Source of the DNA: Clostridia bacterium
GTDB taxonomy: Bacteria; Bacillota; Clostridia; UMGS1840
Length of the DNA: 64,000 bases
Assembly: GCA_017625695.1 (NCBI GenBank)
Contig: JAGAKI010000079.1
Coordinates: 72,299 to 136,298, forward strand
Direction: 5' to 3'
In this document: positions 1-64,000 of the stretch, one piece after another
Numbering within the stretch: the first letter of the stretch is position 1
How the letters are laid out: the number at the start of each line of letters is the position of its first letter
Notes under the pieces: generated by a model
Seen by the model: the letters and a program-made list of their open reading frames with translations, nothing else
Told to the model about the DNA's origin: nothing
The model's database searches: none
Program-made: the position numbers and the translations under genes

Positions 1-54
1 ATTCAGATGACCGGACCGGCAGTAAAATCCTTTGAAGGAACCATTTCTTTCTAA
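1..54 (+). CDS. 3' end of an unidentified CDS (partial, continues upstream of the window)
   Basis: Open frame from base 1 ending ...GPAVKSFEGTISF-TAA at 52-54. A hairpin terminator follows. Confidence 0.3.
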   Translation: MQMTGPAVKSFEGTISF

Positions 55-102
55 TACCCTAAAAAAGCGATTGAACCGTCTTACAAGTCCAAAATAAACG
101 AA

Positions 103-142
103 AAGGAAGAAATTCATCAAACGACGAATTTCTTCCTTTTTT
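103..142 (+). terminator. Rho-independent terminator
   Basis: 13-bp stem AAGGAAGAAATTC/GAATTTCTTCCTT followed by TTTT. Confidence 0.7.
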
Positions 143-296
143 GATGCCTTTTTTACAATTCTTTCCTCAGGAAGAAGGACTCTCTCTCATGCTGTAGTTT
201 CCGGACATAATTTAAGACCTCCTGTTGTATCTTTCTTTTACAACAAGAGGTCTTTTTTTCTATGGTCGGTCGTTACCGGACTGATTGAATTTCGTC

Positions 297-1286
297 TTAG
301 AGGTCAAAATCTTTGTCGGTAAATTCCAAAACGATTTCAGTATGAATGGATTCGCCGGGTTCTAAGAATTTTAATTCTCCGTTTTCACGCATGGTTTTTC
401 TGCCGATGGGCCAAGCGTTACCGGGTTCCAAGCCCAGCACGTATTCATATTCACCCATCATTTTCCATTCGGTTAAGAAGGGAAGAGAATCTTTGGTGAA
501 GGTCATGGTGAAGCCTACCTTGGCATCGGGGTTATACATACCGATTTTTGCTTTGCCGTTTTCTTCTTTCACGTCATAGAGATAACACTCTTCCGAGAAA
601 CCTGCCTGGGGTTTTTCCATGGTTTTTCTCATATCATATTTGGGTTGAAACCGTTCTAAGGTAGGTTTGCTGGAAATTTCGGGAATCATGACTTTTGCAG
701 TTTCAGAAAGCAGAGGATATCCTAAATTGATATGATATAATACCTGACTGGGTGCCGTTTTGTTGCCGATATTGGTAATCACATCTGCTAAGATAATTTT
801 GTTTTCGGTTTTGGAAATTTTGTAGGTACGTTTCATCTGGGTGTGGCAAGCAAATAAGGATGCTTCGGTAACGGTTGCTTCCACAATGATTTCCTCTTCG
901 GTTTCGTAGTAATTGTAGCTGTCACAGGGAGTATTGCTGATTAACCCGTGCATGGGGGTGCTTTCTCCGTCATCTTCCACGGAACCGCCCACAGCAGTCA
1001 AACCGCAAGTCGTCATAAACCCTGCAAAAAAGTTCTGCAGGAACCCTTTTCCCTTGGAATCGTCATACAGACCGGGTGCTACATAACCTGCCGGAGAAAA
1101 CCAGCCTAAGTTTACCCCTTTATAGGATAAACGGGACATATCCATACATCTGTCACACACTAAAGTCAGGTCGATGTCTTTGGTGTTTTTAATCTGCAAA
1201 AGGTTCATTCCTTTTCCTTTGCCTTTTGCTAAGGTTACTTCTTCGATCCCACCCAGCTGAGAGGGATGACCAATATACTTGTTCAT
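297..1286 (-). CDS. aldose 1-epimerase-like (DUF4432-type) protein
   Basis: 329-aa ORF. The YHINLGYP and GLEPGN motifs resemble the mutarotase-like family. A GGAG RBS lies upstream. Confidence 0.5.
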   Translation of the reverse strand: MNKYIGHPSQLGGIEEVTLAKGKGKGMNLLQIKNTKDIDLTLVCDRCMDMSRLSYKGVNLGWFSPAGYVAPGLYDDSKGKGFLQNFFAGFMTTCGLTAVGGSVEDDGESTPMHGLISNTPCDSYNYYETEEEIIVEATVTEASLFACHTQMKRTYKISKTENKIILADVITNIGNKTAPSQVLYHINLGYPLLSETAKVMIPEISSKPTLERFQPKYDMRKTMEKPQAGFSEECYLYDVKEENGKAKIGMYNPDAKVGFTMTFTKDSLPFLTEWKMMGEYEYVLGLEPGNAWPIGRKTMRENGELKFLEPGESIHTEIVLEFTDKDFDL

Positions 1287-1426
1287 AGTAAATTCTCCTT
1301 TTTTAAAATTTTCAATTTCATGGCTTCCCCTTGTGGGGAAGCTGTCACGAAGTGACTGATGAGGTGTCTGAATGTCTTAAAATATCCTGACAGACACCAT
1401 TCAATTTTTTTCTTTTCATTCCCGTG

Positions 1427-2434
1427 TTACCGTTCGATAAAGCCTATTTTTTTATAAACTTTTCTTAAAATCTTACGGGACGCAAGCTGTGCTTTTTCGG
1501 CACCGGCTTTATAAATCTGCTCTAAGTATGCTTTGTCACCCTGAAGTTTAAGATATTTTTCACGGACGGGGCGTAATTCCTCTACCACACATTCTGCCAC
1601 ATCGCCTTTGAAAATTCCATAGTTTTTGCCTTGATATTCCGCTTCAATTTCCTCGAAGGATTTGCCGGTGATGGCACCCATAATGCTCATTAAGTTTTCA
1701 ATGCCCTCTTTGCCTTCGCCGCGGCAGATTTTCATATCGCTGTCGGTTACAGCGGACTTGATTTTTTTCACAATGGCATCTGGTTCATCGGTCACGGTGA
1801 TATAAGCTTTGGGGTTTTCATCCGACTTGGACATTTTCTTGGTGGGTTCCTGTAAGCTCATAATTTTTGCACCGGTTTTAGACAGATACCCTTCGGGAAC
1901 GATGAAGGTATCCCCGTAGTGATTGTTAAAACGGATGGCAAGATCTCTTGCCAGTTCCAGATGTTGCATCTGGTCAATGCCCACCGGTACTAAATCGGTA
2001 CCGTAAAGCAGAATATCTGCTGCCATCAGCACCGGATAGGTGAACAAACCGGCACCGATGGATTCGTTCTGTTTGTTTTTGGTTTTATCTTTAAACTGGG
2101 TCATATGGGAAAGCTCGCCCATATAGGAATTACACATTAACACCCAGGCTAATTCTGCATGAGCAGGGTTATGGGACTGCATAAACATAATGTTTTTTTC
2201 CGGGTCTAATCCGCAGGCAATATACTGAGTTAAAAAGTCTAAGCACCGTTTTCTTAAATCTGCCGGATTCTGACGGACGGTAATGGCGTGCATATCTACC
2301 ACGCAGTAAGCACAGTCATATTCATCCTGGAGTTTCACCCAGTTTTTTAATGCACCGATGTAGTTACCGATGGTAATATGTCCGGAGGGCTGAATGCCCG
2401 AAAAAATTCGTTTTTTTCTTTCGATCGTTTCCAT
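1427..2434 (-). CDS. trpS: tryptophan--tRNA ligase
   Basis: 335 aa. Class I aaRS motifs: a GHITIGNY (HIGH-like) motif and KMSKS. Confidence 0.95.
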   Translation of the reverse strand: METIERKKRIFSGIQPSGHITIGNYIGALKNWVKLQDEYDCAYCVVDMHAITVRQNPADLRKRCLDFLTQYIACGLDPEKNIMFMQSHNPAHAELAWVLMCNSYMGELSHMTQFKDKTKNKQNESIGAGLFTYPVLMAADILLYGTDLVPVGIDQMQHLELARDLAIRFNNHYGDTFIVPEGYLSKTGAKIMSLQEPTKKMSKSDENPKAYITVTDEPDAIVKKIKSAVTDSDMKICRGEGKEGIENLMSIMGAITGKSFEEIEAEYQGKNYGIFKGDVAECVVEELRPVREKYLKLQGDKAYLEQIYKAGAEKAQLASRKILRKVYKKIGFIER

Positions 2435-2472
2435 TTTCTTTGCTCCTCGTCTCTGTTAGGATCATCCGAATG

Positions 2473-2545
2473 GTAGGGACAGATGCCCACATCTGTCCGC
2501 TTCCTTTGTCTCTTACCACGGGACGGTGTGGGCACCATCCCCTAC
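2473..2545. repeat. REP-like palindromic hairpin, inverted dimer
   Basis: GTAGGGACAGATGCCCACATCTGTCCGC, then 18 nt, then CGGGACGGTGTGGGCACCATCCCCTAC. Same family as nine other loci. Confidence 0.85.
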
Positions 2546-2567
2546 AGTTTTGGGGTTTTTGTTTCCC

Positions 2568-3752
2568 TTACAGATTTTCTTTTAATACTTCTGCTAAAAT
2601 GCCGATACCCTCGATAATTTTATCGTCAGTCATGGTGGAATAATTTAAGCGGAAGCAGTTACAGGGTTTACTCATATCGGTCATAAAATTGGAACCCGGC
2701 ACAAATGCCACATTCTTTTCCACGCCTTTTTTCACAATGCCTGCCGCATCAATCCCTTCCGGTAAGGTACACCAGATGAATAAGCCCCCTTCCGGACGAG
2801 TATATTTCACAAAATCGGGGAAGTGTTTATCCATTTCGGATAACATCAGTTCACACTGATGTCCGTAGAGTTCTCTTGCTTTTGCAATATGTGCATCAAT
2901 ATCACAGGTTTTTAGCCATTCGGATGCAATTACCTGAGTTAACAGGTTGGTATGCACGTCGTTGACTTGTTTTGCAACCACCATTTTTTCCATAATTTCG
3001 GGAATCCCGTGGGTGAATCCAAGTCTTAAGCCGGGTGCCAAAATTTTGGAGAAGGAACCGAAATACATCACCGCATTTTCTGTATCCATAGATTTTAAAG
3101 TGGGTACGTTTTCTCCTTTGAACCGAAGTTCGCCATAGGGATTATCTTCAAAAATCACCACATTGTACTGATATGCCAAAGAAAGCAGTTTTTTTCTCTT
3201 TTCTAAACTCATAGTAATGCCGGTGGGATTCTGGAAGGTGGGAATCACGTAAATAATACGGACTCTGTCATCTGATTTTAAAATCTCTTCCAGTTTATCC
3301 AGATTCATCCCGTCATCTTCCACGGGGACGCCTTTTAATACAGCCCCATAGGTACGAAATGAGTTCAACGCCCCGATAAAGCTGGGTTCTTCCACAATGA
3401 TGGTATCACCGGGGTTTAAAATACTTTTGACTGCCAAATCCAACCCCTGCTGACCGCCGGTGGTGATGATGGTATTCGAGCCTTCCCGGTAGATGCCTTG
3501 TTTTTTCAGTCTGGCTTCTACCTGTTCAATCAAAGGAGTATACCCCTCGGTAATGCCGTACTGCAAGCATAAAGAGGGCATTTCGGTTAATACCTTCTGT
3601 GCAATCTCTTTGATTTCTTCCACAGGGAAGGTTAACGGAGAGGGATTTCCTCCCGCAAAGGAGATGATGCCGGGTTTTGCCATGGTTTTAAACATTTCAC
3701 GGATGGCAGAGCCTTGCATCGTTTTCATTGTGTCGGAAATATGATATTTCAT
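2568..3752 (-). CDS. PLP-dependent aminotransferase (class I/II)
   Basis: SFSKILAPGLRLG pyridoxal-Lys region. Start moved to MKYHISD (3752), which has a GAAAGGAAG RBS. Confidence 0.85.
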   Translation of the reverse strand: MKYHISDTMKTMQGSAIREMFKTMAKPGIISFAGGNPSPLTFPVEEIKEIAQKVLTEMPSLCLQYGITEGYTPLIEQVEARLKKQGIYREGSNTIITTGGQQGLDLAVKSILNPGDTIIVEEPSFIGALNSFRTYGAVLKGVPVEDDGMNLDKLEEILKSDDRVRIIYVIPTFQNPTGITMSLEKRKKLLSLAYQYNVVIFEDNPYGELRFKGENVPTLKSMDTENAVMYFGSFSKILAPGLRLGFTHGIPEIMEKMVVAKQVNDVHTNLLTQVIASEWLKTCDIDAHIAKARELYGHQCELMLSEMDKHFPDFVKYTRPEGGLFIWCTLPEGIDAAGIVKKGVEKNVAFVPGSNFMTDMSKPCNCFRLNYSTMTDDKIIEGIGILAEVLKENL

Positions 3753-3784
3753 GTTTGGTCTTCCTTTCTTACGCAACGTGGTTT

Positions 3785-4459
3785 CTATAGTTCATTTGGA
3801 TAGTAGGTTTTGATTGCCTGCAGAGCTGCCTGCTTTTCCGCTTCTTTTTTGGTTTTGCCCTCGCCCTCACCAAGCACTTTTCCCATATGGGAAACCTGGC
3901 TGACAAAAAATTTGTCATGGTCGGGACCTTCAGACTTCACCAGTTCATAAACCAGATCCACCTTAGAATCCTTTTGCACCAATTCCTGAAGCTTGGACTT
4001 GGAATCCAGCACATTTCGGTTTTTTACGGTATCTGCCACCGCATCCCGCATTAAACGAAGCACCACTTCTTTGGCGGTAGCAAAATCGCTGTCTAAAAAC
4101 ACCGCACCGAAAATAGCTTCCAGCGTGTCTGACGTGGTAGAATCCAGTTTTTCAATTCCCAATAGCTTTTCTCCGTTTCCGATTAACAAAAACCGGGGAA
4201 TCTCTAAAGAATTTGCCACAATAGCCAAGGATTTTTCACAAACCACAGATGCTTTTAATTTGGTTAACTCCCCTTCTTTCACGTCGGGAAGCAGTTTGTA
4301 AAGCTCCTCGGCAATTGTTAAGCCTAACACCGAATCTCCCAAAAATTCCAACCGCTGATTATACTCCTTTAAGTTATGCTCCACTGCATAGGACCGGCGG
4401 GTCAACGCGGTGCGAAGCAGTTCTTTATTTTGAAATGTGTAACCGATTTTTGTCTCCAT
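3785..4459 (-). CDS. rnc: ribonuclease III
   Basis: RNase III signature ERLEFLGDSVLG with a C-terminal dsRBD. Start METKIGY has an AAAGGAGGG RBS. Confidence 0.93.
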   Translation of the reverse strand: METKIGYTFQNKELLRTALTRRSYAVEHNLKEYNQRLEFLGDSVLGLTIAEELYKLLPDVKEGELTKLKASVVCEKSLAIVANSLEIPRFLLIGNGEKLLGIEKLDSTTSDTLEAIFGAVFLDSDFATAKEVVLRLMRDAVADTVKNRNVLDSKSKLQELVQKDSKVDLVYELVKSEGPDHDKFFVSQVSHMGKVLGEGEGKTKKEAEKQAALQAIKTYYPNEL

Positions 4460-4490
4460 TTTTTTCCCTCCTTTCTGTGAAAATATCATT

Positions 4491-4563
4491 GTAGGGACAG
4501 ATGCCCACATCTGTCCGCTGTTTTGGAATGGTAACACGGGACGATGAGGGCATCGTCCCCTAC
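4491..4563. repeat. REP-like palindromic hairpin, inverted dimer
   Basis: GTAGGGACAGATGCCCACATCTGTCCGC, then 18 nt, then CGGGACGATGAGGGCATCGTCCCCTAC. Confidence 0.85.
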
Positions 4564-5162
4564 AGTTTTATTTTTAAAAAGTTTTTCAGTAGCTTTAACC
4601 CTGTTTTTCCGCTTTTTTCCGGATGAAACTGGGTTAAAAACACATGTTCTCTCTGATAGGCACAGTCAAAGGGAATCCCGTATTCAGAAGTGGCAATCAC
4701 TTCTTCCCGGTTTTTGGCTTCTAAATAATAGCTATGCACAAAATAGAAATAGTCATCGGGTAAATCGCAAAACAAGGGACTTTCCTTATGGGTAATCCGA
4801 TTCCATCCAATCTGGGGTACTTTTTTGCAGAGTTCCACGGGGAACTTCTTAATGTTACCGGGGAAAATGCCAAGTCCGGGCAATTCGCCCTCTTCAGATG
4901 TTTCAAAACACATCTGAAGTCCCACACAGATGCCTAAAAAGGGAGTCTTTTGATCGATGACTTCATAAACGGTTTCAATTAAACCGGACTGTCTGATACT
5001 TCCCATGGCATCATCAAAGCTACCCACACCGGGTAAAATCACGTGGTCGGCAGAACGAATTATTTCTTTATCTGAGGTAATTTGTACCTCATTGGTAAAC
5101 TGTTTTAAGGCATTGGAAACCCCAAACAGATTTCCTGCGCCATAGTCAATAATTGCAATCAT
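4560..5162 (-). CDS. hisH: imidazole glycerol phosphate synthase, glutaminase subunit
   Basis: GATase-1 motifs GICVGLQ, YFVHSY and QFHPEKS. Start MIAIIDYG has a GAAGAGG RBS. Confidence 0.9.
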   Translation of the reverse strand: MIAIIDYGAGNLFGVSNALKQFTNEVQITSDKEIIRSADHVILPGVGSFDDAMGSIRQSGLIETVYEVIDQKTPFLGICVGLQMCFETSEEGELPGLGIFPGNIKKFPVELCKKVPQIGWNRITHKESPLFCDLPDDYFYFVHSYYLEAKNREEVIATSEYGIPFDCAYQREHVFLTQFHPEKSGKTGLKLLKNFLKIKL

Positions 5163-5178
5163 AGGTGCCTCTTCTAAC

Positions 5179-5844
5179 TTATTCAATCACTGCCTTTAAG
5201 TTTTCAATCATCGGCAGGATTTGTTTTTTCATTTTCATGCTGACTTTATTGATAATCAGACGTGCAGACAGCTGACATACTTCTTCCAGCACGCCAAGTC
5301 CGTTTTCTTCTAATGTTTTGCCCGATTCCACAATATCCACAATCACGTCAGACAATCCTACAATGGGTGCCAGCTCGATGGATCCGTTTAATTTGATGAT
5401 ATCGGGAGACTGTTTTTTCACATCTTTAAAGTAGGCTCTGGCAATGTTGGGATACTTAGTGGCAACTTTTAAGGAAGATACCCGGCTTTGTAATTTTTCT
5501 CTTGCTGATTCGGGACCGCAGACACACATTCTGCATTTGCCGAAATTTAAGTTCAATACTTCATAAAGGCTTCTGCCCTCTTCTAAAATCGTATCTTTCC
5601 CTACAATGCCGATATCTGCAGCACCGTATTCCACATAACAGGGAACATCAGATGCTTTTACCAGAATATATTTGATTTTACCGACTTCATCGGTAAAAAT
5701 CAGTTTTCTGCCTTTGTCCTCCAGGCAGGAAATATCATAGCCTGCTTTCCCGAAAATTTCTGCGGCATAATCCCCCAGACGGCCTTTTGCCAATGCAACT
5801 GTAATATAATTCAATTTATTCTCCCTCTCTTTCACCATTAACAA
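5179..5844 (-). CDS. hisG: ATP phosphoribosyltransferase (short form)
   Basis: 221 aa, ITVALAKGRL N-terminus. Adjacent to hisZ as expected for short-form HisG. Exact start uncertain. Confidence 0.88.
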   Translation of the reverse strand: MLMVKERENKLNYITVALAKGRLGDYAAEIFGKAGYDISCLEDKGRKLIFTDEVGKIKYILVKASDVPCYVEYGAADIGIVGKDTILEEGRSLYEVLNLNFGKCRMCVCGPESAREKLQSRVSSLKVATKYPNIARAYFKDVKKQSPDIIKLNGSIELAPIVGLSDVIVDIVESGKTLEENGLGVLEEVCQLSARLIINKVSMKMKKQILPMIENLKAVIE

Positions 5845-6907
5845 TCACAGACAAACCGGCTTTTCTTAATTCTTTGGCTTTTTGAATCATTGCTTTTTTA
5901 TCTTCACCGGATAATATTTCGTCTGCTTTGGGAGCTTGATAAGAAATCACATGGCTCATCCCATCCATCAAACGGTTGATATAGATTGCAGAACCGGTTG
6001 CAGGGATTTCTTTGCCGAAACGGGAAATCAGCTTATCATACCGACCTCCGCCGGCCACGGGAAATCCTACTCCCTGATGGAAGATTTTAAAAATCATTCC
6101 GGTATAGTAATCCATATTTTTATTCATACCCAAATCAAAGGTAATATAGTTTTCATAGCCGTAATAAGAAAGATAAGTGTAAATTTCCAAAAGGTCAGTC
6201 AACGCTTTTTTGGACTGGTCGGGAAGTCTTTTCTCTAACATTTCATCTAAAACTTCTTTCCCGCCGAACAGAGTAGGTAATCGTAAAATAATATCTTTAA
6301 TAGATTCCTCCAAGGTAACACTCTTAAGAACCTCTTCCATGGAAAGGATATCTTTTTTTACCATCAGATCGTTGATTTCTTCCTGAAGTTCTTCCGATAA
6401 ATGACTTTCCGACAAAAGACCTCTGACAAAATTCACATTGCCCAATTCCACCATAAAATCGGCAGCACCGGCATCCAGCAGTGCATTTACCGTCACAGCA
6501 ATGACTTCCGCATCATAAAAGGTGCCTGTTTCTCCCAGAAGCTCGATGCCTGCCTGGGTAAATTCGTTCTGTCTGCCTCCTTTGGTGGGGTCAGAAAAAC
6601 GGTAGACATTCCCAAGATAAGATGCTCTGACCGGAAGCTGGTCAAATAACTTGGTTGCAGCTACTCTGGCAATGGGCATCGTCATATCGGGACGTAAGGA
6701 CACGACAGCGCCGTTTCTGTCTACCAAACGGTATAAGCCGTCTGCATCGGAAAACACACTGTCATACTCCATTAAGGGAGTTTCCAACGGAAAATATCCA
6801 TAGGACTCAAAACATCCCATAATACTTTCTTCCGTCTGATGTTTGAACCGGCACTCCGAAAATAAAATATCGTTGGTACCTTCTAAAGTTAATGCTGTTT
6901 TTTTCAT
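5816..6907 (-). CDS. hisZ: ATP phosphoribosyltransferase regulatory subunit
   Basis: HisRS-like class II core without an anticodon-binding domain. The start is ambiguous: ATG at 6907 or TTG at 6973. Confidence 0.8.
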   Translation of the reverse strand: MKKTALTLEGTNDILFSECRFKHQTEESIMGCFESYGYFPLETPLMEYDSVFSDADGLYRLVDRNGAVVSLRPDMTMPIARVAATKLFDQLPVRASYLGNVYRFSDPTKGGRQNEFTQAGIELLGETGTFYDAEVIAVTVNALLDAGAADFMVELGNVNFVRGLLSESHLSEELQEEINDLMVKKDILSMEEVLKSVTLEESIKDIILRLPTLFGGKEVLDEMLEKRLPDQSKKALTDLLEIYTYLSYYGYENYITFDLGMNKNMDYYTGMIFKIFHQGVGFPVAGGGRYDKLISRFGKEIPATGSAIYINRLMDGMSHVISYQAPKADEILSGEDKKAMIQKAKELRKAGLSVIVNGEREGE

Positions 6908-6973
6908 AGCGATATGACGACTCCTTTGTTTTTGACTGACACTTCTCTCTTTGAAAACGGTTGGATCAAACAA

Positions 6974-8077
6974 CTAATCTTTCAAACGAACGGGAAGCAC
7001 CATATAGATAAAATCGTTTCGGTCGGTTCCCCGTAAAATGCAAGGGCTTAAATGATTGGAAAAATCCATCATAATTTCCTCGGTTTCCGAAGCTTTTAAC
7101 GCATCCAGCACAAATTTATGGTTGAAACCGATTTCTAAATCAGCACCGTCTTTTTCAATGGAAATTTCATCCTGTGCCTGACCGATTCTGGAAACGGTAT
7201 TTAATTTCATCTGATTTGCTGTCATGGTCATACGGATGGGGGCTTTATTGTCTGCAGTAATCAGCAAAGAAGCACGTTCCAATGCGTCTACCAAATCACG
7301 GGTTACTACTTTTACTTTGATTTCCGCATTTTTGGGGATAATCTGCTGATAGTTAAAGAATTCTCCATCAATGAGTCTGGTATAGAATTCATAATTTTCA
7401 ATTTTCACCAATGCTTTTTTGTGACCGAATTCAATCACCGTTTCTTCCTGGGAATCGGTCAGAATTTTAAGAAGTTCATTTAAACTCTTTCCGGGAATGA
7501 TGAAGGAACGATTTTCTCCGGTCGGATCAATTTCTTCTTTTCTGACTGCCATACGGTATCCGTCTAAGGTAACAACGGTCAGTTCGTTATCTTTTACTTC
7601 AAACAAGGCACCGGTAAAGGTGATTTTGGTATCCTGGGTACCGATGGAGAACAGAGTTTTTTTAATCAGCTCTTTTAATTTATTCTCTTTGATTTTGACA
7701 GAAAACTCACAGTTCATATCTTCCACCACCGGGAAGGGTTCAGCTTCCATTGCCACAATTTCATATTTGGTGGAACCGCTTTTGATTACGGTATTTAAAT
7801 TTTCCATAATTTCCACGGTTACCAGACCTTCCGGCATGAGACGAACCATATCAAAGAAGGTTTTGGCGTTGAGTACTCCAACTCCTTCTTCCATGATATC
7901 TGCTTCCATTCTTGCTTTGATGGCAATTTCGGTATTGTTACCGATTAAGGTCAGCATTCCGGAGGAAGCATGCAGATAAACCCCCTCCAGCTGTGCAACT
8001 GCCGCTTTGGGAGATACTGCTTTTAATACAATAGATAAATTCTCTAACAGAACTTCTCGTAAACAGTTAAATTTCAT
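6974..8077 (-). CDS. dnaN: DNA polymerase III beta sliding clamp
   Basis: 367 aa, three-domain clamp length. Lies directly downstream of dnaA. Confidence 0.95.
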   Translation of the reverse strand: MKFNCLREVLLENLSIVLKAVSPKAAVAQLEGVYLHASSGMLTLIGNNTEIAIKARMEADIMEEGVGVLNAKTFFDMVRLMPEGLVTVEIMENLNTVIKSGSTKYEIVAMEAEPFPVVEDMNCEFSVKIKENKLKELIKKTLFSIGTQDTKITFTGALFEVKDNELTVVTLDGYRMAVRKEEIDPTGENRSFIIPGKSLNELLKILTDSQEETVIEFGHKKALVKIENYEFYTRLIDGEFFNYQQIIPKNAEIKVKVVTRDLVDALERASLLITADNKAPIRMTMTANQMKLNTVSRIGQAQDEISIEKDGADLEIGFNHKFVLDALKASETEEIMMDFSNHLSPCILRGTDRNDFIYMVLPVRLKD

Positions 8078-8207
8078 CGGTTAACTTCCTTTCTCGAATT
8101 TTTTTTGATTCTCTCTTTCTTTCAAGGGGCAAAGCAAAAAAGTTCGGATGCGATAGATAAATAAATAGTAAAGTATAAAAAAGGAAAACAGTGTTATTAA
8201 TAGGGCG

Positions 8208-8468
8208 TGTGGAAATGTTGAAAACCGTCGAATTCTTTTTGTTACCAACCTTTTTTGGTGTTGATAAAGATGAAAATAACTTGTGCATAAAATTGTTCTT
8301 TTCCACATAGCATAGTAGGGGGAATTTTTTTCCACACCCATTCGACAGAAATTCCCTGTGGATTTGTGTAATCTTTTGTGGGATTTTTAAAACACCGGAA
8401 TTTCCCACTGTTGATAACGTTCAACTTTTCCATAGGAATTCCAAACAATTCCACGAAAGTTATACACA
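8208..8468. promoter_or_regulatory. DnaA-box cluster in the dnaA-dnaN spacer (oriC part 2)
   Basis: TGTGGAAAT 8208-8216 (7/9). TTTTCCACA 8299-8307 and 8328-8336 (8/9). TGTGGATTT 8357-8365 (7/9). TTATACACA 8460-8468 (8/9). A very AT-rich tract follows at 8500-8677. The spacer is 600 bp and non-coding. Confidence 0.75.
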
Positions 8469-8677
8469 AAACTGTTTATAAAGCATTTTTGTGTCACGTG
8501 ATTTAAGGGTAATTCATAAATAATTTTTTTATAAATATCAGTATGAAAATGGTGATAATGGTTAACCAATAAAACACCCGTAATATTAAATTCAGATTTT
8601 CGTACCAAAATTTTTTTAAAAAATAAAATAATTTCATCTTACATCGTAACAGATAATAGAAAAAAACAATGGCTGTG

Positions 8678-10000
8678 TTAGTCTACCAGAAGACCGGTGA
8701 TTTCTTCGATAATGGTATCAATGTAGGCATCTGTCTGTCTGGTTTCTTTGATTTTTTCAATGGAATACATTACGGTAGAATGGTCTCTTCCGCCAAATTC
8801 TTCCCCGATTTTGGGTAAGCTCATTTCCAATACTTCTCTTGCTAAAAACATGGCAACCTGACGGGCTTTTACAATTTCTTTCTTTTTGGAAGAAGATTTT
8901 AACAGCTGGGGGTCGATGTTAAAGTAACCTGCAGTTTCCACCATAACGGTTTCAATTCCGGGTTTTACTTTTTTATTGTCCGCAATAATAACTTTAATCA
9001 CATCTTCCGCAATTTCACGGGTGATTTCCTGTTTGGATAATTTGGTCATTGCCACCAGACGGGTAAAAATACCTTCCAGTTCACGGACATTGGATTTGAT
9101 TTTTGATGCAATAAACTGGATAATTTCATCCTCAAGGGGGAAGTCCTCTTCCTCGGTTTTTTTCTTTAAAATGGCGATTCTGGTTTCTAAATCCGGAGCA
9201 TTGATATCACACATTAATCCTGCTTCAAAACGGGTTCTTAAGCGTTCTTCCAGGGTTCTGATATCTTTGGGAGGACGGTCAGAGGATAATACAATCTGTT
9301 TATCATTATGATATAAATGATTAAAGGTATGGAAGAATTCTTCCTGGGTTCCTTCTTTCCCTCCGATAAACTGAATATCGTCAACCATCAGCACATCAAT
9401 GTTACGCAGCTTGTCCCGAAAGGTGGTATTCTGTCCGGATTTAATGGAGTCGATAAACTCATTGGTAAAGGATTCTGAAGTTAAGTACAACACCTTCTTT
9501 GTGGGGTCGTTTTCTTTGATGCGGTTTCCGATTGCATGGAGCAGATGGGTTTTTCCCAGTCCAACACCCCCGTAGATGAATAAGGGGTTATAATTTTCTG
9601 CCGGACTTTCTGCAACTGCAACTGCTGCAGCATGTGCAAACCGGTTGGATTCCCCGATAACAAAGTTAGAAAAGGTATATTTTTTATTTAACGTGGAGGG
9701 TTCTTCCTCCATGGTATTGAACCGGTCTAACACCGAAGGAGTATTTTTTCTGTCATCTACAATAAAATCATATTCGGTCAGTTTTCCCTGAGAAGCGGTT
9801 ACGACAGCACTTTTTACCAGTTCTTTATATTTTTTTAAGATCATATCACGGGTATATTCAATGGGAACCCGTAAGTACAGGATATCATTTTCTATCTTTT
9901 CCGGTGTAACGGAATGGAACCAGGTGCTGTATGCCACCGGAGAAATTTCGTTTTTTATTATGTCAACTACCTTTTGGTAGAGTTCATCCGTGGAAAACAA
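8678..10000 (-). CDS. dnaA: chromosomal replication initiator DnaA
   Basis: 440 aa. AAA+ Walker A GGVGLGKTHL and a C-terminal DNA-binding region GGRDHSTV. Confidence 0.97.
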   Translation of the reverse strand: MFSTDELYQKVVDIIKNEISPVAYSTWFHSVTPEKIENDILYLRVPIEYTRDMILKKYKELVKSAVVTASQGKLTEYDFIVDDRKNTPSVLDRFNTMEEEPSTLNKKYTFSNFVIGESNRFAHAAAVAVAESPAENYNPLFIYGGVGLGKTHLLHAIGNRIKENDPTKKVLYLTSESFTNEFIDSIKSGQNTTFRDKLRNIDVLMVDDIQFIGGKEGTQEEFFHTFNHLYHNDKQIVLSSDRPPKDIRTLEERLRTRFEAGLMCDINAPDLETRIAILKKKTEEEDFPLEDEIIQFIASKIKSNVRELEGIFTRLVAMTKLSKQEITREIAEDVIKVIIADNKKVKPGIETVMVETAGYFNIDPQLLKSSSKKKEIVKARQVAMFLAREVLEMSLPKIGEEFGGRDHSTVMYSIEKIKETRQTDAYIDTIIEEITGLLVD

Positions 10001-10024
10001 GCGATTTCACCTCATTTTTTCTAT

Positions 10025-10069
10025 TATTCCACATTTTCTGTGGAAAAAATTTTCAATTACTGTGGAAAA
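10025..10069. promoter_or_regulatory. DnaA boxes upstream of dnaA (oriC part 1 / dnaA autoregulation)
   Basis: TATTCCACA 10025-10033 (7/9). TGTGGAAAA at 10039-10047 and 10061-10069 (8/9 to TGTGGATAA). An AT-rich tract lies at 10101-10146. Confidence 0.75.
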
Positions 10070-10164
10070 CCTATCTGCTCAAATATAGGGTTTTCCTCGT
10101 TTTTTGGTTTACATAATAATTAGAAAAATAATTTTTATTTTTTTTCAGTTTCCCTCTTGACATC

Positions 10165-10520
10165 TTTTAGTATTCGGGAAACTACGGATTGTTTCCTTTA
10201 CGTATTGGAACACGTGAGGATAGGACGGATCGTCTCTCTTACATATTGCAACACGCGAGGATAGGACGGATTGTTTTTTTAGAATTCGGGACACTATGGA
10301 ATATTTTTTTTAGAATTCGGGACACTATGGAATGTTTCTCTTACGTATTGGAACACATAAGAATAAAGGAATTTTTTTAGAATTCGGGAAACGACGGATT
10401 GTTTCCTTTACGTATGGGAACACGTAAGAATCAAGAATTCTTTCTCTTAGGTTACGCAACACGTGAGGATCACAAATTTCCTCCCTTAGGTTTGCAAAAC
10501 AGGTTTGTAGGGGCGTTGAT
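10165..10520. repeat. array of ~9 degenerate 31-41 bp tandem repeats
   Basis: Units such as TTACGTATTGGAACACGTGAGGATAGGACGGAT and TTAGAATTCGGGACACTATGGAAT alternate. No coding potential. Confidence 0.8.
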
Positions 10521-10563
10521 CAGCCACCTGTTGTATGGGGACTAAAACCTATGATAATCCCTC

Positions 10564-10590
10564 GTAGGGGACGATGCCCACATCGTCCCG
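10564..10590. repeat. REP-like palindromic hairpin
   Basis: GTAGGGGACGATGCCCACATCGTCCCG, a 9-bp stem with a 4-nt loop. Confidence 0.85.
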
Positions 10591-10634
10591 ATGGATGGAT
10601 ATCAAATGATTTTTTCTGTGATGTTACAAAAATC

Positions 10635-11903
10635 TTAACGAATGACATCAGTGCCCATATATTTTCTTAATACTTCAGGCACCGTAACAGAACCGTCTTC
10701 GTTCTGATAGTTTTCTAAAATTGCGGCAACCGTTCTTCCCACAGCCAGTCCGGAACCATTTAAGGTATGGCAAAGCTGGGGTTTTGCATTGATATCTTCT
10801 TTGAATTTGATGTTGGCTCTTCTTGCCTGATAATCCACAAAGTTGGAGCAGGAAGAAATTTCTACATATCTGCCGTAGCTGGGCATATAAACTTCCAAAT
10901 CATAGGTCATCGCAGAAGAGAAGCCTAAATCACCGGAGCATAACAGAACCACACGGTAGGGAAGTCCCAACAGCTGAAGCAAGCGCTCTGCATCATTGGT
11001 TAGGGATTCTAACTCCTCAAAAGAGGTTTCGGGGGTGGTGAATTTCACCAGCTCTACTTTATTGAACTGATGCTGACGGATTAAGCCTCTGGTATCTCTG
11101 CCTGCACTTCCCGCTTCTGCTCTGAAGCAAGCGGAATATGCACAATATTTGATGGGCAGATCTTCTTTTTTCATGATTTCATCCCGATGCAGATTGGTTA
11201 CGGGAACTTCTGCGGTAGGAATCATGAAGTAGTCGCAGTTTTTTAAGGAGAAAGCATCTTCCTCAAATTTGGGAAGCTGACCGGTACCGGTCATGGATGC
11301 ACGGTTTACCATATAGGGCGGTAAAATTTCGGTATAGCCGTTTTCGGTGTGGGTGTCTAAAAAGAAGCTAATCACTGCCCGTTCTAATTTTGCACCTAAC
11401 CCACGGTATACGGTGAATCGGGAACCTGTAATTTTTGCACCTCTTTCAAAATCCAGAATTCCTAAATTTTCCCCGATGTCCCAATGGGGTTTGAACGGAA
11501 AATCAAATTCTCTGGGAGTGCCCCATTTTCTGATTTCTTTGTTATCTTCATCAGAATTGCCGTCGGGAACGCAGTCGGCAGGAGTATTGGGAATTTTTAA
11601 TAAGGCAGTCTGCAATTCTTCCTGAATTTCTGCCAGTTCTTTATCCATTCCTTTAATCTGTTCCGACAGCTCTTTCATTTCCTGGAAAATAGGAGCGACA
11701 TCTTTTCCTTCTTTTTTCAGTTTGGGAATTTCTTTGGAAACGGTATTCTGCTTCATTTTCAAATTTTCTGCAGTATAGGTTAAGCTTCTTCTTTTTTCGT
11801 CTAATTCATAAACCTTTTCCAACAGCGAGAGGTCAGCTTTTTTAATGGTAAGCAGTCGTTTTACTTCTTCTTTTTCATCTCGAATTCGTTTTAAGTCCAG
11901 CAT
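10635..11903 (-). CDS. serS: serine--tRNA ligase
   Basis: 422 aa. N-terminal coiled-coil arm and class II core ([16 protein letters not shown]). Confidence 0.96.
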
Positions 11904-11967
11904 ATTTTTTTCTCCTTATTTCTCTTTCACAGAGCATCCTGTTTTTTTTACAGGATGTCAATTACAT

Positions 11968-11996
11968 ATTATAGTATATATTTCCACATTCGTCAA
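11968..11996 (-). promoter_or_regulatory. sigma-A type promoter for serS
   Basis: Minus strand TTGACG-17 nt-TATAAT. Confidence 0.55.
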
Positions 11997-12146
11997 GGCA
12001 AATAGGAATTTTTTACTTGGTTTTTTGATTCCTTTTTTTCTCTTTGTTTTTCTCAGCGAAAACAAACAAAACCGCAAAAGAATCCCTTTTTAAAAATTTT
12101 TCTTCTATATTTTAGGGTAATTTTCGGAACAAAAATCAATTCTTTC

Positions 12147-12995
12147 TTACACCAATTGGTCGATGATACGCTGTAAATCATCCTGGGAGTAATATTCAAT
12201 TTCAATTTTACTTTTGATTTTTCCGCTTTTAATCTGTACCTTGGTGCCGAATTTCTTGGCTAAACGGTTTTCCACTTCCATCACATTGGGGTCTTTTTTC
12301 AGATTTTTTTTGATGAGGGTGGTTCGTTTCTTCTGGGATAGTTTTTTTGCCAACTCTTCCGCTTCTCTTACCGAGATTTCATTTTTTACAATTTCATATA
12401 AGAGAAGTTTTTTGGTTTCGTCCGATTCCAGAGAAGACAAAGCTTTTGCATGTCCCACCGAAACCTTTCCTGCCTTGATTTCCTTTAAAACGAAATCCGG
12501 CAGATGTAAGATTCTTAAAATGTTGGCAACGGTGGAACGGCTCTTTGCCACCCGTTTGGCAATTTCTTCCTGGGTAAACCCAAACTGATCCTTTAACGTC
12601 TGATATCCCATGGCTTCTTCCAGAGGATTTAAGTCCTCACGCTGCAGATTTTCAATCAACGCAATTTCCATTACCTCACGGGTCTCGTAGTTCTTCACAA
12701 TGGCGGGAATTTTCTTTTTTCCTGCCAGTTTGGAAGCTCTCCACCGACGTTCTCCCGCAATGATTTCATAGAGTCCGTTTTCTTTTTGCCGTACCAGAAT
12801 CGGCGACAGCACCCCAACCTCCGAGATGGAATCCGCCAATGCCCGAAGTGCTTCCGGGTCAAAGTTTTTTCGGGGTTGTTTGGGATTGGGTTCAATATCC
12901 ATTATGGATAATTCATGGACTTTCCCGGTTCCGGTTTCTACGGTTTCTTCCAGCAGGGAAGAAAGACCCCGGCCAAGTCCTCCTTTTTTTGTCAT
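12147..12995 (-). CDS. parB: chromosome partitioning protein ParB/Spo0J
   Basis: ParB-box GERRWRA and an HTH region. Confidence 0.93.
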   Translation of the reverse strand: MTKKGGLGRGLSSLLEETVETGTGKVHELSIMDIEPNPKQPRKNFDPEALRALADSISEVGVLSPILVRQKENGLYEIIAGERRWRASKLAGKKKIPAIVKNYETREVMEIALIENLQREDLNPLEEAMGYQTLKDQFGFTQEEIAKRVAKSRSTVANILRILHLPDFVLKEIKAGKVSVGHAKALSSLESDETKKLLLYEIVKNEISVREAEELAKKLSQKKRTTLIKKNLKKDPNVMEVENRLAKKFGTKVQIKSGKIKSKIEIEYYSQDDLQRIIDQLV

Positions 12996-13043
12996 ATTAT
13001 CTAACTCCTTTACTTGTTACGCCTCAACTCAAGATTGCATCTG

Positions 13044-13808
13044 TTATTGGTTATGCTCTGCAATCTCCTGTGCAATTTTTAAGTAAGCGTCGGTACATTT
13101 GGAATGTTTGTCATAATAGAGAATTGGCTCTCCGTAACTGGGAGCTTCCCCCAAACGCACGCTGCGGGGGACGGGAGATTTGAATACCTTTTCTCCAAAA
13201 TATTTTTTGATTTCACCGGCAACCTGAAGGGTTAAGTTGGTCCGCCCGTCATACATGGTGAGGATCACTCCTTCCACCTCCAGGGTTTCATTGTAGCGGG
13301 ATTTGATTTTGCGTAAGGTGTTCATCAGCTGACTTAGTCCCTCCAATGCAAAATATTCACATTGGAGAGGAATCACAATGGAATCGGAGCCGGAGAGAAT
13401 ATTGATGGTGATCAGTCCCAGAGACGGCGGACAGTCCACAATCATAAAATCAAATTCCTCCCGGATAGGCTCCAGTGATTTTGAAAACTGAAATTCACGG
13501 TCGGAAACTCCAACCAGTTCTACTTCCGCACCTGCCAGATCAATGTTACAGGGGCAAACCCAAAGATTCTTAAAATCCGTTGCAACAAGCGACTTTTTGA
13601 TAGGTTCGTTTCCAATTAATACATCGTAAAAAGAGGATTCTACCTTTTCTTTATCCACACCAACACCGCTGGTGGCATTTCCCTGAGGGTCGGCATCAAT
13701 CAGCAAGACCTTTTTGCCGAAATGCCCTAAGCAGGCTGCTATATTGATGGCAGAGGTGGTTTTCCCAACGCCGCCTTTCTGATTTGCTACTGCAATAATT
13801 TTTCCCAT
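13044..13808 (-). CDS. parA: chromosome partitioning ATPase ParA/Soj
   Basis: Deviant Walker A KGGVGKTT. 254 aa. Confidence 0.94.
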   Translation of the reverse strand: MGKIIAVANQKGGVGKTTSAINIAACLGHFGKKVLLIDADPQGNATSGVGVDKEKVESSFYDVLIGNEPIKKSLVATDFKNLWVCPCNIDLAGAEVELVGVSDREFQFSKSLEPIREEFDFMIVDCPPSLGLITINILSGSDSIVIPLQCEYFALEGLSQLMNTLRKIKSRYNETLEVEGVILTMYDGRTNLTLQVAGEIKKYFGEKVFKSPVPRSVRLGEAPSYGEPILYYDKHSKCTDAYLKIAQEIAEHNQ

Positions 13809-13853
13809 AAATTCCCTGCCTTTCTGTCTTGAAATTCCGGGTAACCCTTCAAC

Positions 13854-13869
13854 TGTTCCCCGTGGAACA
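13854..13869. promoter_or_regulatory. parS site 1
   Basis: TGTTCCCCGTGGAACA, compared with the Firmicute parS TGTTNCACGTGAAACA. Confidence 0.75.
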
Positions 13870-13900
13870 TTTTGTTAATTCATAAAATATCCGGAAACAT

Positions 13901-13916
13901 TGTTCCCCGTGGAACA
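13901..13916. promoter_or_regulatory. parS site 2
   Basis: Identical 16-mer TGTTCCCCGTGGAACA. Confidence 0.75.
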
Positions 13917-14043
13917 AAAAAACGTAAAATTCATCTAAAAAGATAGATTGGTAACAACTATTGTAACATATTCATAAAAAAAAGTCCATAGTTTTTGTGA
14001 ATTTTTTTAATTTTTATACAGAGACCCATCTGTGACAGTAAAT

Positions 14044-14059
14044 TGTTCCCCGTGGAACA
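14044..14059. promoter_or_regulatory. parS site 3
   Basis: Identical 16-mer TGTTCCCCGTGGAACA. Confidence 0.75.
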
Positions 14060-14087
14060 ATTTGCCGCATTGTAAAAGGAGGGACCT

Positions 14088-14318
14088 ATGAAACCATTCA
14101 GACAAGCAGCAACACCAAAAAAAGCCTACCAGATTTTACTTCGCAGTTTTCTGCTTGCAGCAACCCTGGTTGCCTGCATAGGGATTATGACAGCAAAAAC
14201 GCCGGGGCTTTCGGAAGAGGCACAATATCTGACCATTCTGTCCGCCTCCTTAGCCTGTCAGGGAGTCTGGGGATTTGTTCTGTTTGACTGTATGCACCGA
14301 CGGTTAGGGAAAAACTGA
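14088..14318 (+). CDS. small hypothetical membrane protein (2 predicted TM)
   Basis: 76 aa. Strong RBS AAAGGAGGG 6 nt upstream. Two hydrophobic segments. A terminator lies downstream. Confidence 0.55.
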   Translation: MKPFRQAATPKKAYQILLRSFLLAATLVACIGIMTAKTPGLSEEAQYLTILSASLACQGVWGFVLFDCMHRRLGKN

Positions 14319-14325
14319 CGGTTCC

Positions 14326-14352
14326 GTAGGGGACGTTGCCCATATCGTCCCG
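14326..14352. repeat. REP-like palindromic hairpin
   Basis: GTAGGGGACGTTGCCCATATCGTCCCG. Confidence 0.8.
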
Positions 14353-14380
14353 CTGTGTGGGAAAGAAACGGATGAAAAAA

Positions 14381-14420
14381 GGACTGTAACAAAACTCAGT
14401 TTTGTTACAGTCCTTTTTTT
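14381..14420 (+). terminator. Rho-independent terminator
   Basis: 15-bp stem GGACTGTAACAAAAC/GTTTTGTTACAGTCC followed by T7. Confidence 0.85.
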
Positions 14421-14672
14421 GGGGGATGGAAAAAATGTTTCAGAGCAAACAAACTGAGCGTACAATGCCTGTATATAGGCATTGTACGGTTACCCGAAGG
14501 CGTACATTGGTACGTCGAGAGGCGAAGTTTGTTTGTAGCAAAAAGTCAGAAAAAACGTAGAAATTGGAATTTCACAACAAAACAAGATGTTTCTGCGTGT
14601 TCATACTATCTGTGTTTTATATTATGATCTCTTTTTTTGCGGTCTGGACTTTTTTTACATCTCCTTTTTTTC

Positions 14673-15977
14673 TTATTTTTCTAATTTGGCATATAGAAAC
14701 GTTCCGTCGGTTTTGTGTGGGATTACCTTACAAATTCGGTTGGAAATCTCCCGTTCTGTTTGAATCATGACAGGCAGATAGTTTTCTGACAGTCCGTAGA
14801 AGCCCTTTTCTTTTCGCTGTTCCGCTAACACCATCAGGGGTTTTCCAACCGCCTGTTCCAGGATTTTTGCCTCTGTCTTCTGAGACAGGGCAATGACCCT
14901 CTGACAGCGTTCATCCTTAATATTCGGGGCAATCTGATGGGGCATTTTGTCTGCAACCGTCCCGGATCGTCGGGAATAGGGAAAGGCGTGTACCTTCAAA
15001 AAATTCGCTTTTTCAATGACCGTGAGGGTTTCCTGGAATTCTTCCTCGGTTTCTCCGGGGAATCCGGTGATAACATCGGTGGTAATCATGGTTTGCGGAC
15101 GGATCAAACGCAGTGTTTCTACGATTTTCAGATAATATTCTGCAGTGTAGTGACGATTCATCCGGGCAATGACTGTGTCAGAGCCGCTTTGCAGAGAAAT
15201 GTGAAAATGAGGACACAGCTTGCGGGTCTGCTCATAATATCGGAAAAATTTATCGGTAAATGCCATCGGTTCAATGGAGCTTAAGCGAATCCGGCAAATT
15301 CCGTCAATTGTTTCCAGTTCCCGAAGAAGATCTACCAAATCCCGGATAGGAACATCGTCAGGAAAATCCACGCCATAGTGACAAACGTGAATCCCCGCCA
15401 ATACGATTTCCTGATATCCGTTTTGTGCCAAAAGCTTGGCTTCTTCCAGGATTTCCAATGGATTTCGGCTGCGGAGCCGTCCTCTGACATAAGGAATGAT
15501 GCAGTAGGAACAAAAGGAATTGCAGCCGTCCTGAATTTTTAAAATGGCCCTTGTTTTTTCCCGGTAGTCAGTAATGGGAACTGCAGTAAAAGAAGTTTCC
15601 GCTGTTAACGGATAAATGGAAATTTTTTCCATTGTTTTTTGATGGAGTAATTCTTCTATGATGGAAGGGAGTTTATGTTTATTGCCGTTCCCAATGACCA
15701 AATCCACGCCGGGAATGTTGGCAACCTCCTCCGGTTTTGCCTGAGCGTAGCAACCGGCTACCGCCACCACACCGCCGTCTTTCACACATTGACGAATCAG
15801 CTTCCGGGACTTTCTGTCACTCATATTGGTGACCGAACAGGTGTTAATAATAGAAACAGACGCAGCCTCTCCCTCCTTTGCGGCACGGTAGCCGCTTTGG
15901 AGAAAAAGCTGCGCCAAAGCTTCGGATTCATACTGATTGACCTTACATCCAAGGGTCAGAATACGAAAATTTTTCAT
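14673..15977 (-). CDS. mtaB: tRNA t6A37 methylthiotransferase (MiaB-like, MtaB)
   Basis: UPF0004 N-domain, radical-SAM CNSFCSYC, C-terminal TRAM-like region. Confidence 0.85.
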   Translation of the reverse strand: MKNFRILTLGCKVNQYESEALAQLFLQSGYRAAKEGEAASVSIINTCSVTNMSDRKSRKLIRQCVKDGGVVAVAGCYAQAKPEEVANIPGVDLVIGNGNKHKLPSIIEELLHQKTMEKISIYPLTAETSFTAVPITDYREKTRAILKIQDGCNSFCSYCIIPYVRGRLRSRNPLEILEEAKLLAQNGYQEIVLAGIHVCHYGVDFPDDVPIRDLVDLLRELETIDGICRIRLSSIEPMAFTDKFFRYYEQTRKLCPHFHISLQSGSDTVIARMNRHYTAEYYLKIVETLRLIRPQTMITTDVITGFPGETEEEFQETLTVIEKANFLKVHAFPYSRRSGTVADKMPHQIAPNIKDERCQRVIALSQKTEAKILEQAVGKPLMVLAEQRKEKGFYGLSENYLPVMIQTEREISNRICKVIPHKTDGTFLYAKLEK

Positions 15978-16088
15978 AAAAATCAAAATCCTGAAAATAT
16001 CCTGAAAAGCCTTGCAACAAGCGGTTTTTCAGCGGTTTTATCTTGCATTTTTTGTGCGGCTGGAGCCGATAGAAACCAATCCAACGAC

Positions 16089-17030
16089 CTACAGCATGTC
16101 TTTCTTAATTAAAATCCACGCAGCCACACAGATTGCCGCCACCGAAATCACCGCCGGGAACCACCAGAAATGGTCCATGGGAATTCCGCCTGTGATATTC
16201 ATTCCGTAGAAGGAAGTCACGATGTTGGGAATTGCCATTAAGATGGTGATGGAGGCAAGCACCTTCATTACAATATTTAAGTTATTGGAAATGACCGATG
16301 CAAACGCATCCATAGTGCCGGAGAGAATGTTGGAGTAAATGTTGGACATTTCGATTGCCTGATTGGTTTCAATCAGTACATCTTCCAGCAAATCTTCATC
16401 CTCTTCATACAGACGGATAAATTTACCCCGACGGATTTTCTGCATGGTAATTTCATTTGCTTTTAAGGACGTGGAAAAGAATACCAGAGATTTTTCCAAG
16501 TCCAACAGCTGAATCAGCTCTTTGTTCTTCATGGAACGGTGGAGCTGACGTTCCACATAGTTGGAAATTTTATCAATCTGTTTCAAATAAAACAGATATT
16601 TACTTGCCACACGGTATAAAATCTGCAGGATAAAGCGGGTTTTCATATGGGTATGCACCTGCTTCACCACTCCGTCGGCAAAGGCTTTTAAAATGGCAGT
16701 TTCATCACTGCAGATGGTGATGATATGTTCCTTGTTCACAATAATGGATAAGGGCAGAGTTTCAAACAAAATGGTATTTCCCACGTGTTCTTCCTTTTCG
16801 GGAGCGGGAATATCCACAATGATTAAGGTGGTGCCGTTATCGTCGGTTTCAACACGGGACATTTCTTCTTCGTCCAAAGAGGAACGGATAAAGTCCTGGT
16901 CAATCCCCAGTTGTTCGGTTAAGAAACGGGTATCTTTTTCATCCGGATCGATAAAATTAATCCAGCAGTCTTTTTCAATAGATTCAATCTGACGGATTTT
17001 TCCGTCAAAGGATTTATAAATATGATACAT
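16089..17030 (-). CDS. corA: CorA-family magnesium/cobalt transporter
   Basis: Two C-terminal TM segments with a YGMN motif. Start trimmed to MYHIYKS at 17030. Confidence 0.88.
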   Translation of the reverse strand: MYHIYKSFDGKIRQIESIEKDCWINFIDPDEKDTRFLTEQLGIDQDFIRSSLDEEEMSRVETDDNGTTLIIVDIPAPEKEEHVGNTILFETLPLSIIVNKEHIITICSDETAILKAFADGVVKQVHTHMKTRFILQILYRVASKYLFYLKQIDKISNYVERQLHRSMKNKELIQLLDLEKSLVFFSTSLKANEITMQKIRRGKFIRLYEEDEDLLEDVLIETNQAIEMSNIYSNILSGTMDAFASVISNNLNIVMKVLASITILMAIPNIVTSFYGMNITGGIPMDHFWWFPAVISVAAICVAAWILIKKDML

Positions 17031-17103
17031 AGGCAAATCACCCCGCAACGGCTGCTGCCGTTCTTTCTTGTGAGAGTAAAAAAGGAAAAACAGTAGGAAA
17101 AAC

Positions 17104-18102
17104 CTATCCCTGTTCTGCCTTTTTATCACGAATCATTAACGCCAGGGCAGATTCTTTGGGATTTTTCCCTTCATAGATAATCCGGTAGGCTTCCTCTATG
17201 ATCGGCATATTCACCTGATACTGCTGGGAAGCTTTTTTTACGGCTTTTAAGCATTTGATGCCTTCCACTACCATATTGACTTCCTGCATTGCCTCCTCGG
17301 GAGCCATACCGCGGCCGATTAACATCCCGCACCGTCGGTTTCTGGAGTGGGTACTGGTACAGGTTACAATCAAATCACCCATTCCGGACAGTCCGAAAAA
17401 GGTTTCCAACTCCCCGCCCATCGCAATACCGAGTTTGGCAATTTCGTGCATTCCACGGGTCATAAGCGCCGCTTTTGCATTGTCGCCAAAGCCGCAACCG
17501 TCGGAAATGCCGGCACATAGCGCAATAATGTTCTTAATGGTACCGCCCAATTCTACTCCAATTTCATCGGTACTGGTATAGATACGAAAATTTTCGTTCA
17601 TAAATGCAGTCTGCACACGGATTGCAACCTCTTCGTCAGGACAAGCCGCTACAATGGTGGTGGGTAAATCTCTGCCCACCTCTTCCGCATGGGTGGGGCC
17701 GGACAAGGCACAGACCTTACTGCCTTCGGGAAGCTCATCACGAATGACCTGAGTTAAAGTAAATAAGGTGTCTTCTTCCAGTCCTTTTGCCACACAGACC
17801 GCAATCTGACGGTCTTTACAGAATAGAGGAGCAACCGTTTTCGCCGTCTGGCGAATGGCAAAGGAAGGAACCGCAAATATCAGAAAATCGGCATCCGAAA
17901 CAGCCTCCTCTAATTGGGAGGTAAAAGAAATTCTGCCATCCAGCTTCACACCGGGCAGAAATTGTATGTTTTCTTTGTGTTCCGTAAGGCTTTGGGTTTC
18001 TTCCGGGAAAAAGGACCACAGCGTGACATCATTTGTTCCCGATAAGGTATGAGCAAGGGCACAACCCCAGCTGCCGGAACCTAAAATTGCGATTCGACTC
18101 AC
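17104..18102 (-). CDS. gpsA: NAD(P)H-dependent glycerol-3-phosphate dehydrogenase
   Basis: ILGSGSWG dinucleotide fold. GTG start at 18102 with an AAAGGTG RBS (alternative GTG at 18120). A TTGCCA-17-TATACT promoter lies upstream. Confidence 0.9.
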   Translation of the reverse strand: MSRIAILGSGSWGCALAHTLSGTNDVTLWSFFPEETQSLTEHKENIQFLPGVKLDGRISFTSQLEEAVSDADFLIFAVPSFAIRQTAKTVAPLFCKDRQIAVCVAKGLEEDTLFTLTQVIRDELPEGSKVCALSGPTHAEEVGRDLPTTIVAACPDEEVAIRVQTAFMNENFRIYTSTDEIGVELGGTIKNIIALCAGISDGCGFGDNAKAALMTRGMHEIAKLGIAMGGELETFFGLSGMGDLIVTCTSTHSRNRRCGMLIGRGMAPEEAMQEVNMVVEGIKCLKAVKKASQQYQVNMPIIEEAYRIIYEGKNPKESALALMIRDKKAEQG

Positions 18103-18314
18103 ACAATCAACACCTTTCACTCAGTAAGTATATCATAAAAAAATTCATTTGGCAACGCCTTTTTAGAATTTTTTAGAAAAATAACGGAGAAAAGCTTGTC
18201 CAATGGTTTTTGTTACGGTTTGGCATCGGATGAGAGAGTTGACAGGAGGGAAGCCATGAAAAGCTACGTTTCTTTTCTATTATATAATAAAGAAAGATAT
18301 CTATTATGAAAAAA

Positions 18315-18337
18315 GGGACGGTGCGGATGCCCGTCCC
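18315..18337. repeat. REP-related hairpin acting as the trmB terminator
   Basis: GGGACGGTGCGGATGCCCGTCCC with an A6 tract on the plus strand, which is a U-tract for the minus-strand transcript. Confidence 0.65.
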
Positions 18338-18357
18338 TGACATTCTTGCGATTCGTA

Positions 18358-19020
18358 TCAATCTGTGAATTTTGCCACCAGTTTCTGAATGGGATATCCC
18401 AGCCCTGAAAATCTTCGTTCGTATTCGGTCATAATGTTTCCTTCGGGATATTCCTTGTGCAAATCAAAGGTTAAAAGAAGCCACTGCATGCCGTATTCTT
18501 TGGTTTCCAGGAGAGAAAAGCGGAACAGACGCACATTGTCGGTTTTAAAATGGAGCTCTCCGCCTTTTACCAGTACGGTTTCATATTTTTGTAAGAACAG
18601 CTTATGGGTTAAGCGTTTTCTTCTGTGACGCCCCTTTGGCCAGGGGTCGGAAAAGTTTAAGTAAATCCGCTCAATACTTCCCGGTGCAAACATACTGTCT
18701 AATAAGTTGGCATCTAAATTTGCAAACCGCAGATTGGAGATTCCTTCCGATTTGGTTGCTGCAATGGCAATCACATCCGCACATTTTTCAAAGGCAATAT
18801 AGTTAATGTGGGGATTCTGCTTTGCTAAGGTAGTGATAAAATCCCCCTTCCCTGCTCCGATTTCAATATGGACGGGATTTTGGTTGCCAAAAATCTCTTC
18901 ACAATTCAGATAATCCTGTACCGATGCTTCGGGCGTGGTCTTAATATCGGAAAAATCCAGGAAAAAATCTTTATAAAACTCCAGTCTTTGGGGAGTGTTC
19001 TTTTTCTTTCGTAACCGCAT
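18358..19020 (-). CDS. trmB: tRNA (guanine46-N7)-methyltransferase
   Basis: SAM-MTase motif IEIGAGKG. 220 aa. Confidence 0.9.
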   Translation of the reverse strand: MRLRKKKNTPQRLEFYKDFFLDFSDIKTTPEASVQDYLNCEEIFGNQNPVHIEIGAGKGDFITTLAKQNPHINYIAFEKCADVIAIAATKSEGISNLRFANLDANLLDSMFAPGSIERIYLNFSDPWPKGRHRRKRLTHKLFLQKYETVLVKGGELHFKTDNVRLFRFSLLETKEYGMQWLLLTFDLHKEYPEGNIMTEYERRFSGLGYPIQKLVAKFTD

Positions 19021-19260
19021 AATCTAAAAATTCCTTTTCGTTTTGTATGACATCTTTTGTTATCATATCATAAAGCAAAAAAAATTACAAGTAATTTCCC
19101 CAAAAAAGTCGTCTTCTGTTTGGCAGAGGCTTCCTTTGAAAAAAAATGTCGAGAGGTTTTTAAAATTTTTTAAAATCCCCGACAGATTGCAACACCTTTT
19201 TCAAAAAAACTGTGCTATACTGATGCAAATTGGAAAAAATTGGAAAAGGAGTTTTGGAGT

Positions 19261-21561
19261 ATGCCGCAGACCTCACTGACCAAACCGGGTTCTTCTAAAA
19301 AACGACGGAGACACCTCCGGTGGCCTTTCCCGGTTGGGTCATCTCTTTTGACGGAGATTTTACTGTTTTTACTGTCTTTTTTTCTGTCCCGGACAAGTAT
19401 ATTTTTTGGAATCACGCCCCTGCCCCTTAGTGCATTTTTAGCATTGGGGGGTGGGATTTCCCCCTTGATGGGCGGAATGTTAGGAAGCTATAGCGTTGGG
19501 ATGACGCAAAGCATCTGCAGTCTTTTGGCGGCTTTTCTTCTGAAGAAAATGTTTCGGGAGGAAAAATGGGACCCGCTGATTTTATTTGTATGTCAGACGG
19601 CAACCGGCGGTATCTTTTTATGGTTGGCGAAGGCACTTCCCTATGATGTGATTTTGTTCTGCGTGTCTCTTCTGGTGGGGATGCTGGGGTATTTCGTCTT
19701 AAAAAAAGCTTACCGTGCCCAGTTTGTGAAACCAAAACAGCTTCGGTTTACCCGTCAGGAAACCTATTGTTCGTTGTTTTTGTTGTTTGCTCTGCTTTCG
19801 GGGATGCGGACCGAAACGGTGGTATTTTTAGCCGATGTTCATACGGTTTTAAAAATTTACTGCATTGCGATTGGTGCATATTATTTCGGCATTGGCGGCG
19901 GTGCTTCCTGCGGTGCCGTGTTGGGGATGCTTTCAGGATACCGGGTGGAATATTCCACCTTGCTGATGTCCGTTTATTCTCTCTACGGATTTTTTACGGG
20001 TATTTTCTGCAAATTTTCTAAATTCACGGGTTTTTTGGGGTTACTGTTTGCCTATGTGTTTTCTCTGGTGTATCTTACGGGGACAGGCAATATGATTTCC
20101 TTTCCCGAAGTGTTGGCAGGGGGTGTTCTGTACTTGGTAACACCAAACCGGCGAATTCGGACCTATCTGGAACGGTACCGGCCGTCGGAACCCATTGCAG
20201 ATGTGACAGCCACCTTAAATTCCATTACCGCAAACCGTCTGGACCGTCTTGCCAAGTCCTTTTCGGGACTTTCCAACCAGATTGAACACACAAAAAAAAA
20301 CATCCGTTCGGTGACGGGGGTCAATGAAAATACTTTGTTTGATTTTGTGGGAGAACGGGTCTGCCGTCATTGCAGTCTGTGTCACGTGTGCTGGCAGGAA
20401 AAGTATACCGACACTGCAGATGCCATGATGAAAGCCGTCAGCCATCTTTCCCATGGCGGAACGCTGGAAGAAAAACATCTGGCACCCCATTTTACAAAGC
20501 ATTGCATCAAATTGGAAAAAGTGACAGACAGCATCCGGAATTTTTATGAACTCTATCGGTTAAATGCGGTATGGAAGCATAAGCTGTCGGAAAATACCGG
20601 TGCCTTTCAGGCACAGTTTATTGAACTTTCCAAAATCATCTGTGAATTAAAACAAAATATAGAAGCCAACCGGTATTTTGATGCCCGTCTGTCCTCGGAG
20701 CTGTACAGTACCTTAGGCAACGAGGGCTACTGCGTCAGAGAAGCCTCCGTGATTAAAACTGCATCGGAAAGTTATGAGGTACGCCTGGAATTAAAATCCT
20801 GCAGGGGTGCACAAAGCTGTGTCCCTGCTCTTCGGAGTATCATCGGGGATGTGCTGGGAGTTCCGGTAACCCGTACCGATGGCGGATGTGGAAAAGGAGT
20901 CTGCCATCTGGTGTTTTCCGAGGGAGAATCCGGCAAAATCCAACAGCGGATTCAAAGCATATCCAAACGGGATTTTGCACCCACAGGCGACAGTCACTTA
21001 ATTTCCGAAATCAACCGCAATCAATATCTGATGGCACTTTCCGACGGGATGGGAAGCGGACAGGAAGCCTCCCGGGTTTCCACCTCCGTGGTGACCTTGC
21101 TGGACGAAATGATGAAAGCCGGATTTTCCCCCGAATCCGCATACAAAATGTTAAATTCCTTTCTCATTGCCTTTTGTTCCGGTTTTTCCACCTTGGATTA
21201 TGTACTGATAGACTTAAAACGGATGACTGCAAAAATGGTGAAAACCGGAGCCTGTCCCACCTTTATCAAGCGTGGCGGTGAAGTGATTGTGGTGGACAAT
21301 CCATCTCTGCCGGCAGGCATTCGTCCCAAAAAACCCTTTGTGAAAACCATTCATTTAAAAGAGGGAGATATGCTGTTTATGGTGTCCGACGGCGTGATGG
21401 AAGCCCTACCCGAAGAGGACTGGGTCTATTCTCTCATTCAGAAAAATATTACCACAGACATTTGCGAAGCGGTGGATCTGATTGCATCGGTGGCACAGCA
21501 GGATTTTGAAGTCCGTGCCGATGATATCACCGTGATGGGGATTCGGATTGTAAAGGAGTGA
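19261..21561 (+). CDS. spoIIE: stage II sporulation protein E (PP2C phosphatase)
   Basis: About 10 N-terminal TM segments plus a C-terminal PP2C domain (ALSDGMGSG, SDGV). Start at 19261 follows an AAGGAG RBS. Confidence 0.9.
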   Translation: MPQTSLTKPGSSKKRRRHLRWPFPVGSSLLTEILLFLLSFFLSRTSIFFGITPLPLSAFLALGGGISPLMGGMLGSYSVGMTQSICSLLAAFLLKKMFREEKWDPLILFVCQTATGGIFLWLAKALPYDVILFCVSLLVGMLGYFVLKKAYRAQFVKPKQLRFTRQETYCSLFLLFALLSGMRTETVVFLADVHTVLKIYCIAIGAYYFGIGGGASCGAVLGMLSGYRVEYSTLLMSVYSLYGFFTGIFCKFSKFTGFLGLLFAYVFSLVYLTGTGNMISFPEVLAGGVLYLVTPNRRIRTYLERYRPSEPIADVTATLNSITANRLDRLAKSFSGLSNQIEHTKKNIRSVTGVNENTLFDFVGERVCRHCSLCHVCWQEKYTDTADAMMKAVSHLSHGGTLEEKHLAPHFTKHCIKLEKVTDSIRNFYELYRLNAVWKHKLSENTGAFQAQFIELSKIICELKQNIEANRYFDARLSSELYSTLGNEGYCVREASVIKTASESYEVRLELKSCRGAQSCVPALRSIIGDVLGVPVTRTDGGCGKGVCHLVFSEGESGKIQQRIQSISKRDFAPTGDSHLISEINRNQYLMALSDGMGSGQEASRVSTSVVTLLDEMMKAGFSPESAYKMLNSFLIAFCSGFSTLDYVLIDLKRMTAKMVKTGACPTFIKRGGEVIVVDNPSLPAGIRPKKPFVKTIHLKEGDMLFMVSDGVMEALPEEDWVYSLIQKNITTDICEAVDLIASVAQQDFEVRADDITVMGIRIVKE

Positions 21562-21567
21562 CGGAGT

Positions 21568-22167
21568 TTGAAAAAAACCATTTTGTTTTCGTTGGTGTGT
21601 GCATCGGTTATGCTGTTTGCCATGATATTTGACTATCTGTATAATGAGCGGTTTCATCGGGTACAGTTTTATAAAGCCTCCCTGACCGACATTCAGAATC
21701 AGATGGAATTTTCCGCTCCCGTAGAGTATCGGGACGGGTTATATCTGATGACGGGTGCGGTCACGAAAATTGATAATGTCACCGAGGGAGCAGGTGCCGT
21801 GGTTACCTGGGGCGGAGAAACCCTGGAGGGGTATCTCTACCGGTTGGAGCCGGTGATGGATGAGGTATACCGTGCCACCGTATCGGTGATTGCCCAAAGA
21901 CCTCTGGAGGGAGATGCTACTGCAGTGATTTACGGCACCTTTCTTGCCGACCAGATGCTCATTCCCGAAGAATGTGTGGTAACCGATTCCAAAGGAAGGG
22001 ATGCGGTCTTTGTGGAAATGAACAACTATGCCGTTTTGCGGAATGTGGAGCTTGGAAAGCACTATCCCTCCAATCAGGTGCAGATTCTTTCGGGGGTGTT
22101 ACCGGACGAACAGGTGATTCTGACGCCCGAACATATTCGTGCAGGAGACCGAATTTCATCCCCCTGA
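21568..22167 (+). CDS. hypothetical membrane-anchored protein
   Basis: 199 aa. TTG start 8 nt after AAAGGAG. One N-terminal TM segment. The C-terminus weakly resembles a HlyD/efflux-adaptor beta-barrel. Confidence 0.5.
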   Translation: MKKTILFSLVCASVMLFAMIFDYLYNERFHRVQFYKASLTDIQNQMEFSAPVEYRDGLYLMTGAVTKIDNVTEGAGAVVTWGGETLEGYLYRLEPVMDEVYRATVSVIAQRPLEGDATAVIYGTFLADQMLIPEECVVTDSKGRDAVFVEMNNYAVLRNVELGKHYPSNQVQILSGVLPDEQVILTPEHIRAGDRISSP

Positions 22168-22201
22168 TGCTCAATTTTTTTGTGCAAAAAGAAGGAATGG
22201 T

Positions 22202-22329
22202 TTTTCCACATTTTTTGGGGAAAACTTTTCAATTCTCTGTGGAATACCCCCTTTTTGGGGTGGATTTACGGGGAAATTCTTCCAAAAGTCTTGCAAATTC
22301 AACATTTTTTTCACGGAGAGTTTTCCACA
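22202..22329. promoter_or_regulatory. secondary DnaA-box cluster
   Basis: TTTTCCACA at 22202-22210 and 22321-22329 (8/9). TGTGGAATA at 22238-22246 (7/9). About 45 bp is paralogous to 10028-10071. Confidence 0.6.
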
Positions 22330-22423
22330 GTTGTGTTGGTAAGTTTTAAGAAACATTTTTCCGGGCAACACCTCCCCTGAGTCAGGGGAGGTGGGGTTTA
22401 TTTCCACGCCTAAAGGCACCAAC

Positions 22424-22461
22424 AAAAAATATCCCCCGTACTTTACGGAGGGATATTTTTT
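22424..22461. terminator. bidirectional Rho-independent terminator
   Basis: A6-TATCCCCCGTA-CTT-TACGGAGGGATA-T6. Confidence 0.75.
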
Positions 22462-22466
22462 GTATG

Positions 22467-23615
22467 TTAAAACATATTTTTTCCAAATACCAAATTGCAA
22501 AACAGCTGTACCCCAATCATCAGGCAGTCCTCATCGGGAGAAAATCTGGGATTGTGCAGAGGATAAAAGGGTTCGCCCTCTCTCTGACAGCCGATTCTGA
22601 TATGTGCGGAGGGGACTTCTTCGCAAAAGAAAGAAAAATCTTCTGCCGCATAGGTGGCAGTTCCCTGACGGACAGATGCTTCCCCTACGGTGAACATTGC
22701 CGCCTGTTTTAGTTCATCCAAGGCATCGGGATGATTGGTCAGAGGGGGATATTCCTGTACCGGTAAAAATTCGGTGGCAATTCCCATTTCGTGGGTAATT
22801 TCTTCTGCAATCCGGGAAAGCTGCTCTAAAATGGCACTTCTGTCCCCTTTGTTTAAGGTGCGGATGGTACCCAGAAGCTTTGCTTCCTCGGCAAAGACAT
22901 TGTGAAATCCGTCACTTTGGCAGGCACAGACCGATACCACTGCATGGGGGAATTTTTTCCCTAAGGAAGTGATTTTCCAGATTCCCTCCGACAAAGCGGG
23001 CAAGGGAGACTGAACCGACTGGGGCATCGCACCGTGACCGCCTGTTCCCCGGAATTTCATTTCGTAGCGGTCGCATCCCGCAAAGGACGCACCTTCCACC
23101 CATTCCAGCGTTCCCACAGGAACTTCCGGCCACACGTGAGCACCGTAGACCCGGCTGACTTCGGGATTTTTGAGGACTCCCTCTTTTATCATGGGCAAGG
23201 CACCGCCGTCCCCTTCTTCTGCCGGCTGAAACATCAGCTTGACACAGCAGGGAAGCTGGTCCTCGTGTTCTTTTAAAATTTTTGCAGTCACCAAAAGAAT
23301 GGCGATGTGGGCATCGTGACCGCAGGCGTGCATCCTCTCCGGATGACAGGAGGCATAAGGAAGCTCGGTTTTCTCACTGACAGGCAAGCCGTCAATATCC
23401 ATCCGAAGTGCCACACATTCTTTGGCGGGGTCCCCCACTACAGCCGTCACACCGGTGTGAAACAGCCGTGTTGCGTTGGTGATGCCGTAGCTTTTTAAGG
23501 TATCTAAAATCAGCTGACAGGTTTTGGTTTCCTGTTGTGAGATTTCGGGAATCTGATGAAATGCCCGCCGCAGACGGATGACCTCATCCCGATACGCTTC
23601 CTGATGGATTTTCAT
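22467..23615 (-). CDS. M20D-family amidohydrolase (N-acyl-amino acid/hippurate hydrolase-like)
   Basis: 382 aa. HACGHDAH metal-ligand motif. Confidence 0.85.
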   Translation of the reverse strand: MKIHQEAYRDEVIRLRRAFHQIPEISQQETKTCQLILDTLKSYGITNATRLFHTGVTAVVGDPAKECVALRMDIDGLPVSEKTELPYASCHPERMHACGHDAHIAILLVTAKILKEHEDQLPCCVKLMFQPAEEGDGGALPMIKEGVLKNPEVSRVYGAHVWPEVPVGTLEWVEGASFAGCDRYEMKFRGTGGHGAMPQSVQSPLPALSEGIWKITSLGKKFPHAVVSVCACQSDGFHNVFAEEAKLLGTIRTLNKGDRSAILEQLSRIAEEITHEMGIATEFLPVQEYPPLTNHPDALDELKQAAMFTVGEASVRQGTATYAAEDFSFFCEEVPSAHIRIGCQREGEPFYPLHNPRFSPDEDCLMIGVQLFCNLVFGKNMF

Positions 23616-23843
23616 TGGGAGTCCCCCCTTTTTTTACTTGATTTTTTTCCATTATACACAAGGCAAAACCCGAATGCAATTCTTTTTCAGAAATTGTAAC
23701 GGGAATGTAAATATTTCCGCCGGTTTTTCATAGAATGAAATCTCCGGAAAAAATTTTTCTCTCAAAAATCAGATTCCTATTGAAAAAAAGGAAAAATCAG
23801 TGTATAATATTACCATGATCAGATAGAAGGGGACGGATGGGAT

Positions 23844-25211
23844 ATGATGTTAGGAAATTTAACCAGCAACAAAATATTTTTTTCGGGCATCGGCGGCGTC
23901 AGCATGAATGCCCTCGCTTTGATTTTACAGGCAAACGGATATCAGGTCACCGGGTCGGACCGGTCGGCTTCTCCCATTACTGACCGTTTGGTTGCTGCGG
24001 GGATTCCCGTGTTTATCGGGCAGACGGCGGAAAATATCACACCCGATCTGGGGCTTGTGGTACGAACTGCCGCAGTTCCTATGGATGCTCCCGAAATTGT
24101 CAGAGCGATGGAGCTTGGCATCCCCGTGATGGAGCGTTGTACCTTGCTTGGGATCGTGATGAAAAACTATCAGAACCGCATCAACGTTTCCGGTACCCAC
24201 GGAAAAACCACCACCACTTCGATGACAGCGTTGGCACTCATGAAAGCGGGGGTGGAACCTACCGTGACCGTTGGGGGAGACTTTCCGCAGATAGACGGTA
24301 ATCTGTTGCTTGGCAAGCGGGACTATTTTGTGTGCGAAGCCTGTGAATATGTGGAAAGTTTCTTAGAATTCTTTCCCTCTGCTACCATCCTCTTAAATAT
24401 TGAAGAAGACCATTTAGACTACTACCGTGACATTGTCCACATCCGCTCGGCATTCCAGAGATTTGTGGAAAAGACCGAACAGCTTATGGTGGCAAACGGA
24501 GATGACCCAAATGTTCGTTTATTAGATTTTACCAACACAAAAACCGTATTTTTCGGACTGGAATCGGGTGACTACCTGGCAAAAAACGTAGTGTTTTATC
24601 CCGACCGTACCGAATATGATGCAGTTTTTCACGGCGAACCTCTTGCCCACGTGGTTCTGACGGTGCCGGGTGCCCATAATGTATTGAATTCCTTAGCGGT
24701 CTTTGCCCTGTGCCGGGAGCTTGGCTTACCCAAAGAACCGGTGCTGGAAGCACTTTGTGAATTTGGCGGTGCCAAACGGAGAATGGAATATAAGGGGCAA
24801 TACCAATCGGTGCCTGTTTATGACGACTATGCCCATCATCCCACCGAAATCGAAACTACCATATCTTCTCTGCGTCAGAAAAATCCCAAACGGCTGGTGA
24901 TGCTGTTCCAGCCGCATACCTACACCCGCACCAAAACCTTGAAGGATGATTTCATCCGTGTATTAAAAGAGGTGGATGCGGTGTATCTGTTAGACATTTA
25001 TGCAGCACGGGAAAAAGACACGGGCGAAATCAGCTCCCGTGATCTGGCAGAACAGATTCCCGGCTGTTTCTATACGCCTACCATGGCAGAGGCGCTTCGG
25101 GAATTGGAAGCGGCACTTTCTCCGGGTGACGTGTTTGTAACGGTAGGTGCCGGAGACGTGTACCGTGTGGGCGAAGCCTTATTAGAAACCAAAAAAGGAG
25201 ACCTCTCGTAA
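23844..25211 (+). CDS. murC: UDP-N-acetylmuramate--L-alanine ligase
   Basis: GIGGVSMNALA Rossmann motif, GTHGKTTT P-loop, Mur ligase C-domain. Confidence 0.95.
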   Translation: MMLGNLTSNKIFFSGIGGVSMNALALILQANGYQVTGSDRSASPITDRLVAAGIPVFIGQTAENITPDLGLVVRTAAVPMDAPEIVRAMELGIPVMERCTLLGIVMKNYQNRINVSGTHGKTTTTSMTALALMKAGVEPTVTVGGDFPQIDGNLLLGKRDYFVCEACEYVESFLEFFPSATILLNIEEDHLDYYRDIVHIRSAFQRFVEKTEQLMVANGDDPNVRLLDFTNTKTVFFGLESGDYLAKNVVFYPDRTEYDAVFHGEPLAHVVLTVPGAHNVLNSLAVFALCRELGLPKEPVLEALCEFGGAKRRMEYKGQYQSVPVYDDYAHHPTEIETTISSLRQKNPKRLVMLFQPHTYTRTKTLKDDFIRVLKEVDAVYLLDIYAAREKDTGEISSRDLAEQIPGCFYTPTMAEALRELEAALSPGDVFVTVGAGDVYRVGEALLETKKGDLS

Positions 25212-26041
25212 TGAAAAATCCCGTTTACGGTTGGGAACAGCCATATCTGGAACAAATAAAAAAAGAAATACTGATTTATACCGACCAAACCTTTTTTGAC
25301 GGTTTTTCCAATCTGATTGCCGAAAAAAAGGGTGACAAAAAAATTCTTGTGGGCTTTTGTGCCTCCGAAAATGCCTTGCTTGTGAACGAAATTTTCCCCG
25401 ACGGAACCGTGGGTTACTGTCCTCTTTGGGAAACCGCCGACACCTTTTCTAATGAACGGGTGCTGTCCCCTGCCGGACGGCAAGGGTTAATCAACCATAA
25501 GGAAAAGAAGCTGGATTTTGGTACTTCGGACGTAAAGGCAACCGCCCGCATTGTGAAAAAAGGGGACGTTGTGTATGTAAAACCCTTGTGCGAAACTCTG
25601 GGGGACAGCTATATCACCAATGAAATTCCCTATTTTTTCAAACAGATTTTTGTGGATTTTATCAAGAAAACGAATACCAAAGTATCGGTGGCGTTTCTTC
25701 GGGAAACCAAAAAAGGCGCTCATGCACTGGGAATTCATTATCCCGCAGAGGAAGCCTATTTTGTGACCTGTATGGAAGAATTACCGGCGGAGGTTTGTTT
25801 CTTAAAAAAAGAGGGAGACTTTATTTCTTCCGCAGAACTTCCCACTCTTCCCACAGCGGTTTCCAAAGAGATGAAAACCCCTGCCAACACCTACTTTTTA
25901 TCCGGCGGTTGCACCCATACGGCAGGAATTGCCTTAAAAGCAACCAAACTGCCCAACGGGCATTACAAAATAAAAAAATCCGCAGTAGAGCAGTTGTTTG
26001 CGTTTTTAAAAACCCGGGCAACGGATGGTGCATCCTTATGA
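25211..26041 (+). CDS. hypothetical protein
   Basis: 276 aa. Translationally coupled at both ends: its ATG overlaps the murC stop (TAATG), and ATGA overlaps the next gene. No motif recognised. Confidence 0.6.
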   Translation: MKNPVYGWEQPYLEQIKKEILIYTDQTFFDGFSNLIAEKKGDKKILVGFCASENALLVNEIFPDGTVGYCPLWETADTFSNERVLSPAGRQGLINHKEKKLDFGTSDVKATARIVKKGDVVYVKPLCETLGDSYITNEIPYFFKQIFVDFIKKTNTKVSVAFLRETKKGAHALGIHYPAEEAYFVTCMEELPAEVCFLKKEGDFISSAELPTLPTAVSKEMKTPANTYFLSGGCTHTAGIALKATKLPNGHYKIKKSAVEQLFAFLKTRATDGASL

Positions 26042-27420
26042 AAAACCGGGTTGTTTTATTGGTAGGCTTAAATGCCAAATTTTCCCATACTGCACTTGGG
26101 GTCCGCTCCATCGGTGCTTATCTTACCCATCAGGGAGTTCCCAATACCGTGGCGGAATATTCCATCAACGACCCCTATGAAAGCATTTTTTATGATATCA
26201 TTGCAAAAAAACCCGATGTAATCGGGTTTTCTACATACCTTTGGAATATTTCTCTGGTCAACCGGCTGATGGCAGATATCAAACTGGCACTTCCTGGAGT
26301 GACCGTCTTTTTGGGCGGACCGGAAGCCGGCTATCACGAAACGCCGGAAACCGCCTTCCCCCTTGCGGACCATGTGATAGCGGGCGAGGGCGAGGGTGCT
26401 GTCTACCGGTATCTGACGGGAGAAGAACCCGACGGAGAATTTCCCCATCTTCCCTTCCCCTATACATTCCCCTTAACCAAAGGGAAAACGGTGTATTATG
26501 AGGCGTCCCGTGGCTGTCCCTACCGTTGCAGTTATTGTATTTCTTCCCTGGAAAAGCATCTCCGGTTTAAACCCTTACCTCAGGTGAAAGAGGAGCTTTC
26601 CCGTTTGATTGAGGCGGGAGCGGGTAAGGTGAAATTCATCGACCGTACCTTTAATGTGAATCCCGATGCCTACGAAATTTTTAAATTTGTGATAGAAAAC
26701 GGACAAAACACCGGGTTCCATTTTGAAATCAAACCCGAACTGTTTTCCGAACGGGATTTTGCCCTGCTGGAAACCGCACCCAAGGGACGAATCCAGTTTG
26801 AAGCGGGACTGCAGTCCTTAAATCCCGAAACCTTAACTGCCATTTGTCGCAAAAACGATTGCGAAACAGCGTTTTCCAATCTGAAACGGATTCTCTCTAT
26901 GGGAAACATTCATCTGCATCTGGACTTGATTGCAGGACTTCCCTTTGAAGACAAAGCCTCCTTTATTTGTGGGTTCAATGAAGTTTACAAGCTTCATCCC
27001 CATATGCTTCAGCTTGGCTTTTTGAAAATTTTAAACGGAACCCGGATGAAAGAAAAGGTTTCAGAATACGGCATTGTGTATTCCCCCCATCCTCCCTATC
27101 AGGTTATTTCTACCCGTTGGCTTTCGGTGGATGATATCCGGGAATTAAAACTTGCCGAAGCGGGTCTGGATACCTTTTCCAACAAAGGATTTTTCCCCGA
27201 TGCCCTTTCGTATCTGTGGGAAGTGAGCGACAAAACGCCTTACGAAATCTTTTTATCGTTAGGACAAGCGTTATCCGAAGAACCTCCTCTGTCCCATCCC
27301 CGTCTGTTTCGCCTGTTTTATGAGTGGTATGTAACACAGGGGATGAACCATCCCGAAATTTTCTTAGAAAAACTCCAAGAGGATTTTAAACGGAAAAACC
27401 CCAATAAACCTATGTTTTAA
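26038..27420 (+). CDS. B12-binding-domain radical SAM protein (DUF4080-type C-terminus)
   Basis: The N-terminus resembles a cobalamin-binding fold. Contains CPYRCSYC (CxxxCxxC). Start trimmed to MKNRVVLLVG at 26038. Confidence 0.8.
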   Translation: MKNRVVLLVGLNAKFSHTALGVRSIGAYLTHQGVPNTVAEYSINDPYESIFYDIIAKKPDVIGFSTYLWNISLVNRLMADIKLALPGVTVFLGGPEAGYHETPETAFPLADHVIAGEGEGAVYRYLTGEEPDGEFPHLPFPYTFPLTKGKTVYYEASRGCPYRCSYCISSLEKHLRFKPLPQVKEELSRLIEAGAGKVKFIDRTFNVNPDAYEIFKFVIENGQNTGFHFEIKPELFSERDFALLETAPKGRIQFEAGLQSLNPETLTAICRKNDCETAFSNLKRILSMGNIHLHLDLIAGLPFEDKASFICGFNEVYKLHPHMLQLGFLKILNGTRMKEKVSEYGIVYSPHPPYQVISTRWLSVDDIRELKLAEAGLDTFSNKGFFPDALSYLWEVSDKTPYEIFLSLGQALSEEPPLSHPRLFRLFYEWYVTQGMNHPEIFLEKLQEDFKRKNPNKPMF

Positions 27421-27458
27421 AAGAATCGGTAAACACCCAAAACAATGGATACCCCCTC

Positions 27459-27485
27459 GTAGGGGACGATGCCCACATCGTCCCG
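27459..27485. repeat. REP-like palindromic hairpin with conserved flanks
   Basis: GTAGGGGACGATGCCCACATCGTCCCG. The flanks at 27433-27512 match 32506-32590. Confidence 0.85.
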
Positions 27486-27571
27486 CTGTGTGGCACCCAA
27501 ATTGTTTGGAGATTCCTTTATTTTTCATCGTTTACCAATCATAAATCATCCCGAAGGGAGAATTCTTAACA

Positions 27572-28291
27572 ATGAACCGATTTTTTACCGACGAGGCTGT
27601 TCAAAACGGCACTGTCACCTTAACCGACGAAACCGTACATCATATCAAAAACGTGATAAAGCTACGGGAAGGCGAGCCTTTGATTCTTGTAAAAAATAAA
27701 AAAGAATTGCTTTGCCGTATTGACAAAATCGAAAAAAGCAGTATAATAGTAACTGTGCAAGAAGAATTGGAGACTTTGACGGAAAATCCCTTTTCCATCA
27801 CGCTCTTTCAGGGAATTCCCAAGGGAGATAAGATGGACTTCATCGTGGAAAAAGCGGTGGAAACGGGTGTCACCGGAATTGTCCCCTTAAAAATGAACCG
27901 CTCCATTGCCAAAATTGAGGGAAAAGACGTGGCGAAAAAGACAGAACGGTTTCAAAAAATCGCCAAGTCCGCAGCCCAGCAAAGCGGGCGTCTGATCATT
28001 CCCGCAGTATCGGAACCTAAAACCGTCAAGCAGGTGGACTGGAGCCGGTTTGACCTGAAGCTTCTCTGCTATGAAGACGAAGGTAAAACCACCCTAAAAC
28101 AAGTGTTACAGCAGGCTTCCTCTCACGAAAACATTGCGGTGGTGATTGGCCCCGAAGGCGGTATTTCTCCCGAAGAAGTTACTTATCTTTGCGATGCCGG
28201 TTTTTGTACGGTATCGTTAGGAAGCCGGATTCTTCGCACCGAAACGGCAGGCATCTATGCCCTTGCCAATTTGCAATACGAGTTTTTTTAA
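27572..28291 (+). CDS. rsmE: 16S rRNA (uracil1498-N3)-methyltransferase
   Basis: 239 aa, SPOUT fold, GPEGG motif. Confidence 0.9.
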   Translation: MNRFFTDEAVQNGTVTLTDETVHHIKNVIKLREGEPLILVKNKKELLCRIDKIEKSSIIVTVQEELETLTENPFSITLFQGIPKGDKMDFIVEKAVETGVTGIVPLKMNRSIAKIEGKDVAKKTERFQKIAKSAAQQSGRLIIPAVSEPKTVKQVDWSRFDLKLLCYEDEGKTTLKQVLQQASSHENIAVVIGPEGGISPEEVTYLCDAGFCTVSLGSRILRTETAGIYALANLQYEFF

Positions 28292-28345
28292 GGCTCGTTC
28301 CCACTGTTTTTTAAATTATATTTTATAAAGGAGTTTTTTTACATT

Positions 28346-28873
28346 ATGAAAAAACAAACCACCAAATTCACCAAACAGGAAAAAGAAAAAATCGAAAACA
28401 GACAGCTGTCTATTTTTGCTTCCGCTCTGGGTGCAGAAATGATTTGTCTGTATCTTTTTAACTGGTTCAGAGGGTCTTCCGGCTTTGTAACCACTGCAAG
28501 ATGGATGACTTACATTCTGTTAGTTGGCTTTATTGTGCTGACTGTACTCTTAAAAGTGAAAGCCAACAAATTTGCAAAACAGGAACAGACCGCACGTGCA
28601 GAAAAATATAACAACTGGTTCTTTGTAACCTTAGCAGCTGCCATTTCTGCATTTTTCATTTACCCCACCGAATTAATCAGCTTCATCCCCGGCATCGGCA
28701 TTTCCGTTGCAACTGCAATCAATCAGGTAAAACCCTTCTTTAACAACGCCATTTCCTTCAGAATTTCCATCGTAATGATTCTGGTTGCCATCTACACCAT
28801 CGTTGCAATGACCTACTACAGCGTAATTTCTGCACAGGCAAAAAAGGCTTCCTTAAACAAAGGCGGCAAATAA
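28346..28873 (+). CDS. hypothetical membrane protein (4-5 TM)
   Basis: 175 aa, AAAGGAG RBS, hydrophobic segments. Confidence 0.6.
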   Translation: MKKQTTKFTKQEKEKIENRQLSIFASALGAEMICLYLFNWFRGSSGFVTTARWMTYILLVGFIVLTVLLKVKANKFAKQEQTARAEKYNNWFFVTLAAAISAFFIYPTELISFIPGIGISVATAINQVKPFFNNAISFRISIVMILVAIYTIVAMTYYSVISAQAKKASLNKGGK

Positions 28874-29153
28874 TTTTTCCGTAAATGAACTCGGAACGCT
28901 ATCGCTTGAAATGAACTTTGCCGCTCGGCGTATCCAATATACGCCTTCGGGTGTTACCAAAGCAAATGCTTTGGCAAAGTTTCTTCCATCCGAAGTCCAT
29001 TATACGAAAAAATAAACACAAATGAACTCGGAACGCTACCGCTTGAAATGAACTTTGCCCCTCGGCGTATCCAATATTTCTGAAACAAAGGCGGCAAATA
29101 ATAGAGTTTGAAAGACATCTCATAAACTACATCCGGGAAAGGAACTATCAGCT

Positions 29154-30527
29154 ATGTTAAATACCGAAAAAACAATGGAAAAAATCGTTGCTCTTTGTAA
29201 GGGCAGAGGATTTGTATATTCCGGCTCCGAAATCTACGGCGGCCTCTCCAACACCTGGGACTACGGCCCCTTGGGTGTGGAATTTAAAAACAACGTAAAA
29301 AAAGCCTGGTGGAGAAAATTCGTCCAGGAAAATCCCTACAATGTGGGATTGGATGCTGCAATCTTGATGAATCCCAAGGTTTGGGTAGCCAGCGGTCATG
29401 TAGGCGGTTTTTCCGACCCGCTGATGGACTGTAAGGAATGTAAAACCCGTCACCGTGCAGACAAGCTGATTGAAGATACCGGTGTTCTGCCTGCCGGCTG
29501 GTCCAACGAACAGATGGCACAGTACATCAAAGATAACAACATCGTTTGTCCCGAGTGCGGAAAATCCAACTTTACCGATATCAGAAAATTCAACTTAATG
29601 TTTAAAACCTTCCAGGGCGTTACCGAGGATGCACAGAGCGAATTGTTCCTGCGTCCCGAAACTGCTCAGGGGATCTTTGTAAACTTTAAATCCGTACAGA
29701 GAACTTCCCGTAAAAAAGTTCCCTTCGGTGTTTGTCAGATCGGGAAATCCTTCCGTAACGAAATCACCCCCGGTAACTTCGTGTTCCGTACCCGTGAATT
29801 TGAACAGATGGAACTGGAATTCTTCTGTAAACCCGGTACCGATTTAGAATGGTTTGCCTATTGGAAAGACTACTGCAAAAACTTCCTGTTATCGTTAGGC
29901 ATCAAAGAAGAAAACTTAAAACTGCGTGATCACGAACAGGAAGAGCTGTCTCACTATTCCAATGCTACTACCGACTTTGAATTCCTCTTCCCCTTTGGCT
30001 GGGGCGAGCTGTGGGGCATTGCAGACAGAACTGACTTTGACTTAAAACAGCACAGCGAACATTCCGGCGAAAAAATGGAATACATTGACCCTGTGACCAA
30101 CGAACGTTACATCCCCTACGTAATCGAACCATCTTTGGGTGCTGACCGTGTGGCACTGGCGTTCTTGGTGGATGCATATGACGAAGAAGAAGTATCCGAA
30201 GGCGATACCCGTGTGGTACTCCGGTTACATCCCGCTCTGGCTCCCGTCAAAGCGGCGGTTCTGCCCTTGTCGAAAAAGCTGTCCGAACCTGCATTCCAGC
30301 TTTATGAACAGCTGATTAAAAAATTCCCCTGTGAATTTGACGATGCAGGCTCCATCGGAAAACGCTACAGACGTCAGGACGAAATCGGTACTCCCTTCTG
30401 TATCACCTTTGACTTTGAATCCCAGGAAGACAATTCTGTTACCTTACGTGACCGTGACAGTATGGAACAGATTCGTCTGCCCATGGATGAAGTCATCCCC
30501 TATATTGAATCCAAACTGGAATTCTAA
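29154..30527 (+). CDS. glyQS: glycine--tRNA ligase (dimeric GlyQS type)
   Basis: 457 aa. Class II motifs [21 protein letters not shown] and GADR. Confidence 0.95.
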
Positions 30528-30618
30528 TTTTACATGGTAATCGAAAGTGGCAAGTGCTTCCTTTGATGAGGCACTTGCCATTTGCACACTTTTTTCATCC
30601 TTTTTGGGAGGTAACTTT

Positions 30619-31131
30619 ATGGTAGAAAAACGACAGCATCCGCTTGTTGCGATGCTTTTAAATCAACTGCTGTATGCGGCGGTATCGTTTATCATCGTCA
30701 CATCCATGGCAGGAACACTGCAGTTTTATTTCGGCTTGTTTTTTTTATTGTTATATCTTTCCGGTATTTATCAGTATGCTCATAAAGCGGGGACAGGTCA
30801 CCAGAAGTCCTACAGCAAAATCACCCCTCATATCAAATACCCTCTTGCGTATGCCCTGTGTGCGGTGTTATATGTGGTAGTTCCGCTGGGCATCTGCTGG
30901 CTGTTTCATGACTGGTATGTGTATCTGGCAGTCAGCTTATGGGAGGCACCGTTCTATTTTATGTATCTGATTTACCGTGACGGTGTGGTAAACTGGGCAG
31001 CGGCAGGGTTGTTATCTGCCGGCATTACCCTGGTAACGGGGCTTGGCTATCTGGCAGGAGTCAAACAGTTTTATCTGATCCGACTGGTCCACAAGCTGTT
31101 GTACCGTCCCGTGGAACCAAATGACAAATAA
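30619..31131 (+). CDS. hypothetical membrane protein
   Basis: Start MVEKRQ lies after a GGGAGG RBS. The upstream in-frame GTG (30547) overlaps the glyQS terminator hairpin GGCAAGTGC/GCACTTGCC. Confidence 0.55.
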   Translation: MVEKRQHPLVAMLLNQLLYAAVSFIIVTSMAGTLQFYFGLFFLLLYLSGIYQYAHKAGTGHQKSYSKITPHIKYPLAYALCAVLYVVVPLGICWLFHDWYVYLAVSLWEAPFYFMYLIYRDGVVNWAAAGLLSAGITLVTGLGYLAGVKQFYLIRLVHKLLYRPVEPNDK

Positions 31132-31142
31132 GGAGCGAATTT

Positions 31143-32315
31143 ATGCGTAAATTATTATTGGGAAAATGCGGAGAACTGGCCTTAAAAGGGCTAAACCGCA
31201 GAAATTTTGAAGACCAGCTGTTGAAAAACATCAGGAATCAGTTAAAAGGACTGTTACAGTCTGTCACCATCCATCAGTCTGCCATCTATATGGAACCCGC
31301 TGAGGATGCCGATTTTTATGAAATGCTGGAAAAGGCAAAAAACGTATTCGGCTTAAAATCCGTTTCCGTGGTGTATCAGACCGAAAAGGATATGGAAATT
31401 ATGAAAAAAGATGCCCTGGAATTGCTCCGTGATAAATTAACGGGCAAATCCTTTAAAGTGGAAGCCAAACGTGCAGATAAAACCTTCCCCTTGAACTCTC
31501 CTGCCATCTGTCAGGAGCTGGGCGGATTTTTGCATGATCACATTGAAAACTTAACCGTTGATGTAAAAAATCCCGACATTCAGGTGATGGTAGAGGTCCG
31601 GGAAAAAGGTGCTTACATCTATTTTGAAAAAGAAGAATGTCACGGCGGTCTGCCTGTTGGTACCGGCGGACGGGGCGTGCTTTTGTTATCCGGCGGGATT
31701 GACAGTCCCGTAGCCGGCTTTATGATGGCAAAACGAGGATTAAAACTGGAAGCCGTTCATTTTTATTCCTATCCCTATACCTCCGAACGTGCCAAACAAA
31801 AGGTGATTACCTTAGCAAGAACCATTGCAAAATATACCGGCCCCTACCGCCTTCACGTGGTTCCCTTTACGGAAATTCAGTTAGCCATTGGGGAAAAGTG
31901 CCGGGAAGATATGATGACCCTGGTGATGCGTCGTTTTATGATGAAAATTTCCCAGCGTGTGGCGCTTGACAACAACTGCGGTGCCCTGGTCACCGGCGAA
32001 AGCTTAGGACAGGTGGCAAGTCAGACCATTGAGGGACTGCAGGTTACCAATTCAGCGGTGGACCTTCCGGTGTTTCGTCCCTTAATCGGGATGGACAAAA
32101 CCGAAATCACCGAAATTTCCCGTAAAATGGATGCTTTTGAAACCTCCATTTTACCCTATGAAGATTGCTGTACCGTCTTTACCCCCAAGCATCCCAAGCT
32201 TCATCCCAGAGTGAAAGATGTTATCTTGGAAGAACAGAAGCTGGATATGGATGCACTCATAGAAGAGGCAGTTGCCAATATTGAAAGAGTACACATTTGT
32301 GCCGAAGATTTGTAG
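31143..32315 (+). CDS. thiI: tRNA 4-thiouridine(8) synthase
   Basis: THUMP domain plus PP-loop SGGIDSPV. Confidence 0.93.
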   Translation: MRKLLLGKCGELALKGLNRRNFEDQLLKNIRNQLKGLLQSVTIHQSAIYMEPAEDADFYEMLEKAKNVFGLKSVSVVYQTEKDMEIMKKDALELLRDKLTGKSFKVEAKRADKTFPLNSPAICQELGGFLHDHIENLTVDVKNPDIQVMVEVREKGAYIYFEKEECHGGLPVGTGGRGVLLLSGGIDSPVAGFMMAKRGLKLEAVHFYSYPYTSERAKQKVITLARTIAKYTGPYRLHVVPFTEIQLAIGEKCREDMMTLVMRRFMMKISQRVALDNNCGALVTGESLGQVASQTIEGLQVTNSAVDLPVFRPLIGMDKTEITEISRKMDAFETSILPYEDCCTVFTPKHPKLHPRVKDVILEEQKLDMDALIEEAVANIERVHICAEDL

Positions 32316-32331
32316 TTCGATAATTTTTATC

Positions 32332-32474
32332 TGTTCTTTTTCTTTGATGTCAAAGAAAAGAACCAAAAAGAAACTGCCGCCTGGTATTTCCGCAATCCCG
32401 AATTTCCGTCGTTTGGAAACGGTAGAGAATTGCGAAAATAAGGGCGGATTCTTGGGTTTCGTCGCTGGATAACG
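32332..32474 (+). repeat. ~145-bp interspersed element, copy E1
   Basis: TTCTTTGATGTCAAAGAA palindrome, then CCGCCTGGTATTTCCGCAAT...ATTGCGAAAATAAGGGCGG long hairpin, then GATAACG. Confidence 0.8.
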
Positions 32475-32530
32475 TTTTTTTGTGGGCGGTACCATCGTTT
32501 GTGTACACCCAAAACAACGGATAACCCCTC

Positions 32531-32557
32531 GTAGGGGACGATGCCCACATCGTCCCG
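32531..32557. repeat. REP-like palindromic hairpin (between E1 and E2)
   Basis: GTAGGGGACGATGCCCACATCGTCCCG. Confidence 0.85.
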
Positions 32558-32602
32558 CTGTGTGGTTACCCGGAACGTTGTTTGGAATTGATATTTTTTG
32601 TA

Positions 32603-32745
32603 TGTTCTTTTTCTTTGATGTCAAAGAAAAGAACCAAAAAGAAACCACCGCCTGGTATTTTTGCAACCCCGAACCTCCGTCTTCCTGATACGGTATTCCA
32701 TTGCGAAAATAAGGGCGGAAAGTTTGCTTTCGTCGTTTGATCAGG
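32603..32745 (+). repeat. ~145-bp interspersed element, copy E2
   Basis: Tandem with E1 at a period of about 271 bp. Confidence 0.8.
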
Positions 32746-32819
32746 AGAAAATGAACGAGTTTCTCACACTACAACAAGACGAAGATAATCATTTTTCAAG
32801 TCTCAGAAGGAGTAATCAT

Positions 32820-34883
32820 ATGAAAATATTATCCCCCGCAGGTTCCTACGAAGCTATGGTCGCTGCCGTAAAAACGGGAGCCGACGCTGTTTACTTAGGA
32901 CTGGATTCTTTTAACGCCAGAGCAGGCGCTGAAAATTTTACCGAAGAAACTTTAAAAGATGCCGTATTCTACTGCCACAAACGAGGCGTAGAAGTGTTTG
33001 TGACCTTAAATACGTTGGTTTACGATAACGAAATTGCAACGGTTACCAAGCTGATTGACGTCATCTATCATTCTCTGGCAGACGGGGTTATCGTACAGGA
33101 CTGGGGTGTGGCAGAGCTGGTAAAGAAAATTGCACCCGACCTGCGTCTGGTGGCATCTACCCAGATGACCGTTAATAACCTGGCAGGGGTCAAGCTGTTA
33201 GAAAAAGAAGGGTTTGACACGGTGGTTCTTCCCCGTGAATTATCCCGTGCCGAAATTGAAAAAATCAGAAAAGCCACCGATTTGAACGTGGAAGTGTTTG
33301 CCCACGGCGCCTTATGCGTATGCTATTCCGGCCAGTGCTTAATGTCCAGCTTTATCGGGGAGAGAAGCGGAAACCGGGGCAAATGTGCACAGCCTTGCCG
33401 GATGTTCTATGAAACTCAGCAGAAAAAAGGCGCACTGCTGTCTCCCAAGGATTTGATGCTCTTAGACTATCTTCCCGAACTGGAAGAAATCGGTGTGGAT
33501 GTGATCAAATTAGAAGGCAGATTGAAAAGCAAATATTATACTGCCGCTGTTACTGACGTATACCGCAGAGCGTTGGATTCGGGCGAAGTATCTGAAGAAG
33601 ATTATGCCATCATTGACGCCTCCTTCAACCGTGGCGGTTATACCCCCGGTTACTATGACGGCATTACCGATAAAAATCTCTTTAATTTTTATAAAAACGA
33701 AAATCCCTATTCCCGTGAAACCAAAAAAATGGAGCGTTACTACGACCAGATTTTAAACAAAGACCGTGAGTTTTCACAGATTCCCGTATCAGTTTCCTTG
33801 TTTTTGGAATTGGATCAGCCTGTGAAAGCAGAACTGCTGTTAGGGGAGGAGGAATATCCTTTCACCATTGACATTTGTCCCCAAGCGGCACAAAATGCGC
33901 CCTTAACCCGGGAAAAGCTGATTGACCAGTTAACCAAAACCGGAAACGAAACCTTCTGTTTTGAAGAAATTGAAATTGTATTGGCAGACGAAACACCGCT
34001 GTTTTTAAGTGTGTCACAGATGAATGCCATCCGCCGTGAAATCGGAGCGTATTTAGACAGTCTGTTTCAATTTGAACGGCATACCGAACCCTATTCCTAC
34101 CAGATGAGAAAGCGGAAAACCGTGGAGGAAATCGAGTATTATTGCACCGTTTCCACCGCTTTTCAGTTAAAATGGGTGCGTGAATGTTGGGATAAGCTGA
34201 TTTTCGCCAAAGCCGACGTCATTGAAGAATATATCCAAAAATACGGCGAAATCGACAATATCGGTCTGTGGTGCGAACGAATTGCCACCGACAAACAGAT
34301 TTCCAAAACCCGTGCCTTTTTAACCCGTCATCCCGAAATCACCGACCTTTTGGTGGGCAACATCGGTTACTTAAATTCCTTCGACCAAAAATATAACATC
34401 TATTGCGACTATACCCTAAACGTGACCAACTCCCTTTCTGCCGGATATTTAGAGCAAAAAGGAGTCAAGAATATGACAGCATCGGTGGAAGCAAACTTAA
34501 AAAATGTGAAAAATATTATGACCGATTCTGCACACTTAACCCTGTTGGGCTACGGTCAGATTCCCCTGATGATTACAAAATCCTGCATTAAATCCAACAT
34601 CCGTGGCAAATGCAATCCCAAGGATTTGGTGATGAAAGACAGAAAGGGTGAAGAATTTATCATCGCCTGCGAAAACTGTACGCAAAACGCCATCTATAAT
34701 CCCTATCCCATTATGATGTCGGATAAATTAAACGACCTGCGTGCTGCAGGGGTAGACTCTGTACGGCTTCATTTCTTCCGGGAAAACAAAGCACAGGTGC
34801 AGGAAATTATCCATTCCTTTAAATTGGAGCAGAATCCCCTGACCCGCTATACCAGAGGTCACTATTACAGAGGAGCATATTAA
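32820..34883 (+). CDS. U32-family peptidase-like protein (with DUF3656-like C-terminal extension)
   Basis: N-terminus MKILSPAGSYEAMVAAVKTGADAVYLG is typical of U32. Start at 32820 follows a GAAGGAG RBS. The ORF-track start lies inside repeat E2. Confidence 0.85.
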   Translation: MKILSPAGSYEAMVAAVKTGADAVYLGLDSFNARAGAENFTEETLKDAVFYCHKRGVEVFVTLNTLVYDNEIATVTKLIDVIYHSLADGVIVQDWGVAELVKKIAPDLRLVASTQMTVNNLAGVKLLEKEGFDTVVLPRELSRAEIEKIRKATDLNVEVFAHGALCVCYSGQCLMSSFIGERSGNRGKCAQPCRMFYETQQKKGALLSPKDLMLLDYLPELEEIGVDVIKLEGRLKSKYYTAAVTDVYRRALDSGEVSEEDYAIIDASFNRGGYTPGYYDGITDKNLFNFYKNENPYSRETKKMERYYDQILNKDREFSQIPVSVSLFLELDQPVKAELLLGEEEYPFTIDICPQAAQNAPLTREKLIDQLTKTGNETFCFEEIEIVLADETPLFLSVSQMNAIRREIGAYLDSLFQFERHTEPYSYQMRKRKTVEEIEYYCTVSTAFQLKWVRECWDKLIFAKADVIEEYIQKYGEIDNIGLWCERIATDKQISKTRAFLTRHPEITDLLVGNIGYLNSFDQKYNIYCDYTLNVTNSLSAGYLEQKGVKNMTASVEANLKNVKNIMTDSAHLTLLGYGQIPLMITKSCIKSNIRGKCNPKDLVMKDRKGEEFIIACENCTQNAIYNPYPIMMSDKLNDLRAAGVDSVRLHFFRENKAQVQEIIHSFKLEQNPLTRYTRGHYYRGAY

Positions 34884-34887
34884 ACCG

Positions 34888-35313
34888 ATGAAAAACGAAT
34901 TTATGCTCCTTGCCATAGAAGAAGCGAAAAAAGACCCCAACGAGGTTCCCGTAGGTGCTGTTTTAGTAAAAAACAAAGAAGTCATTGCCGCCGCTCACAA
35001 TGAATGTGTGGCACAAAACGGCATCTGCCATGCGGAATTATTGGCGATTGAAAGAGGACTGGAAAAATTAGGGACTACCTATTTGGAGGATTGCGAGTTA
35101 TATGTGACCAAGGAGCCTTGCCTGATGTGCTTCGGTGCCACCGTCAACGCCCGTGTAAAGCGGGTGTATTTCGGTTGTTATGACATAAAATACGGTGCCA
35201 TGGAGCAGATTGAAAAGTTGGGCTATCTTCATAAAATTAACCATGTTCCCGAAACTTACGGGGGCATTATGGAAGCAGAATGTAAAACCTTACTGGAGGA
35301 ATTTTTCCGATGA
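34888..35313 (+). CDS. tadA: tRNA-specific adenosine deaminase
   Basis: CDA zinc motifs HAE and PCLMC. Confidence 0.92.
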   Translation: MKNEFMLLAIEEAKKDPNEVPVGAVLVKNKEVIAAAHNECVAQNGICHAELLAIERGLEKLGTTYLEDCELYVTKEPCLMCFGATVNARVKRVYFGCYDIKYGAMEQIEKLGYLHKINHVPETYGGIMEAECKTLLEEFFR

Positions 35314-36875
35314 ATTTTTTGATAAAGGACTTAAAGTTTCCTGTCAGCTATACCGACAGCGAAGCAATTTCTTTTATGAAAAATACCTATTTCCCCCGCG
35401 GAAAGGTGACTGTCTATAAAAAATCGGTAGATGCCCGCAAAAAAGAGGACATCTCATTTGTATATACTTTTTTGGTGGATGCCCAAAAAATTCCGCCAAA
35501 ACTCAAGAAAAAAACCGCTCCCTACCGGGAGAAAACACTGTCGTTTTCTTATGGTAACAAACAACTTCCCCATCGTCCCGTGGTGGTGGGAGCCGGGCCG
35601 GGCGGTCTTTTTTGTGCTTATTTCCTGGCGAAAAACGGGTATGCGCCCATTGTATTGGAGCGTGGCGAACCCATTGAAGAACGGGTGAAAACCGTGGACG
35701 GTTTTTTTCTGGGCAAGCCGTTGAACAAAGAATCCAATGTTCAGTTTGGTGAGGGCGGTGCCGGTGCTTTTTCCGACGGAAAGCTGACCACCCGTATCAA
35801 CGACCCCCTGTCGGCAGAGGTGGTACGCTTACTGGCAGAGCATAGCGGTTTACCCCACCTTGCCTATCAGGCAAAACCGCATATCGGGACCGATAAATTA
35901 CGCACCTGTGTGAAAAATCTGCGGGAAGAAATTATCCGTTACGGCGGTACTTTTTCTTTTCACAGCCGTCTTTCTGACATTGCACTAACCAATGGAAACA
36001 TTACTTCCGTTACCGTAAATGATACCCAAATAATCCCCGCATCCGTGGTGGTTTTAGCAACCGGACACAGTGCCAAAGATGTGTACAATTTACTTTACAA
36101 AAAAGAAATTCCCTTATCCAAAAAACCCTTTTCCGTGGGTGTCAGAGTAGAACATTTTCGTTCGGTCATCGATACCATCCAATACGGCTCCTTTGCCGGA
36201 CATCCCAACTTGGGGGCGGCAGACTATCAGGTGTTTCATCACGCGTCAAACGGACATACGGCATACAGCTTTTGTATGTGTCCCGGCGGTGTGGTGGTAC
36301 CCAGTCAGTCGGAAGAAGAATCCATTTTAGTTAACGGGATGAGCTATTTCGCCCGTGACGGAAAAAATTCCAATTCCGCCCTTTGTGTGTCGGTCTCTCC
36401 CGAAGATTTTGGTGATGGCTTGTTTGATGGACTTCATTTGATTGAAACCTTAGAAAAAACTGCCTATCAGCTGGCAGGTGCCAATCAGCATGCCCCCTTT
36501 ACTACTTCTTTTGATTTTACAGGGGTGAAGCCGACAGGAGCCTATCCCGAACCCACCTATTCGCTGGGTGTCACCGAAGTGAATTTCGAGAAACTGTTTC
36601 CCGCTTTTGTCACCGAAGCCTTGCGGGAAGGGCTGCAGACATTCGAGCAGAAAATGCCCGGATTTTTAAGTCAGGGATGCATTTTCACAGGGGTGGAAAC
36701 CCGTACCTCTTCCCCTCTTCGCATCAACCGGAACGAAGCACTTCAGTCGGACAAAGCTATCGGCTTGTATCCTTGCGGAGAAGGGGCAGGCTATGCCGGC
36801 GGTATCGTATCGGCTGCTGTGGACGGCATGAAAATTGCGGGTAAAATTATGGAGCAGTTTCAACCATTGGGGTAA
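35310..36875 (+). CDS. FAD-dependent oxidoreductase (COG2509-like)
   Basis: VVVGAGPGG dinucleotide-binding motif. 521 aa. Confidence 0.75.
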   Translation: MNFLIKDLKFPVSYTDSEAISFMKNTYFPRGKVTVYKKSVDARKKEDISFVYTFLVDAQKIPPKLKKKTAPYREKTLSFSYGNKQLPHRPVVVGAGPGGLFCAYFLAKNGYAPIVLERGEPIEERVKTVDGFFLGKPLNKESNVQFGEGGAGAFSDGKLTTRINDPLSAEVVRLLAEHSGLPHLAYQAKPHIGTDKLRTCVKNLREEIIRYGGTFSFHSRLSDIALTNGNITSVTVNDTQIIPASVVVLATGHSAKDVYNLLYKKEIPLSKKPFSVGVRVEHFRSVIDTIQYGSFAGHPNLGAADYQVFHHASNGHTAYSFCMCPGGVVVPSQSEEESILVNGMSYFARDGKNSNSALCVSVSPEDFGDGLFDGLHLIETLEKTAYQLAGANQHAPFTTSFDFTGVKPTGAYPEPTYSLGVTEVNFEKLFPAFVTEALREGLQTFEQKMPGFLSQGCIFTGVETRTSSPLRINRNEALQSDKAIGLYPCGEGAGYAGGIVSAAVDGMKIAGKIMEQFQPLG

Positions 36876-36911
36876 GATTTGATTTCCCTCCGAAAAATCC
36901 GTAAAAATTTG

Positions 36912-36940
36912 TTGACATCGGAAGAAAACTGTGGTATACT
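36912..36940 (+). promoter_or_regulatory. near-consensus sigma-A promoter of the potA leader
   Basis: TTGACA-17 nt-TATACT with an extended-10 TGG. Confidence 0.7.
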
Positions 36941-37267
36941 GAGCGTGTCATCAAAATTTGGAACGAAAGGTTCCCGAGGGTGAATATTACGACCGCTTGA
37001 ATTTGTAAAACCCTTTCAAGCTAAGGCCAGACGGACAGCCGGGTCGAACGCCGAAACGCCGGATAAAAACATCCGGTTGGCAGGGAAAACCTGCCTTATT
37101 GATTGAGTTAGAAGCTCAAATTTTATAAGTTGGTTCCTTTACAACCATGTGCCAAACAGCACACATCGACTTGTGAAACGGTCAATAAGAGTACGCGTAT
37201 CAAACTCTGAAACCTATCCAAATTGTCAAGGGGTGTTTTGTCCCCTTTGGGAAAACGATTCTTACAA

Positions 37268-37304
37268 GCGGTGTGTCTTAGGGCATACCGCTTTTTGTTT
37301 TTTT
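37268..37304 (+). terminator. leader (attenuator) terminator upstream of potA
   Basis: 8-bp stem GCGGTGTG/CATACCGC followed by TTTTTGTTTTTTT. It ends 30 nt before the potA GTG. Confidence 0.7.
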
Positions 37305-37333
37305 CTAAATTTTCGGGGAAGGGTGAAGCCTTA

Positions 37334-38455
37334 GTGGAACATAAAAAGATTATTGAATTACAAAATATTTCCAAGGAGTTTGAAGACGAACAGGTGTTAA
37401 GCTCCATCAATTTAGATATCTATGACAAGCAGTTTGTGACCTTGCTTGGTCCCTCCGGTTGCGGAAAAACCACCACCTTACGAATTGTGGGCGGTTTTGA
37501 AACTCCCGATCAGGGGGATGTGCTGTTTGAGGGAAAACGCATCAACGATGTGCCTGCCCACAAGAGAAGCATCAACACCGTGTTTCAGAAATATGCTTTG
37601 TTCCCTCATTTGAATGTGTTTGAAAATGTGGCATTTTCTCTGCGGTTACAGAAACTTCCCAATGCGGAAATTATCAAACGTGTGAAAGAAATGCTGGAAC
37701 TGGTTGCCCTAAAAGGCTTCGAGCGAAAAAACGTAACCAAATTATCCGGCGGTCAGCAACAGCGTGTTGCCATCGCCAGAGCCTTAATCAGCCATCCCCG
37801 TGTGTTGTTGCTGGACGAGCCTCTGGGTGCGTTGGACTTAAAGCTTCGGAAAGATATGCAGAACGAACTGAAAAAAATCCAGAAACAGACCGGCATCACC
37901 TTTATCTATGTTACCCACGACCAGGAGGAAGCACTCTCCATGTCTGACGTGGTAGTAGTTATGGCAGAGGGCAAAATTCAGCAAATCGGAACTCCAACCG
38001 ATATCTATAACGAACCCGTCAATGCATTTGTTGCTGACTTTATCGGTGAAAGTAACATTGTAGACGGCATTATGAACGAAGATTATAAGGTTACCTTCTC
38101 CGGACACACCTTCCAATGTGTGGATAAAGGCTTTGCCCCCGGGGAAGCGGTGGATGTTGTGGTACGTCCCGAAGATGTGGATGTGGTAAACGTAGCCGAC
38201 GGAATGTTACAGGGGACTGTAACTTCTGTTACCTTCAAAGGGGTTCACTATGAAATCATCGTGGATATCGGTGGTTTCAAATGGATGATTCAGTCCACTG
38301 ATTTTGTGGATGTGAATGCCAATATCGGCATCTTTATTGAACCCGATGCCATTCATATTATGAAGAAATCCGAATTCTCCGGTCAGTACGGTGACTATTC
38401 TACCTTCTCTGACGAAATTGAAGAACTGGGAAACTCCGAAACGGTAGGTGACTAA
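37334..38455 (+). CDS. potA: spermidine/putrescine ABC transporter ATP-binding protein
   Basis: [30 protein letters not shown], and a C-terminal TOBE-like domain. GTG start follows a GGGGAAGGGTGA RBS. Confidence 0.92.
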
Positions 38456-39272
38456 GATGGAAAAAACCAGGAAAAATCTTGGCAGACTGATTGCAGCACC
38501 TCATATCCTCTGGTCAGTTCTGTTTATTTTGGCACCTCTCATTTTTGTGGTGTATTATACCTTTACCGATGCCTATGGCACCTTCACCTGGGAAAATATT
38601 TTCGCCTTGAAGGAACATGCCAACACCTTTTTAATTTCGGTGAGTCTGTCGGTCATTGCTACCTTTATTTGCTTTTTGGTGGGATATCCTCTGGCGTATC
38701 TGATTGCCGGATATAAGGAAAAATCTCAGAAAATTATGATTACCCTGTTGATGCTTCCCATGTGGACCAATCTGTTAATCCGTACCTACTCCATGATGGC
38801 AATTATGGACGACGGCGGATTTTTAAACTCCATTTTAGGGGCATTGAATCTTGGCAAAGTGCATCTCATCGGTACCAAGGGTGCCGTCATTTTCGGGATG
38901 GTATACGATTTTCTGCCCTATATGGTGCTTCCCATCTATACCATCATTTCCAAGCTGGATAAAAACCTGCTGGAAGCCGCAAGAGACCTTGGCTGTAACC
39001 CCTTCCAGGTTCTTTGGAAAGTGGTGCTTCCCCTTTCCTCCGGCGGTATCATTTCCGGCATCACCATGGTGTTCGTTCCCTCCATTTCCACCTTCTACAT
39101 TTCTCAGAAGTTGGGCGGCGGTACCTTTGAACTCATCGGTGACACCATCGAACGCCAATTCCAAAACGTATCCACCTACAACGTAGGTGCCGCAATATCG
39201 TTAGTTATGATGATTTTAGTTTTGGTTTCGCTTGCAGTGATGAACCGCTTCACAAAGGAAGAGGCGTCGTAA
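38448..39272 (+). CDS. potB: spermidine/putrescine ABC transporter permease
   Basis: 6 TM, EAARDLG loop. Start is GTG at 38448 or ATG at 38457. Confidence 0.9.
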
Positions 39273-39428
39273 ACAAGCGCCTTTCCGTCTTTACGTTCCC
39301 TTGCGTACACTCAGTACGCGGCGTTCTCTGAAAGAGCGGAAATGCATCTTGTTTTCATCCGCCTCATTGATATGGAAGAGGCGTCATAACAGCCATCGGC
39401 TGTTTTTCATCCGCCTCATTGGTATCTT

Positions 39429-39455
39429 GTAGGGGACGATGCCCACATCGTCCCG
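39429..39455. repeat. REP-like palindromic hairpin inside the pot operon
   Basis: GTAGGGGACGATGCCCACATCGTCCCG. Confidence 0.85.
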
Positions 39456-39518
39456 TGTAACCGGTCACCAACAAACGGGAGGAGAACATTCCTCCCCTAC
39501 ACAGAAAGGTAAAAAAAT

Positions 39519-40325
39519 ATGAAAGCTTTGTCCCGAATCTATACCGCTTTGATTTTCATCATTTTATACATCCCCATTGTGGTGCTGATGCTGTTTTCCT
39601 TTAACTCTACAGCCAACACCGGTGATCTGACGGGGCTTTCTTTGTATTGGTACCGTGAGCTGTTTTCCTCTCCCGATACCTTCAACGCCTTAAAAAATAC
39701 CCTGGTGCTGGCAGTCAGTGCATCAGTAATTTCCACTGTCATCGGAACTGCGGCAGCGGTGGGACTTTGTAAATTCAAAAAAAACTTCTTTAAAAATTCG
39801 GTCCTTTCTGTCACCAATATTCCCATGATGAATCCCGATATCGTAACCGGGATTTCCATGATGCTTCTGTTTGTGTTTTTAGGAACCTTATTGGGCAGAG
39901 ATGAAAAGCTGGGATTCACAACCCTTCTGATTGCCCATGTTACCTTCTGTCTGCCCTATGTAATTTTATCAGTACGTCCCAAAATCTTAACCATGCCCCG
40001 TTCCTTACCCGAAGCGGCACAGGATTTGGGTTGTACCCCTCTGCAGTCCTTCTTTAAAGTGGAACTGCCTCAGATTTTACCCGGTGTGATTTCCGGATTT
40101 ATTCTGGCATTTACCTTGTCGTTGGATGATTTTGTCATTAGTTACTTCACCACGGGAAACGATTTTCAGACCTTACCGTTACTCATTTATTCCATGACCA
40201 AAAAAGAGGTGAAACCGGACATCTACGCCCTTTCCACCTTAATGATTTTAACAGTTACGGTGCTGTTGATACTCTCTAACGTATCGTCCAAAGAAAAAAG
40301 CACAGAAAGAAGGTTGACACTGTAA
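39519..40325 (+). CDS. potC: spermidine/putrescine ABC transporter permease
   Basis: 6 TM, EAAQDLG loop. Confidence 0.9.
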   Translation: MKALSRIYTALIFIILYIPIVVLMLFSFNSTANTGDLTGLSLYWYRELFSSPDTFNALKNTLVLAVSASVISTVIGTAAAVGLCKFKKNFFKNSVLSVTNIPMMNPDIVTGISMMLLFVFLGTLLGRDEKLGFTTLLIAHVTFCLPYVILSVRPKILTMPRSLPEAAQDLGCTPLQSFFKVELPQILPGVISGFILAFTLSLDDFVISYFTTGNDFQTLPLLIYSMTKKEVKPDIYALSTLMILTVTVLLILSNVSSKEKSTERRLTL

Positions 40326-41530
40326 TGAAAAAAGTTCTTTTGTTATGGGTGGTATCGGTTTTTCTGGCGGTTTCTCTTTCCGGATGCGGCGGGCAGTCTG
40401 AAAAACTCACCTTAAATGTATATAACTGGGGAGAATATATTTCCGATGGCAGTGAAGATTCTCTGGATGTGAATGAAGAATTTGAAAACTACTGCCGTGA
40501 TGAGCTGGGGATGGAGGTTTCGGTCAACTATACCACCTACGCCAGCAACGAGGATATGTATAACAAACTAAAAAGCGGTTCCGCTACCTACGATGTTGTG
40601 ATTCCCTCGGAATATATGATTGAAAAAATGATAGCAGAGGATATGCTCTCTCCCCTTGATTTTTCCAATATCCCCAACTATCAGTATATTGACGACAATT
40701 TTAAAAACCTGTTTTTCGACCCGGACAATACCTATTCGGTGCCCTACACCTACGGAATGGTGGGTATTATCTACAACAGCGAAATGGTTGCAGAAGAAGA
40801 CTTGGGAAGCTGGGATTTACTCTGGAACGAAACCTACAAAGGGCAGATTCTGCAGTTCAACAACCCCCGTGATGCCTTTGGAACTGCTATCTACTGGGCA
40901 AAAGACAGCGTAAACTCCACCGACCCTGCGGTATGGCAGTCTGCAGTGGAAAAGTTAAAAGCACAGAAGCCCCTCATCCAAAGCTATGTTATGGACGAAA
41001 TTTTCAATAAAATGAAAAATGGCTCTGCTGCCATTGCTCCTTACTATGCAGGCGATTATCTCACCATGTATGATTCCAACGATTTATTAGGCTTCTACTA
41101 TCCCGAAGAGGGGACAAACGTGTTTGTAGATGCGATGTGCGTCCCCGCCTGTGCCAAAAATCAGGAGTTGGCAGAACTCTATATCAACTTTATGCTGGAA
41201 AAAGAAATTGCTATCGCCAATGCAGAATACATCGGCTATGCATCTCCCCATACCTTAGTCCGTGAAGATGAGGACTACATCGCCTATATGCAAGACTGGC
41301 ACGATGATGCAATGGAAATTCTCTACGCCCAAGACTCGGCAGTCAAAACCGAATATTACGAAAGTTTAGATACCGATACACTGTCATTGCAAAACAGTCT
41401 GTGGGAAACCTTAAAAATTGAAAATGCGGTGGAACCCTGGATTTATATGACTGCGGGAACCATTGTAGGAGCATTGATTTTATTCTTCCTATATAGCTAT
41501 TTTGTAAAAAGATACCGCAATCATTATTAA
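40325..41530 (+). CDS. potD: spermidine/putrescine-binding lipoprotein
   Basis: Lipobox LSGCGG and a PotD/PotF-type SBP body. An extra C-terminal hydrophobic helix (TAGTIVGALILFFLYSYF) is present. Confidence 0.85.
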   Translation: MKKVLLLWVVSVFLAVSLSGCGGQSEKLTLNVYNWGEYISDGSEDSLDVNEEFENYCRDELGMEVSVNYTTYASNEDMYNKLKSGSATYDVVIPSEYMIEKMIAEDMLSPLDFSNIPNYQYIDDNFKNLFFDPDNTYSVPYTYGMVGIIYNSEMVAEEDLGSWDLLWNETYKGQILQFNNPRDAFGTAIYWAKDSVNSTDPAVWQSAVEKLKAQKPLIQSYVMDEIFNKMKNGSAAIAPYYAGDYLTMYDSNDLLGFYYPEEGTNVFVDAMCVPACAKNQELAELYINFMLEKEIAIANAEYIGYASPHTLVREDEDYIAYMQDWHDDAMEILYAQDSAVKTEYYESLDTDTLSLQNSLWETLKIENAVEPWIYMTAGTIVGALILFFLYSYFVKRYRNHY

Positions 41531-41555
41531 AACAGAGTCACTGTTGTGTGAAAGG

Positions 41556-41603
41556 AAAAAGACGAAATTCAAATTTTTTACTTTTGAATTTCGTCTTTTT
41601 TTT
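41556..41603. terminator. bidirectional terminator module (family copy 1)
   Basis: A5-GACGAAATTCAAA-10 nt-TTTGAATTTCGTC-T8. Serves potD (+) and Cys-rich gene A (-). Confidence 0.85.
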
Positions 41604-41853
41604 ATATTTCACTTGATTTTATTTGTTCTTGTATTTCTTCTATCTTTTCTAATTTTAAAGTGTAATTCTCATTGCGGGGACACTCAATATGCACACATTC
41701 GTTACAAGGTTTTTTCCGAAAATGCTCAATACAACAACCCAAATAGTTACATTCGTCACAACAACATTCGTTCCCGTTTTCTCCGTTTCCCGGGCAGTCT
41801 TTTCCGCCATTTCCCGGAATCAGTTCAATTCCTGTAGGTCCGTCAATAATCAT
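41602..41853 (-). CDS. small cysteine-rich protein, paralog A (83 aa, 10 Cys)
   Basis: MIIDGPTGIELIPGNGGKDCPGNGENGNECCCDECNYLGCCIEHFRKKPCNECVHIECPRNENY.... GGAGG RBS 7 nt upstream. Only synonymous differences from copy C. Confidence 0.85.
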   Translation of the reverse strand: MIIDGPTGIELIPGNGGKDCPGNGENGNECCCDECNYLGCCIEHFRKKPCNECVHIECPRNENYTLKLEKIEEIQEQIKSSEI

Positions 41854-41865
41854 AGTTTTTCCTCC

Positions 41866-41899
41866 AAAAATAAAAAAGTGCGCAGCCGAAGCTACGCAC
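41866..41899 (-). terminator. leader terminator immediately upstream of the RBS of paralog A
   Basis: Minus strand GTGCGTAGC-TTCG-GCTGCGCAC followed by TTTTTTATTTTT, then GGAGG. Confidence 0.7.
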
Positions 41900-42059
41900 G
41901 AAAAATGCATAACTCCTTTGCTTGCAACAAAAATTGTTTCACACGGTATAATAAACCAAAAGTATGCGAAAACAGAGCATGCATTTTTACCTTAGTAAAA
42001 TGCACACTTATGGCGTTATTATACCACCAGTATCAATATACAATTTTTGTTGCAAAGTT

Positions 42060-42088
42060 ATTGTACCATCTTTTTAGAAAAATGTCAA
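42060..42088 (-). promoter_or_regulatory. promoter of paralog A
   Basis: Minus strand TTGACA-17 nt-TACAAT with an extended-10 TGG. Confidence 0.7.
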
Positions 42089-42094
42089 TCTTTG

Positions 42095-42244
42095 TTCATT
42101 TTTTTCTTTGATAGCAAAGAAAAAACGAACCAAAAAAAGAAACTACCGCCTGGTATTTTCGCAATCCCGGACATTCGTCTTTTGAACTGTGTATTCGATT
42201 GCGAAAATAAGGGCGGATTTTTTTCGTTTCGTCTTTCGATAACG
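42095..42244 (+). repeat. ~145-bp interspersed element, copy E3
   Basis: Same conserved CCGCCTGGTATTTTCGCAAT...ATTGCGAAAATAAGGGCGG core. Confidence 0.8.
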
Positions 42245-42423
42245 AAAATGGGTTATCTGCAACCTGACAGAGAAAACTACTATGTAATTGTTTGCAAGCG
42301 AATGATAGAACAGCCGTGCGGCGACTGAGCACTCGTGTAAAAGGGGTAAGGGGTTCGTTAAGGGGGATAGGGGGAATATCGAAAATTCCCCCTGCTCCCT
42401 TGACATAAAAAAACGAAAAAGTA

Positions 42424-42452
42424 TTGCAAAATTAGAATATTTATGATAAGAT
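42424..42452 (+). promoter_or_regulatory. promoter of paralog B
   Basis: TTGCAA-17 nt-TAAGAT with an extended-10 TGA. Confidence 0.6.
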
Positions 42453-42643
42453 AAAAGTGCTAAACAAACAGAATACTGTTCTATGGGAAAATCAGCCACA
42501 CTTACAGTTGGATATGATTCCTTATTTTTGTACACTCTAATCGTATGAATTTTGCTAAAAAACGCAGATTCCAAGCGGTTAGAGTGCTGGGTTGTTCCCT
42601 CTCTATTCTGTTTGTTTAGCGACTACGGGAGTTTGCGTTTTTT

Positions 42644-42675
42644 GTGCGTCAACGACCGTTGGCGCATTTTTTATT
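42644..42675 (+). terminator. leader terminator immediately upstream of the RBS of paralog B
   Basis: GTGCGTCAAC-GACC-GTTGGCGCAT followed by TTTTTATTT, then GAAGGAG. Confidence 0.65.
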
Positions 42676-42691
42676 TGAAGGAGAGAAATCT

Positions 42692-42943
42692 ATGATTATT
42701 GACGGACCTACAGGAATTGAACTGATTCCGGGAAATGGCGGAAAAGACTGTCCGGGCAACGGAGAAAACGGCAACGAATGTTGTTGCGACGAATGTAACT
42801 ATTTGGGTTGTTGTATTGAGCATTTCCGGAAAAAACCTTGTAACGAATGTGTGCATATTGAGTGTCCCCGCAATGAAAATTACGGATTACGACTGGAACG
42901 AATCCGTGCATTGGAAGAACAAATCAAAAACGATACGATATAA
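42692..42943 (+). CDS. small cysteine-rich protein, paralog B (83 aa)
   Basis: The first 65 aa are identical to A and C with at least 7 synonymous changes. The C-terminal 18 aa diverge (GLRLERIRALEEQIKNDTI). Confidence 0.85.
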   Translation: MIIDGPTGIELIPGNGGKDCPGNGENGNECCCDECNYLGCCIEHFRKKPCNECVHIECPRNENYGLRLERIRALEEQIKNDTI

Positions 42944-42978
42944 AAAAGAGGAAATTCATCTGAATTTCCTCTTTTTTT
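42944..42978 (+). terminator. Rho-independent terminator of paralog B
   Basis: AGAGGAAATTCA/TGAATTTCCTCT followed by T6. Confidence 0.8.
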
Positions 42979-43083
42979 CTGAAAAAACTGCAGAATACGC
43001 CGTTTATGGGAATCCATACACGGGTCAATGTGGGCATTCTCCCCTGTATTTTCCGAAAATTTCAAATTTTTTTGTAAAAACAC

Positions 43084-43112
43084 TTGACAAATGGGGTAAA
43101 ATCTGTTATCTT
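43084..43112 (+). promoter_or_regulatory. hrcA operon promoter
   Basis: TTGACA-17 nt-TATCTT with an upstream TG. Confidence 0.6.
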
Positions 43113-43119
43113 ATAGTTG

Positions 43120-43146
43120 TTAGCACTCAGACGAATAGAGTGCTAA
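43120..43146. promoter_or_regulatory. CIRCE operator (HrcA binding site)
   Basis: TTAGCACTC-N9-GAGTGCTAA, a perfect consensus. Confidence 0.95.
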
Positions 43147-43213
43147 CAACACAAAAACCCTTACAAACAAAGGATTTTCCAGATAGAATGTTATGGAAAG
43201 GAGCGGTTACCGA

Positions 43214-44254
43214 ATGGATTTGGACGGCAGAAAAATTGCCATATTAAAGGCTTTGATTGAAGACTATATTGAAACGGCAGAACCGGTTGGTTCCCGTACC
43301 ATTGCCAAAAAATGTGATATCGGATTATCTTCGGCAACCATCCGGAACGAAATGTCCGACTTAGAAGAAATGGGGTATCTGGCACAGCCTCACACCTCAG
43401 CAGGCAGAATTCCCTCCAATCTGGCATACCGGCTGTATGTGGATAATCTGATTGAAAATATCAGAGCTACCAATCTGGAAATGGAATTCATCAAACAGAA
43501 AATGGAGTCCCATCTGTCGGAATTGAACCGGTTTTTAGACTTTTCGGCAAAAGCTATTTCCGACTCCACGGGTCTGACCGCAGTCACGGGAGCACCCCGG
43601 GTAACCTCGGGTGCCATCAGCCATTTTGAAATTGTGAAGGCGTCGGAACATTATTTAATGTTTATTTTAGTAACAAATACGGGTATGATTAAGAAGCGGC
43701 AGGTCAGAATCTTAACGCCCATTGATGATAATTCCATTTTGTATCTGAAACAGATTTTAAACGAAGAGCTTGCCGGTTGTACCCTGGAAATGATTACTGC
43801 CGACAAGGTGGAACGTTTAAAACGCCGGTTCAATGATAATTTTGAACTGTTGGGCATCATTTTGGAATTTGTCACTCAGACGATGGAAGCCTCCGGCGGA
43901 ACGGAATACCACTTCAGCGGAAAATCGGAAACCTTAAAAGCTCCCGAATTTTCCAGTATGGATAAGGTGCTTGGCTTTTTGGATCTGGTGGATGACCAGG
44001 AGCAGATTACTTCACTGATGAATACGGCTTCTTCCAACAAAAACGGCATTACCGTTGTGATTGGTGACGAAAGTCCCATTTTAAAGAACAAGGACCTGAG
44101 CATGGTGGTTTCCACCTATCGAGCATACGGCGGAAAAAACGGTGCCATTGCGGTCATCGGTCCCAAACGAATGAATTACGGTAAAGTCATCACCACGTTG
44201 GAAGCCATGTCCAAACTGATGAGCGATATCTTAGAACACACAGAAGGAGAATAA
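43214..44254 (+). CDS. hrcA: heat-inducible transcription repressor HrcA
   Basis: N-terminal winged helix (RKIAILKALIEDYIETAEPVGSRT). Operon context. Confidence 0.93.
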   Translation: MDLDGRKIAILKALIEDYIETAEPVGSRTIAKKCDIGLSSATIRNEMSDLEEMGYLAQPHTSAGRIPSNLAYRLYVDNLIENIRATNLEMEFIKQKMESHLSELNRFLDFSAKAISDSTGLTAVTGAPRVTSGAISHFEIVKASEHYLMFILVTNTGMIKKRQVRILTPIDDNSILYLKQILNEELAGCTLEMITADKVERLKRRFNDNFELLGIILEFVTQTMEASGGTEYHFSGKSETLKAPEFSSMDKVLGFLDLVDDQEQITSLMNTASSNKNGITVVIGDESPILKNKDLSMVVSTYRAYGGKNGAIAVIGPKRMNYGKVITTLEAMSKLMSDILEHTEGE

Positions 44255-44255
44255 A

Positions 44256-44783
44256 ATGAAAAAAGAAAAGCAGCAACCCGAAGCGGTAGAAGAAACCGTG
44301 GAAGAAACTTTGGATGAAACAACAGAAGAAGTAACCGAAGAAGATCCTGTCAAACAACTGGAAGAGCAAATCAACAGCTTAAAGGACCAGAATCTTCGCC
44401 TGATGGCAGAATTTGAAAACTATAAAAAGCGTACCCAGAAGGAAAAAGAACAAAGCTACGAATTTGCAACTGCAGATACTGTGGGAAAACTGCTTCCCAT
44501 TTTGGATACTTTGGAATTGTCCTTAACTCAGGATGCCACCGATGGGAACGCCTTTAAAGCAGGCATTGAGCTGACCGTAAAACAGTTCCGTACCATTTTG
44601 GAAAAAGCGGGCGTTACCGAAATTCCGGCACTCCACGAACCCTTTAATCCGGAGCTTCACAATGCAGTACTCCGTCAGGAAGACGGCGACGGCGAACCCG
44701 ACACGGTAGTGGAAGTGCTTCAGAAGGGTTACACCTTACATGACAGAGTCATTCGTCACTCCATGGTAAAAGTAAAAGCATAG
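44256..44783 (+). CDS. grpE: nucleotide exchange factor GrpE
   Basis: Acidic N-terminus, coiled coil, AEFENYKKR motif. Confidence 0.94.
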   Translation: MKKEKQQPEAVEETVEETLDETTEEVTEEDPVKQLEEQINSLKDQNLRLMAEFENYKKRTQKEKEQSYEFATADTVGKLLPILDTLELSLTQDATDGNAFKAGIELTVKQFRTILEKAGVTEIPALHEPFNPELHNAVLRQEDGDGEPDTVVEVLQKGYTLHDRVIRHSMVKVKA

Positions 44784-44850
44784 CTTTATATATATATATT
44801 ATTCATTTTTTTAGTTCACAACTTGTGAGAATAGAAAGGAAGATCTTATT

Positions 44851-46689
44851 ATGGCAAAAATCATTGGTATTGACTTAGGTACTACAAACTCCTGCGTAGC
44901 AGTAATGGAAGGCGGCGAGCCGGTTGTTATTGCAAATGCAGAAGGCGCAAGAACTACCCCCTCTGTGGTAGCATTCACCAAAACCGGGGAAAGACTGGTA
45001 GGTCAGGTTGCAAAAAGACAGGCAATCACCAACCCGGAAAAAACCATCAGCTCTATCAAAAGAGATATGGGTACTAATAAAAAAGTAAACATTGACGACA
45101 AAGCATACACTCCCCAGGAAATTTCCGCTATGATTCTGCAGAAACTAAAAGCAGATGCAGAAAACTATCTGGGGGAACCCGTTTCTCAGGCAGTTATCAC
45201 CGTTCCCGCATACTTCTCTGATGCACAGCGTCAGGCAACCAAGGATGCCGGCAGAATCGCAGGTCTGGAAGTGCTTAGAATCATCAACGAGCCTACTGCA
45301 GCATCGTTAGCATATGGTCTGGATAAAGATACCGACCACAAAATTATGATTTATGACTTGGGCGGCGGTACCTTCGACGTTTCTATCTTGGAAATCGGCG
45401 ATGGCGTATTTGAAGTACTGGCGACCAACGGTAACAACCGTCTGGGCGGTGACGACTTTGACGACAGAGTAATGAACTATCTGGCAGACGAATTCCAAAA
45501 AGAAAACGGAATTGATTTACGTCAGGACAAAATGGCTCTGCAGAGATTAAAAGAAGCGGCAGAAAAAGCAAAAATCGAACTGTCCGGTATGACCACCGCA
45601 TCCATCAATCTGCCCTTTATTACCGCAGATGCAACCGGTCCCAAACATTTAGATTTGACATTAACCCGTGCAAAATTTGACCAGTTGACGGAAGATTTGG
45701 TAAAAGCCACCATGGAACCCACCAAAAAGGCAATGGCAGATGCAGGGCTTTCTCCCTCCGACATTGCAAAAGTTCTGTTGGTTGGCGGTTCTTCCAGAAT
45801 TCCTGCCGTTCAGGAAGCTGTGAAAAACTTCATCGGCAAAGAACCCTTCAAAGGCATCAACCCCGACGAATGTGTTGCAATCGGTGCAGCCATTCAGGCA
45901 GGTGTATTGGCAGGTGACGTGAAAGACTTACTGTTATTGGACGTAACTCCGCTGTCTTTGGGTATTGAAACCTTGGGCGGTGTTTGCACCAAACTGATTG
46001 AAAGAAATACCACCATCCCCACCAAGAAGAGCCAGGTATTCTCTACCGCAGCAGACGGTCAGACCGCTGTTGATATCCACATTCTGCAGGGTGAAAGAGA
46101 AATGGCAGCAGATAACAAAACTCTGGGTAACTTCCAGCTGACCGGTATTCCTGCAGCTCCCAGAGGTGTTCCTCAGATTGAAGTTACCTTTGACATTGAC
46201 GCCAACGGTATTGTTCACGTTAGTGCAAAAGACTTAGGTACCGGTGCGGAACAGAAAATCACCATTACTGCTTCCACCAACTTATCCGAAGCAGACATCG
46301 ACAAAGCGGTAAAAGAAGCAGAACAGTTTGCTCAGGAAGATAAAAAGAAAAAAGAAGCAATCGATGTGAAAAATCAGGCTGACTCTATGGTTTATCAGAC
46401 GGAAAAAACTCTTGCAGATGCAGGGGATAAACTGAGTGCAGAAGACAAATCCGGCATTCAGGCTGAAATTGATAAATTAAAAGAACTCTTAAAGGGTGAC
46501 GATACCGAAGCCATCAAAGCAGGCACAGAAGCCCTTACTCAGAAAATGTATGCAGTAGCTTCCAAGCTGTATCCTCAGGGCGACCCCAACATGGGCGGTG
46601 CTGACATGGGTACAGGAGCAGCCGGCGGTGCACAGACCGATGACGGTGCTTATGAAGCAGATTATACTGTGGTAGATGACGATAAATAA
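44851..46689 (+). CDS. dnaK: molecular chaperone DnaK
   Basis: GIDLGTTNS and DLGGGTFD. 612 aa. Confidence 0.98.
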
Positions 46690-46751
46690 GAGGTATGATT
46701 TCCGGCAGGTTCTCCCTGCCGGAAATATCCATGTTAACGGAGAGATAGCGT

Positions 46752-47897
46752 ATGGCACAAAAAAGAGATTATTATGAAGTGCTTGGGGTGTCCAAGAGTG
46801 CGACAGAGGCGGAACTGAAAAAAGCCTACCGTCAGGTAGCAAAAAAGTATCATCCCGACTTAAACCCCGACAATAAAGAAGCAGAAGCCAAGTTCAAAGA
46901 AGCAAACGAGGCTTACGAAATCCTGTCCGACCCTCAAAAACGTCAGCAGTATGACCAGTTTGGTCATGCAGCGTTTGAAAACGGCGGGGCAGGTGCCGGC
47001 TACGGTGCCTACGGAGATTTCGGAGGCTTTTCCGATATTTTTGACAGCTTTTTCGGTGGCGGTTTCAGCGGCTTTGGCGGCGGTGGCGGCAGAAACAGAA
47101 GAAACGGTCCCCAAAAGGGTCGGGACTTACAGAAAAGTGTCACCATCACCTTTATGGAAGCCTGCTTTGGCGTAAAGAAAGAAATTTCCATTTTAAAATA
47201 CGAAGCGTGTAGCGAATGTGGCGGATCGGGTGCCAAAAAGGGGACTTCTCCGGAAACCTGTCCCACCTGTCACGGAAGCGGTACGGTGAATCAGACCCAG
47301 CGGACTCCGTTCGGAGCGTTCCAGACCTCTGCCCCCTGTTCTCATTGCGGCGGTACCGGTCAGATTATTAAGGAATCCTGTAAAGCCTGCGGCGGTAGCG
47401 GTCAGGTCAGAAAAACCAAAACCTTGGAAATTAACATTCCCAAAGGAATTGATGACGGTCAGACCTTAACCATCCGCGGGGAAGGAGAACCTGGCAAACG
47501 CGGCGGTCCCAACGGCGATTTATACTTAGAAATCCGAGTGCAAAAAGATAAGATTTTCCAGCGTGACGGCTACGATGTATATGTGGAATTGCCCATCACC
47601 TTTACCGAGGCGGCATTGGGTGCCAAAGTTGTGGTTCCCACCATTGACGGAAAAATCGAAATGAACATCCCTGAAGGAACTCAACCGGATTCCCGTTTTG
47701 TATTAAAAGGAAAAGGGATTCCCTATCTGCGTGGAAACGGCAACGGCAATCAGTATGTGATTGTAAAATTAGAAGTTCCCAAAAAGCTCAGTCAGAAACA
47801 GAAGGATTTGCTGAAAGAATTTGAAGGCACCTACGAAGGCTCCAACCATTCCAAGAAGAAATCCTTTATGGAAACCCTAAAAGATATGTTTTCCTAA
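46752..47897 (+). CDS. dnaJ: molecular chaperone DnaJ
   Basis: J-domain HPD, G/F region, four CxxCxGxG repeats. Confidence 0.97.
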
Positions 47898-47901
47898 AGA
47901 G

Positions 47902-47942
47902 AAAAAAGCTTTCATTCTGAACACAGAATGAAAGCTTTTTTT
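47902..47942 (+). terminator. Rho-independent terminator of the dnaK operon
   Basis: AGCTTTCATTCTG/CAGAATGAAAGCT followed by T7. Confidence 0.85.
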
Positions 47943-48027
47943 GCATCCAAGACTTTTTCTTGACATTTTCCGACTTTTTTGCTACAATTTTCTTTGGAAA
48001 TTTATCCTCATAAAAAGGAATTGTATT

Positions 48028-48888
48028 ATGAAATCATCTGTTTTGATTCTGCTTGGTGCCATCCTTTGGGGCATCATCGGGATTTTTGTAAGAACTCTGA
48101 CGCCTCTCGGTTTTTCTGCTGTTGAACTGGTTACTCTGCGGTCTTATATCACGGCAATCGGCTTAGTTTTGATTCTTCTGATAACCAATCCCCAAAAGCT
48201 CATCATCAAGCTGTCTCACCTCTGGTATTTTGTGGGAACGGGACTTCTAAGCTTTGTATTCTTTAATACTTGTTATTTTAAGGCAATGGAATATGCTTCC
48301 CTTTCGGTCGCAGCAATTCTGTTGTATACGGCACCCTTTTTTGTAATGGGAATGTCGGCAGTCTTTTTGAAAGAAAAAATCACACGGCAAAAAATTGTTG
48401 CATTACTGGTTGCCTTTTTGGGTTGTATTCTGGTGTCTGGTGTGGCAGATGGCGGAGCTTCCCTGTCTGCCCGCGGATTTTTGTGGGGTCTTGGCGCCGG
48501 ATTCGGATATGCACTCTATTCTATCTTTGCAACCTTTGCCTTAAAAAAATATGATACCTTAACGGTAATTACCTATACCTTTTTGGTAGCAGCGGTGAGT
48601 GCAACTTTTCTTTGTAATCCCATCCACATGGCACAAACTCTCTCCCAATCGCCTCAAAGTCTTTGGATTCTGATTCTCTACGGTATTTTAACAGGGGCAG
48701 CGGCATACTATTTCTATACCAAAGGGTTAGAAAAAACACCTCCGGCAAAAGCCTCGGTCATCGCCACGGCAGAACCGGTAGTTGCTACCATATGCGGAGC
48801 CATGTGTTTTGGAGAAATCCCTTCGGTATTTGGAATAGCAGGAATTTTTTTAGTGATATTTGCAGTATTGTATTTACAAAAACAGTAG
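48028..48888 (+). CDS. EamA/DMT-family transporter
   Basis: 10 TM, two EamA-like halves. Start MKSSVLILLG at 48028. Confidence 0.8.
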   Translation: MKSSVLILLGAILWGIIGIFVRTLTPLGFSAVELVTLRSYITAIGLVLILLITNPQKLIIKLSHLWYFVGTGLLSFVFFNTCYFKAMEYASLSVAAILLYTAPFFVMGMSAVFLKEKITRQKIVALLVAFLGCILVSGVADGGASLSARGFLWGLGAGFGYALYSIFATFALKKYDTLTVITYTFLVAAVSATFLCNPIHMAQTLSQSPQSLWILILYGILTGAAAYYFYTKGLEKTPPAKASVIATAEPVVATICGAMCFGEIPSVFGIAGIFLVIFAVLYLQKQ

Positions 48889-48983
48889 CATGAAACCTGT
48901 CGTATCATTGGTTTTCCCCTGAAATCCTAATGGAGTTTTTTTCCCTCATTTTAGGGAAAGAGAGGCATTTTCTCTATCCAACG

Positions 48984-49029
48984 AAAAAGACGAAATTCAA
49001 ATTTTTTACTTTTGAATTTCGTCTTTTTT
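48984..49029. terminator. terminator module (family copy 2)
   Basis: GACGAAATTCAAA-9 nt-TTTGAATTTCGTC with flanking A and T tracts. Near-identical to 41556-41603. Confidence 0.8.
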
Positions 49030-49030
49030 G

Positions 49031-49282
49031 CTATATTTCACTTGATTTTATTTGCTCTTGTATTTCTTCTATCTTTTCTAATTTTAAAGTGTAATTCTCA
49101 TTGCGGGGACACTCAATATGCACACATTCGTTACAAGGTTTTTTTCGGAAATGCTCAATACAACACCCCAAATAGTTACATTCATCACAACAACATTCGT
49201 TCCCGTTTTCTCCGTTTCCCGGGCAGTCTTTTCCGCCATTCCCCGGAATCAGTTCAATTCCTGTAGGTCCGTCAATAATCAT
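49031..49282 (-). CDS. small cysteine-rich protein, paralog C (83 aa)
   Basis: The protein is identical to paralog A. Six synonymous nucleotide differences, and a TAG stop where A has TAA. Confidence 0.85.
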   Translation of the reverse strand: MIIDGPTGIELIPGNGGKDCPGNGENGNECCCDECNYLGCCIEHFRKKPCNECVHIECPRNENYTLKLEKIEEIQEQIKSSEI

Positions 49283-49295
49283 AGATATTTCCTCC

Positions 49296-49328
49296 AAAAA
49301 TAAAAAATGCGCAGCCGAAGCTACGCAC
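49296..49328 (-). terminator. leader terminator immediately upstream of the RBS of paralog C
   Basis: Minus strand GTGCGTAGC-TTCG-GCTGCGCAT followed by TTTTTTATTTTT, then GGAGG. Confidence 0.7.
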
Positions 49329-49490
49329 GAAAAATGCATAACTCCTTTGCTTGCGACAAAAATTTACATCTTAGGGCATGAAACTCCAAAAGTATGCAAA
49401 AACAGAGTATGCATTTTTACCAATAGTAAAAATACACACTTTCAGAGTAATTCATGCAGAGAATCAATATGAAATTTTTGTCGCAAAATT

Positions 49491-49519
49491 ATTGTACCAT
49501 AAATATTCTGATTTTGCAA
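49491..49519 (-). promoter_or_regulatory. promoter of paralog C
   Basis: Minus strand TTGCAA-17 nt-TACAAT with an extended-10 TGG. Confidence 0.65.
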
Positions 49520-49699
49520 TACTTTTTCGTTTTTTTATGTCAAGGGAGCAGGGGGAATTTTCGATATTCCCCCTATCCCCCTTAACGAACCCCTTACCCC
49601 TTTTACACGAGTGCTCAGTCAACCCACGGCTGTCCTATCCGACAATTTGGAAAACGAAAGAAAGATGTTCCACATTAGGCTTTTGGTAACCTATAATAT

Positions 49700-49851
49700 C
49701 GTTATCGAAAGACGAAACGAAAAAAATCCGCCCTTATTTTCGCAATTCTCTACCGTTATCAAACGACGGAGGTTCGGGATTGCGGAAATACCAGGCGGCA
49801 GTTTCTTTTTTTGGTTCGTTTTTTCTTTGCTGTCAAAGAAAAAAATGAACA
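49700..49851 (-). repeat. ~145-bp interspersed element, copy E4 (reverse orientation)
   Basis: The reverse complement matches E1 and E3. Confidence 0.8.
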
Positions 49852-49898
49852 TATAAAAAAATTTTAATTCCAAACAACGTTTGGTCACAACCACACAG

Positions 49899-49925
49899 CG
49901 GGACGATGTGGGCATCGTCCCCTAC
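49899..49925. repeat. REP-like palindromic hairpin (reverse orientation)
   Basis: CGGGACGATGTGGGCATCGTCCCCTAC. Confidence 0.85.
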
Positions 49926-50017
49926 GAGGGTTAATTCAACGTTTTGGGAGTACACAAACGTATGGTACCACCCATACAAAAACGTTATCAAAAGACGAAC
50001 AATATGATATCATACAA

Positions 50018-50044
50018 CGGGACGGTGTGGGCACCGTTCCCTAC
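50018..50044. repeat. REP-like palindromic hairpin (reverse orientation, variant)
   Basis: CGGGACGGTGTGGGCACCGTTCCCTAC. Confidence 0.8.
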
Positions 50045-50065
50045 AGGATTTGGTTTCCGTTGTCA

Positions 50066-50099
50066 CAAAAAAACAGCACCGATTTTGGTGCTGTTTTTT
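50066..50099. terminator. bidirectional terminator
   Basis: A8-CAGCACC-GATTTT-GGTGCTG-T6. Confidence 0.75.
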
Positions 50100-50120
50100 C
50101 ATCGATAAGTTTTTTTAAAA

Positions 50121-50528
50121 TTAGAATTCTTTTTTCAGTTCAACACCGTTTGCATCGGTAGAAATGGAACCGGTTAACAGTCTGATAAAGTCAATTAATG
50201 CCCAGATAGAACCGCCAACACCGGTACATACGGTCAATACGATTTTAATGATACCCCATTTGGTGTAGCCTAAGTAGAAATCGTGAATACCGATTCCGCC
50301 CAAGAAGAAAGCTAACAGAACAGCAGTCAGCTTGGATTTCTGTTCGCCGTTAGCTGCTACAGCAGCTTTTACAGCAGCACCGCAGCTGGTACAGATAGCA
50401 GCACCGGGATTAATGGGCTGTCCGCAATTTGCACAGAATTTTTCTCCGTTTCCTTTCGCAAAGCCGCAGCTCATACAAGCTACCGCATTTTCGTTCATTT
50501 CTGCGCCACAGTTTTTACAATACATCAT
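50121..50528 (-). CDS. double zinc-ribbon / TM2-domain membrane protein
   Basis: Two CxxC...CxxC ribbons (CKNCG..CMSCG, CANCG..CTSCG) plus a TM2-like region LLAFFLGGIGIHDFYLG. Confidence 0.75.
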   Translation of the reverse strand: MMYCKNCGAEMNENAVACMSCGFAKGNGEKFCANCGQPINPGAAICTSCGAAVKAAVAANGEQKSKLTAVLLAFFLGGIGIHDFYLGYTKWGIIKIVLTVCTGVGGSIWALIDFIRLLTGSISTDANGVELKKEF

Positions 50529-50552
50529 AAAGTCCCCCTCGTAAAAATAAAT

Positions 50553-50900
50553 TTAGAATAGTATAATTTTTATCATCCAGTTTATCATTGCCACGGCTGC
50601 AATTCCCAATAAGAGATAGCGGTGTATGCGATGTCGCAACTCAAATAACAGATACACAACTACATACGGCAGAAAAAAGATGGTCACATTATAAGCTGCC
50701 GCACCTGAGAAATCTCCTTTCAGTAAACAAAGAAAGGCACGTGTCATCCCGCAGCCGGGACAGGGAATTTTAAAAAATTCCAAAAACACACAGGAAATTC
50801 CAAAATAATTCATCACCGTGTATGCCACGGCAAAATAGAAAATGACCGCCAAAAAAACCAACAGTTTTTTGGGGATATCTTTGTTTGTTTTCAGCATCAC
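50553..50900 (-). CDS. DUF2752-like membrane protein
   Basis: CPGCGMTRAF motif. 4 TM. Confidence 0.7.
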   Translation of the reverse strand: MMLKTNKDIPKKLLVFLAVIFYFAVAYTVMNYFGISCVFLEFFKIPCPGCGMTRAFLCLLKGDFSGAAAYNVTIFFLPYVVVYLLFELRHRIHRYLLLGIAAVAMINWMIKIILF

Positions 50901-50916
50901 AGAACGACGGTTTTGA

Positions 50917-51408
50917 TTAACCTTTCACGTTGTAATCTGCGCACATCAGATTGGTGGCTTTGAATAATTTATGGGTATAAACAAAGGGACCGATCAGAAT
51001 GATGCTTCCCAATACGTTCCACAGCCAGAAATCTGCACAGGAGAACTTGTAATCGATATTTCTTCTTTTTAATTCGTTACCGATACGATTGGAAATTTTG
51101 TGGAGCCACACAATAGCAGCAATTCCAAGGGTAATGGGAGCAATAATGAAGTATAACAGGCAGTAATGCATGGTTCTTTTTCCGTCATAGCGGCTGGCAA
51201 CAATGTTGATATCGTTGCTGACGGAAGACATTACAACCAGACCGTAAATCCCGAAGGTAATCAGATTCAACAGGATATACTTCAAAAGACCTTTGTTGGT
51301 TTTTAACTGACCAACGGGTGCTTGGTACGATTGCACCGCAGCACCGCAGCCTACGCAGACAGCGGCACCTTCATTGATTTGTGCACCGCAGTTACTACAG
51401 AATTTCAT
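50917..51408 (-). CDS. zinc-ribbon / DUF4234-like membrane protein
   Basis: MKFCSNCGAQI..CVGCGA ribbon and a LLNLITFGIYGL region. Start follows a GAAGGAGGAAG RBS. Confidence 0.7.
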   Translation of the reverse strand: MKFCSNCGAQINEGAAVCVGCGAAVQSYQAPVGQLKTNKGLLKYILLNLITFGIYGLVVMSSVSNDINIVASRYDGKRTMHYCLLYFIIAPITLGIAAIVWLHKISNRIGNELKRRNIDYKFSCADFWLWNVLGSIILIGPFVYTHKLFKATNLMCADYNVKG

Positions 51409-51648
51409 AGTTTCTTCCTCCTTCTGATATGACACTTCCTAATATGTCATATTTTTACAAATTATAACATAATATTTGGTTCTTGACAAGTGGTATTTCA
51501 CAAAAAAACCTCATTTTTTCTTTACAATTTTGAGACAAAAGAGTATTTCATTCAGGAAAGAACCCAAAAACCTTGTAATTTACGGAAAAAATTTCATCCA
51601 CACCTTGCAAAAAAAGGAAAAGCATATTATAATATAGAATAGTGGAAT

Positions 51649-53022
51649 ATGGACAAAATGAAACGAGGAAAGGCGGACATTTTCATAATGTTTAAAGATT
51701 TTTCTGATTTTAAAAATAAATTGATGGGGAAACGGGTTGGCATATTGGGACTTGGTGTCAGCAATCTGCCTCTGTTAAAGCTTCTTTTGGCAAACGGCAT
51801 CACCGATATTACCATCCGTGACAAAAATCCGGATCCCGCATTGAAAGAAGAAGCACCCGACGCACACTGGATTACGGGAGAGGACTATTTAAAGGACATC
51901 ACAGAGGATTATATTTTCCGTTCTCCCGGTATCATGCCTACGCTGCCCGAATTGCAACAGGCGGTAGCAAACGGAGTACAGATGACTTCGGAAATGGAAG
52001 CCTTCTTTGACCTTTGCCCGGCAAAAATCATTGGAATTACGGGAAGTGACGGCAAAACCACCACCACTACCTTAATTTACGAGATTTTAAAAAAGGCAGG
52101 CTATACCTGCCATTTGGGCGGAAACATCGGGCATCCGTTGCTTTCCGATTTGGAAAACATCAAAGACGACCATATTGTAATTGTGGAATTGTCTTCTTTC
52201 CAGCTGATGACCATGAAAAAAAGTGCAGATATTGCAGTTATTACCAATCTGGCACCCAATCATCTGGATAAGCATACCGATATGGCGGAATATTGTAACG
52301 CCAAGAAAAATATTTTTCAGTTTGGTGCTACCCAAACGGTGTTCAATCTGGAAAACGATATCACAAAAGAATTCATCCGGGAAGATTCGCTCTCTTTCAG
52401 CCTGAAACAACCGGTTGACAAAGGTGCTTACTTACAGGATGACATTCTTTATTTTAACGGGACCGAAGTGATGAAACGCTCCGATATTGTGCTGCCGGGA
52501 ATTCACAATGTGGATAACTACTTAGCGGCAATCTGTGCGGTCAGCACGCTTTGCGATTTATCTTATGTGAAAGAAGTTGCCACCACCTTTGGCGGTGTGG
52601 AACACAGAATCGAATTTGTCAGAGAATTAGACGGTGTCCGTTATTATAACGATTCTATTGCTTCCAGTCCCTCCCGTGCCATTGCGGGACTGCGTTCCTT
52701 CCGGCAAAAAATCATTGTCATTGCCGGAGGCTCCGATAAAAACATTCCCTTTGATACCTACGCCAAAGAAGTTTGTCAGCGTGTGAAATATCTGATTGTG
52801 ATGGGACACACCAAAGAAAAAATCAAATCAGCCGTTCTGCAAGAACAGCCCGATTTTCCCATTTTTGAAGCGTGTGACCTTGCGGATGCAGTCCGTCTTG
52901 CCCGTGAACAAGCAACTGCCGGCGATGTGGTAATGCTGTCTCCCGCCTGTGCAAGCTTTGATTATTTTAAGAATTTTATGGAACGGGGAAATCTGTTTAA
53001 AGAATACGTAAACCGGTTGTAA
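51649..53022 (+). CDS. murD: UDP-N-acetylmuramoylalanine--D-glutamate ligase
   Basis: GLGVSN and GITGSDGKTTT. Start uncertain (51649, 51658 or 51688). A TTGCAA-17-TATAAT promoter lies at 51605-51633. Confidence 0.93.
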   Translation: MDKMKRGKADIFIMFKDFSDFKNKLMGKRVGILGLGVSNLPLLKLLLANGITDITIRDKNPDPALKEEAPDAHWITGEDYLKDITEDYIFRSPGIMPTLPELQQAVANGVQMTSEMEAFFDLCPAKIIGITGSDGKTTTTTLIYEILKKAGYTCHLGGNIGHPLLSDLENIKDDHIVIVELSSFQLMTMKKSADIAVITNLAPNHLDKHTDMAEYCNAKKNIFQFGATQTVFNLENDITKEFIREDSLSFSLKQPVDKGAYLQDDILYFNGTEVMKRSDIVLPGIHNVDNYLAAICAVSTLCDLSYVKEVATTFGGVEHRIEFVRELDGVRYYNDSIASSPSRAIAGLRSFRQKIIVIAGGSDKNIPFDTYAKEVCQRVKYLIVMGHTKEKIKSAVLQEQPDFPIFEACDLADAVRLAREQATAGDVVMLSPACASFDYFKNFMERGNLFKEYVNRL

Positions 53023-53146
53023 AAGGCGTGAAAAACCTTGGGTTACGGCTCCCTCACTACGGGGGATTCCTGTTCGTACATTGTATGGTACCATACAATG
53101 TTAGATTTTCCGCAAAAATTATTGATTCCGAAAGGAACTGATTCCT

Positions 53147-54133
53147 ATGAAGCAATTAGAAAAATTAGTCAAAACACCAGCCGTGTCCGGCTTTGAAACC
53201 ATGGGTCGGGACCGGTTGTTTGAAATATTTGAAAAATTTGATTTAACGCCAAAAACCGACGAATACGGAAACATCTATGGAGAAAAAAAGTCGGCGTTTT
53301 CCCAATTTCATATTTTAATTGATGCCCACATTGACGAAATCGGTCTCATTGTGACCGAGGTGTTGGACGGTGGTTTTTTGCGGTTTGAACGGGTCGGCGG
53401 AATCGACCCGACCAATCTCTTATGCCAGGAGGTAATTGTCCTTGCCAAAGAACCCATCTATGGGGTTATTGGTGCCATTCCCCCGCATCTTGCCAAAAAA
53501 GAAGAGGACAAAAAAGAGGAACTCCTTTTGATTGATACCGGATTGCAAAATGCCAAAGAGCTGATTGCCCCCGGGACTCCCGTGAAGCTGAAATCTTCCT
53601 ACCTGAAATTAAAAAACAATCAGATTTCCTCCGGTGCCATGGATGACCGTGCGGGACTGCTGACGGCTTTGATGGCAGTCAAAAAATGGAAGCAGGACGT
53701 AAACGTTACTGTGCTCGGCAGTACCCGTGAAGAACTGGGATTGCAGGGACTGGAACTGTTTTTAAAGAAACGTTCCTTTGATCTTGCCATTGTGATTGAT
53801 GTGACTCACGGATACTTCCGTGGGCTGAATCCCGGCCGTTCCTATCCCGTTGGGGAAGGATTTACCCTTTGCTATGGCGGAATCTTAGATAACCGGCTGA
53901 CCCGCTGGTTAGAACAGGAATTAATTCGCAAAGAAATTCCCTATCATACCGAACTGGAACCCTCCCATCCCGGCACCAATGCTTACTGTGCGGTGATGCA
54001 CCGGATTCCGGCGGTTATGATGTCCATTCCCTTAAAATATATGCATACTACGGTGGAAACCCTGTCGGAAACCGATCTAAAAAGCTTAGCAACGTTCCTT
54101 TCGGAAACCGATTGGAACAAAGCGTTGTGTTAG
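53147..54133 (+). CDS. M42-family metallopeptidase (FrvX/endoglucanase-like aminopeptidase)
   Basis: AHIDEIGLIVTEV and MDDRAGL motifs. Confidence 0.85.
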   Translation: MKQLEKLVKTPAVSGFETMGRDRLFEIFEKFDLTPKTDEYGNIYGEKKSAFSQFHILIDAHIDEIGLIVTEVLDGGFLRFERVGGIDPTNLLCQEVIVLAKEPIYGVIGAIPPHLAKKEEDKKEELLLIDTGLQNAKELIAPGTPVKLKSSYLKLKNNQISSGAMDDRAGLLTALMAVKKWKQDVNVTVLGSTREELGLQGLELFLKKRSFDLAIVIDVTHGYFRGLNPGRSYPVGEGFTLCYGGILDNRLTRWLEQELIRKEIPYHTELEPSHPGTNAYCAVMHRIPAVMMSIPLKYMHTTVETLSETDLKSLATFLSETDWNKALC

Positions 54134-54141
54134 GGGGGCAA

Positions 54142-55152
54142 ATGATGAAGTTTGAAAATGTACTGGAATTATTGGAGCAACTCACCGCTTTGAACGGGAC
54201 CTCCGGCTATGAGGACGAGGTCATTGGGTTTATTATCGGCAAATTACAAGAACATGGGATTTCCTATCATAAAGACCGACTGGGAAACATCATCGTACAA
54301 ACGGGAGAAAACCCCAACCGTATTGCTCTCTTTGCCCATATGGACGAGGTCGGCTTCGGGGTACGGGAAATCCGTGAGGACGGGATGATTCAGTTCGCTG
54401 CAATCGGCGGCGTGACAGATCAGATTCTCTTTTCCACTCCGGTGGTTATCGGAAAAAACAGAGTTCCCGGCATCATCGGAAACATTCCCAAGCATTTGCA
54501 GGAAAAATCTTCAGATAAGCAAATCAAAATTCCCGATATGATGATTGACATCGGTGCTACCTCCAAAAAGGATGCCCAAAGCTCAGTCAAAATCGGTGAC
54601 CCCATCTACTGGCACAGCGAGTTTGTGTCGTTCGGGGACGGACTCATCAAAGCAAAAGCATTAGACGACCGTGTTGGTGTTGCAGTCATATTAGCTCTTC
54701 TTCTGGAACAGGCATACTCTTTTACAGCGGTATTTACAACCAGAGAAGAAATCGGCATTATGGGAGCAAAAATGACTACGCCGTTAATTTCACCCCAAAA
54801 AGCAGTGGTGCTGGAAGTAACCACCTGTGCAGATATGCCGGGCATTTCGGAACCCACTACCAGACTGGGTCAGGGGGTTGCCCTGTCGGTGCTGGACGGA
54901 GCCAGCGTAGCAGACAAAAGCTGGAACGAAACCATCATTGCCTTAGCCAATGAAGAAAAAATCCCTTATCAAAAGAAATTAACCACCAAAGGGGGTAACG
55001 ATGCCGGTGCGGTTTCGTATATCTCCGGCGGAATCCCCACCACGGCACTGTCGTTACCGGGACGTTATATTCATTCCCCCGTCAGCGTCATTTCCAAAGC
55101 AGATTTGGAATCTATGTATCGCCTTTGCGAACTTTTATTGAAAAAGGTATAA
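54142..55152 (+). CDS. M42-family metallopeptidase, second paralog
   Basis: AHMDEVGFGVREI and LDDRVGVAV. Start MMKFENV follows a GGGGGG RBS. Confidence 0.85.
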   Translation: MMKFENVLELLEQLTALNGTSGYEDEVIGFIIGKLQEHGISYHKDRLGNIIVQTGENPNRIALFAHMDEVGFGVREIREDGMIQFAAIGGVTDQILFSTPVVIGKNRVPGIIGNIPKHLQEKSSDKQIKIPDMMIDIGATSKKDAQSSVKIGDPIYWHSEFVSFGDGLIKAKALDDRVGVAVILALLLEQAYSFTAVFTTREEIGIMGAKMTTPLISPQKAVVLEVTTCADMPGISEPTTRLGQGVALSVLDGASVADKSWNETIIALANEEKIPYQKKLTTKGGNDAGAVSYISGGIPTTALSLPGRYIHSPVSVISKADLESMYRLCELLLKKV

Positions 55153-55283
55153 AAAAATATCATTGTTATTTTTTTAACGCTTGCATTTTGTGCTTTTTTG
55201 TTGTATAATATAAACAGGAGATTTTGTTTTTTGAATCAATCCCCTGTTAACATGGTAAGAAAAACAGAAAGTGAGGGTTCTAA

Positions 55284-56216
55284 ATGCCAATCAAAATTCC
55301 CAATGCACTACCTGCCAGAAAAATTCTGGAAGGGGAAAACATTTTTGTCATGTCGGAAAAGCGGGCATGCAGTCAGCATATCCGTCCTCTTAAGATTGCC
55401 ATTCTGAATCTGATGCCCACCAAAATTGTCACTGAAACTCAGCTGTTACGACTGCTGGGGAACTCTCCTTTGCAGGTGGAAATCACCTTAGTGATGACCG
55501 ATTCCCACGAATCCAAAAATACTTCCGGAGAGCATCTTTCTGCGTTTTACAAACGGTTTTCGGAAATTAAAAACGAGCATTTTGACGGTATGATTATCAC
55601 CGGTGCTCCGGTGGAAAAGCTGGAATTTGAAGAAGTGGACTATTGGGAAGAACTCAAAGGAATTATGGACTGGTCTACCAAGCACGTTTGGTCTACCTTA
55701 CATATTTGTTGGGGTGCCCAGGCGGGACTTTATCACCATTTCGGAATCCCGAAATATGATTTGCCCGAAAAAATGTTCGGCATTTTTGAACACCGGTTAC
55801 TGCAAAACCATAAAAAATTGTTTTTCGGCTATGAGGATACCTTTTATGCTCCTCATTCCCGTCATACCGAAGTGCGGGAAGAGGATATCAGAAAAGTCCC
55901 CGAGCTGACTCTGGTTGCCACCTCCAAAGAAGCAGGAGTGTATGCGGTCACCACCAAAAAATACCGTCAGATTTTTATTATGGGACACTCGGAATATGAT
56001 AATGAAACGTTAGATCTGGAATATCGCCGAGATGTAGACCGCGGACTGCCTATTCGCATTCCCGTAAATTACTATCCCGACGATAATCCCAATAAAAAGC
56101 CTGTTAATAAATGGAGAAGCCACGCAACCTTACTCTTCTCCAACTGGCTTAACTATTGTGTTTATCAGATTACACCTTACGATATTGATAAGGTAACTCC
56201 CTACACCCATTCTTAA
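55284..56216 (+). CDS. metA: homoserine O-acyltransferase (MetA family)
   Basis: [12 protein letters not shown]-terminus, and the LNLMP and HICWG motifs of MetA. Confidence 0.92.
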
Positions 56217-56291
56217 CAGTGAATCTCTGATTAATTTTATTAAAATTACTAAATTACTAAATTACTAAAAAAGGAAAGGAAGCGAATCAAA

Positions 56292-57464
56292 ATGGATTAC
56301 GCACAGGAAGCCTTAAAATTACACAAGGCCTTACAGGGGAAAATTGAGGTAACTCCTCTTTGCCCTTTGGAAACCAAAGATGATTTATCTATCGCATATA
56401 CTCCCGGGGTTGCCCAGCCTTGCCTGGAAATCAATAAGGATGTAAACAACGCATACGAATATACCAGAAAGGGAAACCTGGTTGCGGTAGTGACCGACGG
56501 TACTGCTGTCTTGGGATTGGGCGACATCGGTCCCGAAGCAGGGATGCCCGTTATGGAAGGAAAAGCCGTATTGTTCAAACATTTCGGCGGTGTTGATGCT
56601 GTGCCGATTTGTCTGGCGACCAAAGACGTGGACAAAATTGTGGAAACCGTTAAAATGATTGCTCCCACCTTCGGCGGCATCAACTTGGAAGACATTTCCG
56701 GTCCCCGTTGCTTTGAAATTGAACGCAGATTGAAAAAAGAACTGGACATTCCCGTATTCCACGATGACCAGCACGGTACTGCAGTGGTTTGTCTGGCAGC
56801 GGTGTTGAACGCTGTGAAATTAGTGAACAAAAAAATCGAAGATCTGGTAGTTGTCATCAATGGCGCAGGTGCTGCCGGGGTTGCCATCGGCAAACTGCTG
56901 TTATCCTCCGGCGTGAAAGATGTTATTATGTGTAACTCCAAAGGAGTTATCTATGAAGGGAAAGAAGGCTTAAACTCCGAAATTGTAGAAGTTGCCAAAA
57001 TCACCAATAAAGAAAAGAAACAGGGAACCTTAGCAGATGTTGCCAAAGGTGCCGACGTATTGGTTGGTGTTTCGGTTGCCGGTGCCTTCACCGAAGAAAT
57101 GATCCAATCCATGAACCGTGATCCCATCATTTTGGCAATGGCAAATCCCACTCCTGAAATCTTCCCCGAAGATGCCTTAAAAGCAGGTGCCGCAGTCATG
57201 GGTACCGGAAGATCTGACTTCGCAAATCAGATTAATAACGTACTGGCATTCCCCGGAATCTTCCGCGGCGCTTTGGACGTAAGAGCATCCGACATTAACG
57301 ACGAAATGAAGATTGCCGCTTCCAAAGCCATCGCAAGCTTGGTTTCCGACGAGGAATTAACCTCCGACTATATCATCCCTGCTCCCTTTGACCCCCGTGT
57401 GGCAGAAACCGTAGCCAAAGCAGTGGCACAAGCCGCACGAGATACCGGCGTAGCAAGAATATAG
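56292..57464 (+). CDS. NAD(P)-dependent malic enzyme (short form)
   Basis: YTPGVA, DGTAVLGLGDIG and GAGAAG motifs. Confidence 0.92.
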   Translation: MDYAQEALKLHKALQGKIEVTPLCPLETKDDLSIAYTPGVAQPCLEINKDVNNAYEYTRKGNLVAVVTDGTAVLGLGDIGPEAGMPVMEGKAVLFKHFGGVDAVPICLATKDVDKIVETVKMIAPTFGGINLEDISGPRCFEIERRLKKELDIPVFHDDQHGTAVVCLAAVLNAVKLVNKKIEDLVVVINGAGAAGVAIGKLLLSSGVKDVIMCNSKGVIYEGKEGLNSEIVEVAKITNKEKKQGTLADVAKGADVLVGVSVAGAFTEEMIQSMNRDPIILAMANPTPEIFPEDALKAGAAVMGTGRSDFANQINNVLAFPGIFRGALDVRASDINDEMKIAASKAIASLVSDEELTSDYIIPAPFDPRVAETVAKAVAQAARDTGVARI

Positions 57465-57610
57465 ACGGCTTGAAAAATGGCGTATAATCCGTAAACCTCA
57501 TCGCTCGGCGTACAGCGCTTATGCCGTGCACAGTACTACGCGTTCGGAAAGAGGAAACCGTTGGTTTTCTTTCGATGTTCCGATTCTGGATTTCTTGCAA
57601 CACTTGATCT

Positions 57611-57656
57611 AAAAAAAGACGAAATTCAAATTTTTACATTTGAATTTCGTCTTTTT
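57611..57656. terminator. bidirectional terminator module (family copy 3)
   Basis: A7-GACGAAATTCAAA-8 nt-TTTGAATTTCGTC-T5, between the convergent malic enzyme gene and cysK. Confidence 0.85.
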
Positions 57657-57666
57657 CATTGTACCA

Positions 57667-58596
57667 TTATTCTTCAAACAGCGGTGTGGAGAAATACCGT
57701 TCTGCCGTATCGGGAAGCACAGTCACCACCGTTTTTCCTTTGCCCAGTTTTTTTGCCAGCTTGATTGCCGCCGCTACATTGGTACCGGAGGAAATTCCGC
57801 ACATAATGCCTTCTTTGGAGGCAAGGTCTTTGGAGGTCTGGATTGCTTCTTCGTCTTTTACGATACAGATATCATCATAAATATTCTGATTTAAAATAGC
57901 GGGAATCAGACCGTCGCCAATGCCCATCTGCAAATGGGTGCCGATGGAACCGCCCGACAGAATTGCCGCATCTTCCGGCTCCACTGCCCAGATGGTCATT
58001 TGTGGATTTTTTTCTTTTAACGTTTCTCCGATGCCGGTGATGGTACCGCCGGTACCAATGCCCGAACAGAATCCGTGAATGGGACCGTCCACCTGTTCTA
58101 AAATTTCCATGCCGGTACGTTTTCTCTGGATTTCCACGTTAGCGGGATTTTCAAACTGCTGGGGAACAAATACGTTGGGATCCTCATTTTGCATCCGGAG
58201 TGCAGTTTTTAAACATTCGTCAATACAGTCGCCGATGTTGCCTGCATCGTGAATCAGGATGACTTCCGCACCGTAGTGTTTTACCAGCTTTCTGCGTTCT
58301 TCGCTGACGGAGTCCGGCATAATAATTTTGGTTTTGTAGCCTCTGACTGCCCCTACCAGAGCAAGACCGATACCCTGATTTCCACTGGTAGGCTCTACAA
58401 TTACAGTGTTTTCGTTGATGAGACCTTTTTGCTCAGCATCTAAAATCATATTGTATGCAGTCCGGGTTTTGATGGAGCCGCCGACATTGAGGCCCTCAAA
58501 TTTTACCAGGATTTCCGCAGAATCCTCATCTACCATGCGGGACAGACGGATGAGCGGTGTATTCCCGATGGCTTCTAATACATTGTTATATATCAT
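57667..58596 (-). CDS. cysK: cysteine synthase A (O-acetylserine sulfhydrylase)
   Basis: GNTPLIRL, PLP-Lys region GGSIKTR, GTGGT loop. Start MIYNNVLEAIG at 58596. Confidence 0.93.
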   Translation of the reverse strand: MIYNNVLEAIGNTPLIRLSRMVDEDSAEILVKFEGLNVGGSIKTRTAYNMILDAEQKGLINENTVIVEPTSGNQGIGLALVGAVRGYKTKIIMPDSVSEERRKLVKHYGAEVILIHDAGNIGDCIDECLKTALRMQNEDPNVFVPQQFENPANVEIQRKRTGMEILEQVDGPIHGFCSGIGTGGTITGIGETLKEKNPQMTIWAVEPEDAAILSGGSIGTHLQMGIGDGLIPAILNQNIYDDICIVKDEEAIQTSKDLASKEGIMCGISSGTNVAAAIKLAKKLGKGKTVVTVLPDTAERYFSTPLFEE

Positions 58597-58817
58597 GGAA
58601 GATTGTTCCTTTCCAAAAATTTCTAAAACAAGAACCATTGTACCATACTTTTTCCTGTTTTTCAATCTTTTTTGAAATATTTTATGAAAAAACTATCCAT
58701 TTTGTGAAAAAAAGTGTCCGATTCAAATTGACTCCCACCAAACTTTATGCTATACTGAGAAAGCACATCCTGGGAACTTCTGACATCAGAGAAACAAGAA
58801 AAAGGAGAGTCTTTACG

Positions 58818-59462
58818 ATGACTGACTTTATCCATATCATGGAAATTATCGGCACCGTTGCCTTTGCCGTTTCCGGAGCCTTGGTTGCCATTGGTTCCAA
58901 TTTAGATATCTTCGGCGTGGTTTTTGTGTCTTGTATTACAGCAGTCGGCGGCGGAATCCTGCGGGATATGCTGTTGGGGGTTCATCCGCCCTATATTTTT
59001 GTAAATTACCATTTGTGTATTGTCGCCATGACGGTAGCAATCGTAGTATTTATCATTGCTTATTTTAAACGCAGGGAATTCCGGCAGTTTCGTCTGTTTA
59101 TTGAAAGCGTCAATAATATTTTTGACGCTTTCGGACTGGCGGCATTCACCGTGACGGGTGCGGAGGTAGCCTACACCGTTGGATATGGAGAGAACGCCTT
59201 CATCGTCATTGCCATCGGTATGATTACGGGGGTAGGCGGCGGTATTTTCCGTGATGTTTTTATCAATAAAACTCCCTATGTCTTAAAAAAGCACGTCTAT
59301 GCGATGGCAAGTGTTTTAGGCGGCGTGTTGTTTTACTTCTGCAAAAAAGGAAATCTTGCGGAAGGCTGGAGCATTGCCTTGCCCGTTGCACTGGTGGTAG
59401 CCATTCGTATTGTGGCAACCGAACGTCAATGGAGCTTGCCGAAAATTCAGATTGAAGAGTAA
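58818..59462 (+). CDS. UPF0126/TRIC-type membrane channel protein
   Basis: Duplicated GGGILRD/GGGIFRD motifs. Start MTDFIHIM follows an AAAGGAG RBS. A TTGACT-17-TATACT promoter lies upstream. Confidence 0.8.
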   Translation: MTDFIHIMEIIGTVAFAVSGALVAIGSNLDIFGVVFVSCITAVGGGILRDMLLGVHPPYIFVNYHLCIVAMTVAIVVFIIAYFKRREFRQFRLFIESVNNIFDAFGLAAFTVTGAEVAYTVGYGENAFIVIAIGMITGVGGGIFRDVFINKTPYVLKKHVYAMASVLGGVLFYFCKKGNLAEGWSIALPVALVVAIRIVATERQWSLPKIQIEE

Positions 59463-59499
59463 CCAACTATCAAAAAAATCCATTACAGAAGGAAATCCA

Positions 59500-60936
59500 A
59501 TGAAAAAATTAATTGCAGTATTCGTTCTCACAGTATATGTAACTTTGGCGTTTGGTATGCCGGTATCAGCAGCAGTCAACTTTTCCATTACGATGGCAAT
59601 CAACGAGGAAGTTGTGCTGACAGACGGAATCCCTTCCCAAATTACCCCACCCATTCTGGTGGCAGATAAAACTTATGTAGATTTATATGCCGTGGCACCG
59701 CTCATCGGGATGGATGTGTGCTGGATGGCGGAAGATAATGGCTATTTTCAGGTCCGGGGAAACGGTTTGATTGTAGACTTCACACGGATTTCCCAATGGG
59801 ACGAGCTGATTCGGATTCCCTATAAATTTTTTGTCAAAGATAGTAAAATTTTTGTATCCTTGGCAGAACTTGCGGAATTGGCGGGATATCCTGTCAGTTA
59901 TACCAACGGACTGATTGTTCTTGGTGCTCCCAACCATTACTATCATGAAGCTTACGTGGAGGTTGATACCTCACCCTGTAACGATTATGTGTATGCCAAC
60001 TATCCCGTCTGGGCGGAATATGTAGTCAATCCCTATCAGGAATACAGCTACGAAACCATGCAAAATGATATCGCACGGTTGCAAACCATGTATCCCGACT
60101 TAATCAAAACCTCTTCTATCGGACAGTCGGTGGAAGGCAGAGAGTTAACCCTGATTGAATTCGGTCGGGGACCCCATCGGATTTTTGTTTGCGGAACTCA
60201 TCATGCCAGGGAATACATTTCCACGACCTATCTGCTGTATGCCATTGACCGGTATGCCTATGCCTACCGTACCAACAGTATGTGGGGAAAATATTCTCCC
60301 AAAGAAATTTTAGATTACGTTACTTTCTGTGTGGTTCCTATGGTGAATCCCGACGGGGTGAATCTGGTACAAAACGGCATCGGTGCAACCCAATTCCCCG
60401 ATGAACTTGCCAATATGAAACTCTATGAGGGTGCAAAATACGGCTATTCCGCCTGGAAAGCCAATATCCGCGGGGTGGATTTAAACTGGAATTATGATAA
60501 AGACTGGCTCCTTTCCAGAAACCGAAATCCCAGAGGCTCCGTAGGCTTTAACGGAGACCACCCCTACAGTGAACCGGAAACCATTGCCGTTACTGATTAT
60601 GTGGACAGCCACCCCTTCGATGCCTATTTGTCGTTCCATACCCAGGGAAAGCTTTTCTATTGGGGAGAAGACCACGAAAACCCCACTTACATCAATCAAC
60701 TATTGAAAAAGGATACCGGTTTTAGCGAAATTACCGACCCCGGAGCAGGTCCCGGCGGCTCTTTTTTTGACTATGTCTACCGGAACTATCACAAGCCGAC
60801 CATTACAGTAGAGTTATGTCCCTATGTAGGGAATTTTCCCTACCCCAACAGTGATTTTGACACCGTATGGAAGCCTGCAAAAAATATTCTGCTTTTGGTT
60901 GCCAACGAAATATTGTATCAGAAATTCACACACTAA
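59500..60936 (+). CDS. secreted M14-family zinc carboxypeptidase (gamma-D-glutamyl-diamino acid peptidase-like)
   Basis: Signal peptide, an N-terminal stalk-like domain resembling copper amine oxidase, then HHAREYIS ... HTQG zinc ligands. Confidence 0.8.
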   Translation: MKKLIAVFVLTVYVTLAFGMPVSAAVNFSITMAINEEVVLTDGIPSQITPPILVADKTYVDLYAVAPLIGMDVCWMAEDNGYFQVRGNGLIVDFTRISQWDELIRIPYKFFVKDSKIFVSLAELAELAGYPVSYTNGLIVLGAPNHYYHEAYVEVDTSPCNDYVYANYPVWAEYVVNPYQEYSYETMQNDIARLQTMYPDLIKTSSIGQSVEGRELTLIEFGRGPHRIFVCGTHHAREYISTTYLLYAIDRYAYAYRTNSMWGKYSPKEILDYVTFCVVPMVNPDGVNLVQNGIGATQFPDELANMKLYEGAKYGYSAWKANIRGVDLNWNYDKDWLLSRNRNPRGSVGFNGDHPYSEPETIAVTDYVDSHPFDAYLSFHTQGKLFYWGEDHENPTYINQLLKKDTGFSEITDPGAGPGGSFFDYVYRNYHKPTITVELCPYVGNFPYPNSDFDTVWKPAKNILLLVANEILYQKFTH

Positions 60937-60996
60937 CAAAAAAGGGCGTGTCTCAATCAGTGATTTTTCACTAAATTGAGGCAACGCCCTCTTTTA

Positions 60997-61878
60997 TTAG
61001 TGATGGTGATGATGACAACAAGGTGCCGAAGCATCGGTGGTACAGATTCTTTCGTGACAATGCTCCCCGGGCGTTTCCAATTCCAGCGTTACGTGGGCAA
61101 TCCCGTGATGATGAAGGGTTTCTCTGACTGCGTTTTTCATCACTTCGGGAGCTTCGTTTGTTACCAGATGCAAGGTGGCGTAATGGGTGATGCCATCCAT
61201 ACTCCAAAGGTGGATATGATGTACGTCAATCACTCCGTCATTTTCCAATATCAACGACTCCAACTGTTTTACAGATTGTTGACGGGGTGTTTTTTCCAAT
61301 AAAATATCCAAAGCGTTTTTCAGATTTTTTAGGGCATTCACCAACACAAACGCTGCCACCAGAATGGATAGTATCGGGTCAACCACCCAAAATCGGGTAA
61401 CTTTTATCACAATCGCACCCAAAAGAACTGCAATCCATCCCAACACATCCTCCAGCATATGCAGATTGACTGCCTTTTGATTGACCGAATGTCCGCCATG
61501 GGTCACATAAGCGGCACAAAAGTTTACCACAACGCCTACCACAGCAAACAGTATCATAGAATCATAGTGAACTTCTTTTGGAGTAAGAATTCTGCCTACC
61601 GCATGGGAAATCACCGTAACCGAACCCGCCAACAGCACCAATGTGGTAAACAGTCCTGCCAATACGGAATACCGGCGGTAGCCGTAAGTATATACGTCAT
61701 CCGGCTGACGGTTGCTCTTTTTCTCCAATAACCAGGAAATGCCAATGGTGATGGCATCTCCAAGGTCGTGAATGGCATCCGAGGCAATGGAAATACTGCC
61801 GGTAATAAAACTGCCTGCCAGTTCAAAGACCGAAAAGAATCCATTTAATAAAAACGCCAGAAACATCTTGTTTGCCAT
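60997..61878 (-). CDS. cation diffusion facilitator (CDF) metal efflux transporter
   Basis: 6 TM with HDLGD and HMLED motifs and a C-terminal CCHHHHH tail. Start MANKMF follows a GGAGGA RBS. Confidence 0.88.
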   Translation of the reverse strand: MANKMFLAFLLNGFFSVFELAGSFITGSISIASDAIHDLGDAITIGISWLLEKKSNRQPDDVYTYGYRRYSVLAGLFTTLVLLAGSVTVISHAVGRILTPKEVHYDSMILFAVVGVVVNFCAAYVTHGGHSVNQKAVNLHMLEDVLGWIAVLLGAIVIKVTRFWVVDPILSILVAAFVLVNALKNLKNALDILLEKTPRQQSVKQLESLILENDGVIDVHHIHLWSMDGITHYATLHLVTNEAPEVMKNAVRETLHHHGIAHVTLELETPGEHCHERICTTDASAPCCHHHHH

Positions 61879-62044
61879 TATCATTTCCTCCATTGACTTT
61901 TCAAACAAACTATGGTACAATTCATTCCATACAAAACAATTTGTTCTATAAATAGAATATGCCCGTTGTTTCAAAAAATCAACAGGCAAGATGATTTTTC
62001 TATCCGATACCGAACAAATCAGAAAAAATGTATGGAGAACTTTT

Positions 62045-62596
62045 ATGGATAGACGACAAAGAAAAACCAGAGCTGCAATTTTTCAGGCATTTACCGAACT
62101 TCTGTCGGAAAAAAGCTTTGACAAAATGACCGTAGAAGAAATTATCAAACGTGCCGATGTGGGACGTGCCACCTTTTATGCCCATTTTGAAACCAGGGAA
62201 TACTTGTTAAAAGAACTCTGCCACGAACTGTTCTGTCATATTTTTGATGCAGTTTCTCCCACCCCTTCCGACCATCGGCATATTTTTGCTTGCGAGGAAC
62301 ACGACTCGGTATTTTTGCATCTGATCAAACATCTGGAAAAGAACGATAACCATGTCTTAAAATTATTTGCCGGGAAAAACAATGAGCTGTTTTTAGGATA
62401 CTTTAAACGGGGACTTCGGGAACTTGTGAAAGCCAATCTTTCCATGTTTGCCCGGCGAAAAAGCGACTTTCTGCCCGAAGATTTATGGATTACTCATATC
62501 ACATCTACCTTTGTGGAAACCATCCGCTGGTGGATTGACAACGGCAAACAGGAGTCTGCTGAATCGGTGGCGGAGTATTTTTTCGGATTGGTATAA
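62045..62596 (+). CDS. TetR-family transcriptional regulator
   Basis: N-terminal HTH (TVEEIIKRADVGRATFYAHF). Divergent from the CDF gene. Confidence 0.85.
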   Translation: MDRRQRKTRAAIFQAFTELLSEKSFDKMTVEEIIKRADVGRATFYAHFETREYLLKELCHELFCHIFDAVSPTPSDHRHIFACEEHDSVFLHLIKHLEKNDNHVLKLFAGKNNELFLGYFKRGLRELVKANLSMFARRKSDFLPEDLWITHITSTFVETIRWWIDNGKQESAESVAEYFFGLV

Positions 62597-62727
62597 CATC
62601 CGGTGTTTTGTTTACGAAAGCGATGATATACGCTCTTTTTTTGGAAAACTATTGTACTTTTCAAAAAAGTGTGCTACAATATTTTTACTTATCAGAAATT
62701 GATGGAAAAACTGCAAGAGGTGCCGTT

Positions 62728-63423
62728 ATGGATATTGTAAAACAGCTGTTTTCGATGCAGGACCCTGCCTATCGGGCGTTTCACAGTCGGTTGATGCCCA
62801 CTGTGCCCCGGGAGAATGTAATTGGAGTACGCACCCCAATCCTCCGGGCATTTTCCAAAGAGTTGTTCGGTACTGCGGAGGGAGAAGCGTTTTTAACCCG
62901 GCTTCCGCATCGCTACTATGAAGAAAACAATCTCCACGCCTGCCTCATCGAGAGAATCCGTGACTATGATACCTGTATGGAACAGGTGAAACGGTTTTTG
63001 CCTTATATCGACAACTGGGCAACTTGCGATATGCTGTCCCCCAAGTGTTTCCGGCAGAATTTATCCCGCCTTTTGGAGGAATGTTTTTCCTTTTTAGAAT
63101 CGGGGCATACTTATACGGTAAGATTTGGCATCAAACTGCTGATGACTTACTTTTTAGAGGAAGAATTCTCAGATCGTTACCCCCGTCGGATTTCAAACAT
63201 CCAATCAGAACAATATTATATCAATATGATGATTGCCTGGTATTTTGCCACGGCACTTGCCAAGCAATACGACCGGATTCTGCCTTATCTCACGGAGCGT
63301 AAACTATCTGCGTGGATTCACAATAAAACCATTCAGAAAGCGATAGAAAGCAGTCGGATTTCACCGGTTCAGAAAGCATATTTAAAAACGCTTCGTATTG
63401 CGATGCCAAGGAACAAATTATAG
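62728..63423 (+). CDS. DNA alkylation repair (AlkD-like HEAT-repeat) protein
   Basis: 231 aa. Helical repeat protein with a WATCD motif typical of the family. Confidence 0.7.
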   Translation: MDIVKQLFSMQDPAYRAFHSRLMPTVPRENVIGVRTPILRAFSKELFGTAEGEAFLTRLPHRYYEENNLHACLIERIRDYDTCMEQVKRFLPYIDNWATCDMLSPKCFRQNLSRLLEECFSFLESGHTYTVRFGIKLLMTYFLEEEFSDRYPRRISNIQSEQYYINMMIAWYFATALAKQYDRILPYLTERKLSAWIHNKTIQKAIESSRISPVQKAYLKTLRIAMPRNKL

Positions 63424-63436
63424 TGGAGAAAAGTTT

Positions 63437-64000
63437 ATGAAAATCATTATTGTAGGGTTGGGCAAAGTAGGACAGAAGTTGACCGAACGCTTAAGCCAAG
63501 AAGGAGAACACGATATTACCGTCATTGATACCCGCCGTGCCATTTTGCACGACGTGGTGAATTCCTATGACGTAATGGGCGTCGTGGGAAGCGGTGCAAG
63601 TATTGAAACTCTGCAGGAAGCAGGGGTTGACCATACCGATATTTTAATCGCAGTTACCGGTTCTGACGAGTTGAATCTGCTAACTTGTCTGATTGCCCGG
63701 AAGCTGAACGTTTGTAATACCATTGCCCGGGTAAGAAATCCTGAATATAAAAAAGAAGTACAGCTCTTTCAGGAAGATTTGGGTCTTGCTATGATTATCA
63801 ATCCCGAATTTACCGCAGCCAGAGAAATTGCCCGACTACTCCGGTTTCCCTCTGCAGTGCAGATAGACACCTTTGCCAAGGGAAGGGTGGAAATTTTAAA
63901 ATTCAGAATTCCCTCAGGTTCTCCCTTATGCGATTTAAAGGTAGTTGACATTGCGCAGAAATTAGGGTGCGACATCCTGGTTTGCGGAGTAGAACGCGGG
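63437..64000 (+). CDS. trkA: Trk potassium uptake protein TrkA (partial, runs off the window)
   Basis: MKIIIVGLGKVG Rossmann motif. No stop before 64000. Confidence 0.85.
   Translation, partial: MKIIIVGLGKVGQKLTERLSQEGEHDITVIDTRRAILHDVVNSYDVMGVVGSGASIETLQEAGVDHTDILIAVTGSDELNLLTCLIARKLNVCNTIARVRNPEYKKEVQLFQEDLGLAMIINPEFTAAREIARLLRFPSAVQIDTFAKGRVEILKFRIPSGSPLCDLKVVDIAQKLGCDILVCGVERG

Follow-up and report, generated by a model that had tools for sequence, protein, structure and literature searches.

The spacer between serS (10635-11903) and dnaA (8678-10000), both on the minus strand, lies within the minus-strand gene order parA, parB, serS, dnaA, dnaN, hisS of the 64-kb stretch of DNA analysed here, to which we refer as the window and which belongs to a MAG of an uncultured member of the Clostridia. 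It holds a conserved block next to dnaA (10001-10162), an array of nine head-to-tail units of 31-41 nt and of two subtypes, A and B (10165-10484), and a second block next to serS (10485-10634). The large open reading frames between 297 and 19020 are all on the minus strand and the plus-strand genes start at 19240 with spoIIE, and since SpoIIE is encoded the organism is probably a spore former. The minimum of the cumulative GC skew is found near 16-18 kb, not at dnaA; either the origin inferred from strand bias does not coincide with the DnaA-box clusters (8.1-10.1 kb), or parAB-serS are transcribed head-on. The exact DnaA sequence is present on 12 metagenome contigs and is ~51% identical to that of the nearest named genera, and a scan of a genome collection with DnaA returned only relatives of at most 54% identity, the lineage of the window itself not being among them.

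TRF reports three overlapping arrays in the spacer, at 10184-10276 (period 41), 10274-10337 (period 31, 96% match) and 10305-10443 (period 67), with scores of 121-199, all other tandem repeats in the window scoring 57 or less, and an independent repeat search recovers the same repeat families. Together with a parse by hand this yields the nine units of 31-41 nt that had been claimed, approximately, in an earlier note on this DNA. The unit borders, drawn by hand and from pattern matches, give the order A,B,B,A,A,B,A,B,B, so that the two subtypes proposed in that note stand while their strict alternation does not. On the plus strand, A1 (TTTTAGTATTCGGGAAACTACGGATTGTTTCC; 10165-10196) contains the hairpin GGGAAAC/GUUUCC with the loop UACGGAUU, which returns in A4 (10376-10406) with the loop GACGGAUU. 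Between them lie A2 (10278-10308), ending in a T8 run, and A3 (10309-10339); these adjacent A units are identical as had been noticed, over 24 nt rather than their first 26 nt. Among the B units, B1 (10197-10237) forms the hairpin UUACGU-N8-ACGUGA followed by a GGAUAGGACGGAU tail, the same tail occurs in the degenerate B2 (10238-10277), and both B2 and B3 (10340-10375) end in a T7 run. The hairpin is perfect (UUACGU-N8-ACGUAA) in B4 (10407-10445), which also includes the palindrome AAGAATTCTT, B5 (10446-10484) has a GAGGA...UCCUC hairpin inside, and a partial unit, B6, starts at 10485.

The A consensus reads TTTTAGAATTCGGGA(A/C)AC.A(C/T)GGA(A/T)T and the B consensus (C/T)TTACGTATTGGAACACGT(A/G)AG(A/G)AT. 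The two have ~14/24 positions in common, including the core G(G/C)(G/A)A(A/C)AC, which, as claimed, is found in every unit, and judged from this overlap the A and B units are diverged copies of one ancestral unit. Core-to-core spacings along the array are 31, 41, 40, 31, 31, 36, 31 and 39 nt, of which 31 nt is close to three helical turns while the others drift; the spacing is 31 nt at every A-to-B and A-to-A step, both in the window and in the related lineage L085 (for the lineages see below).

Pattern searches of the window found A and B units nowhere outside 10165-10484, in agreement with the claim that nothing similar occurs elsewhere in it, and in relatives the units are confined to the orthologous spacer, which is not the distribution of a dispersed repeat of the REP, BOX or MITE kind. 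In metagenomes the pattern TTTAGAATTCGG-N45-75-TTTAGAATTCGG matched 34 loci, and without exception the loci inspected proved to be unrelated satellites, of 20-, 27- or 64-nt period, in which the 12-mer is incidental; viral contigs gave zero matches to the same pattern, and blastn against plasmid and phage records gave no match to the array.

Several other identities were considered and rejected. A coding array was rejected because the periods of 31, 41 and 67 are not multiples of 3, in line with the absence of coding potential claimed before. DNA curvature was set aside as well, the spacing of the T tracts showing no consistent approach to multiples of 10.5. Inspection by eye for Noc-like and Spo0A boxes found half-site resemblance at best (CGGGAAAC against the NBS half site, and TTCGGGACA against TTCGACA), and readings of the units as sigma-54 or sigma-H promoters have the wrong spacing. 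Three identical parS-like sites (TGTTCCCCGTGGAACA; 13854-13869, 13901-13916 and 14044-14059) lie close together in the 860 nt preceding parA, and the 16-bp palindrome TGTTNCACGTGNAACA occurs at up to 2 mismatches only at 13854, 13901 and 14044, with none in the array. A plus-strand ORF of ~76 codons starts at 14089, after this cluster.

Blocks flanking the array

The dnaA-proximal block (10001-10162, minus strand) comprises the SD, the 5' UTR, DnaA-box-like sites, an inverted repeat, GGTTTACATAATAAT and TTGACA, and up to TTGACA it has an invariant length of 156-157 nt in 12/12 lineages aligned; the DnaA boxes, TTTACATAATAAT and TTGACA are common to the relatives. The DnaA-box-like sites are at 10025-10033, 10039-10047 and 10061-10069. 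The inverted repeat GGAAAACC-N17-GGTTTTCC (10064-10097), in the dnaA 5' leader, is kept at orthologous positions in all relatives, and its left arm overlaps the DnaA box TGTGGAAAA; since the arms are kept between lineages while the loop sequence is variable, a leader hairpin or paired DnaA sites are suggested. The invariant GGTTTACATAATAAT is a candidate for the -10 region of PdnaA, and would be symmetric enough for firing both ways. TTGACA itself (10157-10162), invariant among 12 lineages (TTGACT in L138/L139) and 156-157 nt upstream of the dnaA start, forms a border at which hypervariable DNA begins, the array starting 3 nt beyond the block. This hexamer was rejected as a plus-strand -35 element, there being no -10 at a distance of 16-19 nt in any lineage.

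On the other side, the serS-proximal 3' block (10485-10634) contains the partial B6, a unique hairpin, AACAGGT...ACCTGTT (10498-10532), and a REP (10564-10589), the last lying, like serS and the DnaA-box-like sites at 10025-10069, as the earlier note had described. Because UUUUG follows the 10498-10532 hairpin on the minus strand, this hairpin is a candidate serS terminator. Positions 10476-10634 are 97.5% identical between the window and its closest relative, L128, with the adjacent serS and dnaA coding DNA at ~89%, and may represent a conserved element of a 3' UTR, or else belong to one RNA together with the array. The REP-like palindrome GTAGGGGACGATGCCCACATCGTCCC has nine copies in the 64 kb (at 2520, 4538, 10564, 14326, 27459, 32531, 39429, 49900 and 50019), six of them identical across 26 nt and two paired with a second hairpin variant, GGACAGATGTGGGCATCTGTCC; the family occurs also in relatives and is distinct from the array units.

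Arrays in related lineages and constraint on the units

The orthologous spacer was compared in 13 further lineages, designated by L numbers and reached through DnaA homologues. Their dnaA genes are identical to that of the window at 89% (L128), 87% (L085), 84-86% (L125 and L137), 82-85% (the L129, L133-135, L086 and L087 lineages) and 68% (L090) of nucleotides, and the whole serS-dnaA spacer measures 142-634 nt across the clade. The A/B family is present also in L128, in the order A,A,B,B,B, and in L085, as three A+B pairs, so that number and order differ from the window. The 12-14-nt core TTTAGAATTCGG(G)A is retained in four species, in one of them inverted, and the A core is invariant across all A units of three species. 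L125, L086, L087 and L090 retain the dnaA-proximal block and have no array, and a different tandem array occupies the same point in L129, L133-135, L138 and L136/137. In the L129, L133-135, L138 and L139 lineages the units are of 58-63 nt and begin with TTTTTTTGGTATGGCAC, while L136/137 have a different 36-nt array and, adjoining serS, a 31-nt array with an inverted A core, TTTTAGAATTCGG.

The earlier note had let its origin reading depend on conservation in relatives with an otherwise identical oriC, and there the array is missing or replaced despite the same 157-nt block. Relatives with this block thus lack the array or carry a different one, and on this comparison the array is outside the conserved origin machinery and dispensable across the clade; it is, as far as the aligned spacers tell, a lineage-specific element whose position is fixed and whose unit number and order are free. 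Every array opens with a T run directly after the conserved TTGACA, T runs of at least 6 outnumber A runs 29 to 5 across lineages, and tandem arrays of T-run-led hairpin units recur at this spacer in most lineages.

In the serS-proximal part of the spacer, a GC-rich element of ~100 nt, GGTGGCAGGCAAAGCCTGC...GGTTGGCAACGCCAACCCACC, stands in opposite orientations in the closely related L129 (~2545-2700) and L134/L135 (~2535-2700), flanked by AATGAATAATT-type inverted repeats and with a shorter version in L139; two insertions of a MITE, or a segment that inverts, could explain this.

The extent to which the units themselves have drifted can be read from the comparison with L128. Four-fold degenerate sites of dnaA, dnaN and serS are 65-69% identical between the two (67%; 33% differ) and the unconstrained, AT-rich stretch of the dnaA-dnaN spacer, whose alignment is rich in gaps, 42-56%, against 90.1% over 172 nt for the aligned array units (binomial P ~1e-12 against the four-fold rate), a value that is somewhat inflated, though not by the margin seen, because an alignment of repeats favours the best-matching units. 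The dnaA-proximal block is 88.9% identical. Flanking coding DNA is 84-94% identical and shows no recombination tract, and thus gives no sign of recent import. Compared with L085, the array is 70% identical against a neutral expectation of 61%, with the A core invariant. The unit sequence is thus not free to drift as that of a minisatellite would be (90% against 67% at four-fold sites and ~50% in the unconstrained spacer), and these alignments indicate that unit content is under selection while unit number is free, such that where present the array is probably functional.

It is against this constraint that the most durable of the alternatives has to be weighed, namely that the array is a slippage-driven minisatellite devoid of sequence-specific function, a passive spacer between the serS terminator and the dnaA promoter, in which a promoter-adjacent module of T run and hairpin (for example a UP-like A-tract and an old terminator) is duplicated and lost as strands slip and mispair, or through unequal exchange between T runs. 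A minisatellite or VNTR displays just this, a head-to-tail array in which relatives differ in the number of units and in their order, and the window differs here even from the closest lineage, L128; the arrays of L133, L134 and L135 likewise differ in structure despite 98-99% identity in dnaA, indel boundaries between relatives' arrays sit at T runs, the arrays all open with one, and the length of the spacer and the four arrayless lineages are as expected of such turnover. Within-genome concerted evolution, on the other hand, cannot yield conservation between species, which is why the 90% unit identity counts against this reading, as does the recurrence of arrays at this spacer and almost nowhere else in the relatives' loci, arrays just 5' of dnaA being rare among 80 unrelated dnaA loci. 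Bacterial deletion bias, moreover, should remove 300 nt of useless DNA. On balance we regard a mere minisatellite as somewhat unlikely, although it has to be taken seriously; were it correct, the array would be a caution that repeats beside dnaA are not automatically origin elements.

Strand asymmetry and hairpin folds

The plus strand of the array region holds 19 GGA against 4 TCC in 356 nt, the GGA count being the maximum of the window, for which the mean is 7.0 +/- 2.8. All nine A units of the three species (9/9) fold better on the plus than on the minus strand, as GGGAAAC-loop-GUUUCC, and the loop motif A(C/U)GGA(U/A)U is retained in 8/9 of them, while loops with GGA are found in 4/11 B units. 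In the B hairpin 88.6% of cells are paired, compared with 35-58% when the partner is slid. Covariation in the hairpin alignments is not significant against shuffles. Between the orthologous units of the window and L128 there are 21 substitutions, 7 of them in stems, and the pair is kept in both species in 5/7 on the plus strand (G-C to G-U, U-A to U-G, U-G to C-G) and 1/7 on the minus strand, small numbers that have to be read with the G/T-rich composition of the plus strand in mind, which favours G-U pairs regardless. For the region as a whole the fold z-score is -4.7 on the minus strand versus -2.9 on the plus strand, and the core G(G/C)RAMAC, which belongs to the stem of A units, lies in the loop of B units.

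The sister lineages have other hairpin units, bounded by T runs and in the same orientation, some of which are a strong plus-strand hairpin followed by U7-8; the L133 unit, for example, folds at -16.9 kcal/mol on the plus strand versus -4.2 on the minus strand. L085 shows a weak GGA enrichment, and the arrays of the L129, L134 and L139 lineages show none. A series of tandem plus-strand intrinsic terminators was rejected for the window, where the hairpins are weak and mostly have no adjacent U run, although it does fit the L129 and L133 units.

No convincing plus-strand promoter was found 5' of the array and no canonical terminator 3' of it. The sole sigma-70-like match on the plus strand (10288-10316) combines GGGACA of A2 with TAGAAT of A3 at a 17-nt spacing and is at chance level. 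Rfam gave nothing relevant for the array at the gathering threshold or at E<=10 in the window, nor at E<=1 for the loci of eight relatives; the window's sole match above the gathering score is SpF59_sRNA / ldcC RNA (RF02440; 36990-37054, plus strand, 63.1 bits).

Possible readings: transcribed hairpins, a binding platform or origin sites

The GGA asymmetry, the plus-strand folds and the pair-keeping substitutions favour a plus-strand RNA, and the reading to which we lean, tentatively, as the best of several possibilities, is that the array is a hairpin-array RNA of the plus strand resembling a protein sponge. Such an RNA would be divergent from dnaA and convergent with serS; the array begins ~55 nt 5' of the point where dnaA transcription is inferred to start, and lies outside the conserved DnaA-box block. 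Transcription might start at the dnaA promoter, with its symmetric CATAATAAT as the -10 region, or inside the array at GGGACA-17-TAGAAT. The RNA would consist of a string of small hairpins with U-rich linkers between them, most hairpins presenting GGA either in the loop, which in A units reads A(C/U)GGA(U/A)U, or in single-stranded tails rich in this triplet, and this predicted string is the architecture of protein-titrating RNAs of the CsrB/RsmZ type; that a protein would bind the loops, as well as which one, we infer. Unit number and order would shift fast, probably by slipped-strand events or unequal exchange between the bounding T7-8 runs, with selection keeping the unit sequence.

The likeness to the sponge sRNAs CsrB, RsmY and RsmZ of Proteobacteria extends to a length of ~300-450 nt and a repetitive build, to many strand-specific GGA motifs (those 19 in 356 nt), several of which lie in the loops of short hairpins, and to a repeat number that turns over fast between species. 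The SELEX consensus of CsrA is UAC..GGAU..GU, and the flanks of the GGA loops in the array are close to it. The array differs from these RNAs in having no Rfam match and no identifiable promoter or terminator, and its GGA richness is not common to the sister-lineage arrays. In Firmicutes CsrA is antagonised by the protein FliW, we know of no sponge RNA in that group, and a literature search surfaced none; tblastn found no csrA in the 64-kb window. A more specific proposal, which we consider quite improbable, is that the array, probably with the highly conserved 3' block up to the REP hairpin, gives a 350-450-nt plus-strand RNA whose GGA-loop hairpins titrate CsrA or another RNA-binding regulator, and which would be the first CsrB-like sponge in Firmicutes. 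Such a sponge would be made divergently from the region of the dnaA promoter, where DnaA bound to the origin-proximal boxes could influence its synthesis, and the sister lineages would have fast-diverging analogues at the same site.

A precedent for a plus-strand RNA in this position is ArrA, an antisense RNA of the B. subtilis dnaA promoter region that overlaps the 5' UTR, its start lying between PdnaA and the dnaA ORF (PMC12112137). The array RNA would likewise be non-coding and run in the same direction, away from dnaA and from the DnaA-box region into the upstream intergenic spacer. ArrA, in contrast, is not repetitive, an ArrA-like promoter was not found at the array, and ArrA has been reported in some Bacillus species only, not being detected in Clostridia transcriptomes (PMC12112137).

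Should the constraint on the units reflect function, the clade would keep, at a fixed place by the dnaA promoter, a selected and rapidly re-modelled array of hairpins or binding sites, acting either as a lineage-specific layer of control on dnaA and the origin region or as a protein-sponge RNA, of which none is known to us in this phylum. The different arrays at one homologous site across species constitute a natural experiment for the RNA as for the DNA reading.

Not all of the evidence points towards RNA. The want of a promoter or terminator, the minus-strand z-score, the GGA-poor sister arrays, the inverted core in L137 and the switch of the core between stem and loop fit a duplex site equally well or better, and the array might be an iteron-like DNA platform, that is, a set of repeated sites for a sequence-specific DNA-binding protein. 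For A units the candidate site would be the core TTTAGAATTCGGGA, for B units AACAC(G/A)T(A/G)AG, the common G(G/C)RAMAC being mostly 31 bp apart, or ~3 helical turns; located at -55 to -370 from the dnaA promoter, the sites could modulate dnaA, insulate it from serS, or tether the origin. Such a platform would account for a 12-14-nt A core that is invariant in three species and inverted in a fourth, for the presence of the same core in the differing structural contexts of A and B, for the 31-nt spacing at all A-to-B and A-to-A steps in the window and L085, and for a constraint on the array that matches that on the block of promoter and DnaA boxes, and the failure to find a promoter or terminator speaks for it too. 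The other spacings (36-48 nt), by contrast, are out of helical phase, and a duplex site does not predict that stem substitutions keep plus-strand pairing.

A fixed position with a unit sequence that varies between lineages is also characteristic of iterons and plasmid centromeres. The iterons of plasmids and secondary chromosomes and the tandem-repeat centromeres, such as sopC of F with 43-bp units that each include an inverted repeat, resemble the array in being direct repeats of a few tens of bp with internal inverted repeats, in adjoining replication or partition genes, and in combining lineage-specific units with variable copy number. They differ in that neither a cognate Rep gene nor one dedicated to centromere binding accompanies the array: its neighbours are serS, dnaA, dnaN, parB and parA, with no gene for an initiator or candidate binding protein adjacent, and the canonical parS sites of the chromosomal ParB are at another place (13854-14059), none being inside the array. 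The spacing, moreover, is irregular, plasmid and phage records hold nothing similar, and several close relatives dispense with the array. The suggestion in the earlier note of iterons for another factor would fit the constraint on the units and the retained core, but no initiator gene is adjacent, and the substitutions lean towards RNA structure; taken together, we judge a DNA platform unlikely, if still to be weighed beside the hairpin-array RNA. The pneumococcal BOX, with its tandem boxB modules, and the mycobacterial MIRU offer another likeness, being hairpin-forming units of 30-60 nt that stand in tandem between co-directional genes, with strains or species differing in the number and order of the modules. 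Both are families of many dispersed copies, in contrast to A/B units confined to one spacer.

The main idea of the earlier note, that the array consists of low-affinity DnaA sites within oriC, is by far the least tenable: although the array adjoins a DnaA-box cluster, TGAGGATAG and TGAGGATCA are 7/9 DnaA-box matches (the 7/9 agreement of TGAGGATAG with TGTGGATAA is confirmed) and the L138 units hold an 8/9 match, TTATCCAAA, the box density within the array is that of the background, with two nonamers at up to 2 mismatches from TTATCCACA (background 1.4 +/- 1.4 per 356 nt) and none at up to 1, and relatives with the same DnaA boxes have the array missing or replaced. The real DnaA-box clusters are at 10025-10069 and in the dnaA-dnaN spacer, which has 6 nonamers within 1 mismatch of TTATCCACA and 12 within 2, and it is there that the dense boxes and the AT-rich stretch expected of an unwinding region are found. 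In L129 the dnaA-dnaN spacer carries in addition a 69-nt tandem repeat (4384-4532; 2.1-2.3 copies), which has no counterpart in the window or in the other lineages.

Follow-up and report, generated by a model that had tools for sequence, protein, structure and literature searches.

The 64,000-nucleotide stretch of DNA analysed here (the window) holds a replication origin, with dnaA (8678–10000), dnaN, parA/parB and a cluster of DnaA boxes (8259–8468), and, 22–41 kb from dnaA, all four of its copies of a non-coding repeat of about 150 bases with two hairpins, named E in this report. E1 and E2 lie in tandem between thiI and a gene for a U32 peptidase, and E3 and E4 lie upstream of Cys-rich genes. 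The four copies listed in an earlier note on this DNA are all present, as seen from an invariant 19-mer, ATTGCGAAAATAAGGGCGG, that occurs four times without a mismatch against 0.03 expected. The palindrome TTTCTTTGnnnnCAAAGAAA, given there as the 5' end, recurs at the same four places, but the first hairpin proved longer than noted (GTTC...GAAC). A fifth, truncated remnant consists of the tail sequence TGTTCGTCTTTTGATAACG at 49983–50001 on the minus strand.

32333–32474, plus strand: E1, starting 18 nt past the thiI stop codon (32313–32315); nhmmer E = 1.3e-51
32333–32363, plus strand: hairpin 1 of E1
32364–32376, plus strand: A-rich linker of E1
32377–32447, plus strand: hairpin 2 of E1
32448–32474, plus strand: tail of E1
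32475–32603, plus strand: E1–E2 spacer, with a T-run, the small palindrome GTGGGCGGTACCATCG, a REP-family hairpin and the block AACGTTGTTTGGAATT
32531–32556, plus strand: REP hairpin of GTAG type, GTAGGGGACGATGCCCACATCGTCCC, one of at least 10 family members in the window
32604–32745, plus strand: E2, ending 75 nt upstream of the start of the U32-peptidase gene (32820)
32604–32634, plus strand: hairpin 1 of E2
32648–32718, plus strand: hairpin 2 of E2
41602–41853, minus strand: Cys-rich paralog
42094–42244, plus strand: E3, with a long-type hairpin 1; z = −5.9
42094–42130, plus strand: hairpin 1 of E3 (long type)
42146–42216, plus strand: hairpin 2 of E3, followed by a T7 tract and the tail
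42304–42411, plus strand: B module after E3, G-rich and highly conserved, with a long GC-rich hairpin
about 42427–42455, plus strand: promoter of the Cys-rich gene at 42692–42943, TTGCAA-17-TGaTAAGAT
42644–42667, plus strand: terminator-like hairpin ending the leader of the same gene
42692–42943, plus strand: Cys-rich gene of 83 amino acids downstream of E3 and B
49031–49282, minus strand: Cys-rich paralog
49532–49639, minus strand: B module after E4, 92% identity
49700–49850, minus strand: E4
49850–49814, minus strand: hairpin 1 of E4
49798–49728, minus strand: hairpin 2 of E4, followed by a T7 tract and the tail
49851–50001, minus strand: spacer copy with REP upstream of E4, preceded by the truncated E tail (50001–49983)

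Anatomy, partner modules and genomic position

E runs from an AT-rich hairpin of 13–16 bp (hairpin 1, 31–37 nt long) through an invariant A-rich linker to a 71-nt imperfect hairpin set between A- and T-tracts (hairpin 2), whose stem of about 19 bp carries a branched 30-nt top. The tail GTTTCGTC..GATAACG at E1, E3 and E4 agrees with the 3' end described previously as usual. Across an alignment of 18 copies, 95.7% of cells in both hairpins are paired, as against 46–57% with the partners slid. Hairpin 1 occurs as two subtypes whose two arms differ in length by a matching 3 nt, and its loops are inverted between copies (GACAGC/GCTGTC, GATGTC/GACATC). The 30-nt centre of hairpin 2, formerly taken to be variable, does vary in part, but it includes a near-invariant C(C/T)GTC(T/G)T.

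The tandem arrangement of E1 and E2 holds, at 271 nt from start to start and 83% identity, and E2 is orthologous to the single copy that related species carry. Their spacer recurs, as had been proposed, beside E4 (72 nt, 90% identity) and, by its REP part, at 27433–27493 (97% identity), and its blocks also flank E copies in L001, L007 and L010. The truncated E tail preceding the spacer of E4 suggests that an E–spacer–E tandem formerly stood there. The B block, about 110 nt in length, is recognised by the landmarks GATAGAACAGCCGTGCGGCG..GGGGTAAGGGG..AAGGGGGATAGGGGGAA..TTCCCCCTGCTCCCTTGACAT, and E is joined to spacer blocks, REP and B in differing orders. In another species E–B units of about 320 nt stand in tandem upstream of a Cys-rich gene (L038 and L040); these arrays were found by nhmmer and blastn, and Tandem Repeats Finder missed them on both loci because REP interrupts the unit copies. 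E is best taken as one module of a clade-specific mosaic repeat set, which a small number of uncultured gut Clostridia carry in the gaps that separate their housekeeping genes.

Several likenesses to known motifs were dropped. A tRNA or tRNA-like origin of B or E was rejected, ARAGORN finding no tRNA in the window. Within B, TGAGCACTC reproduces eight of the nine bases of a CIRCE half-site and the second half is absent; the true CIRCE lies at 43119–43145. The spacer sequence GGGTGGTACC / GGGCGGTACC recalls the core of a T-box, and RF00230 is absent even at E ≤ 10, while the outer arms CCGCC/GGCGG lack the AAC/GTT boxes of an integron attC site and no tyrosine recombinase is present in the window. 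These three likenesses and that to a K-turn were inspected by eye, and all four were abandoned. E was also rejected as parS, the parS-like TGTTCCCCGTGGAACA being found elsewhere, three times at 13854–14059.

At eight of 11 independent loci E lies just 3' of a co-oriented gene, a bias that is not significant alone (binomial p ≈ 0.11). The genes concerned are thiI (with E 2–18 nt past the stop codon), leuS, rdgB, a DivIVA-like gene, potD, a TM2 gene, the L012 gene and a 2-Hacid dehydrogenase gene. In L011, leuS and a sigma-factor gene converge on a gap that E fills, stopping 21 nt short of the sigma-factor stop codon. The upstream neighbour is divergent in three copies (E3, L007 and L036), and the divergent promoter in front of the left Cys-rich gene (42088–42060, minus strand) has its −35 box 6 nt away from the 5' end of E3. 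The association with Cys-rich genes, which the earlier note had described as direct, is real and recurs in other species, but is indirect, since E3 and E4 are 447 and 417 nt away and the 110-nt B block, a sigma-70-type promoter and a leader of about 200 nt intervene. In the leader upstream of the Cys-rich gene, 7 of 17 pairs covary.

Copies in related genomes, selection and coding potential

Full copies of E number 18 across about eight genomes. Fourteen are outside the window, in about seven related assemblies of uncultured gut 'Clostridia bacterium', both at different positions and at shared ones, namely downstream of thiI, leuS and the DivIVA-like gene, each with a copy in two or three species. 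Scanning the GTDB species representatives (596 Gb) for the exact 19-mer returned nine real full copies distributed over three related MAGs, one of them truncated where its locus stops; the remaining four matches are due to chance, being about the number expected for a 19-mer in 596 Gb. A representative genome carries about three to five exact matches, and in the MAG JAZUBQ four of five are on one 127-kb contig. All 13 matches to the 5'-arm pattern in JGI metagenomes and the one 19-mer match in IMG/VR are chance, and blastn against PLSDB plasmids and INPHARED phages gave no match to E.

The description of E as new has held up against Rfam 15, in which nothing relevant was found at gathering or permissive thresholds for the window and eight related loci. 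SpF59 (36990–37054) was the only family over the whole window, and what appeared at E ≤ 10 over E1/E2 and at E ≤ 1 over E3 and B was miRNA-type noise far below threshold. Neither of the outcomes weighed against the proposal in the earlier note, a known family or a lack of more copies, has therefore come about, as no family matched and further copies exist. At the strain level, same-species contigs covering the E1/E2 site (L033) and the Cys-rich cassettes (L041) keep the same layout, and further contigs are reported to be similar. Assemblies with the species of the window include ERZ28018764, ERZ28654397 and the SAMN158301xx series. Contigs L034 and L035 end inside the repeat.

The copies of E are kept by purifying selection. 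In the gap between thiI and the U32-peptidase gene E is 78–83% identical between species; the genes on either side reach only 45–59% at their four-fold degenerate sites, and outside E the gap is not alignable (24–46% identity). The small open reading frame pointed out previously in E1 and E2 is present there, as read directly, with 41 codons and without a Shine-Dalgarno sequence. Its ATG occurs in only three of the 18 copies (E1, E2 and L009), E3 and E4 lacking it as claimed, and is missing elsewhere because of the loop inversions. As a small protein gene this frame was rejected, for 1-nt indels fall within it in L001, L005, L009, L010, L011 and L036, and frame-breaking indels together with loss of the ATG mark it as non-coding. 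Spurious annotated ORFs, e.g. 32151–32666, 42143–42574 and 49378–49689, are accounted for by E.

Folding and terminator-like features

Hairpin 2 has a folding energy of −15 to −33 kcal/mol on either strand, and the 8 nt that follow it include at least five T in 13 of 18 copies on the element strand and in all 18 on the opposite one, so that, judged by sequence, E looks terminator-like on both strands. A terminator consensus scan did not call hairpin 2, because its loop exceeds the limits of the scan. On the element strand the T-tract has been lost in five of the 18 copies with the hairpin kept. It is degraded to 3–4 T in all four copies between thiI and the U32-peptidase gene (E1, E2, L028 and L029), where the next gene is co-oriented, and 6–8 T are kept where a convergent gene or a new promoter is faced (E3, E4, L001, L007, L009, L010 and L011). 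Four copies (E4, L009, L010 and L011) have an ordinary terminator ahead, which makes E dispensable for ending the upstream gene at these loci. Ordinary terminators can do without invariant arms and without conservation of a 5' hairpin or of a tail; in E the 19–20 nt arms are invariant and both the 5' hairpin and the tail (TTTCGTC..GATAAC) are also conserved, and this conservation of sequence suggests recognition by a specific protein or RNA.

A structured RNA had been suggested for E, and the two hairpins are indeed real, but covariation is almost absent, with a double change in one of 27 pairs, because the arms barely vary. The single covarying pair passes from C-G through U.G to U-A in one lineage, 19 of the 27 pairs never vary, and the covariation score was equalled or reached in 30 of 500 shuffles. 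On the element strand a conserved U.G forms the sixth pair, but pair 78/123 is C x A in 10 of 18 copies, and the asymmetry between G.U and A.C is equivocal as to strand, the pattern of wobbles and mismatches being reversed on the other strand.

Candidate explanations and relation to known repeats

Tentatively, and at somewhat less than an even chance, E would be a structured intergenic module similar to BIME and BOX elements, active at transcript 3' ends and spread by recombination. Its transcription, strand and termination are what we infer throughout this reading. E would be transcribed as the 3' end of the co-oriented upstream gene, and some copies may have a weak promoter of their own, composed of the spacer end and TATGTT. 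The RNA would then present two hairpins, an AT-rich one at the 5' end and an imperfect one of 71 nt between an A-tract and a U-tract, and might act as a bidirectional intrinsic terminator, a 3'-end stabiliser or an insulator between transcription units, with the U-tract tuning termination, degraded where transcription must run on into the next gene (thiI to U32) and preserved where an operon ends. Multiplication and reshuffling of the copies would have proceeded by homologous recombination, gene conversion and tandem duplication, not by transposition, a mode of spread to which the mosaic pattern points. Thus the whole centre of E2 is 100% shared with the ortholog L029 of another species, yet the two differ in hairpin-1 subtype; the centre of E1 is 94% identical to that of E4, and the spacer of E1 matches that of E4; each genome holds both subtypes, and these differ at orthologous loci; and in L038 and L040 the E–B units have multiplied in tandem.

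A hairpin, a single strand and a terminator hairpin with a U-tract also form the classic layout of a small RNA, and it is conceivable, if improbable, that the copies are stand-alone sRNA genes of about 125–130 nt, each beginning with a weak sigma-A-type promoter and a 5' hairpin and continuing through an A-rich single strand to a terminator of its own. Targets would be paired by the invariant linker AAAAAGAAAC or by the pyrimidine-rich, anti-Shine-Dalgarno-like apical loop CUUCCGUCUUCCUG, and the promoter would be TTGTTT in the spacer end followed, after 17–19 nt, by TATGTT. TATGTTC does stand 3–7 nt ahead of hairpin 1 in about 10 of 18 copies, with AAC(G/A)TT(G/A)TTT 17–19 nt further upstream in E2, E4, L001, L007 and L010 (two species); E4 and L010 follow a canonical terminator and hence would need their own promoter for expression, and strong purifying selection on E is also in keeping with such genes. 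However, both hexamers match the consensus at only four of six positions in AT-rich DNA and were not called by a promoter scan, E1, L028 and L029 follow a stop codon so directly that a −35 box cannot fit, and the −10 box of E1 and of E3 has no A at its second position. The loss of the plus-strand U-tract in five of 18 copies, the lack of an Rfam match and the lack of covariation support for a selected RNA fold count against sRNA genes as well. It is likewise unlikely that the active form of E is DNA, double-stranded or extruded, in which a protein specific to the clade (a regulator, an organiser of the nucleoid or of the origin domain, or a protein of recombination) binds the two long palindromes and the RNA folds are incidental. 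Such a site would explain why the palindrome arms are conserved in sequence beyond pairing alone, and the loop inversions and matched arm lengths are typical of DNA palindromes (template switching) and of dimer sites with a free spacer. The presence in the window of oriC with three parS-like sites and the four copies at their distance from dnaA, the clustering in JAZUBQ, and the abutment of E3 and the L036 copy on divergent promoters, hairpin 1 proximal, point the same way. Yet orientation tracks local transcription, E4 being inverted with its neighbours and 8/11 loci being co-oriented with the upstream gene, and E is far bigger and more modular than the chromosomal sites parS, matS and ram. 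Moreover, the distances from hairpin 1 to the promoter are inconsistent (about −60 vs about −80), the clustering may be mere local duplication, and the window offers no candidate binder, recombinase or unusual DNA-binding gene. A bolder proposal, to which we would give little chance, is that E or the E–B unit of about 320 nt represents a new functional class that would control the stress-linked cassettes of small genes on either side of the hrcA-dnaK operon, beside oriC, in this clade of uncultured gut Clostridia; it would be a structured, sequence-specific RNA that has its own protein or RNA partner, or else a family of DNA sites close to the origin.

Mobility was the other suggestion of the earlier note, which had called E MITE-like. 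That comparison failed, as terminal inverted repeats, target-site duplications and transposase or RAYT genes were not found in the window, and exact copies number only about three to five per genome. The ends of E (..TATGTTC-TTTTTCTTTG.. / ..TTTCGTC-TTCGATAACG) are not mutual reverse complements, its inverted repeats being the internal hairpins, and no variable direct repeats flank the 18 copies. GATAA(C)-TTTTT on both sides of E1 might be read as such a duplication, but the GATAA-T5 pair is the element's own tail motif. A non-autonomous element, now mostly inactive, of MITE-like or of IS200/IS605-type palindrome-associated kind (the latter inserting single-stranded without terminal repeats or duplications) would nonetheless fit a multi-copy repeat whose positions vary by species, E and B standing upstream of gpsA in L009 and being absent there in the window; the same intergenic site holds different subtypes in different species, E co-occurs with the GTAG-type REP family, and the tail TTTCGTC..GATAAC occurs without an E body at 50001–49983 and partly to the left of the L011 copy, and could be a preferred target. 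Still, no clean pair of filled and empty sites was found, the upstream gene and gene order at gpsA differing between genomes, and plasmids, phages and viral contigs hold no copies. Three orthologous loci have kept E in species whose synonymous sites are saturated, and E is conserved far above neutral DNA. Such persistence at one locus while four-fold sites approach saturation agrees with a module under selection better than with one that moved recently; we consider a mobile origin doubtful. Least probable is that E has no function and was copied neutrally along with the Cys-rich cassettes in local segmental duplications. E3 and E4 do lie in larger duplicated blocks with Cys-rich gene, promoter and leader, and E1/E2 are a tandem duplicate, but copies also occur at loci without a Cys-rich gene (thiI, leuS, rdgB, DivIVA-like), and cross-species conservation is well above neutral with the adjacent intergenic DNA not conserved, so that this explanation is already largely refuted.

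No described family is matched by E, which looks most like the terminator-type intergenic repeats of other bacteria. REP/BIME elements of enterobacteria are extragenic palindromes arranged in mosaics, often at gene 3' ends or in convergent gaps, and are linked to mRNA 3'-end stabilisation and termination. E resembles them in joining GTAG-type REP, spacer blocks and B as a mosaic and in its location at gene 3' ends (8/11 loci after a co-oriented gene), but its hairpins are 31–37 and 71 nt long instead of about 35 nt and unrelated in sequence, there are a handful per genome instead of hundreds, and no RAYT transposase was seen in the window; E also lacks the GTAG head, which the neighbouring REP has as a member of a separate family. 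BOX (boxA-boxB-boxC) and RUP of Streptococcus pneumoniae are modular intergenic Firmicutes repeats of about 100–200 nt with predicted stem-loops, co-transcribed and variable in module number. E shares the modular intergenic stem-loop design, but has no sequence similarity to these families, which exceed 100 copies, and neither the terminal inverted repeats nor the TA duplications of RUP, a MITE mobilised by IS630. Correia/NEMIS elements of Neisseria are small intergenic repeats, co-transcribed with flanking genes, that supply terminators, promoters and processing sites; E has neither the terminal inverted repeats of 26 bp nor the TA duplications found in them, and does not reach their hundreds of copies. 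With bidirectional Rho-independent terminators E has in common a GC-closed hairpin with an A-tract before and a T-tract after it, on both strands in most copies; it differs from intrinsic terminators in its unusually long stem, its sequence conservation among unrelated loci and species, its added conserved 5' hairpin and 3' tail, and the loss of the T-tract in 5/18. The bcr1 repeats of the Bacillus cereus group have terminal repeats and TTTAT duplications. E shares with bcr1 and other stem-loop-sequence (SLS) families an intergenic location, a length of about 150 nt and a predicted fold that is conserved, and for such repeats action at the RNA level has been proposed. A survey of 40 genomes described 92 SLS families, two-thirds of which share a predicted secondary structure and are intergenic (Cozzuto et al. 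2008, PMC2267715). The families described do not include E, and the uncultured gut Clostridia that carry it are absent from those surveys.

Lineage-specific stem-loop repeat families are common in bacteria, so E is an expected kind of feature (PMC2267715). For annotation it explains both spurious ORFs and contig breaks at repeat sites. E is a selectively maintained non-coding module in a clade known only from MAGs, whose transcript boundaries and small RNAs are barely known. Its conserved arms, 5' hairpin and A-rich linker and its arrays with the partner B hint at a specific binding partner, which makes E a defined target for metatranscriptomic 3'-end mapping.

Form and fold of the E repeat

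Direct reading of the sequence confirmed four copies of E, a ~150-nt intergenic repeat with two hairpins, at the positions assigned to them in an earlier note. They span:

32333-32474 (+), E1
32604-32745 (+), E2
42094-42244 (+), E3
49700-49850 (-), E4

These align with a mean column identity of 79% and long invariant runs, and the window holds exactly four occurrences of the 19-mer ATTGCGAAAATAAGGGCGG, against 0.03 expected. E1 and E2 form a tandem duplicate with a spacing of 271 nt; the intervening spacer recurs beside E4, with its REP part again at 27433, and its embedded hairpin is indeed a REP, of the GTAG type, with at least ten copies within the window. The 3' tail is shared by three of the four copies, and a fifth, truncated remnant of the tail motif lies at 50001-49983 (minus strand). 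The earlier description is accurate apart from three corrections. The 5' palindrome is present at all four places but belongs to a longer hairpin 1 (GTTC...GAAC, 13-16 bp); the hairpin-2 centre, called variable, contains a near-invariant C(C/T)GTC(T/G)T; and E3 and E4, placed directly upstream of Cys-rich genes, are actually ~420-450 nt away from them.

Parts of E, from the 5' end

motif TATGTTC
hairpin 1, in two subtypes with a 3-nt difference on each arm: GTTC-T5-CTTTG / CAAAG-A4-GAAC, and GTTC-A-T7-CTTTG / CAAAG-A6-C-GAAC
invariant A-rich linker, ..AAAAAGAAAC
hairpin 2, 69-72 nt
T-tract
conserved tail, TTTCGTC-n-TTCGATAAC

The hairpin-1 loop (4-6 nt) occurs in both orientations among copies (GACAGC/GCTGTC, GATGTC/GACATC). 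At the base of hairpin 2 CCGCCU pairs with GGGCGG, followed by a GG/A internal loop, above which UAUUUyCGCAAU pairs with AUUGCGAAAAUA; the predicted fold of the 30 nt at the top differs from copy to copy. Predicted folding energies lie between -15 and -33 kcal/mol whichever strand is taken. Thirteen of 18 copies have a T-rich run after hairpin 2 on the element strand, and all 18 have one on the opposite strand. In form, hairpin 2 as modelled appears to be a bidirectional intrinsic terminator plus extra conserved parts.

E is at most a candidate structured RNA. The helices are real complementarity, 95.7% of cells pairing when the structure is imposed on 18 copies versus 46-57% with slid partners, but covariation is nearly absent: 19 of 27 helix pairs show no variation, a double change is seen in one pair only (C-G to U.G to U-A, in a single lineage), and the covariation score is equalled by 30 of 500 shuffles. 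Nor does the asymmetry of wobbles and mismatches point to one strand. The proposed mini-ORF was rejected as a gene: no more than three of the 18 copies have its ATG, and six carry 1-nt indels within the frame.

Distribution and maintenance across species

The comparison with Rfam, covering the window and related loci, yielded no known family matching E. Plasmid and phage collections likewise gave no match, and scans of JGI metagenomes and IMG/VR returned chance matches only. Among GTDB species representatives, the 19-mer picked out three uncultured 'Clostridia bacterium' MAGs from the human gut, which together hold nine real full copies, the locus end cutting one of them; matches in Pseudomonadales, Dehalococcoidia and Bacteroidia, and inside a V-ATPase gene, were judged to be chance. 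Four further assemblies, including MAGs JAZOKE, JAZQGY and JAGBEY, yielded more copies at orthologous loci reached by way of homologs of ThiI and the Cys-rich protein, and the contig obtained for each site in the window's own species (L033, L041) has the same layout. Further copies thus exist in related genomes, and with no match elsewhere the family is real, spans several genomes and has a narrow distribution.

E1 and E2 take up the 505 nt that separate thiI from a U32-peptidase gene, within a run of tRNA/rRNA-modification genes. In two other species (ThiI 88-90% identical) this site holds one E each, in both starting 2-5 nt past the thiI stop codon.

Between-species identity at the thiI-U32 site

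E: 78-83%
four-fold degenerate sites of thiI and U32: 45-59%
remaining intergenic DNA: 24-46%

The 38-nt E2 centre is identical to that of L029, a locus from a related assembly, and E is kept in two species both after leuS (L005, L011) and after a DivIVA-like gene (L001, L009). Cross-species conservation and persistence at shared loci largely rule out a neutral local duplication and argue for function. E represents a family of intergenic stem-loop repeats that is genuine, undescribed and maintained by selection. It is of a well-known kind, 92 such families having been described across 40 genomes (PMC2267715).

Mosaic evolution and genomic surroundings

Features of the window

6974-14059, chromosomal origin region (dnaN, dnaA, serS, parB, parA)
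6974-8077, dnaN
8678-10000, dnaA
12147-13808, parB and parA
8259-8468, six clustered DnaA-box-like sites, with two more at 10039-10069
13854-14059, three identical parS-like sites, TGTTCCCCGTGGAACA
2470-2557, 4465-4575, 10538, 14300, 27433, 32505, 39428, 49891, 50010, GTAG-type REP family, GTAGGGGACGATGCCCACATCGTCCC and variants
28883-28940 and 29020-29077, 58-nt direct repeat, 97% identical, 137 nt start to start
36990-37054 (+), SpF59 sRNA / ldcC RNA (RF02440), 63.1 bits against a threshold of 37.2
41556-41600, 48984-49028, 57611-57661, 45-nt perfect palindromic bidirectional terminator repeat, AAAAAGACGAAATTCAAATTTTTTACTTTTGAATTTCGTCTTTTT
41602-41853 (-), 42692-42943 (+), 49031-49282 (-), Cys-rich paralogs, 83 aa, 11 Cys, MIIDGPTGIELIPGNGGKDCPGNGENGNECCCDEC...
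42456-42691 (+), 42052-41854 (-), 49490-49283 (-), leader; also L010 570-795, L036 3831-4000, L038, L040 1236-1415
42304-42411 (+), 49639-49532 (-), G-rich block B; also L005, L008, L009, L012, L028, L038, L040

Each genome has both hairpin-1 subtypes, which are older than speciation. Orthologous sites can differ in subtype, E2 at thiI being short-type and L028 and L029 long-type despite the centre common to E2 and L029. The E1 centre is 94% identical to that of E4, the E1 spacer matches the one beside E4, and the tail remnant upstream of the latter suggests that an E-spacer-E tandem once stood there too. From these we infer that E2 is the ancestral thiI copy, and that recombination with an E4-like tandem brought in E1 and the spacer. 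Downstream, E is partnered either by spacer blocks and REP (E1, L001, L007, L010) or by B (E3, E4, L005, L008, L009, L012, L028). In L038 and L040, E-B units of ~320 nt form 2-3.5 tandem repeats directly upstream of the promoter of the Cys-rich gene; REP is inserted into E copies of both loci, disrupting one E-B unit of the arrays. BIMEs in enterobacteria show modular shuffling, which that of E resembles.

B (~110 nt) is more conserved across species than E and has no Rfam match. It reads GATAGAACAGCCGTGCGGCGAyTGAGCACTCGT..GGGGTAAGrGG..AAGGGGGmTAGGGGGAA..TTCCCCCTGsTCCCTTrACAT, with four G-tracts (a G-quadruplex-type motif) or, as an alternative fold, a ~20-bp GC-rich hairpin.

Two inverted cassettes, one with E3 and the other with E4, flank the hrcA-grpE-dnaK-dnaJ operon. 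In each, E is followed by the 110-nt B, then by a sigma-70-type promoter, a ~200-nt leader with a terminator-like hairpin at its end, and the 83-aa Cys-rich gene. Since the two inverted gene copies bracket the operon, recombination between them could invert it. Divergent from E3 lies a third Cys-rich gene, whose promoter ends 6 nt from E3 hairpin 1. L041, the one same-species contig obtained here, has the same left-hand layout, and six further contigs were reported to be similar. The protein contains no Pfam domain, and its 136 homologs, all unnamed, are found in Clostridia/Oscillospiraceae MAGs. The structured leader is preceded by a strong promoter (TTGACA/TTGCAA-17-TGnTACAAT) and leads into the small gene, its terminal hairpin being followed by TTTTTTATTT and a Shine-Dalgarno sequence. 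It shows compensatory changes in 7 of 17 predicted pairs, has no match in Rfam, precedes an unrelated acidic 63-aa protein (MADYKKLYYYLY...) instead of the Cys-rich gene in L010, and is partially matched, up to a terminator-type hairpin and with no Cys-rich gene after it, in L005; it is a candidate new cis-regulatory RNA.

The window as a whole is a housekeeping region including the replication origin. Gene strand and GC skew switch near 16-19 kb, and degenerate tandem repeats of 41-67 nt (..GGAAACTACGGATTGTTTCCTTTACGTATTGGAACACGTGA..) immediately upstream of dnaA, at 10162-10466, may be origin repeats. REP copies are often paired in inverted orientation, and the family also occurs in related MAGs. 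The 45-nt palindromic terminator, found also in L011 (1780-1829) and L036 (~3575-3610), has the motif TTTCGTCTTT in common with the E tail. SpF59, the sole Rfam match of the window, lies upstream of polyamine ABC transporter genes (37223-41530). The 58-nt direct repeat is just upstream of a class II aminoacyl-tRNA synthetase gene at 29154, and Rfam detected no T-box there.

Proposed role of E

Of 11 independent loci, eight have E shortly after a co-oriented gene, and in L011 it exactly fills the gap between convergent genes. All four thiI-U32 copies, where the next gene is co-oriented, have a degraded + strand T-tract (3-4 T), and copies that face a convergent gene or a fresh promoter have an intact one (6-8 T). 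Position and T-tract pattern fit a structured module that would serve as 3' end, terminator or insulator and be tuned locally in its leakiness through the state of the T-tract. This reading is put forward tentatively, because four copies come after an ordinary terminator, three have divergent upstream neighbours, and the invariant arm sequences, 5' hairpin and tail go beyond what a terminator needs.

OriC-proximal clustering, with four of five JAZUBQ matches on one contig, and palindrome-type mutations would speak for a family of DNA-level binding sites, which we consider unlikely. An sRNA gene family is similarly improbable. It is just as doubtful that E is a decayed mobile element: no transposase, integrase or recombinase is encoded within the 64-kb window, and the MITE-like character once proposed lacks its hallmarks, the ends not being inverted repeats, no variable target duplications being seen beside the copies, and copy number amounting to a handful per genome.

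The mechanism of E is a candidate only, the terminator reading leading at modest confidence. The most interesting loose ends are the E-B arrays and the conservation of E at the sequence level, which suggests a partner.

Follow-up and report, generated by a model that had tools for sequence, protein, structure and literature searches.

The window, by which we mean the whole 64,000-nt stretch of DNA that was analyzed (GC content, 43.7%), contains a potABCD operon at positions 37334 to 41530; the operon and the elements of its leader are on the plus strand. Pfam and NCBIfam models confirmed each of the four genes as they had been named in the preliminary description of this DNA: potA (37334 to 38455, with a GTG start at 37334), potB (38448 to 39272), potC (39519 to 40325), and potD (40325 to 41530). 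PotA scored above the cutoffs of the equivalog model NF043075 and the subfamily model TIGR01187, and the PotB, PotC, and PotD models were the top matches for the other three proteins. The Shine-Dalgarno sequence of potA, GGGGAAGGG, lies at about 37315 to 37326. Within the operon, potB and potC are separated by a noncoding gap of 246 nt (39273 to 39518) that contains a direct repeat (TTTTCATCCGCCTCATTG, two copies) and strong hairpins (e.g., GGGGACGATGCCCACATCGTCCC) and that has no match in Rfam. A metagenome contig encoding an identical PotA protein (L121) has a potB-potC gap of equal size. The gap may have arisen by insertion of a small repeat, or it may serve as an internal site of regulation or processing.

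A consensus scan placed a sigma-70-type promoter at 36912 to 36940, with a −35 box TTGACA (36912 to 36917), a 17-nt spacer, and a −10 box TATACT (36935 to 36940) that is extended by TG at 36932 to 36933 (TGgTATACT). The promoter matches 11 of 12 consensus positions, in agreement with the near-consensus promoter reported before, and transcription is predicted to start near 36947. The upstream FAD-dependent gene (35310 to 36875) ends 37 nt before the −35 box (36875 to 36912); no terminator was detected between the two, and transcription may read through from this gene into the leader. Between the promoter and potA lies a structured leader of ∼390 nt that is free of ORFs: no frame in this interval had support in the ORF list of the window, and none was conserved. 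The leader, folded as a 399-nt sequence, was more stable than every one of 100 dinucleotide shuffles (z = −3.28). In an alignment of 96 sequences from relatives, a TGnTATAAT box occurs at the equivalent relative place upstream, and because its distance is fixed, the 5′ end of the RNA is likely conserved too.

In a scan of the whole window, the sole Rfam match at the gathering level was RF02440 (SpF59, or ldcC RNA), at 36990 to 37054. The match scored 63.1 bits (gathering score, 37.2; E = 5.6e-09 over the whole window) and spanned model positions 1 to 54 of 54. The hairpin and the invariant sequences of the family are present. Stem P1 pairs CGACC (36990 to 36994) with GGUCG (37042 to 37046), inner stem P1i, listed as a hairpin in the preliminary description, pairs GCUUGAA (36995 to 37001) with UUCAAGC (37015 to 37021), and both stems are intact in the window and covary strongly among relatives. 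The large 3′ bulge carries the invariant AAGGCCAnACGGACAGCCGGGUC (within 37023 to 37046), the invariant bulge AAGGCCAGACGGACAGCCGG lies at 37023 to 37042, and the GCCGA tail follows at 37050 to 37054. Hosts of the family are Firmicutes or, rarely, Spirochaetes; the loci closest to the window leader come from Oscillospiraceae and other Clostridia, at ∼70% nucleotide identity. The organism is uncultured, and a protein identical to its PotA was found on metagenome contigs only.

The ldcC motif was described as a bulged hairpin rich in invariant nucleotides, some of which may form a pseudoknot; it is widespread in Firmicutes and occupies the 5′ untranslated regions (UTRs) of potA and of genes for the decarboxylases of arginine, ornithine, and SAM, and its authors suggested that it contributes to polyamine homeostasis (Weinberg et al. 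2017, PMC5737381). The element in the window likewise occupies the 5′ UTR of such a gene, downstream of the promoter at 36912 and upstream of the potA start at 37334. The leader had earlier been matched to no known class and proposed as a novel riboswitch or attenuator. Since it matches RF02440, and the link to potA was already in PMC5737381, the claim of novelty falls; judged by its sequence and predicted fold, the window leader is an additional member of the known ldcC family, an orphan candidate cis-regulator of polyamine genes, and not a new class. The other half of the proposal, a cis-acting, riboswitch-like leader with a terminator before potABCD, stands. Permissive searches (E up to 10) of positions 36700 to 37500 and of one canonical relative returned other Rfam families only far below their gathering scores. 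At the same threshold there was no SAM-family match in 36700 to 37500 and no T-box or M-box match in the leader.

We collected 120 genome loci with the invariant ldcC 20-mer, as well as 120 metagenome loci, and found that the conservation does not end with the Rfam model. When the genome loci were aligned on the motif, nearly all of them continued for a further 150 to 170 nt with near-identical sequence. The conserved order is GCCGA, a GGCAAC hairpin, UUAUUGAUU, GAGUuaaaaGCUC, AAAUUU, UAUAAGUUGG, a GGUU..AACC hairpin, and a hairpin of variable sequence, followed by AACUUGUGAAAyGGUCAAUAAGAGU, an AGUAA..UUGCU hairpin, and AUAUAGACUCUGA. The same blocks are present in the window leader. Over the genome and metagenome loci, the conservation covers ∼230 nt (36963 to 37211 in the window) versus 54 nt in the Rfam model. 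The element occurs in Bacilli, Clostridia, and Negativicutes, and the extended conservation spans Paenibacillus, Neobacillus, Priestia, Oscillospiraceae, Lachnospiraceae, and Acidaminococcus.

The conserved architecture consists of nine helices (P1, P1i, P2, P3, P4, P5, P6, P8, and P9) and a closing duplex between the 5′ and 3′ ends. RNAalifold, run on a gappy MAFFT alignment of 96 sequences, missed the variable-length hairpins; in its place we specified the structure by hand and combined it with a covariance model and with anchored checks of each sequence. The structure (nine helices, 50 pairs) was specified on a MAFFT alignment of 36 sequences, all pairwise <86% identical. In the alignment not fitted to the structure, 94.6% of the cells could pair, compared with 31 to 47% when the partners were slid by 1 to 3 columns, and the covariation score was 0.210 versus 0.111 for shuffled alignments (0 of 500 as high). 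Two-sided compensatory changes fell mainly in P1, P1i (5 of 5 pairs), P2 (6 of 6), P4 (3 of 4), and P6. Helices P3, P5, P8, and P9 are nearly invariant, with only U·G to U-A changes, which are consistent with pairing and which covariation cannot prove. An all-against-all scan of mutual information, blind to invariant positions, ranked only modeled helices at the top and revealed no further pseudoknots or tertiary pairs. The nucleotides of the possible pseudoknot published for ldcC never vary in the relatives, so that covariation is silent there.

From the 36-sequence alignment we built a covariance model, R1, with 231 positions and 50 pairs. R1 had a single match in the window, at 36963 to 37211 (166.5 bits; E, ∼1e-46; positions 1 to 231), which is far beyond chance and, together with the folding z score, bears out the claim of a structured leader. 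Full-length matches (133 to 247 bits) were found in almost every genuine ldcC locus, and 97.5% of the cells paired in an R1-fitted alignment of 99 sequences. About three-quarters of the conserved structure has no counterpart in Rfam, and no Rfam family covered the 3′ part in scans of the window leader and one canonical relative. This much can be said in favor of the preliminary description, as can the fact that the family it overlooked is an orphan without a known ligand. The searchable literature on the ldcC motif, SpF59, and polyamine riboswitches contained no description of the extended RNA, although flanking conservation may have been noted in the supplement of the 2017 paper.

The helices can be followed along the window leader, where all of the hairpins listed in the preliminary description were found at their places (36960 to 36974, 36995 to 37021, 37058 to 37077, 37079 to 37095, and 37228 to 37247). 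The 5′ segment (36955 to 36974) holds two overlapping elements, the local hairpin P0 (GGAAC-GAAAG-GUUCC, 36960 to 36974), which has an equivalent in relatives (UUGGAAAG/CUUUCCAA), and the candidate 5′ strand of the closing duplex P10 (AAUUUGGA, 36955 to 36962). The latter would pair with UCCAAAUU at 37217 to 37224, in a register that is our best estimate. Across loci, the 5′/3′ duplexes averaged −16.8 kcal/mol when both strands came from the same locus and −14.4 kcal/mol (standard deviation [sd], 0.25) when they were permuted; because this complementarity is locus specific, the RNA appears to be closed by a terminal duplex. In some Bacilli loci with genes of the carboxyspermidine dehydrogenase type (e.g., L042, L032, and L018), the closing duplex is very long (∼30 pairs), and leaders of this type have a core-to-ORF distance of 200 to 320 nt and a full length of >400 nt.

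After the ldcC hairpin comes P2′ (GCCGGAU-aaaaac-AUCCGGU, 37058 to 37077), which is clade specific and found in potA-type leaders of Oscillospiraceae-like genomes. Long linkers at this place fold as two hairpins in 11 of 12 cases, with counterparts of P2′ at the matching position and of different sequence. The next hairpin, P2 (GGCAGG-gaaaa-CCUGCC, 37079 to 37095), is the one whose six pairs all covary. It is followed by the constant 3′ junction (37096 to 37188), defined by the comparative alignment, in which P3 (UUAUUGAUU, 37096 to 37104, with GGUCAAUAA, 37180 to 37188) encloses four further helices: P4 (GAGU/GCUC, 37105 to 37117), P5 (UAUAAGUU, 37124 to 37131, with GACUUGUG, 37168 to 37175), P6 (GGUU/AACC, 37132 to 37146), and P7 (UGUGC/GCACA, 37148 to 37163). 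P7 is a hairpin in essentially all loci and varies in sequence and length. In two loci (L120 and L195), the P6/P7 region carries an insertion of ∼150 nt, and a large extra domain is evidently tolerated there. P8 (GAGU, 37189 to 37192, with ACUC, 37204 to 37207) is near invariant in relatives. In the window it closes an 11-nt loop (37193 to 37203) where most relatives carry the P9 hairpin (AGUAA/UUGCU). Eight of the nine R1 helices are therefore intact in the window and P9 is missing, a short form shared with one other locus (L038). The hairpin between the core and the terminator (AAGGGG-uguuuugu-CCCCUU, 37228 to 37247) is not conserved in sequence; relatives also carry a hairpin in this interval.

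Two further features did not hold up among the relatives. An H-type pseudoknot had been proposed between AGGGT and ACCCT in the loop of P1i. It has no counterpart elsewhere, as both the P1i loop and the 5′ joiner are unconserved in the alignment, and we rejected it as specific to the window; chance alone would produce such a 5-mer match at an estimated rate of about 1 in 3. The second is a 9-codon frame (TTG ATT GAG TTA ... TAA) that runs through P3 and P4 of the consensus. It could point to ribosome-mediated attenuation of the SpeFL or MAGDIS type, with a short leader peptide, as arrest peptides are used by polyamine genes elsewhere. The frame begins within helix P3, has no Shine-Dalgarno sequence, and is broken by 1-nt deletions and by P4 insertions of variable length (e.g., in L015, L020, L012, and L089) that keep the pairing. 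We rejected it for these reasons, and since no other ORF is conserved, we give scarcely any credence to control by a leader peptide.

We also ran the search in the reverse direction, using a 23-mer of the 3′ domain as the query against metagenome contigs, and obtained 96 distinct matches with enough upstream sequence. The ldcC core was present upstream of the 3′ domain in 78 of these and present in diverged form in 6. In ∼11 of the 96, the ldcC hairpin was wholly absent, and the sequence read CCAUGCAAAUAUUUU, P2, UUAUUGAUUGAG. These leaders (metagenome loci L123, L133, L148, L188, L189, L203, L205, L207, L218, L167, and L138) keep P2 to P9 and precede genes for Orn/Lys/Arg decarboxylases or SpeD. 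The converse case was found once, at L087 (1211 to 1288), where only the ldcC domain matched R1 (positions 28 to 101, 44 bits); this genome locus has a degenerate remnant of the 3′ domain (CCATTATAAGTAGTGCC) after the ldcC domain. From the loci without ldcC and from L087 it follows that the part of the family that stays constant, its core, is the 3′ junction, which has no annotation. By this comparison, the ldcC hairpin is dispensable and peripheral, and the cataloged motif, published and modeled at 54 nt, is a peripheral module of a much larger conserved RNA of ∼230 to 270 nt. While the window leader shares with the ldcC/SpF59 family of PMC5737381 the full-length match, the bulged hairpin, the invariant nucleotides, the Firmicutes relatives, and the position before a polyamine gene, the extended element differs in that it adds eight helices and a candidate terminator/antiterminator platform, and in that ∼11% of the relatives found through the 3′ domain have no ldcC hairpin.

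To see which genes the RNA precedes, we scanned the first downstream ORF of 98 loci against Pfam. Each of the 98 belonged to one of four classes of polyamine genes, which encode Orn/Lys/Arg decarboxylases (28 loci), PotA-type ABC ATPases with a TOBE domain (25 loci), AdoMet decarboxylases (25 loci), and saccharopine dehydrogenase family enzymes of the carboxy(nor)spermidine dehydrogenase type (20 loci). The element was upstream of the gene and in the same orientation in all loci examined. All four gene classes make or import polyamines, with spermidine as the common end product, and we therefore infer that the effector is a polyamine, most likely spermidine. The ligand named here is a guess from gene context.

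The leader ends in an intrinsic terminator (37259 to 37304), just upstream of the ribosome binding site as first reported, with a stem at 37266 to 37293 (12 pairs, 6 of them G-C) and a T tract to 37304. A simple finder detected a strong intrinsic terminator no more than 400 nt past the core in 72 of 108 loci and none in the other 36. The 5′ foot of these terminators carries CA[AG]G in 74% of cases, compared with 12% in a control set of 418 terminators from those loci (Fisher P, ∼4e-26, a value inflated by the relatedness of the sequences). A duplex scan gave a second partner for this segment. In the window, UUCUUACAAGCGGUGUG (37259 to 37275), which comprises the 5′ foot and arm of the terminator, can pair with CACACAUCGACUUGUGAA (37160 to 37177), which comprises the 3′ strands of P7 and P5, in a duplex of 15 bp and −19.6 kcal/mol. 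In an unbiased duplex scan across the whole core, the best partner of the terminator arm was mostly these contiguous P7/P5 3′ strands. Because P7 varies among loci, the pairing could be tested by permutation: arms paired with the core of their own locus at an average of −12.69 kcal/mol, versus −10.63 kcal/mol (sd, 0.27) for permuted loci, with 0 of 10,000 permutations as good, although the sequences are related to each other, which inflates this and the other P values. A control segment paired with the arm at −6.6 kcal/mol. This pairing points to an antiterminator whose formation would be incompatible both with the terminator and with P5 and P7 of the junction.

The same evidence bears on whether the element is a trans-acting small RNA (sRNA), with the potA leader then unrelated to it. 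Rfam types RF02440 as "Gene; sRNA," the preliminary description had allowed for an sRNA plus a leader, and a prematurely terminated leader would look like a discrete small transcript. The constant position and orientation before polyamine genes, the contiguity of the conserved core up to the terminator region, and the covariation of the gene-proximal terminator arm with the core all couple the element to the downstream gene and its terminator. Moreover, no terminator directly follows the 54-nt motif: after the GGCAGG hairpin comes UUAUUGAUUG, which belongs to helix P3 and is no U tract. We consider an independent sRNA very improbable.

Folding energies were less clear than complementarity. The minimum free energy (MFE) structure of the nascent transcript contained the antiterminator in only 6 of 71 loci, and forcing it carried a mean penalty of +6.9 kcal/mol (window leader, +3.0 kcal/mol). 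Once the 3′ arm was included, the terminator state was ∼15 kcal/mol better. Nearest-neighbor energies thus do not favor the antiterminator, although its locus-specific complementarity is strongly supported; they leave the direction of the switch unsettled and, if anything, speak against an antiterminator that forms spontaneously. Since the energies favor the terminator state, termination may be the default and an effector may be needed to turn the operon on. In such an ON-type scheme, T-box-like or mediated by a protein, a trans effector of polyamine shortage would stabilize the antiterminator or remodel the junction; candidates for this effector are proteins, precursor metabolites, and RNAs such as tRNA.

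Besides the strongly favored terminator state and the rarity of the antiterminator among MFE structures, the ON-type scheme draws on the hairpin loops (UUAAAAG and ACUUUAY), which are highly conserved, as in RNAs that dock macromolecules; the conservation of the leader is unusually high even in such loops and would also fit a macromolecular partner. The size and multidomain layout of the leader resemble those of T-box leaders as well, which are likewise long, highly conserved Firmicutes leaders with a thermodynamically favored terminator and whose mutually exclusive terminator and antiterminator structures would have a counterpart here. Unlike a T-box, however, the window leader shows neither a T-box sequence nor, even at E up to 10, an Rfam match to the T-box or another family, and the genes concerned are polyamine genes and not genes related to aminoacyl-tRNAs. 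The flanking genes differ among loci, with no conserved regulator neighbor evident in an unsystematic look, and the spread of the RNA through Bacilli, Clostridia, and Negativicutes points to a universal effector rather than a lineage-specific protein. We regard ON-type antitermination as rather unlikely but as a serious rival, as is a macromolecular partner.

We consider it probable, by a modest degree of confidence, that the leader is a cis-acting transcription attenuation RNA of the ldcC family, most likely a polyamine-responsive OFF switch for potABCD. The leader would set the flow of RNA polymerase from the promoter at 36912 into the regulated operon. About 270 nt of the transcript (∼36955 to 37224) would fold closed, through the ldcC hairpin (P1/P1i), P2′, P2, the P3-to-P7 junction, and P8. 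With the junction folded, the terminator arm (37259 to 37275) would be free, the terminator (37266 to 37304) would form, and transcription would stop before potA. With the junction open, 37160 to 37177 would instead pair with 37259 to 37275, and this antiterminator would let the operon be transcribed. Plentiful polyamine, most likely spermidine, may stabilize the folded state, probably by binding directly to the junction, and would thereby provide negative feedback.

A terminator-based OFF switch triggered by spermidine has been validated experimentally in a variant of the SAM-I riboswitch, which is rare (13 representatives) and precedes polyamine biosynthesis genes, including ldcC, speE, and speB; its authors expect more polyamine riboswitch classes (Salvail et al. 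2023, PMC10853860). The window leader is alike in outline, with a polyamine gene downstream, an intrinsic terminator, a putative competing antiterminator, and a presumed OFF logic. It has neither the SAM-I architecture nor a SAM family match and appears to be an unrelated RNA. The extended ldcC RNA, known here from sequence, also differs in being widespread and in preceding the PotABCD importer as well. In the M-box, a large multihelix leader that responds to Mg2+, compaction driven by the cation hides the antiterminator strand and allows the terminator to form. The mechanism in the window leader may be analogous, although the two RNAs have no match in sequence or structure, nor one in Rfam.

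Polyamines are essential and abundant, and to our knowledge, how they are sensed in most Firmicutes is not known; we know of no validated bacterial polyamine riboswitch other than the rare SAM-I variant. We tentatively advance, as a possibility and short of a probable one, that the constant 3′ junction (P2 to P8/P9, ∼150 nt, 37079 to 37207) is the aptamer of a widespread, undescribed class of polyamine riboswitch in Firmicutes, probably for spermidine, with the ldcC hairpin as an optional accessory. If so, Bacilli, Clostridia, and Negativicutes, many of them sampled from the gut, would rely on this RNA as the main feedback on how much polyamine they make and take up. The unit to consider is the full leader of ∼230 to 270 nt, with the 54-nt hairpin as a side domain and with spermidine and its relatives as candidate ligands. 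In many Firmicutes, many of which are gut derived, leaders of potA, speD, speA/ldcC-type decarboxylase, and carboxyspermidine dehydrogenase genes would gain an annotation. The ldcC motif has been an orphan since 2017, and with a candidate expression platform now described, polyamine sensing by this family becomes directly testable.

Follow-up and report, generated by a model that had tools for sequence, protein, structure and literature searches.

Three cassettes encoding a putative metal-binding mini-protein behind a candidate riboswitch-like attenuator in gut Clostridia

A 64,000-nt stretch of a Clostridia genome (contig JAGAKI010000079.1; hereafter "the window") contains three ORFs, A, B and C, for a cysteine-rich protein of 83 aa. 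The question was what this protein might be and what might control its expression. Coordinates of all features are given in Table 1. The three translations matched those of an earlier sequence-only reading of the window exactly.

The three ORFs and their protein family

Purifying selection on the ORFs, claimed in the sequence-only reading, was confirmed by substitution counts. ORFs A and C differed by 6 synonymous and 0 non-synonymous changes. Over codons 1-64 the counts were 6 and 0 for A versus B, and 9 and 0 for B versus C. B thus has the same 64 core residues without replacement and, as described before, a diverged C-terminal helix; its tail (codons 65-83) is heavily replaced (dN about 0.55). 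Among 15 close homologs, median core dN/dS was 0.09. A profile search matched about 590 clusters (50% identity; lengths 45-156 aa), all from gut Clostridia, and one separate search retrieved 135 homologs. Together with the dN/dS value, these matches argue that the ORF is not a chance frame.

Nine cysteines are near-invariant across the family; C30 is the varying tenth, and histidines are not conserved. Invariant in the homologs are LIPGN, CPG, CC-EC and the later Cys positions, and the conserved family motif is CC-x2-C-x4-CC, followed by C-x2-C-x4-C-P. The Cys/His spacing proposed earlier is correct for the proteins of A, B and C; across the family, C30 varies and neither histidine is retained. 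Conservation is very high over the first 25 residues; the spacers that separate the cysteines vary. A "ferredoxin-like" motif had also been suggested; this label had to be dropped, since the canonical CxxCxxCxxxCP is absent and no Fer4 profile matched (Pfam, E ≤ 1). Judged from the cysteine pattern, Fe-S or zinc binding by the 83-aa protein is plausible.

In agreement with the earlier statement that the protein belongs to no named family, searches of Pfam (E ≤ 1), NCBIfam, PHROGs and PADLOC gave no match for it. PDB searches by single sequence and by profile returned nothing significant, only Cys-rich noise (Shisa, E = 0.14). AlphaFold2 models from 59- and 102-sequence alignments reached pLDDT values of 64 and 66, and in both the Cys core was unreliable (52-57), its fold not being confident. 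A Foldseek search against the PDB yielded 0 matches, so that neither sequence nor structure pointed to a metalloprotein. Viral contigs contained one partial relative only. A literature search, incomplete in coverage, found neither the protein family nor the leader RNA described. On these comparisons, the family is real, conserved and without a name. Three copies had been considered unusual; several per genome turned out to be usual for the family, with 3-5 loci in several MAGs.

Homologous ORFs keep their identity behind wholly different upstream regions. Distant homologs have palindromic promoters (palindrome TATAGACTAATACATTATATAATGTATTAGTCTATA) in place of the leader described below; Fumia xinanensis NSJ-33 is a cultured carrier. 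We know of no regulator to which these promoters could be assigned, with Fur/PerR/Zur, CsoR, CopY and ArsR-type boxes in mind.

In the window, the repeat unit exceeds the ORF and includes the promoter and a leader of ~200 nt. The ORFs sit in larger repeats, amid other repeat families (X, Y and REP-like hairpins). Such a setting could be expected of a pseudo-ORF, that is, a frame arising by accident within a repeated non-coding element. This explanation is effectively refuted by the synonymous bias of the core, in which 0 of 155 non-synonymous sites and 5-9 of 37 synonymous sites were changed. It is also at odds with the 590 clusters, which preserve reading frame, start, Cys positions and length, and with ORFs that remain the same behind leader or palindromic promoter alike; we assign it practically no probability. 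A RiPP or bacteriocin precursor, in which the N-terminus would be a leader peptide and the Cys-rich core would be modified by enzymes encoded elsewhere, would account for the conserved N-terminus and variable spacers, and precursor genes are often multicopy. However, as noted before for the window, the ORFs have no maturase, transporter or partner gene next to them, and the same was found at ~75 homologous loci, which makes a classical RiPP locus unlikely. None of these loci has a conserved radical-SAM, lanthipeptide, peptidase or ABC-export gene nearby; clustering of their neighbours gave no gene family common to more than nine, and those were ABC ATPases at varying distance. Moreover, NCBIfam precursor models did not match, a conserved cleavage motif is missing (the position preceding the invariant G17 varies), and one homolog carries an intracellular HTH domain of the Xre type as a fusion. 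We consider a precursor peptide very improbable. Going by its composition, the ORF most likely encodes a small protein of the cytoplasm that binds metal, predicted to hold a Zn/Cd/Cu-thiolate or Fe-S cluster on its nine cysteines.

Cassette organisation and leader RNA

As predicted from promoter, fold and ORF calls, each copy is a self-contained cassette of sigma-A promoter, structured leader, intrinsic terminator, SD with ORF, and a second terminator. Leader lengths are 206-239 nt, and the leader terminator lies ~20 nt ahead of the start codon. The SD and downstream hairpin terminator reported earlier were found at all three ORFs. Promoters and terminators were called independently, the B promoter by eye; within repeat Y, its position is homologous to that of the C promoter. 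What most sets these loci apart, and what the sequence-only reading had not noted, is the intrinsic terminator that ends a long covarying leader just before the SD.

Table 1. Features of cassettes A, B and C (window coordinates; a dot marks features without assigned strand).
Feature	Position	Strand	Details
ORF A	41602-41853	-	83-aa Cys-rich protein; translation, substitution counts
ORF B	42692-42943	+	83-aa Cys-rich protein; identical in sequence to NCBI "hypothetical protein" (P0001)
ORF C	49031-49282	-	83-aa Cys-rich protein; protein sequence identical to A
Promoter A	42060-42088	-	TTGACA-17-TACAAT, TG-extended; 11/12 consensus; position conserved in homologous leaders
Promoter B	42424-42452	+	TTGCAA-17-TAAGAT, TGn-extended; 8/12, below scan threshold; read from sequence
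Promoter C	49491-49519	-	TTGCAA-17-TACAAT, TG-extended; promoter scan
Leader A	41854-42059	-	MFE -68.6 kcal/mol, z = -6.5 vs shuffles
Leader A helices	P1 arms 42040-42055 / 41922-41937; P2 42016-42025 / 41945-41954; inner hairpin seg1 41995-42005		
A seg2	41974-41988	-	AAAAAUGCAUGCUCU; anti-antiterminator strand inside P1 domain
A seg3	41901-41916	-	GGAGUUAUGCAUUUUU; pairs with seg2 or with terminator 5' arm (antiterminator)
Leader A terminator	41878-41899	-	GTGCGTAGC-TTCG-GCTGCGCAC + T-run; intrinsic; 12 nt before SD (41861-41865)
Leader B	42453-42691	+	long "B-type"; MFE -76.8, z = -5.8 vs shuffles; CM match 36 bits
Leader B helices	P1 arms 42457-42475 / 42604-42623; seg1 42546-42555		
B seg2	42557-42572	+	AAAAAACGCAGAUUCC; duplex with seg3 -21.2 kcal/mol
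B seg3	42627-42643	+	GGGAGUUUGCGUUUUUU; B-type leader alignment, coordinates, duplex energy
Leader B terminator	42644-42667	+	intrinsic; hairpin end 10 nt before SD (42678-42683)
Leader C	49283-49490	-	CM match 67.5 bits
Leader C helices	P1 arms 49472-49486 / 49351-49365; seg1 49426-49439		
C seg2	49404-49418	-	duplex with seg3
C seg3	49330-49345	-	duplex with seg2
Leader C terminator	49307-49328	-	intrinsic; hairpin end 11 nt before SD (49291-49295)
Terminator after ORF A	41556-41600	.	bidirectional hairpin; 45-nt palindrome, identical to that of C
Terminator after ORF B	42942-42977	.	perfect 17-bp hairpin between A/T runs
Terminator after ORF C	48984-49028	.	bidirectional hairpin; 45-nt palindrome, identical to that of A

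Leader A was matched by the covariance model (CM) R1 with 78 bits (E 1e-12). Its seg2:seg3 duplex has an energy of -15.6 kcal/mol, and in the MFE fold seg3 forms 12 of 12 pairs with GUGCGUAGCUUC. For A (-27.6 vs -32.4) and C (-31.7 vs -30.3), the sums of the ON and OFF helices come close to balance; for B, the helix definitions used strongly favour OFF.

In the CM-derived alignment of 57 leader copies, which leans towards the modelled helices, 92.6% of cells were paired, compared with 29-58% when slid. All P1 (13/13) and P2 (11/11) pairs covaried, with frequent G.U pairs. Two further helices lie outside the model: the seg2:seg3 helix was 80-90% paired with 7 compensatory pairs, its duplex reaching -9 kcal/mol or better in 56 of the 57 copies, and a 12-bp antiterminator, the conserved alternative helix that sequesters the terminator 5' arm, was 87.6% paired with 4 compensatory pairs. 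The intrinsic terminator, a G+C-rich hairpin with U-run between promoter and SD, is conserved throughout the 57 copies. B-type leaders (n = 8) share the plan of the other leaders and have an 18-bp covarying P1; here RNAalifold picks the antiterminator.

For comparison with known RNAs, Rfam 15 (4227 families) was searched at gathering thresholds; the only match was SpF59/ldcC at 36990, and the leaders gave none. At E ≤ 10, both regions returned nothing beyond weak hairpin matches at the terminators of the ORFs. Leader-peptide attenuation was rejected, as a uORF is found in only 17 of 57 leaders, non-homologous and mostly with TTG starts. By its pairing and covariation, the leader is a well-supported structured RNA with a predicted three-layer termination switch, absent from Rfam. 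Conserved nucleotides are mostly located in the switching strands, not in junctions capable of forming a ligand pocket, so that a protein- or RNA-controlled or a purely kinetic attenuator fits as well as a riboswitch. Elsewhere the leader precedes unrelated genes, encoding BspA-type LRR proteins, Cu_amine_oxidN1, HicB and lipoproteins.

Two other roles of this element were considered. It could be chiefly a multicopy gene for a stand-alone, trans-acting sRNA, made up of a promoter, the ~190-nt RNA and a terminator, with ORFs reached by leaky read-through. That would suit a promoter that belongs to the repeated module, a highly conserved terminator sequence, and the tandem orphan leaders of loci L020 and L104, which have their own promoters and no ORF and suggest that the RNA ending at the terminator may itself be functional as well. 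Yet in most copies SD and start codon follow ~10-20 nt after the U-run with no separate ORF promoter apparent, and a conserved covarying antiterminator would be without purpose in a pure sRNA gene; we regard this role as unlikely to be the main one. The sRNA and attenuator functions are compatible and not mutually exclusive. Alternatively, the switch could act on DNA. In C. difficile cwpV, a RecV-dependent invertible element controls an intrinsic terminator (PMC2784873). By analogy, the P1 arms would be inverted repeats for a site-specific recombinase and the assemblies would show the OFF orientation; flipping of the ~100-130-bp segment would remove the seg2 sequestering seg3, and the antiterminator would form and turn the gene ON. 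The layout resembles that of cwpV (PMC2784873): the promoter is upstream, inverted repeats bound a segment that separates it from the ORF, and intrinsic termination would depend on orientation. Here the P1 arms measure 13-19 nt and are 100-130 nt apart; repeats bounding ~100-200 bp, ~60 nt to the ATG and a deciding intrinsic termination are common to both. Downstream genes elsewhere are typical phase-variable cargo (BspA LRR surface proteins, Cu_amine_oxidN1, lipoproteins), surface-protein genes being among the targets in either case, and an in silico flip weakened the best interior:seg3 duplex in each cassette: A went from -15.6 to -9.8, B from -21.2 to -9.3 and C from -15.6 to -12.9 kcal/mol. 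Against inversion, a flipped interior was seen in 0 of ~75 confirmed copies, although the pattern search was able to catch opposite-strand flips; all 8 non-CM matches were unrelated DNA. The window locus has one orientation in three independent assemblies, which are collinear at 100% identity. The many G.U pairs tolerated in P1 would be G-T mismatches in DNA repeats, P2 covaries deep inside the segment, which inversion would not require, and the terminator lies outside the repeats, not at the left repeat junction as in cwpV. Inversion is therefore given a low probability, lower than that of the sRNA role.

Proposed mechanism and comparison with known systems

The reading we favour, and hold to be probable, is that a putative metal-binding mini-protein is carried in autonomous cassettes gated by a new riboswitch-like attenuator. 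In the computed structure the leader folds into a long covarying rod of P1, P2 and the inner hairpin seg1:seg2. Three of its helices are mutually exclusive: seg2:seg3, seg3:seg4 (antiterminator) and seg4:seg5 (terminator with U-run). By default, seg3 would invade the inner hairpin, starting at the single-stranded GCUC beside seg2 and pairing with its GGAG, to form seg2:seg3. The terminator would then be free to fold, and transcription would stop with an RNA of ~190 nt (OFF). A putative effector (small ligand, ion, protein or RNA) would lock the inner hairpin and junction, seg3 would pair with the terminator 5' arm, and RNA polymerase would read into the ORF (ON). Paralogous amplification and tight default-off control would fit a dosage-dependent buffering or stress role of the product. 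In this lineage the protein has a C-terminal amphipathic helix, which probably serves in oligomerisation or in binding a partner.

A wider proposal is offered tentatively and appears rather doubtful: that the leader represents a new ligand- or signal-sensing RNA class (a riboswitch for some global signal, for example an ion or second messenger). It would occur tens of times in each genome of uncultured gut Oscillospirales and activate genes for surface, secreted and accessory proteins, and a new family of nine-Cys metallothionein-like or Fe-S mini-proteins would be its commonest cargo in the relatives sampled.

With Firmicutes attenuators (T-box, B. subtilis trp/pyr), the leader shares a sigma-A promoter, a long structured 5' region, exclusive antiterminator and terminator helices just before the SD, and a third "anti-antiterminator" layer; T-boxes are likewise present in many copies per genome. 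In contrast to these systems, it has no Rfam match, T-box sequence, specifier loop or leader peptide, and no protein-binding repeats were noticed by eye. Its sensor is a simple rod in which conserved sequence outside the pairs is scarce, and its downstream genes are heterogeneous surface and accessory genes, not a metabolic pathway. c-di-GMP riboswitches of Clostridia lie, at many sites, in front of genes for adhesins, pili and surface proteins. They too are multicopy, terminator-controlled leaders before heterogeneous, often cell-surface genes; the analogy is one of distribution only, as sequence and structure are not similar (Rfam negative).

Bacterial metallothioneins (SmtA/BmtA) have a Zn4Cys9His2 stoichiometry. 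The protein predicted here resembles them in being small and cytoplasmic, in having about nine conserved cysteines and no other recognisable domain, in tight transcriptional control and gene amplification, and in the two histidines of the window's copies. It differs in Cys spacing, in a conserved N-terminal beta-like segment (MIIDxTGxxLIPGN) and in the C-terminal helix of this lineage. The Metallothio_Pro signature (around K-C-A-C-x2-C-L-C) gave no match for the 83-aa protein in Pfam, NCBIfam and PDB sequence searches.

One locus thus yields two uncharacterised elements, a nine-Cys protein family and a structured RNA. The protein family is compact, confined to gut Clostridia, unannotated in the libraries searched, strongly constrained and amplified within genomes. 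Two unrelated tight controls would act on it, some lineages having the RNA attenuator and others an operator-like promoter with a palindrome; such convergence suggests a protein that is beneficial for short spells and a burden at other times, as would be expected of a metal or redox buffer. The leader also precedes dozens of genes that are unrelated to one another and frequently encode cell-surface proteins. Should it sense a signal, these genes would form a new regulon in organisms not yet cultured, and the leader would be a directly testable orphan for riboswitch researchers.

The three cassettes and their surroundings

For the 83-aa Cys-rich ORFs A, B and C, translations at all three coordinates matched the sequence-only reading exactly. 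By Nei-Gojobori counting, A and C differed by 6 synonymous and 0 non-synonymous changes, as had been claimed. Over codons 1-64, synonymous/non-synonymous counts were 6/0 (A versus B) and 9/0 (B versus C). The tail of B (codons 65-83) showed heavy replacement with a dN of about 0.55, in agreement with the diverged C-terminal helix described for it. The SD and own downstream hairpin terminator reported for each copy were present for all three ORFs; A and C have the same 45-nt palindrome as downstream terminator. The repeat unit exceeds the ORF: A and C have ~300 nt in common, including the leader (the RNA between promoter and SD). B and C share upstream repeat blocks X and Y at equal position relative to the gene, and neither block matched Rfam. 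X was seen again upstream of leaders in two fetched loci (L002, L005); Y is G-rich, carries the hairpin GGGGGAATATCGAAAATTCCCCC and was seen again in L012-L014. An ENA metagenome scaffold carries the locus again, its gene order unchanged; 3/3 ORFs were called there, none with a Pfam match.

Cassettes A and B lie on one side of the heat-shock operon and C on the other. A REP-like hairpin occurs at 11 sites in the window (0 expected by chance); three sites flank cassettes, and it also lies upstream of leaders in L001, L004, L010 and L011. The SpF59/ldcC RNA precedes the genes for spermidine/putrescine transport. Zinc-ribbon membrane proteins, encoded next to cassette C, are found downstream of the leader in L087, L088 and L099 too.

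Coordinates of features in the window and of leader and promoter sites in loci fetched from other genomes and metagenomes
Feature	Location	Strand	Remark
SpF59/ldcC RNA (Rfam)	36990-37054	+	63 bits, above gathering score
ABC ATPase ORF (spermidine/putrescine transporter)	37223-38455		
Permease and binding-protein genes (spermidine/putrescine)	39519-41530		end directly before cassette A
ORF A	41602-41853	-	translation checked
Repeat X	42079-42245 and 49699-49865		upstream of B and C promoters; identity range for X/Y 87-92%
Repeat Y	42304-42468 and 49475-49639		upstream of B and C promoters; identity range for X/Y 87-92%
ORF B	42692-42943	+	translation checked
Promoter-like site at CIRCE operator	43084-43112		
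CIRCE operator TTAGCACTC-N9-GAGTGCTAA	43120-43146	+	before hrcA-grpE-dnaK-dnaJ
hrcA-grpE-dnaK-dnaJ heat-shock operon	43193-47897		
ORF C	49031-49282	-	translation checked
Membrane-protein genes with N-terminal zinc ribbons (TM2, DUF2752, DUF4234)	50121-51435	-	adjoin cassette C
REP-like hairpin GGGACGATGCCCACATCGTCCC	2520, 4538, 10568, 14330, 27463, 32535, 39433, 43022, 49900, 50019		22-nt sites
Extra leader copy	L001		before second Cys-rich gene
Extra leader copies	L012-14, L023		before Cu_amine_oxidN1 secreted protein
Extra leader copy	L060		before HicB-like protein
Leaderless loci with near-consensus promoter	L027, L031, L036, L038, L040-L042, L045, L047, L052, L065, L067, L069, L073, L078-L080		

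The Cys-rich protein family

One search returned 135 homologs, none with a Pfam domain; where the source names them, the label is 'hypothetical protein', in MAGs of Clostridia, Oscillospiraceae or Ruminococcus. Searching 1.84 billion representatives with a profile gave 590 clusters (141 at E <= 1e-10); listed matches were 45-156 aa long throughout with one matched stretch each. A one-genome-per-species scan yielded 268 coding stretches. All of the 80 kept were from Clostridia, and cultured carriers among the matches were Fumia xinanensis NSJ-33 and Acetivibrio sp. MSJd-27. Three copies within 8 kb of a housekeeping region had been considered unusual; in this family several copies are usual, with 3-5 loci common in single MAGs.

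The failure to recognise a named family was borne out by searches of Pfam, NCBIfam, PHROGs, PADLOC and PDB sequences, all negative. AlphaFold2 with 59 or 102 sequences was confident for helix 64-81 only, and Foldseek found no match to the model. The family consensus is MIIDxTGxxLIPGNxGxDCPGNGE-(0-8)-CCCDECDYxxCC-x7-8-CxxCxDxxCPR. Of the Cys/His pattern proposed earlier, nine (near-)invariant cysteines stood across the family; conservation does not extend to C30 or to either histidine of A, B and C. Only the closest ~15 relatives have the C-terminal helix. In P0234 (156 aa) the Cys-rich domain is followed by an Xre-type HTH_3 domain at the C-terminus (E = 5.5e-9); this weakly suggests that the module can serve as an intracellular sensor domain. 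P0227 (118 aa) carries the N-terminal half of the domain twice in tandem. The sole viral-collection match was a partial relative on a 125-kb IMG/VR contig (L126:5001-5105), matching residues 9-42 at 54% identity.

The core dN/dS median was 0.09 among 15 close homologs, which upholds the purifying selection read from the window and, with the 590 clusters, makes a pseudo-ORF unlikely. A RiPP precursor is likewise unlikely. Clustering of every ORF (80 aa or longer) lying within 5 kb of ~75 homologs revealed no conserved partner gene: no neighbour family was common to more than 9 of the ~75 loci, and recurring families were ubiquitous ABC ATPases or local synteny. The gene has no shared partner and is monocistronic, which supports the case made in the sequence-only reading against a classical RiPP locus.

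The leader as a structured RNA and candidate switch

Upstream regions of homologs fell into two classes. In close relatives, A, B and C among them, a promoter is followed by a leader of ~170-240 nt and a G+C-rich hairpin with U-run, ending 10-12 nt ahead of the SD and ~20 nt ahead of the start codon. This terminator ahead of each SD is absent from the sequence-only reading. Independent scans gave promoters TTGACA-17-TACAAT (A, 11/12) and TTGCAA-17-TACAAT (C) and called 3/3 leader terminators. Distant relatives have a short 5' region with promoter TTTACA-17-TATAAT overlapped by the palindrome TATAGACTAATACAT-TATATA-ATGTATTAGTCTATA; 17/17 occurrences in fetched loci precede a family member. Promoters of leaderless loci lie about 30-60 nt before the start codon, with palindrome TATAGACTAATACATTATATAATGTATTAGTCTATA overlapping and dyad AGATAATATCT further upstream. 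Half-site changes were compensated in some cases, and other lineages have other palindromes (ATGCATTGCAnnTGCAATGCAT; TTTTAGAGnTATATACTCTAAAA; ATGTTATAAnTTATAACAT). These palindromes look like candidate operator sites for repressors. At L003:5900-6000 and L017:5900-6000, unrelated sequence, namely a gene end in opposite orientation, replaces the leader up to the terminator loop and the terminator 3' half alone is left before the SD, a natural 'leaderless' variant.

The leader RNA has a conserved structure. Folds of the A and B leaders reached -68.6 (z = -6.5 versus shuffles) and -76.8 kcal/mol (z = -5.8). RNAalifold gave helix P1 (13 bp, compensatory changes at 12 pairs) from 19 leaders and added helix P2 on 11 short leaders. 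A hand-built model of P1, P2, inner hairpin and terminator was 83% paired, versus 38-50% in slid controls. The covariance model made from it recovered leaders A, B and C plus ~40 in genome loci, and confirmed 37/45 metagenome loci fetched by a conserved-core pattern. In 57 copies, with the alignment fitted to the model, 92.6% were paired versus 29-58% when slid. Covariation extended to 13/13 pairs of P1 and 11/11 of P2; as many as six pair types occur, and G.U pairs are numerous.

Within the P1 domain, seg2 (AAAAAUGCAxGCUC; inner hairpin 3' strand and the junction beside it) can base-pair with seg3 (GGAGnnnUGCAUUUUU, directly 3' of P1). Alternatively, seg3 is complementary to seg4, the terminator 5' arm, which pairs with seg5 in the terminator. 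The seg2:seg3 and antiterminator helices, unlike P1/P2, lay outside the covariance model. In the 57 copies, seg2:seg3 was 80-90% paired with 7 compensatory pairs (-9 kcal/mol or better in 56/57, median -14.6), and antiterminator seg3:seg4 was 87.6% paired with 4 compensatory pairs. For B-type (long) leaders, RNAalifold favours the antiterminator over the terminator. Helix energies, summed for each state, were -27.6 versus -32.4 kcal/mol (A) and -31.7 versus -30.3 kcal/mol (C), a calculated near-balance such as a switch needs. In the OFF state, seg3 would invade the inner hairpin from a GCUC/GGAG toehold, giving seg2:seg3 and the terminator. In the ON state, an effector would stabilise the inner hairpin with its junction and so shift seg3 into the antiterminator. 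Reverse polarity is possible.

Leader-peptide attenuation was rejected. An invertible DNA switch of the cwpV type, in place of an RNA attenuator, has the layout seen at the leader loci (PMC2784873) and would be workable as a mechanism, since flipping weakens interior:seg3 pairing in silico. We consider it quite improbable: flipped copies numbered 0 among ~75, three assemblies of the window locus agree, P1 tolerates G.U pairs and the interior P2 covaries. An sRNA function may coexist with the attenuator, but a pure sRNA gene leaves the conserved antiterminator unexplained. L020:5471-5998 and L104:14047-14549 contain tandem arrays of two or three leaders. Every leader in an array has a promoter of its own, and those upstream lack an ORF, which suggests that the terminated leader RNA may also be functional by itself.

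Metagenome leaders also precede BspA-type LRR surface proteins, lipoproteins (an Ada-type zinc domain is present in one), zinc-ribbon membrane proteins, DUF6809, a YpsA/SLOG protein and a number of small helical proteins. Because the leader precedes unrelated genes and stands in ORF-less tandems, the promoter-leader-terminator module is read from sequence as a general regulatory cassette. Judged roughly from ~8 extra copies found in ~300 kb, there are probably tens per genome in these lineages.

Putative function of the protein and meaning of the cassettes

Nine conserved cysteines lie within ~40 residues. Disulfides are improbable, since neither a signal peptide nor a transmembrane segment is evident in the protein sequence and the host lineage is strictly anaerobic. 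Taken with the failed apo-structure prediction, amplification in genomes and two independent default-off control systems, we infer that this fits a mini-protein of metal-thiolate or Fe-S type, made in bursts. Metal binding appears somewhat favoured; a specific role in buffering or sensing is tentative at best. The bacterial metallothionein SmtA binds Zn4 by Cys9His2 and is an analogy, not a fellow member. Protein and leader behave like a small metalloprotein and a terminator/antiterminator leader, neither belonging to a described family. By sequence, the window holds three predicted promoter-attenuator-ORF cassettes, combining an unannotated Cys-rich family with a candidate RNA switch absent from Rfam 15, and this is of greater interest than the paralog family by itself.
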